64,000 nucleotides of DNA, taken from an uncultured bacterium (lineage in GTDB: Bacteria; Patescibacteriota; Minisyncoccia; Phycocordibacterales; CAIZLB01). The notes beneath the pieces are model-generated. The model was not told the origin of the DNA and ran no database searches. It was given only the letters and a program-made list of their open reading frames with translations. Of this stretch, positions 1-64,000 are shown piece by piece. The stretch lies in NCBI GenBank assembly GCA_903936565.1, contig CAIZVZ010000001.1, positions 95,905 to 159,904 on the forward strand. The letters run 5' to 3'. Position 1 is the stretch's first letter. The number at the start of each line of letters is the position of its first letter. The position numbers were made by a program, and so were the translations under genes.

Positions 1-16
1 AGTTAATCCATACATT

Positions 17-715
17 CTATGATTTAAGTCTCAGCTCAAAAACATACACATCGGCATAATACAAATCCCCCACTTTATATATACTTATTTCACCCTTATT
101 TGAATCTTCTTCGTACCATTCCCTATCTTCGTAAACATAATCTTTTACAGGACTAGTTTCAAAGGATATCAGTCGAGCTATAAAATTCTTTGAAATATAT
201 TTTAGACTTTCCCTGGCGTTGCTCATTGAATATACAACAATATACAACCTAGTATTCTCATGCATTATTTTTTGAGTAGATCCAAGTACGCTCATTAAAA
301 TCTCATTACCACCAGCACCTCCGTGCATACCCTTTATTATTTGAGTATCATATTTCTCTAGAAGTTTTGGTGACAGTATCTCTTGAGGCACATTTGCAAT
401 TATTACATCAAACTTTTTATCATTAAAAGGTTCTCCCAAGTTACCCTGCCTTACATCTATCTCAACCTCGTTCTTGATGGCATTTTTCTTGGTTAGTTCA
501 ACAGCTTCATGAAGAACATCAGTTGCAAATACTTTAGCTCCTTTTTTTGCAGATAAGATAGCTAATATACCAGAACCGCAACCTATATCTAAGACAGTCT
601 CATCTTTACTTATTTCTATTGCATCTCCAAGAAATTTAGCACCATGTGGGGAGGGTTTAAAAACTTGATTATCTAAATCCAGATCGATCTCAATATTTTG
701 AGTTATATATTTCAC
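17..715 (-). CDS. Class I SAM-dependent methyltransferase (MTS/PrmA-like small-domain type); substrate not assignable
   Basis: 232-aa ORF. It has the glycine-rich SAM motif I DIGCGSGILAI. The later VIIANVP motif resembles the NPPY/ANI motif of MTS-domain methyltransferases. Confidence 0.6.
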   Translation of the reverse strand: MKYITQNIEIDLDLDNQVFKPSPHGAKFLGDAIEISKDETVLDIGCGSGILAILSAKKGAKVFATDVLHEAVELTKKNAIKNEVEIDVRQGNLGEPFNDKKFDVIIANVPQEILSPKLLEKYDTQIIKGMHGGAGGNEILMSVLGSTQKIMHENTRLYIVVYSMSNARESLKYISKNFIARLISFETSPVKDYVYEDREWYEEDSNKGEISIYKVGDLYYADVYVFELRLKS

Positions 716-1018
716 ATAGCTATTATAACAAAATACAGAAGAAGTAAGAAAGACTATTTGGAGTGTTTATATAACACTTAAATAAACACATTCTTGTGAA
801 AGCTTTTTTAGGATTTTCTTTCTTACCACCATATTAATCCGTTGCCCCATTTCCAATGATTTAACATAAATATTTTAATGAACCGCTGTGACAAATATAT
901 ACTCCTTACCTTCAAAAAAATTACGAAAATTCAATTCCACCTCTATCATTAAATAACCTAATATAAGTAATTATACATCAACTATAGTTAAGGTCAGGCT
1001 TAGTTTTATTTTTATCGA

Positions 1019-1046
1019 TTACACACAAGGTTTAATCTGTTATAAT
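1019..1046 (+). promoter_or_regulatory. Putative sigma70-like promoter for the sulfotransferase gene (TTACAC-16nt-TATAAT); the -10 box lies 10 nt before the ATG, so the mRNA may be near-leaderless
   Basis: The hexamers TTACAC (1019-1024) and TATAAT (1041-1046) were read directly; the ATG is at 1056. Confidence 0.3.
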
Positions 1047-1057
1047 GGATATTGTAT
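1045..1057. repeat. 13-bp direct repeat ATGGATATTGTAT, copy 1 (copy 2 at 1854-1866); the pair brackets the sulfotransferase gene
   Basis: Exact 13-bp match read at both positions. Confidence 0.4.
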
Positions 1058-1832
1058 GATTTCGGACAAATATAAAATTATATTTATACAGATACCAAAG
1101 ACAGGTGGAACAACTATTGATAACGTTTTTTCTTCTTGCAAAATTCACATTGGACATGAGTATAATAATCTTGCGGGAGACAATATAGACCACGCCAAGC
1201 TCAGTGATTTAATCAAATGGAACTTAATAACTAGTGAGAAAGCTGAAAAATATTTTAAATTTACTTTTGTCAGAAACCCATGGGATAGAGTACTGTCTGA
1301 TTATTTTTATTTATCAAAAATAAATTATATACCAAAATTATCCTTCAAAGAATATTTGATTGAACTAGATAAAATTGTAAACAAACAAGAATCCATTATG
1401 TTTTCAACCAAAGACTACAGGGCTCATTTTAGAAAACAAACTGAATATCTTTTAGATTGTGACTTTGATTTTGTTGGTAAATTTGAAAATTTTCAAAGTG
1501 ATTTTAATAAAATTTGTAATATTATTGGAAAATCAAAAGAAAGATTAGCTAAGAAAAACAGGACACTACATAGACACTATAGTTATTATTATGACGATGA
1601 ATCTAGAACATTAGCCGATAGAATATTTAAAGAAGATATTCAGTACTTAGGATACAAATTTAAAAAACTTAATTCAATCGAAAGAAAGATAGACTTTTTA
1701 AAATACTATTTATTTTCAATTAGTTTTATTAACCATTGGACAATTATCTCCACCTTCTTTAAATTATCATCGAGACTAAAGAATAAATCCCCACTCTATG
1801 CCAAATTTGTTAAATATATAAAGTCCAATTAA
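1056..1832 (+). CDS. Sulfotransferase family protein (Sulfotransfer_2/3-like)
   Basis: 258-aa ORF. The N-terminal IPKTGGTT motif is PAPS 5'-phosphosulfate-binding-like. The FVRNPWDRVLSDY motif is typical of carbohydrate/glycolipid sulfotransferase families. The C-terminal tail is hydrophobic. Confidence 0.6.
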   Translation: MISDKYKIIFIQIPKTGGTTIDNVFSSCKIHIGHEYNNLAGDNIDHAKLSDLIKWNLITSEKAEKYFKFTFVRNPWDRVLSDYFYLSKINYIPKLSFKEYLIELDKIVNKQESIMFSTKDYRAHFRKQTEYLLDCDFDFVGKFENFQSDFNKICNIIGKSKERLAKKNRTLHRHYSYYYDDESRTLADRIFKEDIQYLGYKFKKLNSIERKIDFLKYYLFSISFINHWTIISTFFKLSSRLKNKSPLYAKFVKYIKSN

Positions 1833-1853
1833 TACATGGTCTTACTGTAATCT

Positions 1854-1866
1854 ATGGATATTGTAT
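1854..1866. repeat. 13-bp direct repeat ATGGATATTGTAT, copy 2
   Basis: Exact match to 1045-1057. Confidence 0.4.
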
Positions 1867-1881
1867 ACAATATAAGTATAT

Positions 1882-1912
1882 TTTGTGACACCAAGACGTG
1901 GCTTTCCGAACT
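1882..1912. repeat. 31-bp direct repeat TTTGTGACMCCAAGACGTGGCTTTCCGAACT, copy 1 (copy 2 at 2631-2662)
   Basis: 30 of 31 positions are identical between the copies. Together they bracket about 750 bp holding a 115-aa ORF and a GC-rich segment. Confidence 0.55.
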
Positions 1913-2055
1913 ATTGAACAAAAAAGGTGACATTAGATACTCTCTTCGAGAACTATTATTACTTAATAGATTATAGCAATTTAAAAACCCTACATAAATA
2001 CCATCAACATAACTGGAATAATCAAAAAAGTTTGGGCTTACATAGTGCTGATAAA

Positions 2056-2403
2056 TTAGTTATTTGAAGATTTATTTTTATAAATAATATCAACAATCTC
2101 TTCATCTTCAATCTTAAATTTAATACCCTTGCCAATTAAAATAGCTGTATTGTTTTTTTGCTTAGCATCAATGAGTAAACTTGAAAACAACTTATCAGAA
2201 GAATTAAAATCTTCTTTGTTGTAAAACATTGTAAGATGAGATTTTATACCAACCACAGGGTTAAAAATAACAACTCTTTTGTTTGTTATATAAACATTGT
2301 GACCTAATAGTTTTTCATATCGAAAAAAACCTGTAACAATTACAGAAACCTTCTCGAGTGTTTTAATTAAATTTTCGTTCGGCAATAATTCTAATGTTGT
2401 CAT
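2056..2403 (-). CDS. Hypothetical protein (115 aa), possibly with a bacterial PH-like fold
   Basis: Clean ORF with protein-like composition. I recognise no motif. It lies inside the segment bounded by the 31-bp direct repeats. Confidence 0.4.
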   Translation of the reverse strand: MTTLELLPNENLIKTLEKVSVIVTGFFRYEKLLGHNVYITNKRVVIFNPVVGIKSHLTMFYNKEDFNSSDKLFSSLLIDAKQKNNTAILIGKGIKFKIEDEEIVDIIYKNKSSNN

Positions 2404-2630
2404 AAATTACATTTTATCATACCTACAATAGACAGACTAACTCGAAATGTATTTCTAAAGAAGTTCGGAACGTGCTTTGGGGTGCCTAAAAATACATTGT
2501 AAAATAAGGACGAAAATTCTAGTTGCGCCGCCTGCACCAACGCCTTTTACTTCGCTTCGCTTGTAAAAGTCTGGGTGCATCGGCATCACATTTTTACAGT
2601 CGCCTCGCATGAGCCTCGGCTCCTTAAAAA

Positions 2631-2662
2631 TTTGTGACCCCAAGACGTGGCTTTCCGAACTT
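2631..2662. repeat. 31-bp direct repeat, copy 2
   Basis: Matches 1882-1912 with one mismatch (A/C). Confidence 0.55.
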
Positions 2663-2710
2663 ATGGGTCAAATTATTTAATTTATTATTATTTCTTGGAT
2701 TTAGATAGTT

Positions 2711-3940
2711 TTACTGCATTATTGTGAAATCTAGCTTGTTACTTGATACACCCGAAGGTTTGACATAAACCTTATATGAGCCTGGCTTCATATCCATATA
2801 TGAGGCACAAGGCAATCCAGATTCACCTGATGACTTAGTACATAATCGGCTTGGTAAGGTTACAATAAGAGCTGTATCTCCTGTGGGTAGATAATTACCA
2901 GTCTCAATAACACCAACCTGACCAGCTTCATTTTCAAACCAAACACCTGTTTCTCCTTCAAATCCATTAAGATAAATTCCCTTAATCGTTAAGACTACTC
3001 CCTGCTGGTCAGTTTGATTAGGACTAATGGAATATATTTTAGGCTTTTCAACTCTCTCCAAATTATATTTCGAGGCTCCGTTAGCAGAAATTAGTTTAAA
3101 TTTAATAGTTTTAACAACACTCCACTTTTCTTGAGTACAAATATCTGCCTCCTGATTAGGATTACCACAATCCAAACCATAACCAGTTAATGAAATTATG
3201 CCATTTTTTATAGAGACGTTTGTTACATCTGACTTGGCGGCGCTACTTGATTTAAAACCAGGATCAAAACTTACATCAAGAACGTCGGTATCAATATTTT
3301 TATTATTTAAAACAACCATCAGATTAGTAGAACATGATGCTCCGCAGGTAGAAACTTTAACAACAGCATCTTCATATACATCGCCGTTAATATCCCCCCT
3401 TGCAACAACTTTTCCTGTTGGATCGAGGGATGCTTTTATAAACACTTCATCAGGTAAACTATTGCTCGCTTCTGTTTTCAAGGATGATGTCGCAACTGAA
3501 TTTTCAGACTCAAAAGGTCCGAATAACTTCGGTCCACCGTCAGAATATTCATAGATAAAATAATATTCTCCACAATCAACAATAGAGACACTCCCCCATC
3601 CTCCCATACTATTTTTGTATTTATATGAAGAATATTTTATAAAATCAGCCTTCTTGTCTCCACAATAGAAATTAAATTGCGAATCAGATTCCTTAATCTC
3701 AATATTTTTACTTGGTATATTCCAGCTGGACGGATTATCACTCTTTACCATTTTGTCTTTCCATAAACTTTCATCAGAAAGGACTTTGTACGTATTTGGT
3801 AATACTTCATTTCTTTCAGAAATCATTTTTACAACACTACTTGGCATGTAGTAAAAATAGTAAATACCCAGTATAGCAACCACTATTATAATAACAGCTA
3901 AAAATGAATTAAAAATCCAGTTTATTATTGTTTTCTTCAT
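2711..3940 (-). CDS. Membrane-anchored extracytoplasmic protein with an IPT/TIG-like C-terminal beta domain (hypothetical)
   Basis: 409-aa ORF. The N-terminus is a Lys-rich segment followed by a 20-residue hydrophobic helix (signal anchor). It contains many Cys pairs. The C-terminal 90 aa look like an Ig-like IPT/TIG domain (IYSISPNQTDQQGVVLTIKG...). Confidence 0.5.
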   Translation of the reverse strand: MKKTIINWIFNSFLAVIIIVVAILGIYYFYYMPSSVVKMISERNEVLPNTYKVLSDESLWKDKMVKSDNPSSWNIPSKNIEIKESDSQFNFYCGDKKADFIKYSSYKYKNSMGGWGSVSIVDCGEYYFIYEYSDGGPKLFGPFESENSVATSSLKTEASNSLPDEVFIKASLDPTGKVVARGDINGDVYEDAVVKVSTCGASCSTNLMVVLNNKNIDTDVLDVSFDPGFKSSSAAKSDVTNVSIKNGIISLTGYGLDCGNPNQEADICTQEKWSVVKTIKFKLISANGASKYNLERVEKPKIYSISPNQTDQQGVVLTIKGIYLNGFEGETGVWFENEAGQVGVIETGNYLPTGDTALIVTLPSRLCTKSSGESGLPCASYMDMKPGSYKVYVKPSGVSSNKLDFTIMQ

Positions 3941-4040
3941 GTTTTAGATTGTACCACCCATTAGGTGATTTTACTAAATCACAGACGTGCACAACATTCA
4001 CCCAGTAGGCGATTCTACCGAATCGCCTACTCGCCCCTAG

Positions 4041-4112
4041 TGACCCTACAGAGAATCGAACTCTGATTACTGCCTTGAGAAGGCAATGTCCTAACCGTTA
4101 GACGATAGGGCC
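4041..4112 (-). tRNA. tRNA-Glu (anticodon CUC); 3' CCA not encoded
   Basis: I folded the reverse complement by hand into a cloverleaf. The acceptor stem is GGCCCTA/TAGGGTC with one G-U pair. The D-stem is GTCT/GGAC with a GG-containing D-loop. The anticodon stem is TTGCC/GGCAG and the loop TTCTCAA has U33 and anticodon CTC. The T-stem is CAGAG/CTCTG with T-loop TTCGATT. The discriminator is A. Confidence 0.8.
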
Positions 4113-4205
4113 ATGTATTTGCTATTTATTTAGCGGAACTCTAATAATATCGCATAAAATCTGAATTTTATCAATACTCAAAAGAGATTTACTGAGGAAA
4201 CAAAT

Positions 4206-4240
4206 CCCGACGCCAAAAGCGGCGTCGGGGGCATCTTTTT
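4206..4240. terminator. Rho-independent terminator hairpin (CCCGACGCC-aaaagc-GGCGTCGGG followed by TCTTTTT); likely bidirectional and ends the minus-strand 4248-4985 transcript
   Basis: Perfect 9-bp GC stem followed by a T-run. Confidence 0.6.
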
Positions 4241-4247
4241 CCAAGTG

Positions 4248-4985
4248 CTACTTCACAAGATCGAGCAACACTGGATATTTTGGAGCTGTGGGACGATTGG
4301 CCTGATCGATCAACATAACATTCCCTTTGAAGGTAAATTGCACACCGCAACCGTTCTCATAATTGCTGAACACAGGTTCAGTACAATTGAAAAATCTTCT
4401 ACCCGTTAGGCGTGAGAACGATATTTGTGTGTAAATTAGCTTCAGTAGGAGCGTGGTATCAACCTTCAGACTTTTCTTTTCCGCAGCATCTGGGTTGCGT
4501 GATACTATCACCCAATTCCACTCTGCACATTCAATATCGAGTAATCCACCCAGAAGTTGCTCAACCTTTGACGACATTCTAACACTCCCGGGGAAGGTAG
4601 AAATGAGCTTTCGAGCTGAAACACGAGGAGGTATATGTACCAAGTGGAGATGGTCAAAACTTCCCGCTGGATCTTTTAGTCTCTTGAAACAATCTTGCGG
4701 TATGGGTATACCAGCTCGATTGTCTGGTGGCCGATTCAATCCAGCCTCCTTCAATTCCTTAGGACAACTGTCGAAGGGAATCACTCGATGTGGTGCCCCA
4801 ACAAGCATTTTCGCTAACTTACTTGCGGTATAGCAGCGAACTGTTGTTGGAACGGTTAATGGTTTTCTGTGGAAGTTACCGGCGGACCTAGGAAGGCCGC
4901 CCCATAATTGTGGAACTAAGTTCATAGTAAAAAAAGGATCCTCTGACCCAGAGAAGATAGTGCCATTTATTCTTAATAAAGTCAA
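4248..4985 (-). CDS. Hypothetical protein (245 aa) in a markedly GC-rich island; could instead be non-coding
   Basis: Long ORF with reasonably protein-like composition and no recognisable motif. The local GC is far above background. A junk-like ORF overlaps on the opposite strand. The island sits next to the tRNA-Glu. Confidence 0.35.
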   Translation of the reverse strand: MTLLRINGTIFSGSEDPFFTMNLVPQLWGGLPRSAGNFHRKPLTVPTTVRCYTASKLAKMLVGAPHRVIPFDSCPKELKEAGLNRPPDNRAGIPIPQDCFKRLKDPAGSFDHLHLVHIPPRVSARKLISTFPGSVRMSSKVEQLLGGLLDIECAEWNWVIVSRNPDAAEKKSLKVDTTLLLKLIYTQISFSRLTGRRFFNCTEPVFSNYENGCGVQFTFKGNVMLIDQANRPTAPKYPVLLDLVK

Positions 4986-5024
4986 ATCTACCGCCCGTTA
5001 GTTTATCAAGCAAGAACATCACCT

Positions 5025-6863
5025 CTACGGCGTACAATTCTTCCCATTTGATGGCGTCTTATTAAGTGGAGCTACTCTTCCTGTCCCAACAGGGACTACA
5101 GCTCTCGAACTCGTCGCTCCACCAATTACCCCATCAAGACTCTGCCCTTCTGGAGCTCTGTCTGGCGCTACTTGATAATAGCTAATCAAAAACTTTGTTA
5201 AATCAATAAAAGGTAGCGCTAATGTATCTGATGAATAATTTACACCCCTTGGATTGATAGTGTAGATGAAAACCAAAAATTTTGGATTGTACGCTGGCAA
5301 GATTCCAATAAATGAGTGCAAGTGAATATTATCAGCATAACCAGTTCCACCTCTTACCATTTGCGCAGTACCCGTCTTAACTCCGATTGAATAGTTGGGG
5401 TTCTTGTAAACACCATTCTTCAGTGTTGTATCAAAATTGTTTACCATCATATTCACAACTTCAAGCGCAGAATCCTCTTTAATGACCCTTGCATCAAATT
5501 GTACTGGAATCTTTTTGGAAGTTCCAATTTTATAATTTATCTCCTTTACCAACCTCGGCTTAACCATAACTCCCCCATTTGCAATAGCTGAAAAGGCGTG
5601 CGCGACTTCAATTGGAGTAACAGAAATTCCTTGACCAAAAGATGCAGTTACATATTCAATATCAATATTTCTTGGAGGCTGGATATTTGAAATCAAACCA
5701 GAAGCCTCATTTGGCAAATCGATTCCAGTCTTATTACCTAAACCATATTTTGTAAAATAACTTCCAAAAGCCTCATTCCCAATTTTTTGCTCAACATAAG
5801 CAAAACCAGTGTTCAGTGATCTTGCCAGTGCGCACTGTAGTGTAATCACCCCTCTACCCTTCTTATCAAAATTTGAAATAGTTTTTTTACTGAAAGTTGC
5901 AGAACCCGTATCATTATATGTACTTTGGGAAGTAACAGCGCCCAAATCAATTCCCGCCGACATGGTTAACGGCTTCATAATTGAACCCATTTCATATACA
6001 CTCTCAATAAGGTCATTCCTAAAAAGTGCAGTGTCTTTAACATTTTTCAAATCATTCGGATCAAAGGACGGATTAAGTCCCATGGCATAAATATCCCCAG
6101 TCTGTGGATTCATGATAATTGCCCCAGTTCGCTCTGAAGAATATTGACTGCTAATTTTAGTAATCATCTCTTCAACATAAGCCTGAGTCTTTGGTTCAAT
6201 TGTTGTCACAATATCCCCCTCTGGACTCTCACCATCAATCACTGTCTTTTTAATATTAGAAAAAGTCTCTACAAAAAAGTTGGCATAAGCATTTGATTGC
6301 TTACGACTCAAAACATTGTCATAAGTTCTCTCAAGTCCATACCTACCAGCAAAATCATTGCCTTTATAACCCATAAAACCAAGCACATTGGACGCAAGAG
6401 GTCCCCCTGGATAGTATCGCCATTTATCTTGATAAAGCGTTATACCTGGGAGCTTAAGCTTATTTAATTTTTCACCAGTCTCCTGATCAACCTTCTTTCG
6501 GAGTTCCTCATATGGGTCATCAGTCTTATTAGCTTTAGCGATAAAATCATCACGATCCAAATCAGGTATTAAAGCCGAAATTTGCTTATAAATTTCCTCT
6601 GCCCCACCTGCTTTCACCAAATTTGGCTTCATCGCCAAAACAAACCCAGTCTTTAGTGACGCAGCTGAAATTTGCACGCCATCTTTTTGAGTAAAGAAAA
6701 TAGTCCCTCTATTGAAATCAGTTGAGGGCTTTTGATATTGTCTATCCGCCTTCTGTCGGTAGATATCCGAATTAACAATCTGTAATAGATACAGTTTAAT
6801 AAATAGCAACAATGCAAAACAGATTATTGCAATGGAGATTAATCTAATTCTAGATTTGAGCAT
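5025..6863 (-). CDS. ftsI: Peptidoglycan D,D-transpeptidase FtsI (class B PBP, divisome)
   Basis: 612-aa ORF with an N-terminal TM helix and a transpeptidase domain. The active-site serine motif is GSIMKP (SxxK) and the KTG motif is VGVKTGTAQ. Its position directly downstream of mraZ-rsmH-ftsL is the classic dcw order. Confidence 0.85.
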   Translation of the reverse strand: MLKSRIRLISIAIICFALLLFIKLYLLQIVNSDIYRQKADRQYQKPSTDFNRGTIFFTQKDGVQISAASLKTGFVLAMKPNLVKAGGAEEIYKQISALIPDLDRDDFIAKANKTDDPYEELRKKVDQETGEKLNKLKLPGITLYQDKWRYYPGGPLASNVLGFMGYKGNDFAGRYGLERTYDNVLSRKQSNAYANFFVETFSNIKKTVIDGESPEGDIVTTIEPKTQAYVEEMITKISSQYSSERTGAIIMNPQTGDIYAMGLNPSFDPNDLKNVKDTALFRNDLIESVYEMGSIMKPLTMSAGIDLGAVTSQSTYNDTGSATFSKKTISNFDKKGRGVITLQCALARSLNTGFAYVEQKIGNEAFGSYFTKYGLGNKTGIDLPNEASGLISNIQPPRNIDIEYVTASFGQGISVTPIEVAHAFSAIANGGVMVKPRLVKEINYKIGTSKKIPVQFDARVIKEDSALEVVNMMVNNFDTTLKNGVYKNPNYSIGVKTGTAQMVRGGTGYADNIHLHSFIGILPAYNPKFLVFIYTINPRGVNYSSDTLALPFIDLTKFLISYYQVAPDRAPEGQSLDGVIGGATSSRAVVPVGTGRVAPLNKTPSNGKNCTP

Positions 6864-6884
6864 TACTTCTATTTTACTTCATTC

Positions 6885-7208
6885 CTACTTCATTGCAACA
6901 TTCTTTGCGACAAACTCACGAGAAGCGAATTGAGTTTTACCAACTGCATTTTGAAAACCCATCTCATACGCCACATCTATTGAAACACCATTTGAAAGTG
7001 ACATATATTGAAATTCCAAATCACCCAGCTTTGAATTTAAAGCAACAATTTCTGCTTCAGCCTTATCCTTATTGAAAGCATTCCAAACTGTTGTATTAAC
7101 CATATATCCATAAGCACCCACAAGGACAACTAAAATCGAAAGCATTGACCAGAATAATGTTACTGATAGTCTATCGATTGTATTTATTGTCTTTGTTACG
7201 TTTGTCAT
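6885..7208 (-). CDS. ftsL: Cell division protein FtsL-like (small bitopic coiled-coil protein)
   Basis: 107-aa ORF with one TM helix followed by a coiled-coil segment. It sits between rsmH and ftsI, which is the canonical ftsL position. Confidence 0.55.
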   Translation of the reverse strand: MTNVTKTINTIDRLSVTLFWSMLSILVVLVGAYGYMVNTTVWNAFNKDKAEAEIVALNSKLGDLEFQYMSLSNGVSIDVAYEMGFQNAVGKTQFASREFVAKNVAMK

Positions 7209-7276
7209 GAATTTTATGATTTGTTAATTTATTATTAATTTGTTTCTTTTGCTAAGTTATGTATGTTCTCCGCGAT

Positions 7277-8350
7277 TTATTTCTTTTGAAAAACTCGCAT
7301 CTTTGCGCTTCGTGCCCTTGGATTAATATCCGTTTCATCCTCTGTTGGAACAATTGGTCTCTTTGTTAAAATCTTTCCCTCTTCATCTTCTTCAAATTTC
7401 TTGAAAAAATTCTTAACGATTCTATCCTCCAAGCTGTGATATGAGATAACCACCAACCTTCCTCCTGCATTTAATTTCTCTATCGCTTGTGGAAGAGTCT
7501 CATTTAATGCATTTAATTCATCGTTAATTGCGATTCTGAGAGCTTGAAAGGTCTTTGTTGCTGGATGAGTCTTACCGAATCTTGCAAAGCTAGGAACTGA
7601 TTGCTTGATTATTTCTGCAAGCTTTGAAGTAGATGTGATTCTCTCCAGTTCTCTTGCTTTAACAATCCCCTTTGCAATCTTCCATGCAAATTTATCTTCT
7701 CCGTAAGATTCAATGATTGTTCTGATGTTTTCTTCGTCCCAATCATTAATAATGTCCTCTGCAGTGAATTGAACACTATCAGTACCATCCTCTCCAGCAC
7801 CAACTACAGCGTCGGACATCTCACCTTCAGACTCATCACCCCTCTTGTTTGAAAAAGTCATGATTAGAGGTTCATCCTTTTTGAAGCTAAATCCTCTACC
7901 GCTCTCTTCAAGTTCATAAGAGCTAAGTCCAAGATCATAAAGTATTGCATCTGCCTTACTGACCCCAACCTCATCCAATGCTTTTGTTAGATTTCTGAAG
8001 TTGTCATTAATGAAAATGATATTTGGCTTCTTTTGCAAATCTTTGAAAGCCATTTCAAAGTTAGCCTTGGCTCTTGCAATTGCGTCTTGATCCAAATCAA
8101 ATCCTGCAATTGTAATATCGCCATCCATTAATTTTGCAAGCTCTTCACTGTGACCACCGTCACCCAAGTTGCAATCAACAAAAATCTGACCTTTCTTTAA
8201 GTCCAATTGTTCTAACACAGATTGTAAAAGAACTGGAATGTGTCTAGTGAATTCAACCTTAACGAATTCCTTCCTAGGCCCATTCTGTTTTTTCCAGCTA
8301 TTACTGCCTCGACCAGATCCCTTTCCCTTTGATGTTTTACGTTTTGTCAT
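7277..8350 (-). CDS. rsmH: 16S rRNA (cytosine1402-N4)-methyltransferase RsmH (MraW)
   Basis: It carries the HIPVLL and DCNLGDGGHS motifs. It sits directly downstream of mraZ. It has a 35-aa basic/Gly-rich N-terminal extension and an internal acidic insertion. Confidence 0.85.
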   Translation of the reverse strand: MTKRKTSKGKGSGRGSNSWKKQNGPRKEFVKVEFTRHIPVLLQSVLEQLDLKKGQIFVDCNLGDGGHSEELAKLMDGDITIAGFDLDQDAIARAKANFEMAFKDLQKKPNIIFINDNFRNLTKALDEVGVSKADAILYDLGLSSYELEESGRGFSFKKDEPLIMTFSNKRGDESEGEMSDAVVGAGEDGTDSVQFTAEDIINDWDEENIRTIIESYGEDKFAWKIAKGIVKARELERITSTSKLAEIIKQSVPSFARFGKTHPATKTFQALRIAINDELNALNETLPQAIEKLNAGGRLVVISYHSLEDRIVKNFFKKFEEDEEGKILTKRPIVPTEDETDINPRARSAKMRVFQKK

Positions 8351-8355
8351 ATCAA

Positions 8356-8799
8356 TTAAATTACTCCGAATTCTCCTAATTTCTCAGCAATATCATCGAC
8401 ATGCTTCAAATTTTCCATCTTGTAATTCTTCCAACGCAATTCATCCCAAATTTCAACCTTGTTGTATACGCCGGTAAAAACCACTTTTCCAACCTTATCA
8501 GAAAGTCCTGCAAACTCTCTTAGAAAATCTGGAATCAAGATTCTTCCAACGCTATCAACATCAACTTCTACTGCTCCTCCCAAAAACATTCTATTGAACC
8601 CTCTACTACTTGCCTGCCCCATGGAAAGTGAACCTAGCTTCTCAGAAATCTTTACCCATTCCTTGATTCCAAACATAAACAAACAGTTATCAAGTCCATG
8701 AGTAATCACAACCTTTTTGCCAATCTCTTTCTTGAATTTGGCAGGTAAAGAGATTCTTTTTTTGTCATCCTGGCTGTGTGTATATTCTCCGATTAACAT
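8356..8799 (-). CDS. mraZ: Transcriptional regulator MraZ
   Basis: 147-aa ORF with duplicated MraZ-type modules (DDKKRISLPAKF ... GRILIPDFLREFA). It is the first gene of the dcw cluster. Confidence 0.85.
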   Translation of the reverse strand: MLIGEYTHSQDDKKRISLPAKFKKEIGKKVVITHGLDNCLFMFGIKEWVKISEKLGSLSMGQASSRGFNRMFLGGAVEVDVDSVGRILIPDFLREFAGLSDKVGKVVFTGVYNKVEIWDELRWKNYKMENLKHVDDIAEKLGEFGVI

Positions 8800-8930
8800 A
8801 TTCTTTTTTCCATGGTTTTTGTGGCTTAAAATCTATCTCTTTTTCGTTTTCTGTTCCTTACCACTATTTCCCACTTATCTACCATTTTATACCACTTACT
8901 ACACACTTGCAAACACATTTTAGAAAAAAG

Positions 8931-8959
8931 TTGTGTATAACTTTTTATTATTGTAGTAT
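8931..8959 (+). promoter_or_regulatory. Putative promoter TTGTGT-17nt-TGnTAGTAT (extended -10) about 100 nt upstream of the 9058 ORF
   Basis: Hexamers and spacing read directly from the sequence. Confidence 0.35.
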
Positions 8960-9057
8960 TTCAGGCAGAAGCACATTCCAAAGTGATGCGGAGTGTTTTT
9001 TCTGACAGTTTTGATGTGTAAAACCAGCCAAACAATCAACCCCAGCTAACAACCGAT

Positions 9058-9525
9058 ATGACAACCGAACCTAACGAAGAAATCAGCCTAGCAGTACCCG
9101 CGCCGTTGGTACAACTAAGAAAGCCTGCGCCAAAGGATCTAGCTGAAGAGCAAAAGCCAATGGTCACAGAACGATATATTACTGGGCGCGACGCCCGTGG
9201 AATAAATGGAGGTGTTGAAAATGACGGCTCCACAGAAACGAGGCAATTGTTTCGTTTCGTAAACCTAATGGGCGCCACCACAATCAATATCAAAAATGGA
9301 CAAACTCCACTTCAGGCCATTGAGGAGGTTGCCAAAACTAGCCGTAAATTTCGTCAGACATGGCGTCTGGAGAAGACGACACAAAACAGACCAGTATGTG
9401 GAGGCTGGACCAGACTGTGGCAACGCAAGGCAACAGACTGGAAAGTGACCAAAGTCGAGAAACTTCAATGCCCGCCGAACGAAAACTTCCAAGATTACAT
9501 CAGGAAGGTTAGCTCAGCAGCCTGA
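9058..9525 (+). CDS. Hypothetical protein (155 aa), GC-rich, inserted on the opposite strand between mraZ and greA
   Basis: The ORF is followed 20 nt downstream by a strong intrinsic terminator. Its composition is protein-like (Cys, Trp and charged residues). Confidence 0.45.
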   Translation: MTTEPNEEISLAVPAPLVQLRKPAPKDLAEEQKPMVTERYITGRDARGINGGVENDGSTETRQLFRFVNLMGATTINIKNGQTPLQAIEEVAKTSRKFRQTWRLEKTTQNRPVCGGWTRLWQRKATDWKVTKVEKLQCPPNENFQDYIRKVSSAA

Positions 9526-9560
9526 CAATATCAAACTACCTACTAGTAGTGATAAAGCAA

Positions 9561-9598
9561 AAAGCGCATCCCTCTCCAGGATGCGCTTTTTTATTTTA
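9561..9598. terminator. Rho-independent terminator (AGCGCATCC-ctctccag-GATGCGCT followed by TTTTTTATTTT); also fits the greA 3' end on the other strand
   Basis: 9-bp stem followed by a T-run on the plus strand. An A-run precedes it, which would give a T-run for the minus-strand transcript. Confidence 0.65.
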
Positions 9599-9641
9599 GA
9601 CCCCAAGGCCTTGATTGAGACAAAACCTAGAGCATCAAAAA

Positions 9642-10106
9642 TTATTCGATAGAAATTATATGATAATCCGCCTCCCCAGCTGGAGTTGTGAATTTGAATT
9701 TGTCCCCCTTCTTTTTTCCAAGTAGAGCGTGACCAACAGGAGATTTGAATGAGATCTTTCCAGCTGACATGTCAGCCTCTTCTGATCCAACAAGAGTGTA
9801 AACTTTTTCTGTCTTACTCAAAGATGTTTTAACATGAACTACAGAACCAATCTCAACCTTGTCACTGTGATGAGATTCAATAATTTGAGCATGAGTAAGA
9901 ACATTCTCTATTTGAGAAATTCTATCCTCTAGTGCAGCCTGAGCTTCACGTGCCTCATTGTATTCTGCATTCTCCGATAAATCGCCAAGAGCTTTTGCAA
10001 ACTCAAGATTTTGCGCAATTTCTTGACGCTTAACAGTCTTGAGTGTTTCAAGCTCTCCCTTTAACTCATCGTATCGTGCTTTTGATAAATAATCTTTTGA
10101 TGACAT
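9642..10106 (-). CDS. greA: Transcription elongation factor GreA
   Basis: 154 aa with an N-terminal coiled-coil carrying the GDLSENAEY acidic-tip motif, and a C-terminal FKBP-like domain. Confidence 0.9.
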   Translation of the reverse strand: MSSKDYLSKARYDELKGELETLKTVKRQEIAQNLEFAKALGDLSENAEYNEAREAQAALEDRISQIENVLTHAQIIESHHSDKVEIGSVVHVKTSLSKTEKVYTLVGSEEADMSAGKISFKSPVGHALLGKKKGDKFKFTTPAGEADYHIISIE

Positions 10107-10233
10107 ATTTTTTAAATAAGACGCAAAGTATAAACTATTTTTCAGGTCTTGACAAGGTTAAAAATCGGAAAAATATAGTATTATATTATGGCTATAAATA
10201 AGGTTTTACTACCAAATTGACATCAATTTTAAC

Positions 10234-12132
10234 CTAATTCACCCTCTCTATTTCATTTAAGCTATTAATCGTACTTGTACTTATACTACTACTATCAATT
10301 TCAGTGTTATCAGAACTACTACTATTGTTTGAATCTGTAGGCGTTGGCGCAACCTCAGCCTTAGGAGGAACATAATCTAAGAAATATTGTCTTGCATAAA
10401 TATTCATCCAATCGATCAATAATCTCATCACGGAAGTCGCTCCGTAAACCGCATCACTTGGACCGCGCTCCATCATTATAACAAAAGCATATCTAGGTTT
10501 TTCTGCTGGCCAATAACCGACGGACCAAGAGTTGATATATTTTTTAAGTGTTCCAAGTTGAGCTGTTCCAGTTTTACCTGCAATTTTTACAAAAGGAACA
10601 TTCAAAGGCTTCATTGTTCCGTCAGTAACAGTCATTCTCATTCCCTCTCTTACAACATTGAAGTAACTCGCCTTATCTATTGCAATTTTGTTTTGAGTTA
10701 ATCTCTGATCCTGTAGACCAAAGGCGCTCAAAGTATTAGCATCTCTCTGAACTCCCTGCGCTGTATACTCCGATGTCGTTGAAGACATATTCAAAGTTGG
10801 AGTGACCATATATCCACCATTTGCGAGTGCAGAAACAGCTCTAACTGTTTGAATAGGAGTTACCTGAAATCCATATTGTCCAATTGCAGTGTGATATGTA
10901 TCTCCAATTCTCCAAATATCTCCGTTGAAATTTGCTTTTTTCCATTCTTGATTTGGAATCACTCCAACCTTTCCGCTAAAATAGTTATTCGCAACAGATG
11001 AACCAAAACCAAACATTCTAGAATATTTATTAATTCTATCAATTCCAAGACCCTTTTGTCCTGGAAATCCTCCACCAATTTCATAAAAATAAATGTCCGA
11101 AGAAACAGCAATTGCTCTTCTCATATCCGTCCACCCGTTTACCTTCCAGTCTTTAAAAATCGTAAACTCCCCAGGCAGGTACGGATTTGGAACCTTCAGC
11201 TGTCCTGTACTTTCGATCTGCTTATCAGGTGAAATAATTCCTTCATTAAGTGCCGCTAGGGCAAAGAATGGTTTGATGATGGATCCCGGAGTATAAAGAC
11301 CATCACTAACTCTATCCAAGAATAAGTTTGAACTATTCGATAAATATCCATTAATCTTTTCGGTATCACTACCATCGGTCATGATGTTACTATCATATTC
11401 AGGAAATGAAACACTACTTAATATTTCCCCTGTATTAACATCCATAATTACCCCCGCCCCACTCTTGAACCCAGAACGTCCTGCAATGTCCTTAATGGCC
11501 GAATAGAAGGCTTCTTGCAGTTTGGCATCAATTGTAAGTATCAGGTCCGAACCATTGACTGTGGGCTTAATAAGGCTTCCTGGGTATATCTTTCCGTGAA
11601 CATCTGTCTCGACAATCTTAATACCGTTTTGACCCAACAGGTTGTTATTAAAATATTTTTCAACACCATCAGCACCCTTCAGTTCTGTATTATAATAAAA
11701 TCCTGATTTATCCTTTTGTGGGTACTTAACATAACCAAGCAAATTATGAGTACCTGCATTTTCCCTGTAAGATCTCAAAGAAAATTCCGCTTGACTCTCG
11801 TCAATCTTATTCCACGCCAACAGCTTTCCATATCTATCCATAACAGCCCCTCTTTCTGCAAAAATTAAACTATGATCTAAGTGATTATTTTCAGCAATTT
11901 TTCTAAAATTATTTCCCTGTAGAATTTGAATATTGGCAATTTGATAGACATATAAAACGGCAACAACAGCAAAAATACACCCTGCGATAATTATATTCCT
12001 TAGGGGTATTGGCTTTTCAATCCTGCCTTCAAATTGGTCTGTATCAAAATGTGGCAAGTTAGAAGAATCCAAAAATATATCTTCTGGGTTTATCTCTGCA
12101 TTTTTAGATGATCTTCTTCTTCGCTTAAGCAT
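10234..12132 (-). CDS. mrdA: Peptidoglycan D,D-transpeptidase PBP2 (MrdA, elongasome)
   Basis: 632 aa with an N-terminal TM helix. The SxxK motif is TPGSIIKPF and the KTG motif is AGKTGTAQ. It lies immediately downstream of mreBCD. Confidence 0.85.
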   Translation of the reverse strand: MLKRRRRSSKNAEINPEDIFLDSSNLPHFDTDQFEGRIEKPIPLRNIIIAGCIFAVVAVLYVYQIANIQILQGNNFRKIAENNHLDHSLIFAERGAVMDRYGKLLAWNKIDESQAEFSLRSYRENAGTHNLLGYVKYPQKDKSGFYYNTELKGADGVEKYFNNNLLGQNGIKIVETDVHGKIYPGSLIKPTVNGSDLILTIDAKLQEAFYSAIKDIAGRSGFKSGAGVIMDVNTGEILSSVSFPEYDSNIMTDGSDTEKINGYLSNSSNLFLDRVSDGLYTPGSIIKPFFALAALNEGIISPDKQIESTGQLKVPNPYLPGEFTIFKDWKVNGWTDMRRAIAVSSDIYFYEIGGGFPGQKGLGIDRINKYSRMFGFGSSVANNYFSGKVGVIPNQEWKKANFNGDIWRIGDTYHTAIGQYGFQVTPIQTVRAVSALANGGYMVTPTLNMSSTTSEYTAQGVQRDANTLSAFGLQDQRLTQNKIAIDKASYFNVVREGMRMTVTDGTMKPLNVPFVKIAGKTGTAQLGTLKKYINSWSVGYWPAEKPRYAFVIMMERGPSDAVYGATSVMRLLIDWMNIYARQYFLDYVPPKAEVAPTPTDSNNSSSSDNTEIDSSSISTSTINSLNEIERVN

Positions 12133-12167
12133 TTTTATTATAAATATAACTTATTATAATTTAATTA

Positions 12168-12443
12168 TTACGAATAAAATCTAACTCGCTTTTTAATTAA
12201 TCTGAATAAAATTACAATCACCGTCATTAGTATGGTAAAAAATAAATGAATATGCCTGCCATAAAAGACGACAAACAAATCACTTCTGTATAATAAATCC
12301 AATAAAAATCCAAAAATTATTGCTTCATAGTAAAGATAGAACCAGGATGCAAATACCGACAACAACAACGGTACCCACCAGCTAAGGGTAAATATGGAAA
12401 CAAATATTATCAGTCCACTATAAAACCTTTTTGACTTGAACAT
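12168..12443 (-). CDS. mreD: Rod shape-determining protein MreD-like (small polytopic membrane protein)
   Basis: 91 aa and very hydrophobic. It occupies the mreD position between mreC and PBP2. Confidence 0.4.
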   Translation of the reverse strand: MFKSKRFYSGLIIFVSIFTLSWWVPLLLSVFASWFYLYYEAIIFGFLLDLLYRSDLFVVFYGRHIHLFFTILMTVIVILFRLIKKRVRFYS

Positions 12444-13227
12444 ATCTTAGTGAATTCATATTAATAGGACTTTTAAAGCGCAGCTGGGAATAGGCTTCTC
12501 CTTCACCAGACTCAACAACCTCAACCGCACCCAACAAAATTGTCTCTGCTGAAGGCCACACGACCGGATCGCCAACTTTAACTTTTATATTTTTAGGCAA
12601 TTTAATATAAAAGTTTCCAGCACCCTGTCCTTCTGCCACCACTGGATTCAATGCATCTTTAACTCTTGATTTTACCGTACTTGTTCCTACACCAGAATCA
12701 TCTTTGACTCCCTCAATCGGAGAATTAATTAGAGCGTCAATTTTTTGTCCTGCAGAAGAAAATAATGTAACGGTTGAAGTGTGGCCTGAGACGGAAGAAA
12801 TCATACCTATTGCATATACGCTATCAGAAAACACCATATCCCCTTCCAGGATATCTTGATCAGATCCTATATCGATCACAAGTGAGTCAAACGGGGTTCT
12901 TGGGGGTCGCTCTATTACTCCTGCCAAAATCATATTAGAGTCCTCTGGTGTCTTACCAAGCAAAGACCTGAGATATTCATTTTCAGTTTGAAGAGATTTA
13001 ACCAAAGCCTGCTCTGCCAAATTTCTTGGAATAAACCTTGGTTCATTTGAACCATTTACCACATATGCTCTCACATTTTGAACTACACTGATTAAAGACT
13101 TGCTGGCAAATACATATAGCAAGACACAAATGATAAACAAAACTAACAGTCCAATAAATTGTACTTTACTGAAAGATTTTTTTGAGTTTGAATTGTATTT
13201 ATTTCCTTGTAGGTAGCTCATCTTCAT
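12418..13227 (-). CDS. mreC: Rod shape-determining protein MreC
   Basis: 269 aa with a TM helix, a coiled coil (LQTENEYLRSLL) and a beta-rich C-terminal domain. It follows mreB. Confidence 0.75.
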   Translation of the reverse strand: MKMSYLQGNKYNSNSKKSFSKVQFIGLLVLFIICVLLYVFASKSLISVVQNVRAYVVNGSNEPRFIPRNLAEQALVKSLQTENEYLRSLLGKTPEDSNMILAGVIERPPRTPFDSLVIDIGSDQDILEGDMVFSDSVYAIGMISSVSGHTSTVTLFSSAGQKIDALINSPIEGVKDDSGVGTSTVKSRVKDALNPVVAEGQGAGNFYIKLPKNIKVKVGDPVVWPSAETILLGAVEVVESGEGEAYSQLRFKSPINMNSLRYVQVKKVL

Positions 13228-14263
13228 TTTGAATTAGCATTTCCTCAAACACATCCATATCCTCTAATATTATACCAGCACCACGGGCAACTGCGGTAAG
13301 CGGATCATCAGCAACATGAACGGGAATACCAACATACTTTGACAAGACTTCTGGAAGACCTCTGATGAGCGCCCCACCTCCAGCTAGATGAATTCCATTT
13401 CTCATAACATCTGCAAGTATTTCAGGTGGAGTGGTTTCAAGAACCTCTTTAACTGATTCCAAGAAGGTGTCCATGGACGCACCAATTGCTTCTCTGATAT
13501 CGGAATCAGTTACAATCACCTCTCTTGGAAGGCCTGTAACAAGATCTCTTCCTCTTATTGCAGCTTCAAGTGCCGGCTTATGCTCTATCACAGTAGCGAT
13601 GGCAATCTTCAAATCCTCTGCTGTCTTCTCTCCAATCAGAATTTTAAATTCATTTCTGATATAAGACATTATATCACTATTTAATTTATCACCTGCAACT
13701 TTTAGATTTTTTGCACGAACAATTCCACCTAATGAAATCACAGCGATATCCGTAGTACCTCCTCCGATGTCCACAATCATACTACCTGTTGCTTCTCTAA
13801 CTGGTAGCCTTATGCCAATTGCAGCTGCCATCGGCTCTTCAATGATATGAACTTCTCTTGCACCTGCATTTCTTGCAGCATCGCGAACAGCACGACGCTC
13901 CACGTTTGTAACTCCATAAGGAACTCCGACAACAACCTTTGGACCAAGCATTTTTTTAGATAACTCTTCTGCCTTTTTAATTAGATATGAAAGCATTTCT
14001 TCTGTTACTTCAAAATCCGAAATAACTCCATCAACAATTGGTCGAACTGCAACAATGTGACCTGGAGTTCTTCCAAGCATTGCCTTCGCTTGCGCACCAA
14101 CAGCAACTACTCTTCCTGTTTTTTGATTTACCGCAACAACAGACGGCTCGTTAATTATAACCCCCCTTCCAGAAACATAGACAAGAGTATTAGCTGTACC
14201 AAGATCGATACCGATCTCGTTTGAAGTCATCTTTAGAAATTTGTCTTTGATATTTTTGAACAT
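13199..14263 (-). CDS. mreB: Rod shape-determining protein MreB (actin homologue), copy 1
   Basis: It has the phosphate-1 motif IGIDLGTANTLVY and the motifs DIGGGTTD and GIHLAGGGA. It sits at the head of mreBCD-mrdA. Confidence 0.9.
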   Translation of the reverse strand: MFKNIKDKFLKMTSNEIGIDLGTANTLVYVSGRGVIINEPSVVAVNQKTGRVVAVGAQAKAMLGRTPGHIVAVRPIVDGVISDFEVTEEMLSYLIKKAEELSKKMLGPKVVVGVPYGVTNVERRAVRDAARNAGAREVHIIEEPMAAAIGIRLPVREATGSMIVDIGGGTTDIAVISLGGIVRAKNLKVAGDKLNSDIMSYIRNEFKILIGEKTAEDLKIAIATVIEHKPALEAAIRGRDLVTGLPREVIVTDSDIREAIGASMDTFLESVKEVLETTPPEILADVMRNGIHLAGGGALIRGLPEVLSKYVGIPVHVADDPLTAVARGAGIILEDMDVFEEMLIQNEDELPTRK

Positions 14264-14331
14264 GATTTATAAGGCCCATTCTATATAAAATATAGACTAT
14301 AATCAACTTGTCACAGCCTATAATAGAACGC

Positions 14332-15480
14332 CTATTTAAACAGGTAAAACACGTCCTTGAAGGTCACCACAAGCATAAGGCCAATAAGGAGTATAAAACC
14401 TATGCCATTTACCCATCCAATTACTTTTGCGTTAATTGGACGTCTGATTATGGCCTCTAAAATCACCACAACAACTCTACCTCCGTCAAGAGCTGGGAAT
14501 GGCACCATGTTAATAACAGCGAGGTTTGCGGAGATGACAGCAATAATCATCAAAAGCTCGGCAACACCTGTTTTTGCAGAATTTCCTACCACATTCGCAA
14601 TTCCGACTGGACCTGTTACCTCCTTAAGACTTCCCTTTCCAACAAAAACATTACCAATAAATCCAGCTAGGCCCACGGTAATATTCTCCATCAAACTATA
14701 TGTTTGAATTGCTCCATAGTAAAAAGATTTAAAGAATCCTATCTTCGCCTCCCCTATCATGTCCATAGAAATTCCTGCAGCCTTCTTTCCTTGGACAATT
14801 CCTGTTACTGGCGCAAATTTATAAGCAACTGCTTCCTCCTTAGTTCTCTCAACTGTTGATGTGCTTTGAGATCGGCCATCATCTACTGTAAGAAGTGATG
14901 ATCTTTTAACAGTCACGGAAACATTACTCTCGGCTGTTGAAATAGTTTTTTGAACATTCAAAACAGAGAGACTTGTACTTGCAAACAAATCCTTACCGTT
15001 TGAAATAGAAAGAATTTCATCTCCCGCCTTAATACCAATTAGATCTGCTGGAGAACCTGGGGCAACCATTGTAATAATCAACTTCGGATCACGAACTACT
15101 TCTCCGGGAAATGTATCAACTGAGACCTTTGTACCAAACATCAGTGTGGCAACCAAGAAGATGTATGCCAAAATAACGTTAAAGGTGACTCCAGCGATTA
15201 ATACAATAATTTGTTGCCACTTTGGTTTTGCCAAAATACTATCAGATGTAATACTATCCTCTGGATTTTCACCGTGAATTGTAACGTACCCTCCAAGTGG
15301 AACTAGGTTAAGTGAAAATCTAGTTTTGCCAATCATTTTACTAAACAATCTTGGTGGAAAACCAATTGCAAAGTTATCAACTCTTATTTTAAAGAGTCTT
15401 GCAGCAAGGAAGTGCCCCATTTCATGGACAGCGATAAGTAAAGTTAGAACCAGTAGAAAAATTATTGTGGTTGATATCAT
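14332..15480 (-). CDS. rseP: RIP site-2 zinc metalloprotease RseP (M50 family)
   Basis: It has an HEMGH motif inside TM helix 1, an internal PDZ domain and C-terminal TM helices. Confidence 0.85.
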   Translation of the reverse strand: MISTTIIFLLVLTLLIAVHEMGHFLAARLFKIRVDNFAIGFPPRLFSKMIGKTRFSLNLVPLGGYVTIHGENPEDSITSDSILAKPKWQQIIVLIAGVTFNVILAYIFLVATLMFGTKVSVDTFPGEVVRDPKLIITMVAPGSPADLIGIKAGDEILSISNGKDLFASTSLSVLNVQKTISTAESNVSVTVKRSSLLTVDDGRSQSTSTVERTKEEAVAYKFAPVTGIVQGKKAAGISMDMIGEAKIGFFKSFYYGAIQTYSLMENITVGLAGFIGNVFVGKGSLKEVTGPVGIANVVGNSAKTGVAELLMIIAVISANLAVINMVPFPALDGGRVVVVILEAIIRRPINAKVIGWVNGIGFILLIGLMLVVTFKDVFYLFK

Positions 15481-15497
15481 CTATTATTTATTATGTA

Positions 15498-16058
15498 TTA
15501 AATTAAAATCTCACTTTCCTTCTTTGCATAAGCCTCTTCTAGGCGCGCTTCGCATTCTTTTACGATTTTTTCCATTTCCATTTTCGATCTTGTCATTTCA
15601 TCCTCACTCATTTCTCCATCCTTTTTCTTTTTATTCAAATCATCAGAAATATCACCCCTTTCTCTTCTTAGGGCGATTTTTGATTCCTCAAGCTTTTGCT
15701 TAGCAATCTTTGCAAGTTGTTGTCTTCTCTCTCCAGTTAGCTCTGGAAAGATGACACGGAGCCCCTTATCGTCAACGCTCACTGCGACACCTAAGTCTGC
15801 CAAGTTAATAGACTTCTCTATCGCTTGAGTTTGACTTCTGTCCCATGGAGTAATTCTGATTGTTCTTGGATCTTCAGTATTTAGACTGGCAACACCAGAG
15901 AGGTGCATCATACTACCGTATGAATCTACCTTTACGCCATCAAGAAATGAAACAGTTGCTCTACCAGTTCGTACCCCAGCTAATTCTTTTACCAACCACT
16001 CTTCTGTACCCTTTGTTTTTTGTTTAAATGAAGAAAAATCGTATGTCATAATACTCAC
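15498..16058 (-). CDS. frr: Ribosome recycling factor
   Basis: 186 aa showing the typical RRF sequence (LAGVRTGRA..., a coiled three-helix bundle). Confidence 0.9.
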   Translation of the reverse strand: MSIMTYDFSSFKQKTKGTEEWLVKELAGVRTGRATVSFLDGVKVDSYGSMMHLSGVASLNTEDPRTIRITPWDRSQTQAIEKSINLADLGVAVSVDDKGLRVIFPELTGERRQQLAKIAKQKLEESKIALRRERGDISDDLNKKKKDGEMSEDEMTRSKMEMEKIVKECEARLEEAYAKKESEILI

Positions 16059-16125
16059 AATGATATCATAAGGGGCGGGTTTGGTAAAACATCACAATAG
16101 ATAGATAAGATAAGAATGAGCGACG

Positions 16126-16150
16126 CCCGGTCTTCACAAGGAAGGCCGGG
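16126..16150 (-). terminator. Candidate terminator hairpin CCCGGTCTTC-acaag-GAAGGCCGGG downstream of the 16200-16601 ORF
   Basis: 10-bp stem with one G-U pair. The downstream T tract is interrupted. Confidence 0.35.
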
Positions 16151-16199
16151 CGGGGTTGGAGATTAATGCTCAGTTGAAGCGACTGTAGACACAGCGAAG

Positions 16200-16601
16200 T
16201 CAGGTGTGTTCAAACAGGTATCTGAACGAATGAGGGTTACCGTAAGGAACTCGCTTAAGTAAGATTTGCAAAGTAAAGTCTTGCAAATCGAACACCAGCT
16301 CAAGTTCGTCCTTACCAAGTAATTCATCCGAGAGAATCCGCTGACCATTACATAGAAGTTCAAAGGGGCTGGAGGGATTCTTGTCACTCCACATATTCCC
16401 CCCTGACAAGGTCACTTCATCAAAACCGCTGGATTCTGATTTGCGCCACGTGTGTATTCGAAACTTGACTTGCTGAAACTGCTTTTCGCTAAACAGAGCA
16501 CTACTTACATCCGTGACGAGAGCTCTCCAGAACTCATCAAAACGGGTCATAGGCATCGTGTTCATCTGGATAGCTTTATACCACACGTACAAAATTTGCA
16601 C
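16200..16601 (-). CDS. Hypothetical protein (about 130 aa), GC-rich
   Basis: ORF in a GC-elevated patch with no recognisable motif. The start is uncertain. Confidence 0.3.
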   Translation of the reverse strand: MQILYVWYKAIQMNTMPMTRFDEFWRALVTDVSSALFSEKQFQQVKFRIHTWRKSESSGFDEVTLSGGNMWSDKNPSSPFELLCNGQRILSDELLGKDELELVFDLQDFTLQILLKRVPYGNPHSFRYLFEHT

Positions 16602-16652
16602 AACAAAGGGTTGGCAAGTTTATAAACCCCTATTTTATCTCAACAGAAAAAG

Positions 16653-18185
16653 CTATTTACCTAAAACCCCATCCTCGATCATCTTATGTATTCCATCAAA
16701 TGAACCGTTACTCATCACAACTATTACATCTCCTGATTTTAAGATAGGTATTATTGAATCAGATAGTTCCAAAGCCGTACTTGCGAGTATCACAGTTTTC
16801 CCCAATTTCTCAGTTTCTTCCTTTACAATTTGTGGATCAAGTAAGTCCTGACCAGAATCAACCTCCGCTTTAAATGGAGGAATTTTAATGCCGATTATAT
16901 CAGCCTCTGCAAGTGCGACTGGATAAGTATGCTCAAATATTTTACGACGACTTGTGCTTGATCTTGGTTCAAACACAGCAACGATTCTCCTATCTGGAAA
17001 TCTTTCTTTAATTCCCTTAACAGTTTCAGCAACCGCTGTTGGATGATGGGCAAAATCATCAATTATCACAAAGTCATTATTTTTAAAAACAATCTCCTGC
17101 CTCCTCTTCATTCCAGGAAAACTTGAAATAGCGCCTCGGACCTTCTCACTCTTTATATCAATATTTGCTAAGTGCATTACTCCCAACACAGAAACAGCGT
17201 TAAGCATATTATATTCACCGTACATTGGTATAGTATATTCACCATAAGACTCTCCTTTGATAAATAATTCGAAGTGCTGACCTTCCGTATCAATCATTTT
17301 CAAAACTGGATATAAGTCCGCAGTGTTTGTCATTCCATAAACTAAAACCTTGGCCTTATGTTGTGTATTTAAAATTAATTCATTTAGTAACGGATATTCA
17401 TCAGACACGACAAGCCCCTTTTCTGTTATTTGTATTAAATGTTCGAATGCTTTTGTGTATGTAGGAACATCTGGATAAATATCAACATGATCCCATTCTA
17501 CAGAGGTAATAATGGAATACGCCGGACGATAATGTAGAAACTTTGGTCTTGCATCAAAAAAAGAAGTATCGTATTCATCCCCTTCAAACACTGCATATTT
17601 CCCCTTCCCCACATGATGACTTGTGCCTTCAATGGTTTTTTCCTTATCAATTTTGGAAAAATAATTTTGCATCACTCCACCTATTAAATATGTTGGGTCT
17701 TCGCCGATTTCAGATAGAACATAAGCCAAAAGTCCGGTAGTTGTAGTTTTTCCATGAGTACCGCAAACAGCAAATGATTCTTTATCATCTCCAACATAAT
17801 ATTGCCCCATAATTTCTGGCATGGAAATTAATGGCTTATTTTTCCTAATCGCCTCAATTACTTCGATATGATCTGGTGCACAGGCGTTACCAACTACAAT
17901 CAAATCTACATCATCTTCAATGTGATTAGCGTCCCATCCTTCAAATATTTTTACACCCTTCAATTTCAGAAGCGGGCCCATTGGTGGCCAGAACGATACG
18001 TCCGATCCAGTTACATCAAAACCAGAATCCCGAAGCATCAGCGCACATGTCCCCATGGCTGTTCCACAAACTCCGATGATGTGAATTTTTTTACAATTCT
18101 TTATATCTATATTCTGTCGATTGATAACACGCAACTCTGGATGATTTTTCTTAAGCAATTTTGCTTCATAATATTCATTAAACAT
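16653..18185 (-). CDS. Mur ligase family protein, Mpl/MurC-like (UDP-N-acetylmuramate ligase family)
   Basis: 510 aa. The N-terminal Rossmann motif IIGVCGTAMG is followed by DVSFWPPM, which is more Mpl-like than MurC-like. A central ATP-binding GTHGKTTTT P-loop is present. Confidence 0.8.
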   Translation of the reverse strand: MFNEYYEAKLLKKNHPELRVINRQNIDIKNCKKIHIIGVCGTAMGTCALMLRDSGFDVTGSDVSFWPPMGPLLKLKGVKIFEGWDANHIEDDVDLIVVGNACAPDHIEVIEAIRKNKPLISMPEIMGQYYVGDDKESFAVCGTHGKTTTTGLLAYVLSEIGEDPTYLIGGVMQNYFSKIDKEKTIEGTSHHVGKGKYAVFEGDEYDTSFFDARPKFLHYRPAYSIITSVEWDHVDIYPDVPTYTKAFEHLIQITEKGLVVSDEYPLLNELILNTQHKAKVLVYGMTNTADLYPVLKMIDTEGQHFELFIKGESYGEYTIPMYGEYNMLNAVSVLGVMHLANIDIKSEKVRGAISSFPGMKRRQEIVFKNNDFVIIDDFAHHPTAVAETVKGIKERFPDRRIVAVFEPRSSTSRRKIFEHTYPVALAEADIIGIKIPPFKAEVDSGQDLLDPQIVKEETEKLGKTVILASTALELSDSIIPILKSGDVIVVMSNGSFDGIHKMIEDGVLGK

Positions 18186-18278
18186 TTACTAAGTGTATAA
18201 AAGTAGAAAAACATACGCAAGGGGTTTTTGTTATGTTTTCATTGTCGAATAAGAAATAAAATATGGAAATGAACTACG

Positions 18279-18315
18279 GCGCAGCCCCCTCTAGGGGCTG
18301 CGCCGTTTTGTTTTG
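18279..18315. terminator. Intrinsic terminator GGCGCAGCCCC-ctcta-GGGGCTGCGCC followed by GTTTTGTTTTG
   Basis: Perfect 11-bp GC stem with T-runs. It sits 30 nt downstream of the minus-strand 18348 gene end. Confidence 0.6.
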
Positions 18316-18347
18316 ATTCAAATGAAGGTCAGACCTCCTCATGGTTC

Positions 18348-19514
18348 TTATGGCAGACTACCCCAGAGCAGCTTAGCGCTACTTACAGGCACTCTACCAG
18401 TTAGAGCCGTCATTACAATGACGTACCTGAATAGATTCATCCAGAGTTGACTACCTTTTCGAACAGGATGGACATGGTTTGTGTTAATCACTACGCCGAT
18501 TTCTAATTTCGGAAAAGCAAAGACACTAGTCCCAGTAAACCCGTTCTTGAAGTAGGCACCAGCAAGTAAATCTGGATCCATACCACAGAGGTCATCCTTC
18601 ATGTTACCCAAGTTTCTAGAAAAAACTGGCCACTGTCCGAAGCCAAACCCGAAGCCGTTATCCCCTTGTTTAAATTGATTTTTCCCGATTCCTCGGATCA
18701 ATTCAGGATCAATAATCTGCTGTGTTCCAGTCCCGCCATCGTTGAGCAGAAAATGGAGCATTCGCAGTAAATCAATCGTATTTACAAAGAGTCCGGCTGA
18801 ACCTGGTAATGCAAGGGCTGCAGTCAATTCATCGTGAACCACGCCACAGCGCGGTTGTTGTGTTAGTGGGTCAATCTCCGTCTCAACCACCAGAAACTTA
18901 TCGTTCGGCGGATTAAAGGTTGCTGAGTTCATACCCAAGGGATTAAAGAGTATTTCCTGGGATAATTCTTGGATTGTTTTACCCGTCACCCGCTCAAGAA
19001 TTAACGCAAGCAGAATTGGAGGATAATTTCCATATGACAGTGTCGGCATAACCTCTACGCCGGCAGACAATATTTCATTCAACAACCAAGCGGAATCTCC
19101 ATACTCAGTATAAGGTGGTGTGATATGACCAAGCTCGAACTTGCATCCGTAAGTCAGCAAATGCCTGATTGTCAATCGCCGTCCGTGCTTAACTCGAAGA
19201 CTCGGGAAGTAGCGGCACACATCATCGTCCAACTTGATAAGACGCTGAGTAACCGCCCAAAGCACGAGAAGAGCAATCGGGATGGCTTTTGTAACAGATG
19301 CAACGTCGAAAAGTGATTTCGGCGTGGCTTCGACATTTGATCCTTCACCTACGGTAGAATGTGTACCAGCAGAGAATGCAATCATGGCACCTCTCCTAAT
19401 AACTCCACAAACGGCGCAGCTGAATTTGTTTTCCCTAACGCGTCCTTGACTGAGCAGTAGAGGTAAAAACGAATCAACCCCAGTCATACAACTAACATTT
19501 CGTAACGTATTCAT
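18348..19514 (-). CDS. Serine hydrolase of the beta-lactamase/transpeptidase fold (PF00144-like)
   Basis: 388 aa with the SxxK active-site motif ASVTKAIP and a YGN (Y-x-N) motif. The gene is GC-richer than its neighbours. Confidence 0.7.
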   Translation of the reverse strand: MNTLRNVSCMTGVDSFLPLLLSQGRVRENKFSCAVCGVIRRGAMIAFSAGTHSTVGEGSNVEATPKSLFDVASVTKAIPIALLVLWAVTQRLIKLDDDVCRYFPSLRVKHGRRLTIRHLLTYGCKFELGHITPPYTEYGDSAWLLNEILSAGVEVMPTLSYGNYPPILLALILERVTGKTIQELSQEILFNPLGMNSATFNPPNDKFLVVETEIDPLTQQPRCGVVHDELTAALALPGSAGLFVNTIDLLRMLHFLLNDGGTGTQQIIDPELIRGIGKNQFKQGDNGFGFGFGQWPVFSRNLGNMKDDLCGMDPDLLAGAYFKNGFTGTSVFAFPKLEIGVVINTNHVHPVRKGSQLWMNLFRYVIVMTALTGRVPVSSAKLLWGSLP

Positions 19515-19712
19515 GATTCATGGATTCTATTTTGTTTGGTTTTTTTGTTCTTTTTGTTTAAATCTATTTTGGGCACCTTGCCTTAACAGACACTACAAGC
19601 GTCTACATTTTTTATATCATATATGATATATTTTTTCAATAATAATATCCACATACATTCTATGATGCATGTGGATATTATTTAAATATTATTAATAAAT
19701 AATCGATGTGCC

Positions 19713-20474
19713 TTACACAATTAATCCATCACTCATCTTAATGACCCTATCCGTGAAGCTTCCATATTCTTCCTCGTGAGTGACCATTACAATTGTTTGT
19801 CCTTTCTTATGTAGCTTCTTGAAAATCTGCATCACCATTTCGGATGATTCATTATCTAGGTTAGCAGTCGGCTCATCAGCAAACAAAATTGTCGGTGAGT
19901 GAGCAATTGCACGTGCGATAGAAACTCTTTGTTGTTCTCCACCCGAGAGCTTGGCTGGTAAATTATTAAATTTAGTTTCAAGTCCAACTTCTGTCAATTG
20001 TTCTTGTGCAATTTTATATGCATCCTCTTTGTCATACCCTTGCATAATCAAAGGAACAGCAACATTCTCTCCGGCAGTTAAATCAGGTAGTAACGCATAG
20101 TCTTGAAAAACGTAACCTAATTTATGCAATCTAAACTTCACCCGATCCTCGCTTGATAAATCGTGGGCATCTAGTCCATCAATAATAATTTCTCCAGACG
20201 TCGGATGATCCAGTAAACTTATTTGATAAAGTAATGTACTTTTTCCTGCCCCAGAACGACCCATAATTGAGATAAATTCTCCGCTTTTTATATTCAGATC
20301 GACACCCTTAAGAACGGTTGTTTCCTTCAATCCGTCGACGAAGCTCTTTTTCAAACCTTTTGTACTAATTATATAATCCCCAGTTTTTGTAATTTTTTTC
20401 TTCCAAGAATCACCAATAAGAATACTAGTTTCAGCTCCATCACTATTCGAATTGTTATGTTTTTTCTTATTCAT
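19713..20474 (-). CDS. ABC transporter ATP-binding protein (MacB/LolD-type)
   Basis: It has Walker A GRSGAGKST, the signature LSGGEQQRVSIARA and Walker B ILFADEPT. Confidence 0.9.
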   Translation of the reverse strand: MNKKKHNNSNSDGAETSILIGDSWKKKITKTGDYIISTKGLKKSFVDGLKETTVLKGVDLNIKSGEFISIMGRSGAGKSTLLYQISLLDHPTSGEIIIDGLDAHDLSSEDRVKFRLHKLGYVFQDYALLPDLTAGENVAVPLIMQGYDKEDAYKIAQEQLTEVGLETKFNNLPAKLSGGEQQRVSIARAIAHSPTILFADEPTANLDNESSEMVMQIFKKLHKKGQTIVMVTHEEEYGSFTDRVIKMSDGLIV

Positions 20475-20478
20475 ATTT

Positions 20479-21753
20479 TTATCTTCCTAATATAGAATCT
20501 AATGTATTCTTTTTAACAATTATCCTTGCGGGAATATATCCAGCAATCACAGTTGTAACCATTAACACAATAGCCCTTACAAGAGTGCCTGAAAGCGGCG
20601 CATAAATTATACCGTCACTAAATGGGAAGTTAATCGGGTGAGCATCCACAAACGGAACCAGAAATCCATACAAAATTGCAAAACCAATTATAGATCCAGC
20701 TAAAGCATAGAAAATAGATTGAAGAACGTAGGAAATCTCAATTGACTTAGAATCAATTCCAATCCCTTTCAAGATTCCGATAAACTTTTTTCGAGTAATT
20801 GCGTTAACGAAAATCACAATGAAAATTGTAATCGAAGCCACGGCAATACCAATTGAGCCAATTAAGTTTCCAAGAAGCGCAAAAGTTGATATAAGATCAC
20901 CTAAAAATTTTGGCTGTGCCTCCAACCACGTTTGAATCTTTGCACCTTCATCGAAGTTATTATTAAACAAGACTCTTTGAACATTTGCAGCATCCACTAA
21001 AGTTGAACCAGACTTTAATTTTACAAATATTTCATCGGCATTTACATTGTTTTTTCCAATCAGCTTTTTAGCCTCACTCTCAATCATAAAAATTCTAAAG
21101 TCATTTGTATCAACCTTTGTTTTTATAACACCCCGCAATATTACTTCTTTAGAATTCTTTCCAACTGTAATTTTCAGTCTATCCCCAATTTTGATATCCT
21201 TAAGTGTCTGAAAACCAGCAGATTCCACCGGGGTATATTTATAAAGAAGAGTTGCACCAAGGATTATTCCATCAGCATCATTGTCTTGAAGATAACTTCC
21301 TTCAACAATATATTTTGAAAGACCATTTATTTTATCTTCATTAAGAGGATCAATACCAGCTATTGTTCCACCAACTCTGTTTGGGGCCTGATCTTGTCTT
21401 AATTTCTTCCTATAATCAGCATTTATTGAACCTGTCCCAGTATATCTAGTTGCTACATGCTCAACTTGAGATAATCCACTTAAAACATTTAAAATATCTT
21501 CCGTTCTTTCAATCTCAGTCTTTTGAGTAAGTTTAGTAATCGCAATATCTCCCGTTCCCCTGTCTCTGTGTGCCTCAACAGAACCTTGAATTAAACCAAC
21601 AAGAACTCCATTTACAACGACCAAGTTTAAGAATGTAAGTGCCATCACAGCTACAATTAAAATTGTAGTCCAAAGATTGGCGCGCTTAATCTGCCTATAT
21701 GCTAGGAAAAAACCAACTCGCCAGATATTAATATTTTTCTTTGTTGGAAGCAT
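20479..21753 (-). CDS. ABC transporter permease, FtsX/MacB-like (4 TM helices plus a large periplasmic domain)
   Basis: 424 aa. An N-terminal TM helix is followed by a large extracytoplasmic domain and then three C-terminal TM helices. It is adjacent to the ABC ATPase gene. Confidence 0.8.
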   Translation of the reverse strand: MLPTKKNINIWRVGFFLAYRQIKRANLWTTILIVAVMALTFLNLVVVNGVLVGLIQGSVEAHRDRGTGDIAITKLTQKTEIERTEDILNVLSGLSQVEHVATRYTGTGSINADYRKKLRQDQAPNRVGGTIAGIDPLNEDKINGLSKYIVEGSYLQDNDADGIILGATLLYKYTPVESAGFQTLKDIKIGDRLKITVGKNSKEVILRGVIKTKVDTNDFRIFMIESEAKKLIGKNNVNADEIFVKLKSGSTLVDAANVQRVLFNNNFDEGAKIQTWLEAQPKFLGDLISTFALLGNLIGSIGIAVASITIFIVIFVNAITRKKFIGILKGIGIDSKSIEISYVLQSIFYALAGSIIGFAILYGFLVPFVDAHPINFPFSDGIIYAPLSGTLVRAIVLMVTTVIAGYIPARIIVKKNTLDSILGR

Positions 21754-21769
21754 TCTATTTGATGTCTTT

Positions 21770-23317
21770 TTATTTATTCTTTACCACGATTTTCTCCCCC
21801 GACACCAACCCAGAAATAATTTCAATTTCCCCATTGGCATTTAGTCCACCAGTCTCAACTTTCTTATTGATTCTATTTCCACCTTGATCAACTGTTACCA
21901 TTTTTTCTCCAGCATTTAGAAACAGTGCCTCTTGTGGTATCACAAAAGTAGAAGGTTTATTTGAAGTCTCAATTGTAATATTTGAAGTCATTCCAGATTT
22001 AATTCGCTCATCCGATTGATTGAATGATAATTTAATCTTGTAAGTTGTAACACCATCTACTACCGTCTCTGCTGGATCAACTTCATATACGACAGCGGGG
22101 AAAATCACATCCTTACCATAAGTATCAAGAGTAATTCTTGCAGGCTGACCAACTTTTACCTTTGCAATATCAGATTCAGAAACATAACTTTCAACTTCAA
22201 AGTTTGCAGCACTTATCATGGATACATAAGTAGATCCAAGATTTACACTCTCACCCTCTTTAGCATCCATTTTTGTAACGATTCCATCAAATGGTGCGAC
22301 AATCAAAGTTTTAGCAAGAATTGCTTGAGCTGATTGAAGCTGAGCTTGAGCTGCCTTAATCTCATCTGAAGTAGATCCCGCTTTCTTTAGTGCCAATTGT
22401 TGCTTTGCACGCTCAAGTCCTGATTTACTTACGTTATATCCTTGCTCCGCAGTCGTTAATCCCAAGGAAACAGCGTTAACCGTGGTCCTTGCTGAAGAAA
22501 TACTATTTTTATACCCATCAATAGTCAATTGACTGACCCCCGTATTCACTTGCACCGATGAAGCAACCATCGACAAGTCATCTAGAAGTGATTTTACCAA
22601 ATTCAAAGTCTCTCTGGTTTGACTAACATAATCACTAGTCAAACTTGAAGCAGACAATGCCGAAATTTTAGAAGATAGTGTGCTTAAATTTTCACCAACC
22701 TTAACTCTCTTTGCACCTATAGAAATTTTTAAATTGAAATAATCATCACGACCATTATTAAAGACAATAACCTCAGGATTTACAGTTCTAGGATTTGTAA
22801 ATAATTGATCAGCTTTTGTTTTGATTGCATCATCAGTTACGGAATAAACTTCTTTTATTTTATCAATCAAAGCTTGGGTGTTTTGATCCAATGTAGATTG
22901 CGCAGATTGAACATCTGATTCGGCAATAGAAATATCTTCCTTACGAGCTCCATTTGCGATATCGCTCAAATTAGCTTGGCGTTGTAAAACTGTTCCATAA
23001 GCATCACCGTTTGCTAGAGAAACCAGAAGATCACCTTTTTTAACTTGCTGGCCCACCTTAGCATTCACATTAGAAACTCTACCGACCGCCTCAAAACCCA
23101 TATCAACATTATTAGCCGCCTGCACCTTACCAGTCACAGAGACCTCTTGGACAAAAGTAGATGGCGCAAGTGTAATTATGGTTTCCGTAGAAGAATTTGA
23201 AGAAAAGGACTTATATAGAACAATTATAAGAATAATTGCAATTAAAGGAATATACACTTTCTTTAATTTCAAGACAGACCAAAATCTGTTAAAAAACTTT
23301 TTCATATTTATTTTCAT
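21770..23317 (-). CDS. HlyD-family periplasmic adaptor (membrane fusion protein, MacA-like)
   Basis: 515 aa. It has an N-terminal TM helix, biotinyl/lipoyl-like half motifs, a long coiled-coil with Q/A-rich heptads and a beta-barrel C-terminus. It is upstream of the FtsX-like permease and the ABC ATPase. Confidence 0.7.
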   Translation of the reverse strand: MKINMKKFFNRFWSVLKLKKVYIPLIAIILIIVLYKSFSSNSSTETIITLAPSTFVQEVSVTGKVQAANNVDMGFEAVGRVSNVNAKVGQQVKKGDLLVSLANGDAYGTVLQRQANLSDIANGARKEDISIAESDVQSAQSTLDQNTQALIDKIKEVYSVTDDAIKTKADQLFTNPRTVNPEVIVFNNGRDDYFNLKISIGAKRVKVGENLSTLSSKISALSASSLTSDYVSQTRETLNLVKSLLDDLSMVASSVQVNTGVSQLTIDGYKNSISSARTTVNAVSLGLTTAEQGYNVSKSGLERAKQQLALKKAGSTSDEIKAAQAQLQSAQAILAKTLIVAPFDGIVTKMDAKEGESVNLGSTYVSMISAANFEVESYVSESDIAKVKVGQPARITLDTYGKDVIFPAVVYEVDPAETVVDGVTTYKIKLSFNQSDERIKSGMTSNITIETSNKPSTFVIPQEALFLNAGEKMVTVDQGGNRINKKVETGGLNANGEIEIISGLVSGEKIVVKNK

Positions 23318-23415
23318 ACTTGTATTTATTATAGCATATTTTTTGGAAAGTATTCAAAACAAAAATTGGCTATCAGTAATTCCTCAGGTTATGTAAATAA
23401 AATTAAAAATTGCAA

Positions 23416-23460
23416 AAAGAAAAAGCCCCCGCACGAGTGTGGGTCACAGCGCGTGCGGTG
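23416..23460 (-). terminator. Minus-strand intrinsic terminator (CCGCACG ... CGTGCGG followed by GGGCTTTTTCTTTTT in the minus sense)
   Basis: Hairpin followed by a U-tract 85 nt downstream of the 23545 ORF stop. Confidence 0.45.
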
Positions 23461-23544
23461 ACTTTTTCTCGGCGGGGACAACTTATTCCTTCTCAGCCCC
23501 TTGCATGTGTCATGTGTCTCGGTCCATTTCAGGTACTCGACATA

Positions 23545-23922
23545 TCAATCCTTCCTGCCGGAGCACGCGACGTAAATCGCGACAAAAACGACAAGGCCGA
23601 TGATAGCAAAGTTCCCGTACCCGCGAAATCGCTCCATGGTATAGTAGGAACTTCTGGTATTCACGAGGCCTTGGCAGGCCTCCAAATACAGTTTCTTTTG
23701 GGACAACGGGAGTTCTGTCTCATCTACAGTGTTTAGGAATTCCCACTGTTGATTCAAGAATCCCGGCCCGGCATCCAGTTCGGACCTAACCTGGCGAGAG
23801 GTCCAAATTAATGTGAGCAGGATCAGCACGAGGGCTGTCTTAGTGAACAGTCTTATCATTTTCATTCGTAGTAACGGTTGGTTGTTTCGATATGCAGCCC
23901 AGTTTATGACTACATCTTTCAA
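23545..23922 (-). CDS. Hypothetical small membrane protein (two TM helices), GC-rich
   Basis: 125 aa with two clear hydrophobic helices. Its composition is atypical for the window. Confidence 0.35.
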   Translation of the reverse strand: MKDVVINWAAYRNNQPLLRMKMIRLFTKTALVLILLTLIWTSRQVRSELDAGPGFLNQQWEFLNTVDETELPLSQKKLYLEACQGLVNTRSSYYTMERFRGYGNFAIIGLVVFVAIYVACSGRKD

Positions 23923-24094
23923 GATATATTAAGTACTCTATATCCTCAAAGATGCAGTCAAATAACGACATTTTGCAAGGTCCAATTACTGGCATGAATA
24001 TACCACCCTTATATTAATCCGTCAATCACATGTAATTATTTATCTAAATATGATTGCCTTAATATAAAATCCGTGGTTAAATGAACCCTCAATT

Positions 24095-25885
24095 ATGCAA
24101 ATACGAAACATCGCGATTATCGCCCACGTTGACCACGGTAAAACAACCATCGTTGACGCCATTATGAAATACACAGGAGCTGTCAAAGATGCAGTTTCTA
24201 TGGACTCTAACGCCATTGAACTTGAGCGTGGTATTACTATATATGCCAAAAACGCTTCATTTGAGTACAAAGGAACAAAGGTCAATGTTATCGACACCCC
24301 AGGTCACGCCGACTTTGGATCAGAGGTGGAGCGTGTTCTTCGTTCAATTGACTGTGTGCTTTTGATCGTAGATGCCCAAGAGGGTCCAATGCCCCAAACT
24401 CGTTTCGTTCTTAAAAAGTCTCTAGAGCTTGGACTTAAGCCAATTGTTGTTCTTAATAAGCTCGATAAGCCAGCGGCAAACCCAACTAGAGTACATGATG
24501 AAATACTAGAGCTTTTCATCGAACTTGGTGCTCAAGATCATCAATTAGACTTCCCTATGGTCTATTGTATCGGTCGTGAAGGAAAGGCAAAGCTAAGCTT
24601 GGACGAAGAATTCGTAAACCTAGATCCCCTACTAGACACCATCATTAAGGAAGTACCCCCAGCAAAGAGTGCACCAGAAGAAACTCTTGAGGCTCAACCT
24701 TTCAATCTTGCCTATGATAACTTCCTAGGAAGAATGGCCGTTACTCGTATTTGGACTGGAACTCTTAAGATGGGTCAAACTCTATTTATTAAAAAAGATA
24801 CAGGAGAAACAAGAACTGGTAGAATCACAAAGCTTTTCACTTTTGACGGTCTTTCAAGAAAAGAAGTTAAGGAGGCATATTCAGGAGATGTTGTGATGAT
24901 CGCAGGTCTTTCTGACATTTTTATCGGAGAAACAATAACCGACAAGGAAGATACAGAACCTCTACCTTCTATTAAAATTGACGAGCCAACAATCTCACTT
25001 GGTTTTCTTGTTAATGATTCACCATTTGCAGGACGTGAGGGTAAATATGTTACAGGACGTCAAATTAGAGACAGATTAGAAAAGGAACTTGAAGTTAACG
25101 TTGGTCTTCATGTTGATTTTGATCAAGCTGATGTTCTTAAGGTTTATGGACGTGGAGAACTTCACATCGCCGTTTTACTTGAACAAATGCGTCGCGAAGG
25201 ATACGAGCTACAAGTTTCTCAACCTGAAGTTATTATAAAAGAAGTTGACGGAGAAAAATGTGAACCTTTTGAGGAGGTTGTTATAGATACACCGAGTGAA
25301 TTCTCAGGTGCTGTAATTGACAAGCTTGGAAGAAGGAAAGGAATCATGACCTCAATGAAGGATCATGGAGGCATCACAAGAATGACTTTCGATATCCCCA
25401 CTCGCGGTCTTCTTGGGTACAGAAGTCAATTCGTTATCGATACAAGAGGTGAAGGAATCATGTCATCAAGATTTGAAGACTTCAGACCTCACGTTGGCAC
25501 AATTGAGAAAAGAGCTGTTGGTTCTATGATTTCAATGGAAAGTGGAAAAGTACTTCACTTTGCACTTGGTAACCTGCAAGACAGGGGAACACTTTATGTT
25601 GCACCAGGAACTGAAGTTTATGCTGGAATGGTTATTGGAAACACTTCAAAGGGAGAAGAAATGGAAGTTAACCCAACCAAAGGAAAGCAACTTACAAACA
25701 TGCGTGCTTCAGGAACTGATGAGACAATTTATCTTGCCCCAGCACTTGAGGTTACAATCGAGCGTGGACTTGAAATAATGTGTGAGGATGAATATCTAGA
25801 AATCACACCAACTTCAGCAAGACTACGTAAGAAGTATTTAACAAAGACAGGAAGAGAAAGGGCGGAGAAAGGGATTACGAAATAA
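24095..25885 (+). CDS. typA: Translational GTPase TypA/BipA
   Basis: It has the G1 motif AHVDHGKTT, DTPGHADF and NKLD. The domain architecture is EF-G-like and ends in a BipA-type C-terminus. Confidence 0.9.
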   Translation: MQIRNIAIIAHVDHGKTTIVDAIMKYTGAVKDAVSMDSNAIELERGITIYAKNASFEYKGTKVNVIDTPGHADFGSEVERVLRSIDCVLLIVDAQEGPMPQTRFVLKKSLELGLKPIVVLNKLDKPAANPTRVHDEILELFIELGAQDHQLDFPMVYCIGREGKAKLSLDEEFVNLDPLLDTIIKEVPPAKSAPEETLEAQPFNLAYDNFLGRMAVTRIWTGTLKMGQTLFIKKDTGETRTGRITKLFTFDGLSRKEVKEAYSGDVVMIAGLSDIFIGETITDKEDTEPLPSIKIDEPTISLGFLVNDSPFAGREGKYVTGRQIRDRLEKELEVNVGLHVDFDQADVLKVYGRGELHIAVLLEQMRREGYELQVSQPEVIIKEVDGEKCEPFEEVVIDTPSEFSGAVIDKLGRRKGIMTSMKDHGGITRMTFDIPTRGLLGYRSQFVIDTRGEGIMSSRFEDFRPHVGTIEKRAVGSMISMESGKVLHFALGNLQDRGTLYVAPGTEVYAGMVIGNTSKGEEMEVNPTKGKQLTNMRASGTDETIYLAPALEVTIERGLEIMCEDEYLEITPTSARLRKKYLTKTGRERAEKGITK

Positions 25886-25959
25886 TTTAATAGCAATTTG
25901 TAAAAAAAAACATTGAATTACAATTCGATGTTTTTTTATTTTAATTTTTCTATTATCTT

Positions 25960-26526
25960 TTGACAAAGCCACTCAATCATGTTATTATAGTTACAGATCA
26001 GATTTCAAATCAGAACTGGTCACAATTCACAATCAAACACGCACCAACTATACCAATGATTAAGTTAACACTGAGAGAAGTTTCCCCTTTTTACACCTTC
26101 CTCCGGTCAGCTCCGCGCAAATTAATTCGCAGAGACGAAACAGTAGCCTTAAGTGAAAGTGAAGTGTCAGGATATGTCACAAATGCAGGATTCCTTGCCA
26201 TAACACAACTGGAAGGTGTTCTAAAAAAACACCTTGGCGGGGAGGTTTTCTGGCAACTACACCATTCCCTGCACTTGTCTCTTCGCACCATAGACCAAAA
26301 TGATGATGGGGGCACCTATCACAATTGCTCCATAGACATAAAGGCTCCGGAAGATGGTTTTGCACAAACCTTTGACAGCCAACTTGATAGATTCTTAGCG
26401 GATGTAGATCTATACGTTATGCAGCCCTTGAAATTTATCGATGATTATAACGACAAGACACATCGTGCCAAGTTTATTTTATTCATAATTGTTGTCATCG
26501 CCTTTGGCTTGGCAATTTATTATTGA
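25960..26526 (+). CDS. Hypothetical tail-anchored membrane protein (188 aa)
   Basis: It has a single C-terminal TM helix (FILFIIVVIAFGLAIYY) and no recognisable domain. Confidence 0.45.
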   Translation: MTKPLNHVIIVTDQISNQNWSQFTIKHAPTIPMIKLTLREVSPFYTFLRSAPRKLIRRDETVALSESEVSGYVTNAGFLAITQLEGVLKKHLGGEVFWQLHHSLHLSLRTIDQNDDGGTYHNCSIDIKAPEDGFAQTFDSQLDRFLADVDLYVMQPLKFIDDYNDKTHRAKFILFIIVVIAFGLAIYY

Positions 26527-26635
26527 ATAACAACCTATCAAAAATTCCAACCTACCCCAGCCCCTAACCCCAGCAGAGAAACCCAAACTCTCTGCCGCGG
26601 GACGGGCGGGTTTTCTTTTACATAATTTTATCAAA

Positions 26636-26672
26636 CAAAAAACGCCACGTATTTCTACGGACGTTTTTTGTT
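26636..26672. terminator. Probable bidirectional terminator (an imperfect hairpin flanked by an A-run and a T-run) between two convergent genes
   Basis: AAAAAACGCC...GGACGTTTTTTG; the stem is imperfect. Confidence 0.4.
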
Positions 26673-26703
26673 ATTAGACGATTATTCTAAATCTAGCTAA
26701 AGA

Positions 26704-27051
26704 TTAGTAGTCTCTTCTAAAACCACGGTCTCCACCTCTGTCTCCACCGCGATCATTTCCTCTTCCACCAAAATCTCTTCTTGGTGCTCCCATAGGAGTA
26801 TCTGTCTTAGGACGAGCTCTGTTAACTACAAGATTTCTTCCTTCAAGATCTTGTTCGTTCCACATAGCGATAGCAGCGTCTGTTGCTTCATCGGTTGCCA
26901 TTGTGACAAATCCGAATCCACGTGAACGTCCACTCATCTTCTCTGTCATAACGATAGCGTCTACTACTTCTCCAGCCTTTGAAAACGCTGCTTTAAGACT
27001 TTCTGTTGTTGTTGTCCAAGCAAGGTTTCCGATATATAACTTTTTCTCCAT
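26704..27051 (-). CDS. RRM-type RNA-binding protein with a C-terminal Arg/Gly-rich tail
   Basis: It has the RNP-2 motif LYIGNL and the RNP-1 motif RGFGFVTM, plus RGGDRGGDRG repeats. The likely start is MEKK at 27051 (the longer ORF runs to 27111). Confidence 0.8.
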   Translation of the reverse strand: MEKKLYIGNLAWTTTTESLKAAFSKAGEVVDAIVMTEKMSGRSRGFGFVTMATDEATDAAIAMWNEQDLEGRNLVVNRARPKTDTPMGAPRRDFGGRGNDRGGDRGGDRGFRRDY

Positions 27052-27278
27052 TTTTGTGTGTGTTGCGTTACTTTTAATCGTCCATAGCCGACCTCCTTCC
27101 GCCAACCACACAGGAAACTCCGCTGGCCTATTGAGATACTACGAACTCTAACAGTATAACACATATACTAACAATAACAATGTAGCGAGCTTGATTTGAG
27201 CTGAAAGTTGTTGTTTATTAAAATTAGCCTGAAGGCCCTACTTTGAGGTACCCATTTCAGCTTGATTCGTATAGGTTT

Positions 27279-28019
27279 CTACAGATTCTTCAAAATCGGC
27301 AGCTTTAAAGCCAAATACTCCAAAAGCATCTTTTTGGAAGCTCCCCCATCGGCAAAATACTCTCTAACTGTAATTAGAGTCTTAAGCTCTTCTTTACTTA
27401 GATGTCTATTTAGCTTTGTTTTTTCAAGGCTTTTGAGAAGAATTTCTAGATCATGCAAAAACTGAAAGAGTTTCGACGAGTCATCCTCCCCTTCCTTTCC
27501 GGCATCTTCTGCCATCTTTTTTGCAATTTCCATTCGCTCGGCTAGTCCAGCGCCAAGGAAATGTTTTACAACCCCAACTGAGATTGTTGATTCGTCTATT
27601 GGACTACTTGCGAGATTAAACTTATCTAAAAACTCTGCCAAGCTATAAGTCTCGACTCTAGATTTAATTGTTGGCAACAACAACGAAACGGATGAAATCA
27701 TAATGAAAAAATATGTATTAGGAAATGGTTCCTCTAGTGTTTTTAGCAATGCATTCTGCGCTTGATGTCCCGCTCCGTTTATTTCAATTAAGGCAACTTT
27801 ATTCCCCCCGCCATTTTGTCCAAAAGATTTTTGCGAATTGAATGCAACTAATTTCCCTGCATCGTCCACACTTAATTGATTACTTTTTATATGTAAGAAG
27901 TTTGGTGATGAATGAGGATCTTTTTCAGTTTCCAAAACGTGAGAGATAAAATTCAAGATGACATTGAGGCCGTCATCAGAAACTTTTTCTATTATGTATG
28001 CGTGATGATTGAGTTTCAT
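27279..28019 (-). CDS. holB: DNA polymerase III delta-prime subunit-like (HolB, AAA+ clamp-loader subunit)
   Basis: It has a NALLKTLEEP sensor-1 region and an SRV motif in the SRC position. The P-loop is degenerate, as expected for delta-prime. Confidence 0.7.
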   Translation of the reverse strand: MKLNHHAYIIEKVSDDGLNVILNFISHVLETEKDPHSSPNFLHIKSNQLSVDDAGKLVAFNSQKSFGQNGGGNKVALIEINGAGHQAQNALLKTLEEPFPNTYFFIMISSVSLLLPTIKSRVETYSLAEFLDKFNLASSPIDESTISVGVVKHFLGAGLAERMEIAKKMAEDAGKEGEDDSSKLFQFLHDLEILLKSLEKTKLNRHLSKEELKTLITVREYFADGGASKKMLLEYLALKLPILKNL

Positions 28020-28020
28020 T

Positions 28021-28476
28021 TTATTTATTTTTTTCTATTACGGCAAACCGAATATGGGAATACCATCTACTATCAAAAAGGTGCATATGCAGATAATTTT
28101 TATCTCCATAGTTTCTTAAGATCAAAACATTCTTACCTCCCGTCTCTGGTCTAATCCACGGTTCATGGAGAAAAGCTATGGGAAATTTACATTGAACTTC
28201 AGGGTGTTTAATACCAAACCAAATAGCATCCTCCGCATCAGGTAATTTATAGCCAGCATTCTCAATTTCAGAGAGTATTTCGCTTGTTAATAAGTCTTTA
28301 TCAAAACCAACCAATCTAATATTAATAGTCTCTCCACTATTTGAAACTTTAAAGTCATCAGACACAACGAAAGCACTTGCATAACCTCCAAGCTCAATTT
28401 TGTCAGAATTCAAAAAAGCATTTAAATCCTCCGAATCACCTCTCGTTATTGTATATAAATCTGGTTCTATTATCAT
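28021..28476 (-). CDS. Hypothetical protein (151 aa)
   Basis: Clean ORF whose start abuts the holB stop; no recognisable motif. Confidence 0.45.
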   Translation of the reverse strand: MIIEPDLYTITRGDSEDLNAFLNSDKIELGGYASAFVVSDDFKVSNSGETINIRLVGFDKDLLTSEILSEIENAGYKLPDAEDAIWFGIKHPEVQCKFPIAFLHEPWIRPETGGKNVLILRNYGDKNYLHMHLFDSRWYSHIRFAVIEKNK

Positions 28477-28545
28477 ATTTTTATATTATCACACATCATT
28501 TGAATACGCGTTAATTCCTAGAGGCATGGTGTTTTAATTATATCA

Positions 28546-29115
28546 TTAAAGCGTAAATCCAAATAAGTCCTTCTCGAAGCTTTTAAAATCAGTAAATAAT
28601 ATTGATTTAATACCCAGAATACTTGCAGACTCAATATTTTCTAATGTGTCATCGACAAAAATAACCTCCATAGCATCAACCCCTAACAACTCTACTGTTT
28701 TATCAAATATAGCTGCGTCAGGCTTTCTTGTCCCAAGTTTGCTAGAAATAACCACCTCATCAAACAATACATCCAAATTAGATTCCTTCAAAAAGTCCTC
28801 TACAAAATCAGTCGGAGCATTACTACACAATGCAATCTTAATCTTTGGCTTTATGGTTTTAATGAAATCTACCAATTCATTATTTATAATCAAAAAACTC
28901 TTGAGTTCAACTTCAACTTGCAATACTGATTTATTAACCAAGCCCGCAAGATAACTATGTAGTTCAGAAGCAGAAATCTCTCCTGTATCAGTTTTTTTAA
29001 AATAGTTCTCTTTTAAATCTGGAATTAGATGACCCAGATTGTTCTTATTTATCCAATCAATATACATATCAGATACCACCACCCCAAAAAAATCAAAAAT
29101 TATTGCTTTATACAT
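28546..29115 (-). CDS. HAD-superfamily hydrolase (subfamily IA-like)
   Basis: HAD motif I is present as IIFDFFGVV, so the second Asp is replaced by Phe. Motif IV is FVDDTLENI. Size is 189 aa. Confidence 0.65.
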   Translation of the reverse strand: MYKAIIFDFFGVVVSDMYIDWINKNNLGHLIPDLKENYFKKTDTGEISASELHSYLAGLVNKSVLQVEVELKSFLIINNELVDFIKTIKPKIKIALCSNAPTDFVEDFLKESNLDVLFDEVVISSKLGTRKPDAAIFDKTVELLGVDAMEVIFVDDTLENIESASILGIKSILFTDFKSFEKDLFGFTL

Positions 29116-29147
29116 CTTTAAATTATTAAGATTTTACACGCCCTAAA

Positions 29148-30179
29148 TTACCTCTTCGCAATTATACTCTTCTTGTAAGTATTCAAGTGCTCAAGTGCAA
29201 TTCCTGTTCCCTTTGCAACACAGTATAGAGGATCATCTGCAAGCTTCGCCTTAACTCCTGTTCTTCTATAAACAAGCTCTGGCAAATTACGCAATTGTGA
29301 GGATCCTCCTGTCATTATAATTCCGTTATCAATAATGTCAGATGCAAGCTCTGGTGGCGTCTCTTGCAAAACATCCTTAATTGCTTTAATCATCTCACGT
29401 AATTCTTTTGCAACAGCTTTCACAACTTCATTTGTTTTAATCTCAACTGAACGAGGAAGACCTGTTAGAAAATCACGTCCCTTGATTGTCATAGAAAGTT
29501 CATCATCCATTGTTACAGCAGATCCAACATTTATCTTCATCTCCTCCGCTGTCTTATCACCAATCGCAAGGTTATAAGTTTTCTTGATGTAATCCGCAAT
29601 CGCTTGATCAATTCTATTTCCCGCACACTTTACAGAGTTACAAGTTACAATTCCTCCCAAGGAAATAACAGCTACGTCAGTTGTTCCTCCACCAATATCA
29701 ACAATCATGTGACCATTCGGCTCTTGAATAGAAATTCCTGCACCAATTGCTGCAAGAATCGGCTCCTTCACGACATAGGCGTTTTTTGCTCCAGCTTTGA
29801 TTGCAGCTTCAACCACAGCACGGCGCTCTGTGGAGGTAACACCAGCGGGGACAGAGACCATCACATCAGGCTTCCAAATATTCCATCGTCCCAAGGCCTT
29901 ATTGATAAAATATCGAAGCATCGCCTCGGTCACTCTATAATCAGCAATAACGCCATCACGCATTGGTCTATATGCGATAATATTATCAGGCGTCTTTCCA
30001 ATCATGTCTTTTGCGTCAATTCCAACGGCCAATATTTGATTATCCTGCTCAGAAACAGCAACAACGGAAGGCTCGTTCAGTACAATTCCACGCCCAGGAA
30101 GAAAAACCAAGGTATTAGAAGTTCCAAGGTCAATCCCGAGCTTTTTAGAAAATAATGCCATGGCTATATAATAAGGCAC
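29148..30179 (-). CDS. mreB: MreB-like actin homologue, copy 2
   Basis: It has LGIDLGTSNTLVF, DIGGGTTD and GIIMTGGSS motifs. It is about 40-45% identical by eye to copy 1 at 13199-14263. Confidence 0.85.
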   Translation of the reverse strand: MPYYIAMALFSKKLGIDLGTSNTLVFLPGRGIVLNEPSVVAVSEQDNQILAVGIDAKDMIGKTPDNIIAYRPMRDGVIADYRVTEAMLRYFINKALGRWNIWKPDVMVSVPAGVTSTERRAVVEAAIKAGAKNAYVVKEPILAAIGAGISIQEPNGHMIVDIGGGTTDVAVISLGGIVTCNSVKCAGNRIDQAIADYIKKTYNLAIGDKTAEEMKINVGSAVTMDDELSMTIKGRDFLTGLPRSVEIKTNEVVKAVAKELREMIKAIKDVLQETPPELASDIIDNGIIMTGGSSQLRNLPELVYRRTGVKAKLADDPLYCVAKGTGIALEHLNTYKKSIIAKR

Positions 30180-30230
30180 GTTGTCCTTTTTTACAACTTG
30201 ACGAATGGTTTGATTGACATCGACGTGTCT

Positions 30231-30350
30231 TGGCCGAAATCAGCTGATTTCAGCACGTTTTTCACGTCTAATAAACTATGGCCAAAATCTGCTAATTTTG
30301 GCACAATTTTTACGCCTAAAAATCTGTCGAAATCTGGTGATTTCGACACG
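30231..30350. promoter_or_regulatory. Three tandem repeats with a period of about 46 bp, each with a palindromic core (GAAATCAGCTGATTTC, CAAAATCTGCTAATTTTG, CGAAATCTGGTGATTTCG), in the divergent mreB2/priA intergenic region; a candidate operator array
   Basis: Repeats and palindromes read directly. The repeat is also visible as a periodic peptide in the six-frame track. Confidence 0.5.
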
Positions 30351-30352
30351 AT

Positions 30353-32452
30353 TTGCACGCTTGCAAATCGCCTATTGAAAAAAACCCAATTTTCTGCGAT
30401 GATTTAGGTGTGTATATTCTAACCGTTCACCCAATTCAGAGATCTAGTTTCAAAGAAACCCTAACCTATTGGGCTCCTCATAATTTCTCGGCTGGTTCAA
30501 TAATCTACGTTCCATTTAGAAATAAAAATATATTAGCGCTTGTTGAAAGTTGCATGAATGCAACGGAATCAAAAGCCGATATAAAAAATGCAGATTTCAT
30601 AGCAAGAAAAATCGAATCAAAAAAAACAATCACTGCTGTCTCCCCTTCTCTTATCAAAGCATGCCAAGCTGTTTCAAAAGAATTTGCATATCCGATTGGT
30701 TCGATCATAAAGACTATTATTCCAGAATGTGCATTAACTTATGCTGAGGAGGCTATTAGCAAAAAAACAAAAAGCTCTGTTGAAAAGGAATCTGAAACAA
30801 AGAATACTACCAAAGACAATGAGAGCGACGGAGGCACTAGTTCTAGTATAAGAATCGGAGGAATAGCTATGGATGAGGATGACGACGACGGCTTCACTGG
30901 ACAGCCATCTTCTCGCGACATCTTCGTCTTTCAAACAAACACAACCGACAGATACGGTACATACAAAAGTATCATTCGCGAAGAATTCGCAAAGAGAAAA
31001 TCCGTCATCATTATCGCCCCAACAGTAAATTCAGCGGAAGAAATTTACGAGGAACTTTCTCGTGGAATCAGTGACTACGCTTACCTACTTCACGGCGGGA
31101 TAAATAAAAAGAAGCAAGTAGAGATTTGGGGAAAGGCACTAAACGAACCACACACTATCGCCCTAATCACAACACCATCTTTTGTTGGTCTTCCAAGAGA
31201 AGATATTGCAACGATTGTTGTTGAGAGAGAATCATCAAGAAGCTACATCACAATGTTTAAGCCACTTTTTGACTATAGATACCTATTCCAAAAGTGGTCA
31301 AAAGAATTGAAAGCTCGCCTAATTTATGGGGACATACTTTTGCGAGTAGAAACCTTATACAGAAGAGAGCGAGGAGAAGTCTTTGATTTCTTCCCCATTT
31401 CAATGCGAATAGAAAAGCGTCCCAACACCATTGTCGTAGACATGTCCGAGCCAATTCGAAAAGAAAAGGCGAAGAAGGAAAAAGATAAAATACATTCAAA
31501 GAATAACTTAATTTATTCTGAAGAATTAGAATCTCAAGTTGAATACGCCGGCAAGAAAAAAGAAAAAATCATAATCTTTACCGCACGTCGAGGGCTTGCT
31601 CCGCAAACTGTTTGTGGAGATTGTGGAACAACAGTTACCTGCTCCGTTTGTGAGGCGCCCGTTGTTTTGCATAATTCAAAAGTGGAAAGCAAAAGATACT
31701 TCCTGTGTCATCATTGTGGACGAGAGAGAACTGCACTTGAAGGTTGTAAAAATTGCACAAGCTGGAAATTAATAACTCTCGGCATCGGATCTGACACAAT
31801 ATATGAAGAAACAAAAAAACGTTTTCCCAACAGACCAATCTATAGACTAGACCGAGATACAGCAAGCACAGATAAGCAAGCAAGAGATATCGCCAAAAAA
31901 TTCCACGAGAGTTCTGATGGAATTTTAGTCGGAACAGAATTTTCTTTAAATTATTTAAAGCCTATAAAGCATGTGGCCATCGCATCGATGGATAGTCTAT
32001 TCTCTCTCCCCGACTTCCGAATCAATGAAAGAATTTGCCACATACTTCTTCAAGCCCAAACTCTGGCGGAAGAATATTTATTAATTCAATCAAGAAACGC
32101 CACTCACCCGCTTTTGGGATATATTCAAAGTGGAAATTTGAACGATTTCTACAAGTCAGAAATTGCAGACAGAAAGGCTCTCTCCTACCCACCATTTGCA
32201 ACTTTCATTAAAATCACAATCGAAGCCGATAAAGGAACCGCAGCGAAGGAGATGGGTAAGCTACAAGTATGGCTTGAGAAGTGGAATCCGGTAATCTTCC
32301 CCGCCTTTATTCCTTCAGTAGGAGGCCGCTCCATTTTACATATGTTAATTTCAATGTCGCCAAAGCTCTGGCCTGACGAGGAATTACGAGATATTTTAAC
32401 GAACCTTCCTCCTGAATTTACGGTTAGTGTACATCCGGAGAGTTTGTTATAA
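30353..32452 (+). CDS. priA: Primosomal protein N' (PriA) homologue with degenerate Walker A and Walker B motifs
   Basis: It has an N-terminal 3'-DNA-binding-like region and the PriA Cys4/Cys4 zinc region (CGDCG..CSVCEAP...CHHCG..CKNC). In the helicase core, QTNTTDRYGTYKS replaces GxGKT and VVERESS replaces DExH. A low-complexity acidic insertion is present. The true start may lie downstream of 30353. Confidence 0.75.
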   Translation: MHACKSPIEKNPIFCDDLGVYILTVHPIQRSSFKETLTYWAPHNFSAGSIIYVPFRNKNILALVESCMNATESKADIKNADFIARKIESKKTITAVSPSLIKACQAVSKEFAYPIGSIIKTIIPECALTYAEEAISKKTKSSVEKESETKNTTKDNESDGGTSSSIRIGGIAMDEDDDDGFTGQPSSRDIFVFQTNTTDRYGTYKSIIREEFAKRKSVIIIAPTVNSAEEIYEELSRGISDYAYLLHGGINKKKQVEIWGKALNEPHTIALITTPSFVGLPREDIATIVVERESSRSYITMFKPLFDYRYLFQKWSKELKARLIYGDILLRVETLYRRERGEVFDFFPISMRIEKRPNTIVVDMSEPIRKEKAKKEKDKIHSKNNLIYSEELESQVEYAGKKKEKIIIFTARRGLAPQTVCGDCGTTVTCSVCEAPVVLHNSKVESKRYFLCHHCGRERTALEGCKNCTSWKLITLGIGSDTIYEETKKRFPNRPIYRLDRDTASTDKQARDIAKKFHESSDGILVGTEFSLNYLKPIKHVAIASMDSLFSLPDFRINERICHILLQAQTLAEEYLLIQSRNATHPLLGYIQSGNLNDFYKSEIADRKALSYPPFATFIKITIEADKGTAAKEMGKLQVWLEKWNPVIFPAFIPSVGGRSILHMLISMSPKLWPDEELRDILTNLPPEFTVSVHPESLL

Positions 32453-32490
32453 TATAGATAAATTATAAATTAAGTACGGCTTACAAAAAC

Positions 32491-33624
32491 ATGAGCAGAA
32501 ATTTAAAAATAGCTATAGGTGCAATTATTATAATAGCTTTGATAATCATAATATCCACCAATCAAAAACCAAAAGTTACAGGGCCAATTTTAGTTGGAGT
32601 CATAGCCCCGATGTCTGGTCCTGGCGCTTCACTTGGTGAATTCGCAAAAAATACTGTCGATATGACAGTTGAAAAGATCAATAAAGAAGGTGGTGTTAAT
32701 GGACAACCAATACAATTAGTTTATGAGGATGACCAATGTGATCCTGCAAAATCAGTTAGTGCAATGCAAAAACTTATAAACGTAGATCGGGTAAAAATTG
32801 TACTCGAAACAACATGTAGCAGTGGAGTAATTTCGTCAGTTCCGATTGCTACACAAAATGGTGTTTTTGTCTTTTCGTCTTTTGCTACAAGTGGTAATTT
32901 GAAAAATGTAAGCCCACTATTCGCAAGAACAATTCCAAGTGAAGTTGGGTTAAGTGAAGCTCTTGCTAATTACACTATTTCAAAAGGTTGGAAGAATATT
33001 GCAATAATTCAGGAAAGCTCAGAATACTCAGAAGCCATGTCCTTGATATTCGAGTCCATTCTAGCAAAAAATAACGTTCAAATCACAAAAGAAAAATTCG
33101 ATACCAAAAGCACAGACCTTCGAACTCCCTTAACAAAACTAAAAGCAACAAACCCTGATGCTATATTTTTAATACCAGCAACACCTGCAGCAGGAGAGAT
33201 TATATTAAGTAATCTAAGAGCGATGAATTGGAAGGTCCAAATGATTGGTAATCCGCTATTCACAGTTGGCACAGAAGTGTTCGCAAAAAACAAAGATCTT
33301 CTTGAGGGCGTTGTTATCGCTGAGCAAAAGGCAGGACCAGATACACCAGAATATCTTGCATTTAAAAATGAGTACAAGACTAAGTTCGGTAAATCATTTC
33401 CATATGAATCATATGCTCAAGCCACAAGAGATATGCTTTACATCTTAAAAGACGGACTTAAGAAGTATGGAAATGACCCACAAAAGATTTCGGCATGGGT
33501 TCGAACAACAAAGGATTATCCAGGTTTCTCTGGATCCCTAACAATTGGCTCGGACGGAGACAGGGAGGGTGGACATGTTATAAAGATAGTTAAGGATGGC
33601 AAGGCAGAGATTCAGAATAATTAA
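32491..33624 (+). CDS. ABC-transporter substrate-binding protein, LivK-like type-I periplasmic binding fold (signal-anchored), SBP-1
   Basis: 377 aa. An N-terminal TM helix is followed by ILVGVIAPMSGPGASLGE ... GGVNGQPIQLVYEDDQCDPAK ... VDRVKIVLE, which matches the Leu/Ile/Val-binding protein family. Confidence 0.8.
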   Translation: MSRNLKIAIGAIIIIALIIIISTNQKPKVTGPILVGVIAPMSGPGASLGEFAKNTVDMTVEKINKEGGVNGQPIQLVYEDDQCDPAKSVSAMQKLINVDRVKIVLETTCSSGVISSVPIATQNGVFVFSSFATSGNLKNVSPLFARTIPSEVGLSEALANYTISKGWKNIAIIQESSEYSEAMSLIFESILAKNNVQITKEKFDTKSTDLRTPLTKLKATNPDAIFLIPATPAAGEIILSNLRAMNWKVQMIGNPLFTVGTEVFAKNKDLLEGVVIAEQKAGPDTPEYLAFKNEYKTKFGKSFPYESYAQATRDMLYILKDGLKKYGNDPQKISAWVRTTKDYPGFSGSLTIGSDGDREGGHVIKIVKDGKAEIQNN

Positions 33625-33734
33625 AATCTCGATCAATATTAATATCCGAAACAAGACATCCCAATCGATGTCTTGTTTTTTTGGATGGAAAGCGCCCTAA
33701 TTTCAAAAATTCTTGAATATGCTACAATACCCAT

Positions 33735-34337
33735 ATGCAAAAGTTTACCCACTTTAAGCCTGAAAATAAGATTGTAACAGAGGATCATCCGGCACTCCGA
33801 ATGGCCTCAATTGAAATTCCTAAAGATGAAATCAAGGGTGAATATGTTCAAAACTTGATTTCTCATATGAGTAAAATGCTAGCACAACAGATTGATGGAG
33901 TTGGTCTGGCGGCACCTCAGGTGGGTGTTCCCCTTCAACTCTTCATGGTATCAGGAAAAGTATTTTTGAATGACGATGACCGAGATGCACTGATGGAAGC
34001 CGAGAAAAATAAGAAGAAGCACAAAATAATTATTCCCCCGGATCTAGTCTGTATTAATCCACAAATAATAAAAACCTCAAAAGATAAAAAATGGATGAAC
34101 GGCGAAGGATGTCTATCGGTTCGGTGGTTCTATGGAAAAGTGCAACGTTCACTTAGAGTTACAATAAAAGCATTAGATAGAGAAGGAAATTCTTTCACAC
34201 GTGGAGCAAGCGGATTACTTTCTCACATCTTCCAACATGAAGTAGACCACCTAAATGGAATTCTTTTTATCGATAAAGCAAAAGACGTCAGAGAATATGA
34301 GCCCGAGGAAGTCTTTAGCCAAGAGGACGAAAAATAA
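33735..34337 (+). CDS. def: Peptide deformylase
   Basis: It has the motifs GVGLAAPQVG, EGCLS and HEVDHLNG. Confidence 0.85.
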   Translation: MQKFTHFKPENKIVTEDHPALRMASIEIPKDEIKGEYVQNLISHMSKMLAQQIDGVGLAAPQVGVPLQLFMVSGKVFLNDDDRDALMEAEKNKKKHKIIIPPDLVCINPQIIKTSKDKKWMNGEGCLSVRWFYGKVQRSLRVTIKALDREGNSFTRGASGLLSHIFQHEVDHLNGILFIDKAKDVREYEPEEVFSQEDEK

Positions 34338-34356
34338 AAGCTAAACCTAATAAACC

Positions 34357-35295
34357 ATGACAAACCAAGAACAAAAACCATCACACTATCCATTATATTT
34401 TTTCGGATCATCCCTGATGTCAGTTAAGGTATTGAACGCGCTTCGTAATTACGGAATCACACCTAACGTAATAATTACCGTTCCAGATAAACCACAAGGA
34501 AGAAAATTAGAATTAACTCCAAACCCAACAAAAATTTGGGCGCAAGATCATCATATCCCCTGTCTTGAATTTGCAAAGTTGAACGATGATGCATATCAGG
34601 AAATTAAAACACAGTCAAAAGAGCAACCAAAGATTTTTATCGTTGCCTCTTACGGAAAAATAATTCCTGAAAGATTCCTAGAAATCCCAGAGTTTGGAGC
34701 ACTAAATATTCACCCTTCCAAACTTCCAGAACTGCGCGGTGCTGCCCCACTTCAATTCACAATACTTAATGATCAAAACAAAACTGCAGTTACAATTATT
34801 AAAATGGATAAGGATATGGACCACGGACCAATCTTTGCACAGGACAATGTTGATATTGCGGAAATTGCAAAGTGGCCAACAGGATACTCTGAACTAGAAT
34901 TAATTACAGCCAATATCGGGGCCCGTTTAATTGCAGAAAATATTGACGACTATATTGCAGGTGATTTAAAACTTAAGGAGCAAAAGCACGAATCGGCTAC
35001 ATTCACAAAAAAAATCACAAAAGAAGACGGCCTAATTAATCCGTGGCTTTCAAAACCAGAGGAACAAAGAAAGAACATTCTAAAAATCAGAGCTTTTGAG
35101 GAATGGCCTGGAACATACTTCTTTGCTGATAAAATGATTAAGGGAGAAAATAAAAAGATTAGAGTGGTAATAAAGGAGGCGTTTTGGCATGAAAACAATG
35201 AAGCTGGACATCAATTACAAATTACTCGCGTAATTCCCGAAGGGGGAGGTATGATGATGTGGGACTCATTCTTGCAGAGTATTGGGAGGAAATAA
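34357..35295 (+). CDS. fmt: Methionyl-tRNA formyltransferase
   Basis: It has the formyltransferase core (NIHPSKLPELRGAAPLQFTILND) and an Fmt C-terminal domain. It lies directly downstream of def. Confidence 0.85.
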   Translation: MTNQEQKPSHYPLYFFGSSLMSVKVLNALRNYGITPNVIITVPDKPQGRKLELTPNPTKIWAQDHHIPCLEFAKLNDDAYQEIKTQSKEQPKIFIVASYGKIIPERFLEIPEFGALNIHPSKLPELRGAAPLQFTILNDQNKTAVTIIKMDKDMDHGPIFAQDNVDIAEIAKWPTGYSELELITANIGARLIAENIDDYIAGDLKLKEQKHESATFTKKITKEDGLINPWLSKPEEQRKNILKIRAFEEWPGTYFFADKMIKGENKKIRVVIKEAFWHENNEAGHQLQITRVIPEGGGMMMWDSFLQSIGRK

Positions 35296-36075
35296 TTATT
35301 TCTCGATAAAAAACATTCTCACCAATTGTTCAAAAGTAAATATTCCATCAACTAAATATTGATCAACAGCCTCCTCGTTAAGTCTTATATACTCCTCTTT
35401 TTGTTTATCGTCCAATAAATTAAACGTGGAATGCGATTGAACATAACCAAGTATCTCTTCCTTTGTATACGTGTCTTCAAAAGCAAATTCCTCTTTTTTA
35501 ACATTACTGAACCCCACCCTTGTAAATATTTCCTCTGTGATTGGCTCTCTGCTTGCTTTTGGAATAATTGAAATTAATTTTATAAGATTATCATAGGCAA
35601 ATTGTGGTAAATAATTTCTAGACTTGCTTATATCCATTCTCCAAAATACGCACATCTTGCCGCTTGGTTTTAGTACTCGAAAAATCTCCTTTCCAGCTAA
35701 ATCAAAATCAAACCAATGATATGCTGTGGCTACTGTAACCAAATCAAATGATTCATTTTCAAAAGGAAGCTCTTCAGCTTTAGCGGAAATAAATTTTAAA
35801 TTTTTATTGTCATCTTTAGCAAAGTCTGTCATGGCAATCTCCCTGTCTGTACCTGTAATATTCTTGTAATATGACGATAAGTGTTTAGTAACAATACCAG
35901 TACCACAACCAATATCCAAGACTATCGCTTCCACGCTTGGGCAAAAATTATAAATTAATTTATAAGACTTTTCTGGATAATCTCGTCTATATTTTGCATA
36001 GGAATCAACTAATTTTGCAAAATTGTTTCTGATATTTTTATTTAAATTATCATTCATGATTACATCATACCACAT
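35296..36075 (-). CDS. Class I SAM-dependent methyltransferase (Methyltransf_11-like)
   Basis: It has motif I VLDIGCGTGIVT and an acidic motif II FDLVTVATAYHW. Confidence 0.7.
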   Translation of the reverse strand: MWYDVIMNDNLNKNIRNNFAKLVDSYAKYRRDYPEKSYKLIYNFCPSVEAIVLDIGCGTGIVTKHLSSYYKNITGTDREIAMTDFAKDDNKNLKFISAKAEELPFENESFDLVTVATAYHWFDFDLAGKEIFRVLKPSGKMCVFWRMDISKSRNYLPQFAYDNLIKLISIIPKASREPITEEIFTRVGFSNVKKEEFAFEDTYTKEEILGYVQSHSTFNLLDDKQKEEYIRLNEEAVDQYLVDGIFTFEQLVRMFFIEK

Positions 36076-36146
36076 ATTTCAACCTGAAAGCACCGCAAAA
36101 ATAATCTCGTATTTGACGAAAAATATTTATCTTTCTGGAAATTTTA

Positions 36147-36497
36147 TTACCCCCTCTTGAAAATATTCTTAATTTTCTGTGCACCTTTTCTAAATAAAGT
36201 AATTCTTTTATCTTTTTTATTGGATAAAATATTAAATAATTCTTCTTGTATTAAATCGATAGATGAATACATATTAGCCGATGTCCTCTCCACTCTATTC
36301 ATTTTTCCATGAATTAAAATATTAACCTCTGCTCTAAATATATCACCTGTCTTATGATGATTAGTAGTTTTCTCCAGCTCAACTTCAACTTTTGTATCAT
36401 CATTGATAAATTTCTCGACAGAAGATAGCTTTTTGTAAAGATAATCTTCGACTGATTCGGTTATATTGATATTTATACCTTTTGTGATGATTTTCAT
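36147..36497 (-). CDS. hpf: Ribosome hibernation promoting factor (HPF/RaiA short form)
   Basis: 116 aa matching the sigma-54 modulation/ribosomal S30EA fold pattern (MKIITKGININITESVEDYLYKKL ... VEVELE). Confidence 0.8.
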   Translation of the reverse strand: MKIITKGININITESVEDYLYKKLSSVEKFINDDTKVEVELEKTTNHHKTGDIFRAEVNILIHGKMNRVERTSANMYSSIDLIQEELFNILSNKKDKRITLFRKGAQKIKNIFKRG

Positions 36498-36618
36498 ATT
36501 TTTGTCGATTAGCTGATAACCCCTCTATTATACCACCCAGTAGGTGATTCTCCAAAATCATCGTTTGGATGATTCTCCAAAATCAACCACACCCAATTAG
36601 TGCGCAAATTTAAGCAAT

Positions 36619-36680
36619 AAAAAAAGCCCCGCAGTCCTCAGCTCATCTCGATCCCGTAGAGGGTTGAGATGAGCTGAGAC
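36619..36680 (-). terminator. Strong minus-strand intrinsic terminator: a 13-bp perfect stem (CTCAGCTCATCTC/GAGATGAGCTGAG) with helper pairing, then U7 in the minus sense
   Basis: Read directly. It lies 15 nt downstream of the stop of the 36695-37237 gene. Confidence 0.7.
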
Positions 36681-36694
36681 GCAAGGGTACGATT

Positions 36695-37237
36695 TCAGAT
36701 TACTGACAGTGGGGCTGGTGGGGACTCAAAGGTGCGAATTCGGCAATTAGGACATCCGACCCTAAAAATCTGAAGTCTTGAACCAACGTGTTTCAAGTCA
36801 TCGATTTCACAGATTTGCCACTTTTCACCATCAAGAAGGAAACACCCACTGTCTGTGTACTTCAAGATAGAACTCCGGATTGCGGGAGTAACTCGAGGAA
36901 GGTCCGATGATGGAGTTGTCTTTCCAGACCCCCTTCTCTTAGCTGCATCGTCAAAATCTGCCATTTTGATGAGTGAGATTATCGCAGCAGACAGACATCT
37001 GGAGATCTCTTTTTCCTTTTGATATCGCCCTAGACGATCTTCAAGACGGGATCTCTGCAAACTTATTTTCAACTGAGCTAGCATGGATTCATGGTGGTTA
37101 GAATTAAGAACAAGGAACAAAAACAGCCCGCGTGGGCCAACTGACCAACCGTGGTCATATGTTTTTATAACATATACGATAATACACGTCAATACACAAC
37201 TCAGACACAAAAACAAGCTTACAATTCTCTTACCCAC
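36695..37237 (-). CDS. Hypothetical protein (180 aa), GC-rich, with a hydrophobic N-terminus
   Basis: ORF followed by the strong terminator. It contains Cys-containing motifs (CPNCRIRT). The start is uncertain. Confidence 0.35.
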   Translation of the reverse strand: MGKRIVSLFLCLSCVLTCIIVYVIKTYDHGWSVGPRGLFLFLVLNSNHHESMLAQLKISLQRSRLEDRLGRYQKEKEISRCLSAAIISLIKMADFDDAAKRRGSGKTTPSSDLPRVTPAIRSSILKYTDSGCFLLDGEKWQICEIDDLKHVGSRLQIFRVGCPNCRIRTFESPPAPLSVI

Positions 37238-37548
37238 CCACTACCCCGCCCTATAAATTCTGACTAATCTTGAATCCAATATAAATTCCCAAGAATCCAC
37301 CCATTGCTGTTAATATCACAGAAGTAAAGGAGAAAAACGTATCACCCCAAAGTAACGGAACATACCCACCAAGAGTTGCTCCAATAATCATGAATATGTA
37401 AATTAAAGTTTTTCTACTCATGCGAATATTCTACCACACTTTAATGCGCTTTTTTACAATTTTTCCTTTGCCTTTGCGTACTTCGCATATATAATATCTA
37501 AACATTATTAATTAATAAATTTTAGGCAAGCAATTGCTACAATAAAAT

Positions 37549-38193
37549 ATGACACAGATATTAGACGCAATGAATTGGAGATATGCCACAAAAGCATTTG
37601 ACACAGAAAAGAAACTTAGCGACGAACAGGTCAGCGACCTTATTGATGCGACAAGTCTTTCAGCATCATCTTACGGGCTACAACCTTGGAAAATTATTGT
37701 GGTAAAAGACGAAGGTCTAAGATTACAAATCAAGGATGCTTCATGGGGTCAAACCCAGACAACAGATGCCTCACATTTATTAATTCTTGCAATAAAAAAG
37801 GAAGTTGACGAGACTTACGTTGATAAGTTCATTAACATAGTTTCCACAACTCGCGGAGTTGATGTTATAAATCTTGAGGGGTATAGTCAAATGATGAAGG
37901 GCGCCATCAAGACAAAAACAGAGAAAGGTGGAGTTGAGGCGGTAAAGGACTGGTCAGCAAAGCAAGCGTACATTGCGCTTGGAACACTCCTTACAGCATG
38001 TGCAATAGAAAAGATAGATGCATGTCCAATGGAAGGTTTTGATAGCAAGAAGGTGGATGAAATTCTAAGCTTAGCTACGCTTGGACTTGAATCCGTATTA
38101 ATGTGTCCAATTGGATACAGATCTTCAGCTGATGAATCTGCAAACTACAAAAAAGTTAGATTTGCAAAGGAAGAAATTGTTATTGAAAAATAA
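37549..38193 (+). CDS. Nitroreductase-family NAD(P)H flavin oxidoreductase
   Basis: 214 aa. The N-terminus MTQILDAMNWRYATKAF... is typical of oxygen-insensitive nitroreductases and the protein has the conserved dimeric nitroreductase layout. Confidence 0.8.
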   Translation: MTQILDAMNWRYATKAFDTEKKLSDEQVSDLIDATSLSASSYGLQPWKIIVVKDEGLRLQIKDASWGQTQTTDASHLLILAIKKEVDETYVDKFINIVSTTRGVDVINLEGYSQMMKGAIKTKTEKGGVEAVKDWSAKQAYIALGTLLTACAIEKIDACPMEGFDSKKVDEILSLATLGLESVLMCPIGYRSSADESANYKKVRFAKEEIVIEK

Positions 38194-38218
38194 TAAAGCC
38201 ATAATATATAAATAAAGT

Positions 38219-38248
38219 GAGCCCCGGGGATTGCATCCCACGGGGCTC
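38219..38248. terminator. Bidirectional terminator hairpin GAGCCCCG-(GGGATtgcATCCC)ac-CGGGGCTC between convergent genes
   Basis: 8-bp GC stem with a nested mini-hairpin in the loop. Confidence 0.5.
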
Positions 38249-38266
38249 AATTGCTGTACCGTCATT

Positions 38267-38716
38267 TCAGACAATGTTGGCTGGTGACCTGACCCTGTTT
38301 TTGTATCTTTCATACATGTCTGTAGCGCAGAATGTAATAAGGATAGTGACGGCGAGTAGGGCCGGAACAAGGAGTATTGCTGCATAACGGAACTCAAAGA
38401 CGCGGTAACCCACTTTAGCAAAACCCATCGACCACAGAAGGAGCGAAGCTCCGTTCATGATGATGGGAAGGCAGAAGTAAGTCACAAAAACCCAGAAGAA
38501 CCAACCCCCGAGCATTCGCGTCCAACGAGACTTTCGTTGTAACTGCCCCCGCTCGATCATATGCACGACTACCAGGAACAATGCCGCAACTGGAGCGATT
38601 ACTTGAGTTAGTATGTAGTTTTCAAAGCCTCCATTTGCAAGGTACGTGTAAGGTGCCGAAATGATGCCGCCAACAATGAAGTAAGCAAGCGTCAAGATAA
38701 ACTTAATGGTGATATT
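38267..38716 (-). CDS. Hypothetical polytopic membrane protein (about 4 TM helices), GC-rich
   Basis: The ORF extends to 38761 using a TTG start; the internal ATG (MNITIKF) is more plausible. It is strongly hydrophobic. At 150-165 aa with about 4 helices it is not LivM. Confidence 0.45.
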   Translation of the reverse strand, partial: NITIKFILTLAYFIVGGIISAPYTYLANGGFENYILTQVIAPVAALFLVVVHMIERGQLQRKSRWTRMLGGWFFWVFVTYFCLPIIMNGASLLLWSMGFAKVGYRVFEFRYAAILLVPALLAVTILITFCATDMYERYKNRVRSPANIV

Positions 38717-38848
38717 CATGTGTGTCTCCTTCGATTTGTGTATGGTTGAGTGTTTGTACAATTGAACCGCTTAAGTTCAACACAAATACCATACCATACA
38801 CAGCACGTTTGTAAAGGTCTACTGAATTTATTTATCACCGCCACTTAA

Positions 38849-39724
38849 CTACCCCTTCTTCCCCATTATTCCTCCCGGCTTAAATATTAGAAACAGGATT
38901 AAGACACCAAACGCAATGGCGTCCTTCCATTCTCCAGAAATTTTCCAGATACCAAAGTTCTCAACAAACCCTAAAAAGAATGCTCCTAAGACTCCACCGT
39001 AAACATTTCCAACACCTCCAATAATTGAAGCAATAACTCCTTTCAGCAACAGATTCATTCCCATGGTTGGTTCAATTCCAGTATCAAATCCAATTGCAAT
39101 TCCCGCGACACCCGCAATCATTGATCCAATGAAAAAGACCTTGGCTATGATTTTATTCGCATTAATTCCGACAATCTTCGCAACCTCCACATCATCACTA
39201 ATCGCCTTCACAGCCTTTCCAAACTTAGTATATTTCATCGAAAGACCGAGTACCAACGTTATCAAAATTGCCGCAGCTAGAATAATGAGTTGAGTCTCAG
39301 TTATAATTCCACCAAAAATATTATAGACCTTTGACTCCCCAAAGTTTGTTGAGATTGTTTGGAATTGACTTGTAAAGATAATTGCAATGATCGCTTGAAG
39401 CGCAGTAAATAAGCCAAGCGACGCAACAAGCATCACCATTCCAGACGCTCGCTTTTCTCTCATTTTCAAAAAGACAAATTTCTCAGATAGATATCCAACA
39501 AATCCAGTAAATATTACCGCAATAATTATCGCCAACCAAATATCCATTCCATGATTCTTGGAAAGTGAAAAGACCGTGTAACCTGCAATTGTCGCAATAA
39601 CTCCATGATTGATATTGAAAAACTTGGTTGTGCCGAAAATTAAGTTGAATCCCAGCGCGACCAGTGAGTATATTGAACCTGCGATTATACTGTTGACGAT
39701 GAGTTGTGGAATTATTGAGTTCAT
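38849..39724 (-). CDS. livH: Branched-chain amino acid ABC transporter permease LivH-like
   Basis: 291 aa. It has the LivH-family motifs FNINHG, TKFGKAVKAISDDVEVAKIVGIN, GGVGNVYGG and a C-terminal FKPGGIMG. Confidence 0.85.
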   Translation of the reverse strand: MNSIIPQLIVNSIIAGSIYSLVALGFNLIFGTTKFFNINHGVIATIAGYTVFSLSKNHGMDIWLAIIIAVIFTGFVGYLSEKFVFLKMREKRASGMVMLVASLGLFTALQAIIAIIFTSQFQTISTNFGESKVYNIFGGIITETQLIILAAAILITLVLGLSMKYTKFGKAVKAISDDVEVAKIVGINANKIIAKVFFIGSMIAGVAGIAIGFDTGIEPTMGMNLLLKGVIASIIGGVGNVYGGVLGAFFLGFVENFGIWKISGEWKDAIAFGVLILFLIFKPGGIMGKKG

Positions 39725-39765
39725 TTTGTTTTATTTTAATTTGTGTGTTCGCGTTTTTATCTGTT

Positions 39766-40491
39766 TTATTTATGTGCCAAAAATACCTTTTCTAATAATC
39801 CTGAAGAAATTATATGCTGTGGCGTGTTATTTTCCACAACTTGGCCCTTATCCAAAAGGTACGCTCTATCTACAATTTCCAATACTGATTGCAAATTGTG
39901 CTCAACGATCATAATGGATGTTCCGTGCTTTTGATTAATTTCCTTTATCTTGGCAAAAACCTCCTTCACCACCTTTGGTGACAAACCAAGTGATGGCTCA
40001 TCAAGAAGTAGGACCTTTGGAGTTGTGACCAAACCTCTTGCGATTGCTACCATTTGTTGCTGCCCACCTGAGAGGTTTTTTGCTGGAACCTTTAGCTTTT
40101 TCCTGAGGTCTGGGAAAAGATCAAGAACCGCTTCAATGTTTGATTTCAAGACCGCTCTACTGTTTATTGAAAATCCTCCCATTTCTAGATTCTCAAGAAC
40201 GGTGAGAGATTTAAAGATTTGTCTTCCCTGTGGTACAAAGGAAATCCCACGCTCCACTATCTCATGCGGTACGGGGTAAATTCTTTCACCATAATAATAT
40301 ATCTCTCCACGCGTTACCGGTGCTATACCGAATAGGGCTTTTAGAATTGTAGACTTACCAGCGCCGTTTGGACCCATCAGGGCCAAGATTTCTCCGTCGT
40401 TTAAATATACGGTCGCACCGTCCAATGCCTTAACTCCACCGTAGTGGACGTGTATATCTTCTAGTCTTAAGAGATTTTCGTTTTCTTTCAT
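39766..40491 (-). CDS. livF: Branched-chain amino acid ABC transporter ATP-binding protein LivF-like
   Basis: It has Walker A GPNGAGKST, the signature LSGGQQQMVAIARGL and Walker B LLLDEPS. Confidence 0.85.
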   Translation of the reverse strand: MKENENLLRLEDIHVHYGGVKALDGATVYLNDGEILALMGPNGAGKSTILKALFGIAPVTRGEIYYYGERIYPVPHEIVERGISFVPQGRQIFKSLTVLENLEMGGFSINSRAVLKSNIEAVLDLFPDLRKKLKVPAKNLSGGQQQMVAIARGLVTTPKVLLLDEPSLGLSPKVVKEVFAKIKEINQKHGTSIMIVEHNLQSVLEIVDRAYLLDKGQVVENNTPQHIISSGLLEKVFLAHK

Positions 40492-40596
40492 GTGATGTTT
40501 TATTACCTATATTTTAACTTAAATTTGGGATAAATACAAAAGGCACCCATCTACATAGTTTATGTAAATCAGGTGCCGTTCTGCAGTAGTGTGACT

Positions 40597-41670
40597 TTAC
40601 TTAGGCAACATCCCATTCTCAATAACTCCAATCTTAAACTCCGGCTTTCTAACACCAACTGAATCAAATTCAATCTTTCCACTAACTCCACTTGAATTTG
40701 ATTTCAAGATGTTAGCCATCCATTTTGAATTATCAGAGCTGTAATTATTAGATAGTAGATTTACAGCATCATATCCAACGTTTCCAGTTAGTATATTTGA
40801 GTTGCCAAATCTTTTTGTATATGAGGCAACAAAGGCAGGTTCGTTGAAATTTCCAACAACCACAACCTTACTTCCGTTAAACATCTCTGGGCTCGCAATC
40901 TTCGTTGCTGACTCCCAACCATTTTGAAGATCACAATCGAAATAGTACGATACGTTCTTCATTCCTAATTCATTGAAAGTTTTAAGGAATCTTGCCATTA
41001 AGTCAGGTGTAATAACAAGGGCAACAGCATCAGGATTCAGAGCTTTAATCTTTAAAGCAAAAGTTCTAATATCTTGCTCTCCAAAATTCACAACAAACTC
41101 ATCTACATTTCCTTGATAACCCTCCTTAACACCCTTAGAAAATCTTGCAAAGACAGCGTGATTTCCTGTCACCATTACAACTTTTTGCTTTCCATCCTTT
41201 TTAATTTCTTGCCCCATTGCAACTTCACTTGCATAGTTCCCAGGATAAATTTGCAAAACATTGTCATCCTTTGGATCAAGTGATTGCTCACCGCCGTTGA
41301 TGACAGGCATTCCGTCCGCCACTACATCATTATAGATGGAATCGATAGTAATTGTATCAACTGCAATTAATACATTTATGTGATCTATACTTTTTAACTT
41401 CTTATAAGCCGACAATGACTTACCAGGGTCAAATGCTCCGTCTTCAACAATCAACTCAATTTTCTTGTCCGGATTTTTTGCTTTTATTTCCTCCACAGCA
41501 AGTAACGCACCGTTTCTAAAAGTTTCACCAACAGATGCATAGTTACCAGAGAAAGGACCAATAAGACCAATTCTCAAAACCTGATCATCCTTTTGTCCTC
41601 CACCAAATGCAAAAACCGCCACTACAACTATCACTATCGCGACCACCCAAGCAATAACTTTTTTATTCAT
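40597..41670 (-). CDS. LivK-like type-I substrate-binding protein, signal-anchored, SBP-2
   Basis: It has LRIGLIGPFSGNYASVGE ... KKIELIVEDGAFDPGKS. The ORF runs to 41748, but a start at MNKKVIAW (41670) matches the M-(K/N)-K-hydrophobic start of every other SBP in the array. Confidence 0.8.
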   Translation of the reverse strand: MNKKVIAWVVAIVIVVVAVFAFGGGQKDDQVLRIGLIGPFSGNYASVGETFRNGALLAVEEIKAKNPDKKIELIVEDGAFDPGKSLSAYKKLKSIDHINVLIAVDTITIDSIYNDVVADGMPVINGGEQSLDPKDDNVLQIYPGNYASEVAMGQEIKKDGKQKVVMVTGNHAVFARFSKGVKEGYQGNVDEFVVNFGEQDIRTFALKIKALNPDAVALVITPDLMARFLKTFNELGMKNVSYYFDCDLQNGWESATKIASPEMFNGSKVVVVGNFNEPAFVASYTKRFGNSNILTGNVGYDAVNLLSNNYSSDNSKWMANILKSNSSGVSGKIEFDSVGVRKPEFKIGVIENGMLPK

Positions 41671-41791
41671 AATTTTATCTTTTAAATAATTAATGTAATC
41701 ATTATAAACCCTCTCACAATTAAAGACATTTAATTTGTATTTTGGCAATTATGCACACAATTAGGCTATGTTTAAAGGCTTATATTATTAA

Positions 41792-41813
41792 TCAATATGT
41801 CAGGAATATTGAC
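41792..41813. promoter_or_regulatory. Inverted repeat TCAATATGTCAGGAATATTGAC (8-bp arms) in the SBP-2/TrmB divergent intergenic region; core GTCAGRAATATTGAC recurs at 43902-43916
   Basis: Palindrome read directly; it is shared with the next cassette. Confidence 0.35.
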
Positions 41814-41845
41814 ATTTTATTGATAAAGACATACAATTAATCACA

Positions 41846-42637
41846 ATGTCAAGAAAAGTAACCAAAAATCCATATCTATTTTCTGCCAATGAGAGACTAT
41901 TGTTGGCTAATATACAAAAGCACAATACCCCACTTGAATTATCTGCTGTGACCAAAATCCCCCGCCCCACCGTTTACATTACACTAGAGAAATTAGAGAT
42001 TAGAAATTTAGTACACAGCACTAAGATTTTAAAGAAAAGAAAATGGTTCTTAAATGCAAATATTGAATTGAATGATTTGATAGGTAAGGACGGAGGTACC
42101 ACAATTCATCCAGTAAGTAACCCCACCTCCCCTACTCCAGGAGTCCAGATATATACAGACAAAAAGGATATCTTTAAAGTACTCGATAGAATAAGCGCGC
42201 CATCCAAAACTCGTCTTCAGATCTTGAGTGGAGATAATATTTTGAACGACTACGACACCGCAGTTGGAAAGAATAAAATAATTGAATTCAATGAAAAGAT
42301 TAAAGCTTCAAATATTATTGTTGAGGCAATTTGCACCAGATTTGTCTTTGACACTCAAATGGTCCACTTTGGTGAGGACTGGACCGAGTCTTATATGGGA
42401 AGATCCACTGAAGTGCACACGATTAATAAAAAGTATCTAAACCACAATAGGCAGATTTTCATCTATAACAATCGTGTCTACTTTTTTATGCTAGATAGAC
42501 CTGCCATTTTAGAAGTCTCTGATTCAAACCTAGTTAAAGCATTTATGTCTATTTTTGAATTCATCAAAGACTACTCACCAAACTTTGATATGAATAGTTA
42601 CATGAAGGAAAAAATGGATAAAAACAAGAGCAAGTAA
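41846..42637 (+). CDS. TrmB-family winged-helix transcriptional regulator, R-1
   Basis: The N-terminal HTH LSAVTKIPRPTVYITLEKLEIRNLV matches the TrmB HTH pattern (xxIAxxxxIPRxxVYxxLxxLxxKGxV). It is 263 aa and divergent from SBP-2. Confidence 0.7.
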   Translation: MSRKVTKNPYLFSANERLLLANIQKHNTPLELSAVTKIPRPTVYITLEKLEIRNLVHSTKILKKRKWFLNANIELNDLIGKDGGTTIHPVSNPTSPTPGVQIYTDKKDIFKVLDRISAPSKTRLQILSGDNILNDYDTAVGKNKIIEFNEKIKASNIIVEAICTRFVFDTQMVHFGEDWTESYMGRSTEVHTINKKYLNHNRQIFIYNNRVYFFMLDRPAILEVSDSNLVKAFMSIFEFIKDYSPNFDMNSYMKEKMDKNKSK

Positions 42638-42686
42638 AAAACAGCAGGAGTTCCTACTGTTTTCCACTCTACCCTCCAGCTAAATA

Positions 42687-43778
42687 TTATTTCACTGTTA
42701 ATTCTCCATTTATAATCTCCCCTATCTTAAATTGTGGCGGCCTCATACCCACGTCATTAAATCTTATTTCTCCGGTAACGCCCATTGCTTTATATTTCTC
42801 GATATTGCTCTTCCACTTAGACTGGTCTTTATCGTATAAATTAATAGCGGTCATATAAGCGTCATATCCAAAGCCTGATAACATAGATACGTTCTGATTA
42901 AATCTAACCTTATATTTCTCTTGAAACTCCTTAGTCATCTCTGCTGCAGAGTATAGACTCTTTGAACCGTTAAGAGTACTCAGACCTCCAAGTGCATCTT
43001 TGTAATCATTAATTCCAAATTGTAGATTGATGTCAAAGTACATGTGTTTAGGCACAGCATTGAAATCTTTCAACTTACGAACAAGCTTTGCTCCATCTTT
43101 TGCCTCCATAAATATAAGTAATCCATCCGGGTTTGATTCTTTTATTTTCAGTGCAATACTACTCATATCCTTTTCTGATGTACTTATTCTCTGAATTTCA
43201 ACCTCTCCCTTATATGTTTTAGTAAAGTCAGAAACAAATTTCTCATAAGCCTTAAATTGTTGCATGGCAATTACCACCTTCTTTACCTCATCCTTGTTTG
43301 CAACATCACCCATTACCCCAATTGAAGTTTGATCAGGATATATTTGATATATGTTATCTGCGATTGGATCACTCTCCGCTCCAAGTTGAAATGTAAGCAT
43401 TCCGCTATCGTGAACATCCTTAGAGATAACATCTATTGTTGGAGATGACAGATTAATTAGCGTGTCAATTTTATTAATAGAAACTAATTTCTGATACGCT
43501 GACGCACCTTTTTTTGAGTCAAAGTTATCATCTTCAATAAATACATTTATTTTCTTTTCGGGATGTGCTTTTGCATATTCCTCCTTGGCTAAAGTGATTC
43601 CGTTAGCAAAACCCTGACCCAAGTTGTCACCTCCAGATATTAAACCTGTAAGTGAGGTTATAACACCTATATTAATTGAGTCTGCCTGCTTACCATTTGA
43701 ACCATTAAGCGATATGACGATGATGACAATTACTGCTATTGCTACCAAACCTGTTACTAATTTATTATTTTTCTTCAT
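42687..43778 (-). CDS. LivK-like type-I substrate-binding protein, signal-anchored, SBP-3
   Basis: An MKKNNKL plus TM helix start is followed by INIGVITSLTGLISGGDNLG ... KKINVFIEDDNFDSKKG. Confidence 0.8.
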   Translation of the reverse strand: MKKNNKLVTGLVAIAVIVIIVISLNGSNGKQADSINIGVITSLTGLISGGDNLGQGFANGITLAKEEYAKAHPEKKINVFIEDDNFDSKKGASAYQKLVSINKIDTLINLSSPTIDVISKDVHDSGMLTFQLGAESDPIADNIYQIYPDQTSIGVMGDVANKDEVKKVVIAMQQFKAYEKFVSDFTKTYKGEVEIQRISTSEKDMSSIALKIKESNPDGLLIFMEAKDGAKLVRKLKDFNAVPKHMYFDINLQFGINDYKDALGGLSTLNGSKSLYSAAEMTKEFQEKYKVRFNQNVSMLSGFGYDAYMTAINLYDKDQSKWKSNIEKYKAMGVTGEIRFNDVGMRPPQFKIGEIINGELTVK

Positions 43779-43901
43779 ATTTTTTAATTTATTTTTATGA
43801 CATCATTTTATGGCAATGTACAGATAGAGTCAAAGTTTATAAATATGACTAACCGATATTAGGCCTATTTATAGAGCTAATATGGTCATACATAATTGGT
43901 A

Positions 43902-43916
43902 GTCAGAAATATTGAC
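43902..43916. promoter_or_regulatory. GTCAGAAATATTGAC motif (within palindrome TAGTCA-n7-TGACTA) upstream of the R-2 start
   Basis: Same 15-mer class as 41799-41813. Confidence 0.35.
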
Positions 43917-43946
43917 TATTTTGCAAATATTGATAAAATGTTGTAT

Positions 43947-44684
43947 ATGAATGAAATACTAAAAGCACTAACGAACGCTGGCCTAAATCAAAAGGAGGCA
44001 GAAATATATCTAATTCTTTTAAAACTAAAGACTGCCACAGCCTATAAAATTGCAAAGGACTCTTCCATCAAAAAACCGACCGTGTATGTAATTCTTGAAA
44101 CACTAAGGCAAAAAGGCTTTATTCTTAAGACCCCTTCAAAGCGAGGTACGGTCTATACTGCAAAGTCCCCCGATGAATTCATCAATATTATTGAACAGAA
44201 GTTTACTAGCGTCCTCAACACCCTACCTTTACTTAAAAGTATATTTAAGGAAAGTTCAAATAATATTAATGTCTTTTATTTTGAGGGAATGAAAGGTCTA
44301 GAAGATTTATGCTATTACAGATTCGATGAGATAAATGATACCGAGATGGTTGGATTCTTTGCTAAGCCATCAACTAATTTTAAGGAATACGAAGCGTTAT
44401 TTACGAAATGGTCAAAAGATCTATTAAAAAGAAAAGTAAAAATAAGTGGAATAACCCCGGACCATCAATATATGAAAGGTCAAGTTGAAAATAACAGAGA
44501 TGCTTATCGTAATTTGAAATTAGTAGACCCGGAAAAATATTCATCAACCGTTTCCATAGATGTCTCGCTTAATTTTGTAAGAATCATGGATCTCAAGAAT
44601 CTTAATGGAGTTATAATTGAGAATACTGATTTAGCAAACGCGATTCACCAGGTGTTTGATATGGTCTGGGAGGGTCTCAAATAA
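43947..44684 (+). CDS. TrmB-family winged-helix transcriptional regulator, R-2
   Basis: It has the HTH KEAEIYLILLKLKTATAYKIAKDSSIKKPTVYVILETLRQKGFI. The ORF opens at 43896, but the likely start is MNEIL at 43947. Confidence 0.7.
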   Translation: MNEILKALTNAGLNQKEAEIYLILLKLKTATAYKIAKDSSIKKPTVYVILETLRQKGFILKTPSKRGTVYTAKSPDEFINIIEQKFTSVLNTLPLLKSIFKESSNNINVFYFEGMKGLEDLCYYRFDEINDTEMVGFFAKPSTNFKEYEALFTKWSKDLLKRKVKISGITPDHQYMKGQVENNRDAYRNLKLVDPEKYSSTVSIDVSLNFVRIMDLKNLNGVIIENTDLANAIHQVFDMVWEGLK

Positions 44685-44691
44685 TATTATA

Positions 44692-45765
44692 CTATTTAAT
44701 ATCCACAAACTTACCATCTGCAACAGTAGAGACTTGATATTGATCCTGTAAGTCACCATTGGTGTCAAAATTGATTGAGTAAGTTAGACCCGGATAATCT
44801 TTTATACCAGCTACATAATCTTTTATACACAGATTCTTGTCCCCTGTTGTACATTTATCTAGGGAAGAAATTAGTATTTTCATGGAGTCATAATTTCTAG
44901 TAGTCACATAGTTTGGAGCTTCCTTATACTTCTCCAGATATGACGTCCCAAAATCTTTATTTACCAACAGTACTGAAGGCGAAATTATAATCACACCCTC
45001 TGCGTATTGTCCCGCCATATTAATCAACTCTGGACTATAGCATGCCGATCCGCAATATATCTTCGTATTAACACCAAGCTCCCTTGCTTGTTTTACAAAA
45101 ATTCCCGCTTCCTTTCCCCATGAGGCAATAAATATCACATCCGGATTTGCGTTTTTTATTTTTATTATTTGAGATCTTAAATCAGTATCTGTTGGCAAAA
45201 AACCTTCTGATGCCACTATATTATCTTTATCAAAATTTTTAGTAAATGCATCTGCAATCCCCTTTCCATAATCATTATTAAGATAAATAACCGCTACTCT
45301 TTTTTTGCCGTCCTTTAATATCGTGCTTTTAATTGTAGACATTTCAACATCAGTTGTACCGTTTATTCTAAAAGTATAATCGTTAGGAGTTGAATACGGT
45401 GGGGCCGCTACTATACTAAATGTTGGTATTTTACTTTCATTGACTACAGGTGCAATCGCCATAGCAACTGGACTTCCAAGTGAAAATACAGCTCTAATAC
45501 TTTTATCATTTTTATATTGATTAATGATAGATATAGCCTTCTTAGCGTCTAGCTGACTATCTTCAAAAATAATCTCAAGATTCTTACCCTCTGACGCTAG
45601 CTGCAAACCTCTTTTTGCCCATTCTCCATGTTGAGAATTAGAACCACTCAAAGGAAGTATCGCAAGCACCCTATCTTTACCAGAATTATTATTCCAACCA
45701 CTGAATACGACAATAAAGACGATTATTACGATAGCGGCAATCCAGTATAATTTGTTTTTATTCAT
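44692..45765 (-). CDS. LivK-like type-I substrate-binding protein, signal-anchored, SBP-4
   Basis: An MNKNKLYW plus TM helix start is followed by LAILPLSGSNSQHGEWAKRG ... EIIFEDSQLDAKKA. Confidence 0.75.
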   Translation of the reverse strand: MNKNKLYWIAAIVIIVFIVVFSGWNNNSGKDRVLAILPLSGSNSQHGEWAKRGLQLASEGKNLEIIFEDSQLDAKKAISIINQYKNDKSIRAVFSLGSPVAMAIAPVVNESKIPTFSIVAAPPYSTPNDYTFRINGTTDVEMSTIKSTILKDGKKRVAVIYLNNDYGKGIADAFTKNFDKDNIVASEGFLPTDTDLRSQIIKIKNANPDVIFIASWGKEAGIFVKQARELGVNTKIYCGSACYSPELINMAGQYAEGVIIISPSVLLVNKDFGTSYLEKYKEAPNYVTTRNYDSMKILISSLDKCTTGDKNLCIKDYVAGIKDYPGLTYSINFDTNGDLQDQYQVSTVADGKFVDIK

Positions 45766-45865
45766 TATGTTGAAATTATACTACCTCCACATACTGAGTC
45801 AAATTACATAAATTATTTAGAATTTCTTTATAGAGGCATTATACCCTTTATTTATAATTGTCGGC

Positions 45866-46693
45866 ATGACAAAAATAAACATAAAGAATCAAGAAATTAC
45901 AATCAATTTATCAAAGATGGGAGATGATTATATATCGCTGACAGACATAGCTAGATACAAGAATCCACATGAACCGAAGGATGTGGTAAAAAACTGGATG
46001 AGAAATAAAAATACTATTGAATTTTTAGGGTTGTGGGAAAGAATAAACAACCCTCATTTTAAGGGGGTCGAATTCGACCCCCTTAAAAAAGAAGCTGGTT
46101 TAAACAGTTTTACCCTATCCCCAGAAAGATGGACCAAGCTGACTGGTGCTATTGGCGTTAAAACACTAGCTAGGCGTCACAATGGCGGGACATTTGCCCA
46201 CAAAGATATCGCTTTCGAATTTGCAAGTTGGGTATCTTCTGAATTTAAGCTGTATTTGATTAAGGAGTTCCAAAGGTTAAAAAATGAGGAGAACGATAGA
46301 CTGAATCTCGGATGGAATGTTAGGAGATTGTTAACTAAAATAAATTACAAGATACACACAGATTCCATAAAAGAAAACATAGTCATGCCTCAAAAGTTAT
46401 CTGGAAAGGATTCAATGGCGGTTTATGCCAATGAAGCCGATGTTTTAAATAAAGCCTTATTTGGTATCACAGCTAAAGAATGGAGAGATGCGAACACAAA
46501 GCTTAGAGGTAACATCAGAGACTATGCAAATATCATACAATTAGTCTGTTTAGTTAATTTAGAAAACTTGAATTCAGAATACATCAAGGAAGGACTTAGC
46601 CAAGGAGAAAGATTAATTAAGTTAAATGAAATTGCAATTCATCAGATGGGTTTACTTATAGATAATTCGGGTATCAGAAAGCTGGGCAAATAA
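45866..46693 (+). CDS. KilA-N domain-containing protein (phage/APSES-type DNA-binding domain)
   Basis: The N-terminal 150 aa match the KilA-N pattern (ISLTDIARYKNPHEP...NWMRNKNTIEFLGLWERINNPHFKG..EFD.LKKEAGLNSFTLSPERW...GGTFAHKDIAFEFASWVSSEFKLYLIKEFQRLK). It occupies the slot where the other cassettes carry a TrmB gene. Confidence 0.75.
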   Translation: MTKINIKNQEITINLSKMGDDYISLTDIARYKNPHEPKDVVKNWMRNKNTIEFLGLWERINNPHFKGVEFDPLKKEAGLNSFTLSPERWTKLTGAIGVKTLARRHNGGTFAHKDIAFEFASWVSSEFKLYLIKEFQRLKNEENDRLNLGWNVRRLLTKINYKIHTDSIKENIVMPQKLSGKDSMAVYANEADVLNKALFGITAKEWRDANTKLRGNIRDYANIIQLVCLVNLENLNSEYIKEGLSQGERLIKLNEIAIHQMGLLIDNSGIRKLGK

Positions 46694-46761
46694 GTGTCAA
46701 ATTTTAAGTAGGTTAAATTAGGTCAGTTTAAAGGGTTCTATTTAAGCCTCTTTAAAACCAC

Positions 46762-46794
46762 AAAAAACAGCGGATGAAATCCGCTGTTTTTTTA
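46762..46794. terminator. Bidirectional intrinsic terminator ACAGCGGAT-gaa-ATCCGCTGT followed by TTTTTTT
   Basis: Perfect 9-bp stem flanked by an A-run and a T-run, between convergent genes. Confidence 0.7.
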
Positions 46795-46814
46795 TATCAA
46801 TAATCTCAAACTCT

Positions 46815-47882
46815 CTACTCCTCCAGCTTCACAAACTTCCCATCCTTGAATATGTGTAGCTCGTACGCAGCTGGTCTTGTTCCTTGGTTATCAAAGGAAA
46901 CTCTTCCTGACACACCATCAAAATTTGTTTTAGCCACCACTGATTTCCAATCTTTCTTAGGAACACCTCCTAGCTTCTTAATGATTTCTGCAGAGTCATA
47001 AGCATAATCACTTATGAACAATGGATCGTAACCGTACTTGGCCTTAAATGCATCTTTGAAGCTCTGTGTAGTGTCTGATGGAAGATTAGCTGATATACAT
47101 CCCTGTAGCATCTTATCGCTTCCTAACGCCTTAATATAATCTCCAACAACAAACTCTATATTAGCATCACATATCACTGAAACATTCTTTGAACCCTTTT
47201 GTTCTCCAAGAGTCTTAAGTAATTTAATGCCAGTATCCTTATCAACAATCACCGTCATAGCATCTGGATTGAACGCAAGTATCTTCGCAACTTCTGTTCT
47301 CAGGTCTCCATTTGGAGCAATATTAAAATCCTCTGTAATTACATTTTGACCCAAAGCCTTTTTGAAGTATTCAGCGTCAGTCTTAAATATATCTAAGCTC
47401 CCACTGTATACCACAGCAATTCTACTGTATCTTTTTGAAGCCTCTTTTCCAACAGCACTAAAGATTGGATAACTGAATGGTATTGTTTGGAAAACCGTAT
47501 CATCTTTCTTTGTATTAGATTCAGTTAAGTGAAAAGTTAAAATTTGATCTTTTTCAATTAGAGCCTGATTAGCATCCAATGACGGACTATCAACATTTAT
47601 TATCACATCCACCTTATCGATTGAAGTTAACTTTTGATAAGCAGAAACTGCTTTCTTTGGATCAAATGCATCATCCTCAAACACAACCTGTATATTTGAA
47701 TCCTTTTCGAAACTCATTAAAATTGAATTTCGAATACTTTCACCAAGAGCTCCGTATTGTCCGGACATTGGCGCTATGACACCAACTTTAATTTTTCCAC
47801 TTGGCTTTTCTTTTGACGAATATGCAACCGCTGTCAAGATTATCGCTATTACAACTATTCCTATAATTATTTTTTTCCTCAT
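46815..47882 (-). CDS. LivK-like type-I substrate-binding protein, signal-anchored, SBP-5
   Basis: It has IKVGVIAPMSGQYGALGE ... VVFEDDAFDPKKA, and the C-terminus ends ELHIFKDGKFVKLEE. Confidence 0.8.
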   Translation of the reverse strand: MRKKIIIGIVVIAIILTAVAYSSKEKPSGKIKVGVIAPMSGQYGALGESIRNSILMSFEKDSNIQVVFEDDAFDPKKAVSAYQKLTSIDKVDVIINVDSPSLDANQALIEKDQILTFHLTESNTKKDDTVFQTIPFSYPIFSAVGKEASKRYSRIAVVYSGSLDIFKTDAEYFKKALGQNVITEDFNIAPNGDLRTEVAKILAFNPDAMTVIVDKDTGIKLLKTLGEQKGSKNVSVICDANIEFVVGDYIKALGSDKMLQGCISANLPSDTTQSFKDAFKAKYGYDPLFISDYAYDSAEIIKKLGGVPKKDWKSVVAKTNFDGVSGRVSFDNQGTRPAAYELHIFKDGKFVKLEE

Positions 47883-48065
47883 AAATTTAATTTGATTATT
47901 ATCTATTAAATTAACTGTTAATTTCTGATGTCAAAATTATAAAACAGATGCTGTGAGTTGTAAAAAGTAAGGTCATTTTCATAAGCACTTCCAAATAGTC
48001 CTTTATATACAAAGTATTTTATAATATATATTGACTAAAAGTTCGACATAATATACTATTTAAAC

Positions 48066-48911
48066 ATGAAAATAAGCAAGGAGAATGCGGAAATACTTGG
48101 TTTATCAAAGGCGGAGCTTTCTATTATCGATAGCCTAGAAGCAAAGGACTCCAAACACAAAGACCTCTCCATCATCAATATATCAAAAGAAACTGGCATC
48201 CCCCGCACTTCCCTGTACTATATGCTACCTAAATTAGAAAAACGTGGTTTTATTGAAATTAAAAGAAATAACAAGAAAATATTCTGGCGAAAAAGCAGGG
48301 ATGAAGATTTTCAAAAGAAATTCTTGAGAACAATTGAAGACATTACCGAGAATAAAATTACTCACCACTCCCCCACCTCGAACAACAACCACATAAAAGT
48401 GCTTTATGGTACAGATCAGCTTTCAACAGTCTTTGATGAGATCACCGCCCTGCCTAGCAGAACTAGAGTTTTTGCTATTCAACCGGACCTATCAATTCTA
48501 GATGTGATCAAGAAACTACCTATTAAAAAATCAATAGCGGTCTGTGACGGTATTAAAAGTAAACATCTCATAATGGATGGAATAGTACATGAAAAATCTA
48601 TTGATTCCATAAAAGGCTCACTTAGTGACAAAAGAGTTACGAAGGAATTACTCAGCAGCTTCGGAGGAAGATCTGCTGATATGGCTAAAATGCCAGATAA
48701 CTTTCTGCCTACCACCCACGCTGAAACATATCTTTATGAAGATAAGGTTACGCTATTGAATTGGGATAAAGAAATAGCGGTCATTATAAAAGATAAGGAC
48801 ATATTCCAACTTATCAAGGAAATGTTTAATTCCACAAAATATCTAATGGAGAGATACGATCAGAATGAGAAGATTGCGAGAAGATTGGTAGATTTAGAAA
48901 AACTACATTAG
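48066..48911 (+). CDS. TrmB-family winged-helix transcriptional regulator, R-3
   Basis: It has the HTH ELSIIDSLEAKDSKHKDLSIINISKETGIPRTSLYYMLPKLEKRGFI. Its C-terminus is nearly identical to that of R-7 (60069-60920). Confidence 0.7.
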   Translation: MKISKENAEILGLSKAELSIIDSLEAKDSKHKDLSIINISKETGIPRTSLYYMLPKLEKRGFIEIKRNNKKIFWRKSRDEDFQKKFLRTIEDITENKITHHSPTSNNNHIKVLYGTDQLSTVFDEITALPSRTRVFAIQPDLSILDVIKKLPIKKSIAVCDGIKSKHLIMDGIVHEKSIDSIKGSLSDKRVTKELLSSFGGRSADMAKMPDNFLPTTHAETYLYEDKVTLLNWDKEIAVIIKDKDIFQLIKEMFNSTKYLMERYDQNEKIARRLVDLEKLH

Positions 48912-48944
48912 AATCAAGATATATAAACGAGGGTGGTTTTTATA

Positions 48945-50012
48945 TTAGAACTCCGTTACCTCTAAATAATCCTTTCTTGAAACAACATCCCCATTTGACT
49001 GGAATTTATATGATGTCATTGCCCCGTCGATTCCAGCTAGAGCTTTATTCTTTAAAAGCTTGACCCTGTCACTGTCCACAACCTCAACACCATCAAGTGA
49101 CTTATCAATAAAGTTCAAGACATCAAATGTAACAGCATTATAGAAAGGATACGTTGGCTCATGTCTATATTTCATTTTAAAATCAGAAATATACTTATTA
49201 TATCCATCACTCTTTAGTACTGTTTTTAGACATTGTCCATGAATATCAAATTTGGAAATCATAGATAATTTATCACAGACATTAACATCTCCAAGAATTT
49301 TATTACTTATTCCAAGCTCCCCCATTTCCCCTAGGATAATTTTAGTAGCACCATCAGCGACTGGTATAAAAATTATTTCATCGTATTTCAAATCCTTTAG
49401 TTTCGAAAGTTCACTCCTATAACTTACCGCATCTGACGCATAAGTAATCCTTGAAACTATTTGACTACCAACCTGACTTATCAAGAAATCACCTGCAGAT
49501 TGTGAATAATCTTGCTTTTCATGCATTAAGACATATTTTTGGTCTGGATTTTGCTTCACAATATTTACAAGATTTTCAGAAATAGAAAGTCCATCTGGAA
49601 TAAATCGAATAACCTCGTCCCCCGTTTTTCTAATTTCAATTGAACCACCAAAACCTGTCATAATTACATTTCCATCTTCTTTAACAACAGGAGCAAGAGC
49701 AAGGATACTTCCACTACACGCAACGACATACACCTTAATACCCTGAGATTTTAAAATATTATAAGCAGACAATGCGCCCTTTCCAGTACATTGATCATCT
49801 TGTGCCACAAACTGTATATTTTTTGCGCGCTCACCATACATCTTTACTGATTTCTGTAAATCGTCAGTAATAGATGCGGCTGGACCAGTTAAAGGCATAA
49901 TTAATCCTACCTTTATCTTTTCTCCATCATTTTTATTAGCAAAGGCAAAGACAATGCCTAGCACAATTACAATTAGTAGTACCAATATCCACTTAAAATT
50001 ATTGTTTTTCAT
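48945..50012 (-). CDS. LivK-like type-I substrate-binding protein, signal-anchored, SBP-6
   Basis: The likely start is MKNNNFKWILVLL at 50012. It has IKVGLIMPLTGPAASI ... FVAQDDQCTGKGA. Confidence 0.75.
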   Translation of the reverse strand: MKNNNFKWILVLLIVIVLGIVFAFANKNDGEKIKVGLIMPLTGPAASITDDLQKSVKMYGERAKNIQFVAQDDQCTGKGALSAYNILKSQGIKVYVVACSGSILALAPVVKEDGNVIMTGFGGSIEIRKTGDEVIRFIPDGLSISENLVNIVKQNPDQKYVLMHEKQDYSQSAGDFLISQVGSQIVSRITYASDAVSYRSELSKLKDLKYDEIIFIPVADGATKIILGEMGELGISNKILGDVNVCDKLSMISKFDIHGQCLKTVLKSDGYNKYISDFKMKYRHEPTYPFYNAVTFDVLNFIDKSLDGVEVVDSDRVKLLKNKALAGIDGAMTSYKFQSNGDVVSRKDYLEVTEF

Positions 50013-50120
50013 AATGTCTAATATTATACAACAGCACAGGATTGTGTACAAAATAATAGACTATTACTTCACGGGACTTGATTTTATCCTTATATTACTA
50101 TATATTATCGATTATAAATT

Positions 50121-50897
50121 ATGTCTATAATGGTAAACAAATTAAAGGAGAGAGATTTAAAGAAGCGTCTCATGGATGACGCTGGTTTTTCTGATAAGAA
50201 GGCGGCAATTTATATGTCTATATTAAAACTAGGTGAAGCAACCTCAAATGAAATCGCCAAGAGTGCTAATATAAAAAGGACCACTGTGTACAATATCCTA
50301 CCAGAACTTTTAAAAGAGGGTGTCGTTCGTAAAACCAAGAGACTGAAGAAAACTTTATTCTACATTGAAGACACAAGCGATTTAGTATCGAGACTTGATG
50401 AAAAGAGATTTGGTATTGAAGAAATTCTCCCTGACCTCAACAGCCTGCAAATGTCTAATAGGTCCAAACCTAAAGTCGTTCAATACGAAGGGCAAAATGG
50501 TATCATACAACTTTATAAAGATTTACTTAATTCAATTCCTGTTGGAGGAGAGCTACTTTCCGTAATTGGCGCCAACTACGCAAAGGACTTAATGCCGTAT
50601 CATATACTTGAATACTATTCAGATTTTAGATTAAAGAAGAAAATAAGACACAGACTAATTGGCACAAATAATGATTTCATAAAGGAATTTAAAGCAAAGG
50701 ATAAAGACCAATATCGAGAAACGAGGATTCTAGAGGAAGGAAACGAATTGATTGGTTCAGATATTAGAATTTTTGGTAACAAAGTTGCAATGCTCTCTTT
50801 TAAAGAAGGCTTCATTGGTGTAATTATAGAAAGTGAGGATTTACATAAGCTAAACAAGGTAATGTTTGAGAGAGTCTGGAATACTTTGAAGGCGTAA
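50121..50897 (+). CDS. TrmB-family winged-helix transcriptional regulator, R-4
   Basis: It has the HTH KKAAIYMSILKLGEATSNEIAKSANIKRTTVYNILPELLKEGVV. Confidence 0.7.
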   Translation: MSIMVNKLKERDLKKRLMDDAGFSDKKAAIYMSILKLGEATSNEIAKSANIKRTTVYNILPELLKEGVVRKTKRLKKTLFYIEDTSDLVSRLDEKRFGIEEILPDLNSLQMSNRSKPKVVQYEGQNGIIQLYKDLLNSIPVGGELLSVIGANYAKDLMPYHILEYYSDFRLKKKIRHRLIGTNNDFIKEFKAKDKDQYRETRILEEGNELIGSDIRIFGNKVAMLSFKEGFIGVIIESEDLHKLNKVMFERVWNTLKA

Positions 50898-50922
50898 AAC
50901 ACCCCATCTACCTAGCCAGCAA

Positions 50923-51657
50923 CTACTCCCCCAAATATGCCTCCACTACATCTCTCTGCTTCAAGACAGTCTCTGGTTTACCATGTGCCAACAACTCTCC
51001 AGCATCAAGTACAACAACCGTATCACACAAGTCTCTAATAATTTCCATATTGTGCTCGACTAGAATTACAGTCTTCCCAGCCTCTCGTAATTCTTTAATA
51101 ATTTCTGAAACTTTCTTTATCATTTCTTTAAACAATCCAGCATAAGGCTCATCAAAAAGAATAATGTCAGCATCCATCGCTATTGCTCTACCAATCTCCA
51201 ACAATTTTCTTTGCCCGTATGAAAGATTCACGGCAAGCTCATGTTTCTTTTCAGATATATCTAGTTTTTCTAAAATTTCAATCGCTCTATCTTCATACAG
51301 CTTTTTCTTTTTCTCAAATAGTGCACCCAGTGCATTTCTGTGAGTCAATACAACCATCAAGTTATCAAGAACGCTCATTTGTTCAAACACTCTAACGTTT
51401 TGAAATGTACGAGTTATTTTATAATCATACATATCCTGTGCCATTATCTTATCAGTCTTAAATCCATCGGCAATGAATATTGTACCGGAGTCTTTTGGGA
51501 TGATACCGGTAATCAAATTAATCAGCGTTGACTTACCAGATCCATTGGGACCAACTAGACCCGTTATCTTGCCAGCCTCGAATTCTAGGCTAAGACCATT
51601 AACAGCCTTAACGCCATAGAAGTGTTTATTGAAGTTGTGAAGTTTTAATGTGGACAT
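50923..51657 (-). CDS. livG: Branched-chain amino acid ABC transporter ATP-binding protein LivG-like
   Basis: It has Walker A GPNGSGKST, the signature LSYGQRKLLEIGRAIA and Walker B ILFDEPYAG. The likely start is MSTLKLHNF; the ORF extends to 51711. Confidence 0.85.
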   Translation of the reverse strand: MSTLKLHNFNKHFYGVKAVNGLSLEFEAGKITGLVGPNGSGKSTLINLITGIIPKDSGTIFIADGFKTDKIMAQDMYDYKITRTFQNVRVFEQMSVLDNLMVVLTHRNALGALFEKKKKLYEDRAIEILEKLDISEKKHELAVNLSYGQRKLLEIGRAIAMDADIILFDEPYAGLFKEMIKKVSEIIKELREAGKTVILVEHNMEIIRDLCDTVVVLDAGELLAHGKPETVLKQRDVVEAYLGE

Positions 51658-51806
51658 TAGATATATTATAATACAAAATTGAAAAATTAAGAATGCCTCA
51701 CAAAGGGTCAAACTAGAACTTAAAAGTCAGTATTCCATAGACTTAACCACATAAACAGCGCTGTTTCCTAGACTTAAGTCTTATAAATAAGTTATTATTA
51801 CTGTAT

Positions 51807-52760
51807 ATGAAAACTCCCACAGGTGAATACAAACCCAACGCGGCTGAAAACCTTGAACAAGAGGACAATCGAGAATGGCAAGAAGGAAGAGAAAGATATA
51901 GGTCTGTCGAAAAGGCCTTAAAGAGATGCTGTACTGTAAATGAGATAAAATTTAGACTCAGAAAGGCGATTGGGGCTGTTAGTAATTTTTACAACATTGA
52001 ATCAGGCAAGAGATTTTCTCAATCACTTCCACAGGGCAGCCACGACACCCTTCCTTTTGAAATGCTATACATTGGAGAGAGACCTGCTGTCTTGACCAGT
52101 CTAGCTCTAACTGATGAGATTATGGAACAAATGAAAGCCGACGGTCTTGAGTTTTTTGATACGGACCCTGAGAGATTGGTAGAAAACTTCATATTTAATA
52201 GACAAAAATTAGAAACTATATATTCAGAAGATGAAGTATTGCAAGAATACGGAGACAGTGTTGATGATGTATTAAGTAAAATAAAAGCAGAGCGCGCTGA
52301 ACGAATACAAAGAGCGGGAGCTTGGGTTGATTATTCTTATCAATACCACTATGCACTTGGATCCTTTTTAGGATACCCCAAAGATGATGTTGCTGAATTT
52401 TCATTTATCCATTCAAAAGTACAATGGTTCATTAATACTTTTGTTGATTCCGTTGTAAATGATTACGCAAGTAGAGGCGAGGAATTAGGTGATATTGAAG
52501 GTAGATTATTTGGAGCGGAGAGTGATGATGTTATTGATTTCCTAATTGCCAACCTAGAGCGTTTTGATTTCCCAGAAGAATCACAAAAAGAAATTTATGC
52601 AAAACTATTAGACAAGATTAAGAGACAAAAATTAGTACACATTGGAGATCTGGTGTTTTCTTCAAGTGAAGAGGGTCATAATCTAGATGAAATAAAAAAT
52701 AGAAGAATTAAGGCTTTCAAATTTATGGGGCACAATGTAGACAAGATGAGTATAAATTAA
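51807..52760 (+). CDS. Hypothetical cytoplasmic protein (317 aa), no recognisable domain
   Basis: Long clean ORF with acidic, helix-rich composition, embedded inside the SBP/TrmB array. Confidence 0.5.
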   Translation: MKTPTGEYKPNAAENLEQEDNREWQEGRERYRSVEKALKRCCTVNEIKFRLRKAIGAVSNFYNIESGKRFSQSLPQGSHDTLPFEMLYIGERPAVLTSLALTDEIMEQMKADGLEFFDTDPERLVENFIFNRQKLETIYSEDEVLQEYGDSVDDVLSKIKAERAERIQRAGAWVDYSYQYHYALGSFLGYPKDDVAEFSFIHSKVQWFINTFVDSVVNDYASRGEELGDIEGRLFGAESDDVIDFLIANLERFDFPEESQKEIYAKLLDKIKRQKLVHIGDLVFSSSEEGHNLDEIKNRRIKAFKFMGHNVDKMSIN

Positions 52761-52761
52761 T

Positions 52762-53595
52762 CTAAACCCTCTCCATCACCCCACGTATTGCCTTATTGTG
52801 GTCAATCTTCTTGCCGCCCGCTTTTACAAACTCAAACATATCAGAGAGAAACAACGCCATACTCTTGTTTGTAATTTCAATTGCCACCTCCTCATGCCAA
52901 TTAATCAAAAGGGCTGTGCTTTTAAATAACCAGATTTCGCAATTATGATTGAAGAAATTATTTGGAAAAACAGTATAGTCTGCCATTCTTCCACTCAAAC
53001 TCTCCACTGTTTCTTTATTTTTTCTTGGGTCTTTCTTTATTTCTTGTAAATATGAGTCGTATGCAGATTCATTAAGCATCCCATCCAATATCAAATGATT
53101 CTTAACAATAGACCTATTGAAATCAACCAGTTGATCTTTGCTAACCTTATCCTGCAGTTCCATCCATGACTTATGGTGCTGAATAGCTTTGATACGTTCA
53201 TTCTTATTTACTGATGAAATTCGCTGATATGCTGGGACAATTTCCTTGGCACCGACGTGGATGATAAACTCATTTTCTTTAGATGTTTTAACTCTAGCGC
53301 CACGAAGTTCTCCAGCGCTTTTTGATTCTATATTTATTTCGTCAAATACATCCTTAAACCTTGACGATAATTCTTTTTTGCAAATCGCAATATATACTGA
53401 CCTTTTACCAACTTTCACACATTCAACAAGCCCCTTGTCCATCAACTTCTCCAGCACGTACAAAATACCCGTACGAGATAATCCCGTGAGTCTTTTGATG
53501 TCCTGTGGGCTTTTTGCAAAGCCTAAGGCCTTAAGTACCTCAATTTCAGTCTCGGTTAATCCAAGTATTTTGAATGTTTTACTATACCAATTCAT
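52762..53595 (-). CDS. TrmB-family winged-helix transcriptional regulator, R-5 (cassette in reversed orientation)
   Basis: It has the HTH TEIEVLKALGFAKSPQDIKRLTGLSRTGILYVLEKLMDKGLV. Confidence 0.65.
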   Translation of the reverse strand: MNWYSKTFKILGLTETEIEVLKALGFAKSPQDIKRLTGLSRTGILYVLEKLMDKGLVECVKVGKRSVYIAICKKELSSRFKDVFDEINIESKSAGELRGARVKTSKENEFIIHVGAKEIVPAYQRISSVNKNERIKAIQHHKSWMELQDKVSKDQLVDFNRSIVKNHLILDGMLNESAYDSYLQEIKKDPRKNKETVESLSGRMADYTVFPNNFFNHNCEIWLFKSTALLINWHEEVAIEITNKSMALFLSDMFEFVKAGGKKIDHNKAIRGVMERV

Positions 53596-53800
53596 GTATT
53601 AAATATAGCAAATAACTAATTTTTAGTCAATTAGATATATGAAAATATGGCCTTGTAAAGCAGTTTAAACGCTAAACAATTTTAATGACACAGTTTTATA
53701 GACCATGTCAAATCAATCAACTATAATGGACCTATTATAAATTTTAGAAATTAACCATCCGCGATGTTATAATAATATCGTAATAAATAAATTATAAATT

Positions 53801-54907
53801 ATGAATAAAAAAATTATAGGAATACTATTAATCATCGTCATTGCAATTATCGCAGTAGTAGGTTTTAACAACTCAAATACTGCGCATAATCCAAAGACTC
53901 TAAAAATTGGGGTTATCGCTCCCCTATCTGGGGACTTCGGTGCTGTTGGTGAAAACTTCGTCAATGGAATCAAAACTGCCAAAGTCGCATACGAGAAGAA
54001 AACTGGAAATACAGTTGAACTTGTAATTGAAAATGATGGCGGAGAAGCAACAAAGGGACTTAGTGCATTCAAAAAGCTAAGTGAGGTGGATAAAGTAGAT
54101 GGAATGATAAATACATTCACTAGTACAATGGATGCAATTTACACTCCTAGCCAGACTCTTCCCTACCCAATCATGATGGGATTCTTTCAGGCAAATAATG
54201 TCGCCGACGATAACACCTTTCAGATTACACTTGGTAACGATGGTGTTTGGAATAAATACGCAAACTATCTTCAGGGTGTGAACTTTGATAAAAGCAATAT
54301 CGTAGTTGTTCACTCAAAGGACGCAGCGCAAGAATCTTTTTCAAAAGAGTTCAGAGCAAACTTCAAGGGTGAGACAACTGAGTTTGTAGCTTCATCAGAA
54401 AAAGGCTCACTTAAAACTGACGCGACAAAGATTGCGGGATTGAAACCAACAGCAATTGTATTCTTCATGACACCCGAGAATGGTGCAATACTTACAAAGG
54501 AGCTATTACAACTAGTTCCAAAAAATACTCAATTGATTTATGACATTCAAATCAACACAGGTATTCAGTATTACAAAGATCAACTTGGAGATTTGAATAA
54601 GATAAACGGAGCAATAACAATTGTTCCTGAAGCTGAAGCAAATCAAAAATTCATCGATGAGTATAAGGCAGTAATTGGAAAAGACCCTGGATTCACATCA
54701 GACTTCGGATACGATGCCTTCATGGTATACATGGAGAATTACAACAAAGATAAAAGTGCTTGGATTTCAAGTCTTAAAAAGACAGATGAAATAGGTGCTA
54801 GTGGACATCTTAAGTTTGATGGTAAAGGAGTGGTGATCCCCAACCTAACAATCAAGAAGATTGAAGGAGGCGAGATGAAGGTTGTCGAGAGATTGCCTTT
54901 TAACTAA
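53801..54907 (+). CDS. LivK-like type-I substrate-binding protein, signal-anchored, SBP-7
   Basis: An MNKKIIGILLII start is followed by LKIGVIAPLSGDFGAVGE ... VELVIENDGGEATKG. Confidence 0.8.
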   Translation: MNKKIIGILLIIVIAIIAVVGFNNSNTAHNPKTLKIGVIAPLSGDFGAVGENFVNGIKTAKVAYEKKTGNTVELVIENDGGEATKGLSAFKKLSEVDKVDGMINTFTSTMDAIYTPSQTLPYPIMMGFFQANNVADDNTFQITLGNDGVWNKYANYLQGVNFDKSNIVVVHSKDAAQESFSKEFRANFKGETTEFVASSEKGSLKTDATKIAGLKPTAIVFFMTPENGAILTKELLQLVPKNTQLIYDIQINTGIQYYKDQLGDLNKINGAITIVPEAEANQKFIDEYKAVIGKDPGFTSDFGYDAFMVYMENYNKDKSAWISSLKKTDEIGASGHLKFDGKGVVIPNLTIKKIEGGEMKVVERLPFN

Positions 54908-55074
54908 AGCTGCCATCTAACCCACCACTACCTAGTTTCAAATCAAATAGCACACAAAACCCCAAGATATTAAACTTGGGGTTTTGTAATTTACAATCCA
55001 TAGCTTTGTGTTATATTCCTAATGGCTAAACATTAAGTCTTTCAACTACAACCAACCCGAACAATACCCCGTAT

Positions 55075-55410
55075 ATGAAAAACACAAATGCATTAAAAGA
55101 GATCCTTAAGGGGGGCTCCCCCCTCAGTACTGACGAACAAGCAATACAAATCATTGCCCTAGCTGTCCCAAGGAAGGGCGCCATGAAATTTGACGAGGCA
55201 GACGAACCAGGAGATAAGCTTGTTGCACTTCGGGAACTGACCGCCGAAATTGCGAAGCTCGATGAAAATGAGGTGACAATTAGACCAGCCTTGTTCGCCC
55301 TTATGATGTCCGAAATGGAAAACAGATCATCGGCTTTCACGTCAGTTTCAACAAGACTGGTCGTTGAAGGCTCACATCGAGGTCAAATTGATGGTCATGG
55401 TCAGGCCTGA
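55075..55410 (+). CDS. Hypothetical small protein (111 aa), GC-rich
   Basis: ORF followed 27 nt downstream by a strong terminator. Its GC is clearly above the local background. Confidence 0.4.
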   Translation: MKNTNALKEILKGGSPLSTDEQAIQIIALAVPRKGAMKFDEADEPGDKLVALRELTAEIAKLDENEVTIRPALFALMMSEMENRSSAFTSVSTRLVVEGSHRGQIDGHGQA

Positions 55411-55436
55411 GTCCAGGAACACAACCCCACACCAAC

Positions 55437-55471
55437 CAAAATCGGCAGCTAAACCAAGGCTGCCGATTTTT
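55437..55471. terminator. Bidirectional intrinsic terminator AAAATCGGCAGC-taaaccaag-GCTGCCGATTTT
   Basis: 12-bp stem flanked by A and T tracts, between the 55075 ORF (+) and SBP-8 (-). Confidence 0.65.
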
Positions 55472-55507
55472 GAACTATTGTTTTATTCACTCAATAATAT
55501 TGACCGT

Positions 55508-56608
55508 TTATTTTATCTCCACCTTCTCCTTATTCACCACCCTACCAAAAACCAAATCTGATACCAAGACACGGTTCACGAACTTAGCATTTTCATATCC
55601 AACTACTGGCAAATCATTTTTATTTGCAAGCTTATTGGCAACACATTCGACATCCTTGTTTTTTTCACAATCTGCCAATCCAATTCCTAGCGCCATTATT
55701 GATTGATATGAATTCGCAGCAGCTTGAATATCATCGACATTCATATTTGGATATAGTTTTTTAATTTTATCAGCAAATACTTGATTTACTGGAGCCTCAA
55801 AATAATATACATTATTTGTTGCTTCCGCAGGTAAGTTGGCGATATTTTTCTCAGTTACCAAATCTTGCTTATCTGAAAAGAACCCCGCCTTAATACCCAT
55901 GTCATTTGCTTGCTTCAGAATGGAATATGATCCATCTTCATACATAATTGGCACAATATAATCTGGTGCAAATGATTTATTCTGAAGAAGTATTGTTCTG
56001 AAGTCTGTATCTTTTGGACTTAGACCTTGCACCACTTTTATATTTTCCATTGGGACTGAACTCTCCCCAAGACCACTTTGACAATACGACGCAACATCAC
56101 CAACAGCACTTACAATTAGATATTTCTTATTTGAGCCATCAATCTTTTTTACAAACTCCCTACATGCAACTTCAAAGCTTAGAAAAGTTTTTATAGAATT
56201 AGGATTTTCTTCTACAATTTTTTGATTATATGCACTGTACATCATTATTTTGTTTGCACTCTTTGCAACTGGACCAACAGCATACGCAACAGATGAGAAC
56301 TCAACATATAGTGCGTCGACTTTGTCAGCCGATAAAAGTTTTTGAGCAGCTGAGACACCTCTTGGTGCTGAGGATTGACTATCCTCTATTGTAACCTCCA
56401 CCTTTCCCTTTCCATACATATTCTCAAGGTCTTTCTCAGCCATTTGCACCCCCTTAGCGACGGGTCCTCCCCAGTATGCACCGAAACCTGTTTGAGGAGC
56501 GATTACTCCAATTTTTATCTTTGCACCATTTTCATAATTACGAGCAGCTAATAAAATCAATACTAACACGACCACTATTACGGAAACTATTTTTATTATT
56601 TTTTTCAT
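55508..56608 (-). CDS. LivK-like type-I substrate-binding protein, signal-anchored, SBP-8
   Basis: It has IKIGVIAPQTGFGAYWGGPVAKG ... VEVTIEDSQSSAPRG. Confidence 0.8.
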   Translation of the reverse strand: MKKIIKIVSVIVVVLVLILLAARNYENGAKIKIGVIAPQTGFGAYWGGPVAKGVQMAEKDLENMYGKGKVEVTIEDSQSSAPRGVSAAQKLLSADKVDALYVEFSSVAYAVGPVAKSANKIMMYSAYNQKIVEENPNSIKTFLSFEVACREFVKKIDGSNKKYLIVSAVGDVASYCQSGLGESSVPMENIKVVQGLSPKDTDFRTILLQNKSFAPDYIVPIMYEDGSYSILKQANDMGIKAGFFSDKQDLVTEKNIANLPAEATNNVYYFEAPVNQVFADKIKKLYPNMNVDDIQAAANSYQSIMALGIGLADCEKNKDVECVANKLANKNDLPVVGYENAKFVNRVLVSDLVFGRVVNKEKVEIK

Positions 56609-56761
56609 ATGCATATTTAATATTTAGTGGAATAAAGCATAACACCCATAGCTATTGATGTCATGAAATTTAATTGCATAATTATTTTTCCTATGCGATG
56701 GCTTCACATAAGGACAATTCACATGTTTACTGTTGTCCTGTTTTGTGACAGAATATTAATC

Positions 56762-57502
56762 ATGAGTAATTTAATGCAAAACCTAGAGACATTCGGCTTT
56801 GAGCCAAGAGAGGTAAAGATATATACTTTCCTATTATCAAATAGAGATTTACCGGTTTATAAGATAGCTACAGAGGTTGATATACCAAGGACAACAACCT
56901 ATAAGATTCTTGAGTCATTAAAGAAGCAAGGATTCGTATCTAGTTGGATTAAAAATGGTGTTAAATATTTTTCTGCAGAAAGCCCAGATCGTCTAAAGGA
57001 CCTTGCACAAAAGAAGCAAGACGCCCTGCAAAATGCCATGCCAGAACTAATGGGACTATTTGATACTAAATCAATTTATCCAAAGGCAAAATTGTATTTA
57101 GGAAAAGAAGGTGTGAAGCATACATTTGAATTAATACTTGAAAGTGCGAAGATAAATAAAACCCAAATAATATACGCCTATACTGATAATTTACTAACCA
57201 AACAGCTTCCAGTATTTTTTAAGGAATGGAGAGATAGAAAGAATAAGGAAACAGGATCTTATACACAGCTTATAGTCCCCCACGGTACTCCAATGAGCGC
57301 TGATTATGGAAGTGATGAGTATAGAGAAACAAGAATGATGCCTGAAGAGTTTTCATTTGCGGGATCAATTGATATTTGTGACAAGATGGTTTGTTTCTTT
57401 TCATTCCATGAAAAGGAAGTCTACTCTATTGTTGTAGAATCACCCATCGTAACAGAAATGCTTAAGAAGATATTTCAGTATGTTTGGAAGACATTGGAAT
57501 AA
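56762..57502 (+). CDS. TrmB-family winged-helix transcriptional regulator, R-6
   Basis: It has the HTH REVKIYTFLLSNRDLPVYKIATEVDIPRTTTYKILESLKKQGFV. The ORF opens at 56663, but the likely start is MSNLMQ at 56762. Confidence 0.7.
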   Translation: MSNLMQNLETFGFEPREVKIYTFLLSNRDLPVYKIATEVDIPRTTTYKILESLKKQGFVSSWIKNGVKYFSAESPDRLKDLAQKKQDALQNAMPELMGLFDTKSIYPKAKLYLGKEGVKHTFELILESAKINKTQIIYAYTDNLLTKQLPVFFKEWRDRKNKETGSYTQLIVPHGTPMSADYGSDEYRETRMMPEEFSFAGSIDICDKMVCFFSFHEKEVYSIVVESPIVTEMLKKIFQYVWKTLE

Positions 57503-57561
57503 ACAAAAACAACCCCTTTTGAGAATTGTTTAAGTTATATAAATTTTATTCTTGAAAGTAA

Positions 57562-58668
57562 TTATTTTACCTCCTCGTAATTTCCCTTTCCGAGAATCTT
57601 GAATAATCCCGCTTGAGACTTATTTGGATTAATATTAGTTCCCGATGTAAAATCTATATTTCCATCGACGCTTTCATATTTAACCTTCTTTAGTCCAGCC
57701 AGTAAATCATTGGGGCTATTTTCATATGCCTTGGCAATAGATCTAATTAGCTCGTAACTATTTTGAGCTTCCAGCACAGGATATTTACCATACTTATTCT
57801 TATATTTTGATGCAAATTCTTGATTAGGTCTCCAATCTATAACAAAGACATTTTTTAGTTGCTCCAAACTAACTGAATCTGAGTTTTCAAAACCATCAAC
57901 TAAATTACTATCCACTAAAATAGGGATATTGACTCCAAGATTTTTTAAGGTCTTCACAGCTCTATCTCCCCAACCAACCACCAGTATTACGTCTGGATTA
58001 GCTGCCTTCATTTTCACTGCCTCAATTCTATAGTCAACCATAAAGTCACCACTGCATGTTTCGGCAACAATCTTTATTCCTCTCTCCTTAGCTACATCCT
58101 CATAAGCTTTTGTAAATGCCACACCCCATGTGTTAGCATTCCAACAAATTATACCCACTGTTTTTGCTGATGGATTAACATCGAAGAACTTTTCAATAGC
58201 ACCCTTAATACTTGATGTAGTGTGACCCATTGTGAAGAAATATGTGCTTGTTCCCTCTACTGAATTATCCATAACTGTTGGAGAAATTGTTACTATCTTA
58301 TTTGATTCAGAAAGAGGAACCAATGGATTAGACAAAAATGCCCAAACATCAGATATCATCACATCAACCTTATCTACATTGACCAACTTGTGAAAGGATG
58401 ACACATCCTTTGAGGGATTACTTTGACTATCTTCATATATAACTTGAATTGGGCGGCCATTAACCCCTCCTTTTGAATTGATCTCTTCAACAGCCATTTC
58501 AGCTCCATTTTTAGCAGATTCTGACCAGAAGGCAGCTGCTCCAGTCAAGGAAAGTGTTGCTCCAACTTTAATAGGACCGCCCTTAGCTTTTCCATAATTC
58601 TGAGACAGACCAACCCCGACCAGAATGATGATTATTAATGCAATAATTACCCATATTTTTGTTTTCAT
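57562..58668 (-). CDS. LivK-like type-I substrate-binding protein, signal-anchored, SBP-9
   Basis: It has IKVGATLSLTGAAAFWSE ... GGVNGRPIQVIYEDSQSNPSKD. The likely start is MKTKIWVII. Confidence 0.8.
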   Translation of the reverse strand: MKTKIWVIIALIIIILVGVGLSQNYGKAKGGPIKVGATLSLTGAAAFWSESAKNGAEMAVEEINSKGGVNGRPIQVIYEDSQSNPSKDVSSFHKLVNVDKVDVMISDVWAFLSNPLVPLSESNKIVTISPTVMDNSVEGTSTYFFTMGHTTSSIKGAIEKFFDVNPSAKTVGIICWNANTWGVAFTKAYEDVAKERGIKIVAETCSGDFMVDYRIEAVKMKAANPDVILVVGWGDRAVKTLKNLGVNIPILVDSNLVDGFENSDSVSLEQLKNVFVIDWRPNQEFASKYKNKYGKYPVLEAQNSYELIRSIAKAYENSPNDLLAGLKKVKYESVDGNIDFTSGTNINPNKSQAGLFKILGKGNYEEVK

Positions 58669-58775
58669 AACTATATTAAAGCATATGCAGATATTCATCT
58701 CAAGCAAAAAACCAACCGCCTTCCGGCTGTTGGTTTTTCACATAATCACACTTTAAAATAAGTCCGTCTTTCAAA

Positions 58776-59867
58776 CTACTTATCAAACTTCACAAACTTT
58801 CCATCTTTAAAGATATGTAGTTCACTTACCAAGGTTCTCGAACCAGTCTTGTCGAAGGTTATCTTTCCAGACATTCCTTCTATTGATAGTCCGTCCCTTT
58901 CGAGTGCCGACTTCCAATCCTTCTTATTTGTACTAGCAAGAACCTTTCCTATAACTTGTACCGCATCATATCCATAAACTCCAAGGAAGTTTGGTTCTGA
59001 ATTGTAGGCCGCCTTATATCTTTGTAGATAATCTTTGCTTGTGTTGTCAGCAATCATTGTTGATAGACATCCTTCAAACGAACTATTGGTCAAGCCTTTT
59101 TTAAGATAGTCACCAATTGAAAGTTCAATGTTTCCATCACAAATTATTTGAGGCTTAGCACCTTTTGATTGCTTATTAACTTCGTTGATAAACTTAACAC
59201 CTTGATCAACTCCCAAGAAAACTGTGTATGAGTCAACTCCTTGATCAAGCATCTTTGAAACCTCCGTTCTAACGTCAGAGTTTGATGATACAGGAACCTC
59301 AATGTAGTCTTGATTATTCATTCCTTGAATCATCATATTCTTGTTTGTCATGAAGAGTTGCGAGTCTGATGCGTAAACAATTGCAACCTTCTTATACTTT
59401 CCAGAAACTTCCTTTCCTAAAGTTTTGAACAACTCTGTTGCCCAAGGTATTACTTCAAAGACATTGTCTTTCTCAACCGCAGATTCGTTACCAACAGTTA
59501 ACATCAACTCATCTGTTTGATTAATCTTTGGTTTAAGAACCTCAAGTGTTGGGCTTACAAGACCAACAACGATATCTACATTATCAACTGATTGTAATTT
59601 GTTGTATGCAGAAAGTGCTTTTGCTGAATCGTATTGATCGTCTTCAAATACAAGCTCAATATTATTATTTTTCAAATCTTTCAAGCTCATTTCCATTGAA
59701 TTTTTTACGCTTTCACCAAATGATGCGTATTGACCTGAAAGAGGTAGAACAACTCCAACCTTTATTTTGTTATTTGCCACTGGCTTGCTGCCGTTACTGT
59801 AAGATACAGTTCCCACAACAATCAGTATCAGAACCAATACCCCAATAATTATTTTTTTGTTTTTCAT
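58776..59867 (-). CDS. LivK-like type-I substrate-binding protein, signal-anchored, SBP-10 (tandem with SBP-9)
   Basis: It has IKVGVVLPLSGQYASFGE ... ELVFEDDQYDSAKA. The C-terminus ELHIFKDGKFVKFDK is nearly identical to that of SBP-5. Confidence 0.8.
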   Translation of the reverse strand: MKNKKIIIGVLVLILIVVGTVSYSNGSKPVANNKIKVGVVLPLSGQYASFGESVKNSMEMSLKDLKNNNIELVFEDDQYDSAKALSAYNKLQSVDNVDIVVGLVSPTLEVLKPKINQTDELMLTVGNESAVEKDNVFEVIPWATELFKTLGKEVSGKYKKVAIVYASDSQLFMTNKNMMIQGMNNQDYIEVPVSSNSDVRTEVSKMLDQGVDSYTVFLGVDQGVKFINEVNKQSKGAKPQIICDGNIELSIGDYLKKGLTNSSFEGCLSTMIADNTSKDYLQRYKAAYNSEPNFLGVYGYDAVQVIGKVLASTNKKDWKSALERDGLSIEGMSGKITFDKTGSRTLVSELHIFKDGKFVKFDK

Positions 59868-60068
59868 GTGATTTTGCGAAATCATGTCGCGCCTCCGTCC
59901 ATATGGCGCGACTCTGATTGATTAATTTTTAATAACTAAATTATGTAACAATTATGGAGTATTGTAAAATATGGTATTTTATGCACATGACACATATTCT
60001 ATCACTATATACAGCCCTATATTCCATATCGCTTGACGGAATTTCCGACAAAGTGGTATAGTTAACAC

Positions 60069-60920
60069 ATGAAATTAACCAAAGACTTGATAAAAATACT
60101 TGGTTTAACTGATTATGAAGTTACAATCCTCAAAGCCTTGAAGGAGAAAGAATTTATAATTCAAGATCTCGCTACACACACGGAGATACCAAGAACCTCA
60201 CTATACTATGCCCTACCCCACTTGGTGGAGCGTGGCTTTATCGAATCTTTTAGAAGAAGCAGGAAGACGTATTGGAGAAGTATATACAATGAGACCATTG
60301 ATGGATTCTTTGAAAAGCATAGATCCAACAAAGTTGAGATTGAAGAAGGCATAGTTGAGACATCTAACACGGGGGATAATTTCATCAAGAGAATTTCTCC
60401 AAGATCTAAGGTCTATTTTTACAATGGAAAGAATAAGGCTGTTAATGTTTTTAGAGATATGGAAAAGCTACCACCACACAGTAGATTCTACGGAATTCAA
60501 CCTGAAGCTTCAATTGTTGGTGGTATAAATCGAAACAGACTGGAAGATATCATTGATTTCAACAAGAGGGTCAAATCATCAAAATTTATCGTTGAAGGAA
60601 TCATCCACGAAAGCGGAACCGAGAGTATGGTCCAATCACTTTCCCCTACTGATAAAAAGAGACTACTTGATAGTTTCTCCGGAAGAAGCGCCGACACCGC
60701 AAAATTACCTGAAGGCTTTCTTAACGACACAAAGGCTGAGATTTATTTGTACGATAATAAGAAAGTTGCAATTGTTAACTGGTATGAAGACTTTGCTGTA
60801 ATAATTGAGAACAAAGATGTTTTTGATTTGTTAATTGAAATGTTTAAGTCCACAAAGTACATGTTGAAGAAATACGATCAGAACGAAAAGATTGCAAGAA
60901 AGTTAGTGGAGTTGGGATAA
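60069..60920 (+). CDS. TrmB-family winged-helix transcriptional regulator, R-7
   Basis: It has the HTH YEVTILKALKEKEFIIQDLATHTEIPRTSLYYALPHLVERGFI. The C-terminus ...SFSGRSADTAKLPEGFL...KYDQNEKIARKLVELG is paralogous to R-3. Confidence 0.7.
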   Translation: MKLTKDLIKILGLTDYEVTILKALKEKEFIIQDLATHTEIPRTSLYYALPHLVERGFIESFRRSRKTYWRSIYNETIDGFFEKHRSNKVEIEEGIVETSNTGDNFIKRISPRSKVYFYNGKNKAVNVFRDMEKLPPHSRFYGIQPEASIVGGINRNRLEDIIDFNKRVKSSKFIVEGIIHESGTESMVQSLSPTDKKRLLDSFSGRSADTAKLPEGFLNDTKAEIYLYDNKKVAIVNWYEDFAVIIENKDVFDLLIEMFKSTKYMLKKYDQNEKIARKLVELG

Positions 60921-61042
60921 AATTAGCAAAAGTAAAAGCCCTACTCTCTTCTCGAGGTTCGGGCTCTATCTTGATGTTTATGGGATATAACCAATGGCAT
61001 ACATTACCAGATGGGGATACCATCATTAGACGGCGGCGACCA

Positions 61043-61534
61043 TCAAGGAGTGACGGTAACATCAACCCCTTTATTTGCCTTAGACCTAGCTGGACGCAGA
61101 GCTACTGCATATACAGCAAGGCACTCCTCACAAGTTTCGCCATTCTTGAGTGTGCGGACTACAACCTTCCGAATAACCCTGACTGGGTCGCCTACTCGTA
61201 CATTGCCACGGAGGATAATATTGATCGGTTTGCAGTAGCCACCATCTACTTGATTTTCCAATAAGTAGTCTTTGGTCTCGTAATGAGACAAAATACCGCC
61301 GATGGGCATCTCGACGGTTGCTTTCCCAGTAGGATCAACACCGAGCAGCATCCCCCTTGTGGTGTATGTCACTTCATACACCACAGCCTTCTGTTTTTTA
61401 TCGTCGCAAGACATGAGGAAGCACGTCAAATTTCCGACGAAGATGAAAATGCAGATTAAGCTGCACGCTTGCGTGAAGGTCACGCGACCGTTTTTATCGC
61501 TGTTGTTAGCCATAGTCAAAGACTCAAAATGCAA
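61043..61534 (-). CDS. Hypothetical lipoprotein-like protein (163 aa), GC-rich
   Basis: It has a hydrophobic N-terminal segment ending in the lipobox-like FLMSC. Its composition is atypical. It is embedded in the array. Confidence 0.4.
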   Translation of the reverse strand: MHFESLTMANNSDKNGRVTFTQACSLICIFIFVGNLTCFLMSCDDKKQKAVVYEVTYTTRGMLLGVDPTGKATVEMPIGGILSHYETKDYLLENQVDGGYCKPINIILRGNVRVGDPVRVIRKVVVRTLKNGETCEECLAVYAVALRPARSKANKGVDVTVTP

Positions 61535-61755
61535 TCCGTACGATTGACACCCTTTATTTAATAGAATTTAAATCTTTAATTATAGCTAACAAGCACAATT
61601 CTTTTAAAGATCTTTATTTGCATTATCATATCCTCAAATACAGTTATGTCAAGTAATAAGTTGACATATTAGATATTGTATTACAACATTTTATTCGGGT
61701 TTTCTAGCCAAATGGGCAATGTTTATCAATAATGTGTACCTACAGATAAGATGCT

Positions 61756-62916
61756 TTAGATTTTAGCATCCACCATCTCCCCACCCACAACCCCCTTCAC
61801 AACAAACGCACCATCCTCGGTAATCACAAACCCCTTCTCATCAAAGACAATTTCTGGCATTGAAGATCCTTTAGTGAATTTTATTTTTGTAAGTTCATTC
61901 ATTATTCCTTCTCTACTCAATTCTCCGTCACTCGCCATCGCCTTCCTCATCGCCTCTGTAGCAACAAGCATTGCATCGTATGAAGTAACAGCACTTGGTG
62001 AAAGTGGTTTAGAACCAAACCTTACTGCGTACGCCCTTTCAAATTCCGCATATTTTGAATCTTGCCCTGGAGTACTGTAATAAAGGGAACCTTCGAGAGT
62101 CGGAGCGCAATTTGCCAACGCCTTAGGTGTTCCAGCTGATCCTGTTGAAAGAAGTGGTACATTTAAACCTTGATTCTTTGCTTGTTGAATAAACAGACAT
62201 TCTAAATCTGCGTATGACCCAAAGACAGCATCGGGATTTGACTGCTTCGCTTTTGCAATCAAGGTCTTGTAATCAGTATTAGCTAAATCATTTCCATATT
62301 CCTCACTAACAATTTCCACACCATAATCCCCTGCATATTTCTTCATCAAGTCCGATGTATATTTCCAAAATCCAAAGTTGGCAGGTTCTACAATTGCAAT
62401 TCTCTTATACCCATTCTCCTTTGCAAACTTTAGTATAGTCTTAATTCCAACTTCATCGGAATAGAATGTTCCAAAGAAATATGGTGAAGAAACTTTCTCT
62501 TCAACTTGAGGAGAAGAGTTTGGGCTGATTATTGGAATTTTCAAATCCAAAGATAATGGGACTGCAATTGAAGCAGAGTCATCCCACTGTGGGCCAACTA
62601 TCGCCAAGACCTTATCAACAGTCACAAGCTTTTGCACTGCCGATGAAGTAACCTTTAGCTTATCAATAGATACATCTTCACTTATCATCTCCAACCTCCT
62701 TCCACCCACTCCGCCGTTTTTATTCACATATTCAACAGCAAGCAGGGCTCCATTGCGCTCTTCTTGGCCGACATCAGATCCAAAGCCACTCAAGGCCGAT
62801 ATTTGCCCCACCTTGATGACTCCACTCTCTTTTAGGCCTTTATCATCAGAGAGATACAAATATCCTCCTAAAACCCCTATTAATACAATTACGGCCGTAA
62901 TATTTATTTTTTTCAT
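61756..62916 (-). CDS. LivK-like type-I substrate-binding protein, signal-anchored, SBP-11
   Basis: It has IKVGQISALSGFGSDVGQ ... GGVGGRRLEMISEDVSIDKLK. Confidence 0.8.
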   Translation of the reverse strand: MKKINITAVIVLIGVLGGYLYLSDDKGLKESGVIKVGQISALSGFGSDVGQEERNGALLAVEYVNKNGGVGGRRLEMISEDVSIDKLKVTSSAVQKLVTVDKVLAIVGPQWDDSASIAVPLSLDLKIPIISPNSSPQVEEKVSSPYFFGTFYSDEVGIKTILKFAKENGYKRIAIVEPANFGFWKYTSDLMKKYAGDYGVEIVSEEYGNDLANTDYKTLIAKAKQSNPDAVFGSYADLECLFIQQAKNQGLNVPLLSTGSAGTPKALANCAPTLEGSLYYSTPGQDSKYAEFERAYAVRFGSKPLSPSAVTSYDAMLVATEAMRKAMASDGELSREGIMNELTKIKFTKGSSMPEIVFDEKGFVITEDGAFVVKGVVGGEMVDAKI

Positions 62917-62954
62917 GATTACTATTGTTTAATTATTAATGTTGTTGTATTATA

Positions 62955-63734
62955 TTGGGTATGGAAAATAAAACAAACTCTCCACTTCTGGAGAAGAACA
63001 TAGGCTCAATCTTGAAGAGGCAGGGATTTACAAATAACGAAGTTTTGATTTATGAGTATCTACTAAAGAACGGCAGATCAAAATCCGGACCAATTATTAA
63101 ACATACCAAGGTAGCCAGCTCTGCTTTTTATGAAGCGGTCTCTTCCCTAACAAATAAAGGCTTCATTTCTTATGAGGTAATAAATAATATTAAATTCTAC
63201 AACCCAGAAACACCTGAGAGGCAAATCAATCAATTGCAAAATGATATTGGAGATTTGAAAGCAATTTCTGAAATGCTCGGGGAAATCACTTCCGCACAGC
63301 GCGATAGAAATATGATAAATGTATATGAAGGTAATTACGGATTCAAAAGAGCCTTCGAGGAATTTACAAAGAAAGTAAACAACAAAGATCAAGTTAAAAT
63401 AATTTCTTACAATACGGAATATGAAAAGCAATATGATTTTAGAAAGTTCTTCGTTAATCTTGATAAAGGTATACAAGAGCGAGGTGGTGTTGCAAAAGTC
63501 TTAATGCAAAAGGAGCTTCAGGGATTATTTAAGAAAGAAAGAGCTGGAATAAATATTTATGATATCAAGACTCTCCCCTCCAAATACTTTGGACCATGGG
63601 CAATAGACACAACCCCGCACGAGGTTCTAATCTCCATCATTTCAGATAACCCAGTTGCGATTAGTATTAAGCACCCAATCATCGTAGAGTCATTTAATAA
63701 GAACTTTGATTATTTGTGGGGATCGGCGAAGTAG
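62955..63734 (+). CDS. TrmB-family winged-helix transcriptional regulator, R-8
   Basis: It has the HTH-like segment NEVLIYEYLLKNGRSKSGPIIKHTKVASSAFYEAVSSLTNKGFI. It is more diverged than the other regulators. Confidence 0.6.
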   Translation: MGMENKTNSPLLEKNIGSILKRQGFTNNEVLIYEYLLKNGRSKSGPIIKHTKVASSAFYEAVSSLTNKGFISYEVINNIKFYNPETPERQINQLQNDIGDLKAISEMLGEITSAQRDRNMINVYEGNYGFKRAFEEFTKKVNNKDQVKIISYNTEYEKQYDFRKFFVNLDKGIQERGGVAKVLMQKELQGLFKKERAGINIYDIKTLPSKYFGPWAIDTTPHEVLISIISDNPVAISIKHPIIVESFNKNFDYLWGSAK

Positions 63735-63756
63735 TGCAACAAAATGGCTAGGCATT

Positions 63757-63788
63757 TAAAAAACAGACATTCGCATGTCTGTTTTTTA
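63757..63788. terminator. Bidirectional intrinsic terminator ACAGACAT-tcgc-ATGTCTGT followed by TTTTTTAAT
   Basis: Perfect 8-bp stem with flanking A and T runs, between convergent genes. Confidence 0.6.
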
Positions 63789-63809
63789 ATTAGCTGTTTA
63801 TTGCTGCTA

Positions 63810-64000
63810 TTATTTTATATCCACCAATTTTTTATTAACAAGCTCCATGATTGGTAGATTCAATCCATTAACCTGATGATTAACAAAATTGAATTTTCCA
63901 GTTAACCCCTTATAGTCTTTGATACCTTCAAGATATTTAACAATCTTGTCTGAGTTCTTACCATTCTCACTGAAGGCATTTATAAATAGATCTAATGAAT
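63810..64000 (-). CDS. C-terminal part of a further LivK-like SBP (SBP-12), truncated by the window end
   Basis: I translated the minus-strand frame by hand. It gives ...SLDLFINAFSENGKNSDKIVKYLEGIKDYKGLTGKFNFVNHQVNGLNLPIMELVNKKLVDIK*, which matches the C-termini of the other SBPs. Confidence 0.55.
   Translation of the reverse strand, partial: SLDLFINAFSENGKNSDKIVKYLEGIKDYKGLTGKFNFVNHQVNGLNLPIMELVNKKLVDIK

What the first reader, a model, noticed from the sequence alone, without database searches (positions are those of the whole stretch)
44692..46693. A KilA-N domain gene occupies the regulator slot of one SBP cassette
In one cassette (SBP-4, 44692-45765) the divergently transcribed partner is not a TrmB-like gene. 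It is a 275-aa protein with a clear KilA-N (APSES-like) DNA-binding domain, a domain typical of phage and mobile-element proteins. Its position, orientation and spacing match the TrmB genes in the other cassettes. This suggests module swapping of the DNA-binding partner, or a phage-derived gene inserted into the array. Either is unusual and bears on how the array evolves.
Basis: partly seen in the sequence, partly recalled or inferred. Interest (0 to 1): 0.6.

Follow-up and report, generated by a model that had tools for sequence, protein, structure and literature searches.

The report
Stand-alone KilA-N gene, not a regulator swap
The KilA-N gene beside this binding-protein gene is an independent, widely travelled candidate phage-defence gene that has long sat at this spot, not a replacement regulator, and its coding sequence hides a strongly conserved 32-base palindrome that also occurs on its own in phage genomes.

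Summary
A 275-aa KilA-N protein (45866-46693, +) lies 100 bp from, and divergent to, an intact substrate-binding-protein gene (SBP-4, 44692-45765, -), inside an array of SBP/TrmB pairs.

The "regulator slot" reading does not hold.
- The protein is a full-length member of PADLOC candidate defence family PDC-S22 (E 7e-121). At least 595 bacterial and archaeal species carry it at 56-68% identity, often next to restriction-modification genes.
- In two close relatives the gene keeps SBP_d downstream, but a co-oriented TrmB gene, not SBP-4, lies upstream.
- Three SBP-4 orthologues elsewhere have no divergent TrmB upstream.
- No TrmB remnant exists in either flanking spacer.
- SBP-4 has its own near-consensus promoter, and the KilA-N gene has its own conserved upstream box and terminator.
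- KilA-N GC content and divergence match its neighbours, so it is an old resident, not a recent phage insertion.

One thing was unexpected. Codons 64-75 form a perfect 32-nt palindrome (46057-46088). Across 87 homologues it is kept by compensatory codon changes (14.1 of 16 symmetric positions in 83 loci, against 8.4 expected). Copies without the gene are common in viral contigs. Its function is unknown. I found no description of it.

The parts
45866..46693 (+). KilA-N / PDC-S22 family gene (275 aa): N-terminal KilA-N domain, a long helix (residues 125-158) and a C-terminal helical bundle (161-274)
   Evidence: Pfam PF04383 E 1.8e-20. PADLOC PDLC04962 PDC-S22 E 7e-121, full length. PHROG 2657 E 5e-52. 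AlphaFold model with pLDDT 89.9. Foldseek matches to phage KilA-N proteins at probability 1.0.
46057..46088 (.). Perfect 32-nt palindrome TTTTAAGGGGGTCGAATTCGACCCCCTTAAAA inside the ORF (codons 64-75, HFKGVEFDPLKK; predicted helix 67-76)
   Evidence: Conserved with compensatory changes in 87 homologues. As RNA it folds at -25.7 kcal/mol, z = -5.3.
45808..45865 (+). The KilA-N gene's own upstream region, with the conserved box TTTAGAATTTCTTTATAGAGGC at 45816-45837 (probable promoter or operator)
   Evidence: Nucleotide homology to L004/L005, which have an unrelated context, starts at 45808. The same box lies upstream of the gene in L005 and L091 and at the end of contig L089.
46700..46735 (.). 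Decayed second copy of the palindrome just after the stop codon. It is intact in L004/L005 as TTTAAACTGGTCGAATTCGACCAGTTTAAA.
46762..46792 (.). Terminator-like hairpin with A-run/T-run flanks (probably bidirectional) between the KilA-N gene and the convergent SBP_d gene
   Evidence: the scan called it on the - strand (14-bp stem followed by a T run).
44692..45765 (-). SBP-4: an intact membrane-anchored LivJ-type substrate-binding protein. It is the variable neighbour.
   Evidence: Pfam Peripla_BP_6 E 2.3e-41. Orthologues in L089 (76%), L087 (68%) and L090 (78%, truncated) sit in other contexts. It is absent from the KilA-N flank in L091 and in the P0004 contig.
45775..45802 (-). SBP-4's own sigma-70-like promoter (TTGACT-16-TATAAT, 11 of 12), outside the KilA-N homology block
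   Evidence: This is a consensus match only.

Best explanation
The gene at 45866-46693 is an autonomous, self-contained transcription unit with its own upstream box, ORF and terminator. It belongs to a very large, very conserved, horizontally spread single-gene family: KilA-N domain plus helical C-terminal domain, catalogued as PADLOC candidate defence family PDC-S22 and PHROG 2657. It is not a substitute for a TrmB regulator and is not functionally tied to SBP-4. In this lineage it is a long-standing resident of a rearrangement-prone stretch of the branched-chain-type ABC transporter locus. Its downstream neighbour (SBP_d with Trm_d) is conserved among relatives. Its upstream neighbour changes, and in this genome it happens to be SBP-4, which carries its own promoter. 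The divergent, regulator-like geometry is therefore a by-product of SBP cassette shuffling. These steps are shown. The following steps are inferred. The protein is a dimeric sequence-specific DNA-binding protein whose cognate site is the palindrome TTTAA-N5-TCGAATTCGA-N5-TTAAA. One copy of this site is built into its own coding sequence, and free copies occur in phage genomes. By binding such sites the protein would act on invading or resident phage DNA (exclusion or defence), and the in-gene copy would serve self-recognition or autoregulation, much as the aba element does for the KilA-N protein BstA.
For: Family membership: PDC-S22 E 7e-121 over the full length, PHROG 2657 and Pfam KilA-N. 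Spread: more than 8000 clusters at 90% identity and at least 595 GTDB species, including archaea, at 56-68% identity. Neighbours: there is no constant partner. Recurrent neighbours are DNA methylases, HsdM, ResIII, RhuM, Bro-N, ORF6N, a PLD nuclease and type I-E Cas genes. [quoted passage not shown] In phage EW and in Streptococcus satellites the gene lies between the lysogeny module and the integrase. Autonomy: homology to the unrelated-context locus L004/L005 covers 45808-46735 only. SBP-4 has its own promoter at 45802-45775, and a terminator-like hairpin lies at 46762-46792. Residency: window versus L091 shows 72-80% nt identity in the flanks and 76% in KilA-N. Window versus L006 shows 75-87% in the flanks and 83% in KilA-N. 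GC is 0.351 against 0.335-0.365 in the neighbours. Variable 5' neighbour: SBP-4 in the window, Trm_i in L091, a 262-aa TrmB in the P0004 contig, a response-regulator-like gene in L006 and an unknown 178-aa ORF in L089. SBP-4 orthologues lack a divergent TrmB. Palindrome: 14.07 of 16 symmetric positions in 83 loci against 8.43 with the same protein and random synonymous codons. In 87 loci, 92.5% of cells are paired against 79.5% shuffled, with 156 double-change cells against 47 (0 of 500 shuffles reach either). Nine perfectly complementary classes of the variable 4 bp occur. Glu69 is always GAA and Phe70 always TTC. Free copies in viral contigs: at least 120 loci against 17 and 0 for two control cores.
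Against: No experiment exists for any PDC-S22 member, so a defence role rests on guilt by association. In this window the gene is not embedded in any defence system. DNA binding to the palindrome is not shown. Covariation at non-conserved positions, and the excess of G-U over A-C mismatches on the sense strand (62 against 21), would suit an RNA or single-strand hairpin equally well. The direction of the SBP-4 event (gain here or loss in relatives) is not resolved. One relative (the P0004 contig) could be compared only by gene order and lengths. The C-terminal domain has no informative structural match (best PDB hit DdrC, E 7e-3, TM 0.34-0.40).
Confidence: 0.7

Rival explanations
1. Regulator swap. 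The KilA-N protein has taken over the role of a lost TrmB and controls SBP-4 from the shared 100-bp divergent spacer.
For: The divergent orientation and the 100-bp spacing match the other SBP/TrmB pairs. The protein has a DNA-binding domain.
Against: The adjacency is confined to this lineage. SBP-4 orthologues have no divergent regulator elsewhere. There is no TrmB remnant. The spacer has no inverted repeat and no copy of the family palindrome. The KilA-N upstream box is the same in unrelated contexts. There is no similarity to any TrmB paralogue.
Confidence: 0.04
2. Recent insertion of a phage or prophage fragment into the array.
For: KilA-N domains are common in phages. Homologues occur in Staphylococcus phage EW and in Streptococcus satellites. 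A roughly 930-bp block (45808-46735) is shared with a locus of unrelated context.
Against: No integrase or phage gene was seen in the Pfam-scanned part of the window, about 36-64 kb. The only tRNA is 41 kb away. GC and GC3 are native. The gene keeps the same downstream neighbour in relatives, with the same divergence as the flanking genes. There is no significant flanking direct repeat, only one 8-mer at chance level. The family is present in only 17 of 50,697 phage records.
Confidence: 0.06
3. About the palindrome: it acts as a hairpin in the mRNA or in single-stranded DNA, for example to throttle translation, to mark an RNA processing site or to stabilise the transcript. It is not a duplex protein-binding site.
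For: Compensatory changes occur at positions whose sequence is not conserved. G-U pairs are tolerated on the sense strand: GGG/TCC 11 times, TTT/AGA about 35 times, and 62 G-U against 21 A-C overall. The fold is very stable. Free copies in S. pyogenes prophages and in L004/L005 and L091 lie in transcribed 3' positions just after stop codons.
Against: The central AATT, which would be the loop, is invariant and self-complementary, with synonymous sites fixed (GAA never GAG, TTC never TTT). This points to sequence-specific, two-fold symmetric recognition. Free copies in phages are less well paired than the coding ones and often have arms of two different types. That is the opposite of what a pure hairpin requirement predicts. 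No Rfam family matches.
Confidence: 0.3
4. About the palindrome: it is a recombination site or a selfish palindromic element that was fixed in-frame in an ancestral KilA-N gene and still mediates mosaic exchange.
For: Hybrid arm combinations and their reciprocals occur in viral contigs. In Streptococcus prophages the left arm differs while the right arm and downstream sequence are conserved. N-terminal gene fragments lie directly upstream of full genes, and one ends at residue 70 (L014). The palindrome class is poorly tied to the phylogeny of the C-terminal 200 aa (43 changes against 60 for random labels). Two free copies of other types lie upstream of the gene in L091.
Against: No recombinase is consistently linked. 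The encoded helix 67-76 is modelled with high confidence and is part of the conserved domain. No element termini or target duplications were defined.
Confidence: 0.15

Closest known systems
PADLOC phage-defence candidate PDC-S22 (Payne et al., bioRxiv 10.1101/2024.01.29.577857)
   Same: Full-length HMM match at E 7e-121. It is a single-gene unit. Many homologues lie next to methylase, HsdM or ResIII genes.
   Different: Here the gene is not embedded in an RM, BREX or DISARM system. It sits in an ABC-transporter SBP/TrmB array of a probable Patescibacteria genome. The family's anti-phage activity has never been tested.
BstA with its aba element (Owen et al. 2021, PMC8585504)
   Same: A single KilA-N-domain protein carried as an accessory gene near the lysogeny module. 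A short cis DNA element lies inside its own gene, and the element varies together with the protein variant.
   Different: There is no sequence match to a PADLOC BstA model at E <= 1. aba is 63 bp, overlaps the gene start and has terminal direct repeats, so it is not a palindrome. BstA is known from Gram-negative prophages. The function of the palindrome here is untested.
Phage and satellite KilA-N 'transcriptional regulators' (PHROG 2657; Staphylococcus phage EW ORF014; Streptococcus satellite Javan588)
   Same: 46-56% identity over the full length, and the palindrome is retained (14-15 of 16 positions).
   Different: Those copies sit between the repressor and integrase of mobile elements. The window copy is chromosomal, with no mobile-element genes nearby.
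TrmB-family regulators of the same array (PF01978)
   Same: Similar size (258-283 aa), a DNA-binding N-terminus, and a position divergent from an SBP gene.
   Different: No TrmB or winged-helix match and no similarity to any paralogue. Each TrmB stays with its SBP as a unit in relatives. The KilA-N gene does not stay with SBP-4.
Rickettsia palindromic elements inside protein-coding genes (from my own knowledge: Ogata et al. 2000)
   Same: A palindromic nucleotide element that is translated as part of a protein.
   Different: RPEs are 100-150 bp repeats scattered over many genes of one genome. Here a 32-bp element sits at one fixed codon position of one gene family across phyla, with free copies in phages.

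Membership tests
KilA-N domain (Pfam PF04383) | HMM score above the gathering threshold | tested here: met
   73.2 bits against a cut-off of 23.8, E 1.8e-20, residues 6-140.
KilA-N domain (Pfam PF04383) | Alpha/beta N-terminal fold shared with phage KilA-N proteins | tested here: met
   Model pLDDT 89.9. Foldseek BFVD hits to KilA-N proteins of Nodularia, Winogradskyella and Ralstonia phages at probability 1.0.
PADLOC PDC-S22 | Full-length match to model PDLC04962 | tested here: met
   E 7.2e-121, residues 3-273 on profile positions 6-273 of 281.
PADLOC PDC-S22 | Genetic embedding in, or adjacency to, RM, BREX or DISARM systems (the basis on which the family was nominated) | tested here: not met
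   In the window the neighbours are SBP, TrmB and ABC-transporter genes. The feature is met in part of the homologues: methylase in 8 loci, HsdM in 6 and ResIII in 6 of 77.
PADLOC PDC-S22 | Protection against phage | not testable with these tools
   The source paper lists the 145 PDC systems as untested.
TrmB-type partner of an SBP cassette | TrmB winged-helix domain (PF01978), or homology to the array's TrmB-like paralogues | tested here: not met
   No PF01978 hit. BLASTP against all window TrmB paralogues gave E >= 1.6.
TrmB-type partner of an SBP cassette | Co-inheritance with its SBP as a unit in related genomes | tested here: not met
   The pairs SBP_b/Trm_b, SBP_d/Trm_d, SBP_f/Trm_f, SBP_i/Trm_i and SBP_j/Trm_j travel together. 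KilA-N and SBP-4 do not.
BstA abortive-infection family | Sequence membership (PADLOC BstA model) | tested here: not met
   Only PDC-S22 was reported at E <= 1.
BstA abortive-infection family | A cognate cis DNA immunity element within the gene | tested here: inconclusive
   A conserved in-gene palindrome exists and varies in classes. Its role is unknown, and its form differs from aba.
Prophage or integrated mobile element | Integrase or phage genes, att repeats, deviating composition | tested here: not met
   None were found in the Pfam-scanned part of the window, about 36-64 kb. GC is native. There is no significant flanking repeat.

The most novel reading that the evidence does not exclude
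The 32-bp palindrome TTTAA-N5-TCGAATTCGA-N5-TTAAA is the cognate nucleic-acid target of the PDC-S22 KilA-N proteins. Free copies in phage genomes, for example just upstream of the scaffold and capsid genes of Streptococcus pyogenes prophages, would be what the protein recognises to block or hijack phage development. The copy written into the protein's own coding sequence would be a self-recognition or autoregulatory element that co-varies with the protein. That would be a palindromic, pan-prokaryotic counterpart of BstA/aba, and a rare case of a binding site and part of its binding domain being encoded by the same nucleotides.
Probability: 0.3. Interest if true: 0.8.

Novelty: new member of a known kind. 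Interest (0 to 1): 0.45.

Why it matters
The question asked was how the SBP/TrmB array evolves. The answer is ordinary but useful. The array changes by shuffling whole SBP or SBP-TrmB units around fixed landmarks, and a look-alike "regulator slot" can arise by chance next to an unrelated resident gene.

The larger value lies in the by-product. PDC-S22 is one of the most widespread untested candidate defence genes. It carries a family-wide palindrome held in place at the codon level, and that palindrome also exists free in phage genomes. This gives a concrete, cheap experimental handle on its mechanism: bind, mutate and challenge. It is also a clean example of nucleic-acid selection overriding codon usage across bacteria and archaea.

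Tried and rejected
- **First structure model.** AlphaFold with 25 close homologues gave pLDDT 55.7, and the fold search on it was meaningless. A 149-sequence alignment that included a 42%-identical subfamily fixed this.
- **TrmB remnant.** tblastn of the window TrmB paralogues against both spacers found none.
- **Target-site duplication around 45808-46735.** Only an 8-mer at chance level was found.
- **Operator-like repeats in the SBP-4/KilA-N spacer.** None were found.
- **Extra palindrome copies in the window.** None were found.
- **Frameshift site.** I considered a -1 frameshift at UUUAAAC plus hairpin and rejected it. The heptamer is out of frame and overlaps the stem.
- **Intrinsic terminator.** I considered this role for the in-gene palindrome and rejected it. 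Only 2-3 U follow the stem, and in phage 315.4 a separate terminator follows the element.
- **PADLOC scan of unknown neighbouring ORFs.** It found nothing.
- **A correction to my own reading.** I first read the L091 upstream pair as SBP_b/Trm_b. BLASTP corrected it to SBP_i/Trm_i.
- **Literature.** No paper links KilA-N to a palindrome, and the core sequence turned up only in cloning primers.
Full report
**1. Observation**

The window holds, from 40597 to 63734, an array of LivJ-type substrate-binding-protein genes (Peripla_BP_6). Most are paired divergently with TrmB-like genes of 258-283 aa. The array is interspersed with two ABC ATPase genes and one permease gene.

100 bp away, on the other strand, 45866-46693 encodes a 275-aa protein whose residues 6-140 match Pfam KilA-N (E 1.8e-20, 73.2 bits against a 23.8 cut-off).

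The spacer is only 100 bp, and 58 bp of it belong to the KilA-N gene's own conserved upstream region. tblastn with the window's TrmB paralogues finds nothing in either flanking spacer.

**2. What the protein is**

- It matches PADLOC model PDC-S22 over its whole length (E 7e-121) and PHROG 2657 "transcriptional regulator" (E 5e-52).
- It has no NCBIfam or PDB sequence relative.
- PDC families are single- or multi-gene "phage defence candidates". They were nominated because they are found embedded in BREX, DISARM or type I RM systems. The 145 listed are untested.
- The family is huge and remarkably conserved. More than 8000 clusters were found. At least 595 GTDB species carry a full-length copy at 56-68% identity. 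These span Patescibacteria, Proteobacteria, Bacteroidota, Firmicutes, Chloroflexi, Nitrospirota and Campylobacterota, and the archaea Methanoregula, Methanocella and Nanoarchaeota.
- With a 149-sequence alignment AlphaFold gives a confident model (pLDDT 89.9). It shows an N-terminal alpha/beta KilA-N domain, a long helix (125-158) and a helical bundle (161-274).
- Foldseek finds phage KilA-N proteins of the same overall architecture. In the PDB it finds only a weak resemblance to the dimeric DNA-binding protein DdrC. The C-terminal domain is thus a helical domain without an assignable function. I infer that it mediates dimerisation.

**3. Context of homologues**

In 77 GTDB loci there is no universal partner gene. 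The recurrent neighbours are DNA methylases, HsdM, ResIII helicases, RhuM, Bro-N and ORF6N proteins, a PLD nuclease and a type I-E Cas cluster.

In Staphylococcus phage EW and in Streptococcus satellites the gene lies between the repressor module and the integrase. On a Xenorhabdus plasmid it lies near a Qat system.

The full-length family is rare in phage records (17 of 50,697) and in plasmid records (27 of 72,556). It is mainly a chromosomal accessory gene of the defence-neighbourhood type.

**4. Is it a regulator swap?**

No. The evidence comes from several directions.

- *Closest homologues.* The 89%-identical copy (L004/L005) lies among pilin-like and glycosyltransferase genes. Homology to the window covers only 45808-46735. 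The 88%-identical copy (L006) comes from a relative with 75-87% nt identity in syntenic genes. There it lies between the same two ABC ATPase genes as in the window, but with no SBP next to it.
- *Close relatives.* Two further contigs come from close relatives that share PriA or LepA clusters at 90% identity.
  - L091 has SBP_i<->Trm_i -> KilA-N <- SBP_d<->Trm_d.
  - The P0004 contig has SBP(363 aa)<->TrmB(262 aa) -> KilA-N <- SBP(354 aa).
  - In both, SBP-4 is not next to KilA-N.
  - The 3' neighbour of KilA-N (SBP_d) is therefore conserved, while the 5' neighbour varies.
- *SBP-4 orthologues.* They occur elsewhere in three arrangements.
  - In L087 it is the second gene behind SBP_j.
  - In L090 it lies behind a hemB-like gene.
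  - In L089 it lies behind an unknown 178-aa ORF. There the contig end carries the KilA-N upstream box, so KilA-N probably follows.
  - None has a divergent TrmB upstream.
- *Pair inheritance.* The true SBP/TrmB pairs are inherited as units. KilA-N and SBP-4 are not.
- *Separate units.* SBP-4 has its own near-consensus promoter at 45802-45775, outside the KilA-N block. A terminator-like hairpin closes the KilA-N unit at 46762-46792.
- *Residency.* GC content (0.351) and nucleotide divergence from relatives equal those of the neighbours. There is no integrase, no nearby tRNA and no significant flanking repeat.

The gene is therefore an old resident, and the slot-like geometry is a coincidence of cassette shuffling. 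Whether SBP-4 was gained here or lost in the relatives is not resolved.

**5. The unexpected feature**

BLAST of the locus against relatives showed a 32-nt perfect palindrome inside the ORF: 46057-46088, TTTTAAGGGGGTCGAATTCGACCCCCTTAAAA, codons 64-75. It is 100% conserved in copies that are otherwise 81-83% identical.

*Conservation in the gene family.*
- In 83 loci from many phyla the same codon positions form a near-perfect palindrome. On average 14.07 of 16 positions are symmetric, against 8.43 expected when the same proteins are recoded with random synonymous codons. Only 0.4% of resamples reach the observed value.
- The arms change together: codons 68/71 are GTC/GAC, ATC/GAT or CTC/GAG, and codons 67/72 are CCC/GGG, GGG/CCC, GTT/AAC, TCC/GGA, CTG/CAG, TGT/ACA or CGT/ACG. 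Amino acids at positions 67-68 and 71-72 therefore co-vary because of nucleotide complementarity.
- On an 87-sequence alignment 92.5% of cells pair, against 79.5% after shuffling. 156 cells show double changes, against 47. No shuffle out of 500 reaches either value, and slid controls reach at most 65%.
- Symmetry stops sharply at position 16 from the centre.
- Glu69 is always GAA and Phe70 always TTC, whatever the genome.
- The feature persists in phage EW, in satellites, on a plasmid and in a 42-46%-identical subfamily. In one of these (Javan97) the core itself shows a compensatory change, TTGGAA|TTCCAA.
- Rfam has no such family. I found no paper that describes it.

*Free copies.*
- Copies outside the ORF lie next to the gene in relatives. 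L091 has two of other variant types upstream. L004/L005 have one just after the stop codon, and the window has a decayed version of that at 46700-46735.
Two control cores gave 17 and 0 loci.
- Only 34 of the 122 sites lie in a KilA-N gene. The other 88 are in loci with no homologue and are mostly non-coding.
- In S. pyogenes prophages the element sits right after a small ORF, ahead of a terminator and the scaffold and capsid genes. The left arm differs between phages while the right arm is conserved.

**6. Mechanism**

*Shown.* The gene is an autonomous unit of the PDC-S22 family, and its neighbourhood with SBP-4 is not conserved.

*Inferred for the protein.* It is a dimeric DNA-binding protein that acts on phage or mobile DNA.

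*Inferred for the palindrome.* I favour a two-fold symmetric protein-binding site for three reasons. The self-complementary centre is invariant and its synonymous sites are fixed. The core holds two TCGA motifs. Free sites in phages are less hairpin-like than the coding ones. As I recall, the yeast KilA-N/APSES relative Xbp1 binds a TCGA core, but this is a lead from memory and was not tested.

A sense-strand hairpin remains a serious rival. Covariation occurs at non-conserved positions, G-U mismatches outnumber A-C by 62 to 21, and the fold is -25.7 kcal/mol.

So does a recombination or selfish-element origin. Hybrid arms occur in viral contigs. Gene fragments lie upstream of full genes, and one ends at the palindrome centre. 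Palindrome classes are poorly tied to the C-terminal phylogeny.

**7. Verdict**

The reported adjacency is real but ordinary. It bears on array evolution only in showing that SBP units move around a resident accessory gene. The gene is a new member of a known, untested candidate defence family. The embedded palindrome and its free copies in phages are, as far as I could find, undescribed. They are the part worth experimental follow-up.

The organism is probably a freshwater Patescibacteria bacterium. This is an inference from three things: low GC, the closest named homologues being Taylorbacteria and Moranbacteria, and the lake-metagenome contig names. No marker gene was checked.

Noticed in passing
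window 46057-46088 (and the same codon positions in L004-L096): A perfect 32-nt palindrome lies inside the KilA-N ORF. It is conserved family-wide by compensatory codon changes, and the codons GAA|TTC at its centre never vary.
   Followed up: yes
L097-L216 (IMG/VR); L217:3021-3052 (S. pyogenes prophage 315.4); L218:3021-3052 (Javan456): Free copies of the same palindrome occur in viral contigs that lack the KilA-N gene (88 of 122 sites). They are mostly intergenic and often have arms of two different variant types. Control cores gave 17 and 0 loci against at least 120.
   Followed up: partly
L091:9859-9928; L004:10834-10870; window 46700-46735: Extra non-coding palindromes of other variant types lie next to the KilA-N gene in relatives: two upstream in L091 and one after the stop codon in L004/L005. 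The window keeps only a decayed copy after the stop codon.
   Followed up: partly
L014:5001-5147, L040:5001-5321, L065:5001-5219, L081:55-350: Partial KilA-N gene fragments lie directly upstream of full-length copies. The L014 fragment ends at residue 70, which is the palindrome centre.
   Followed up: no
window 40597-63734: The array holds 11 SBP and 9 TrmB-like genes. Paralogues compared here are only about 22-42% identical, while orthologous SBP-TrmB pairs are 60-98% identical in relatives and travel as units. The array is therefore ancient, and it evolves by reordering rather than by recent tandem duplication.
   Followed up: partly
window 57562-58707 and 58776-59885: Two SBP genes lie in tandem behind one TrmB gene (60069-60920). 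Not every SBP has its own regulator. L087 shows the same layout for the SBP-4 orthologue behind SBP_j.
   Followed up: partly
window 40492-50922, compared with L006:2428-5412, L090:10505-11125 and L087/L091: The interval between the two ABC ATPase genes is highly variable among relatives. It, or its surroundings, holds PycTM-domain, MazEF, NYN-domain and response-regulator-like genes, so it behaves like an accessory or defence island inside a transporter locus.
   Followed up: partly
L090:6080-6694: The SBP-4 orthologue in one relative is truncated to 204 aa and follows a delta-aminolevulinate dehydratase (ALAD) gene.
   Followed up: no
window 51807-52760, 61043-61534, 38267-38761: Three ORFs of 317, 163 and 164 aa have no significant Pfam or PADLOC match (one weak DUF3793 hit only). 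They lie within or beside the array.
   Followed up: partly
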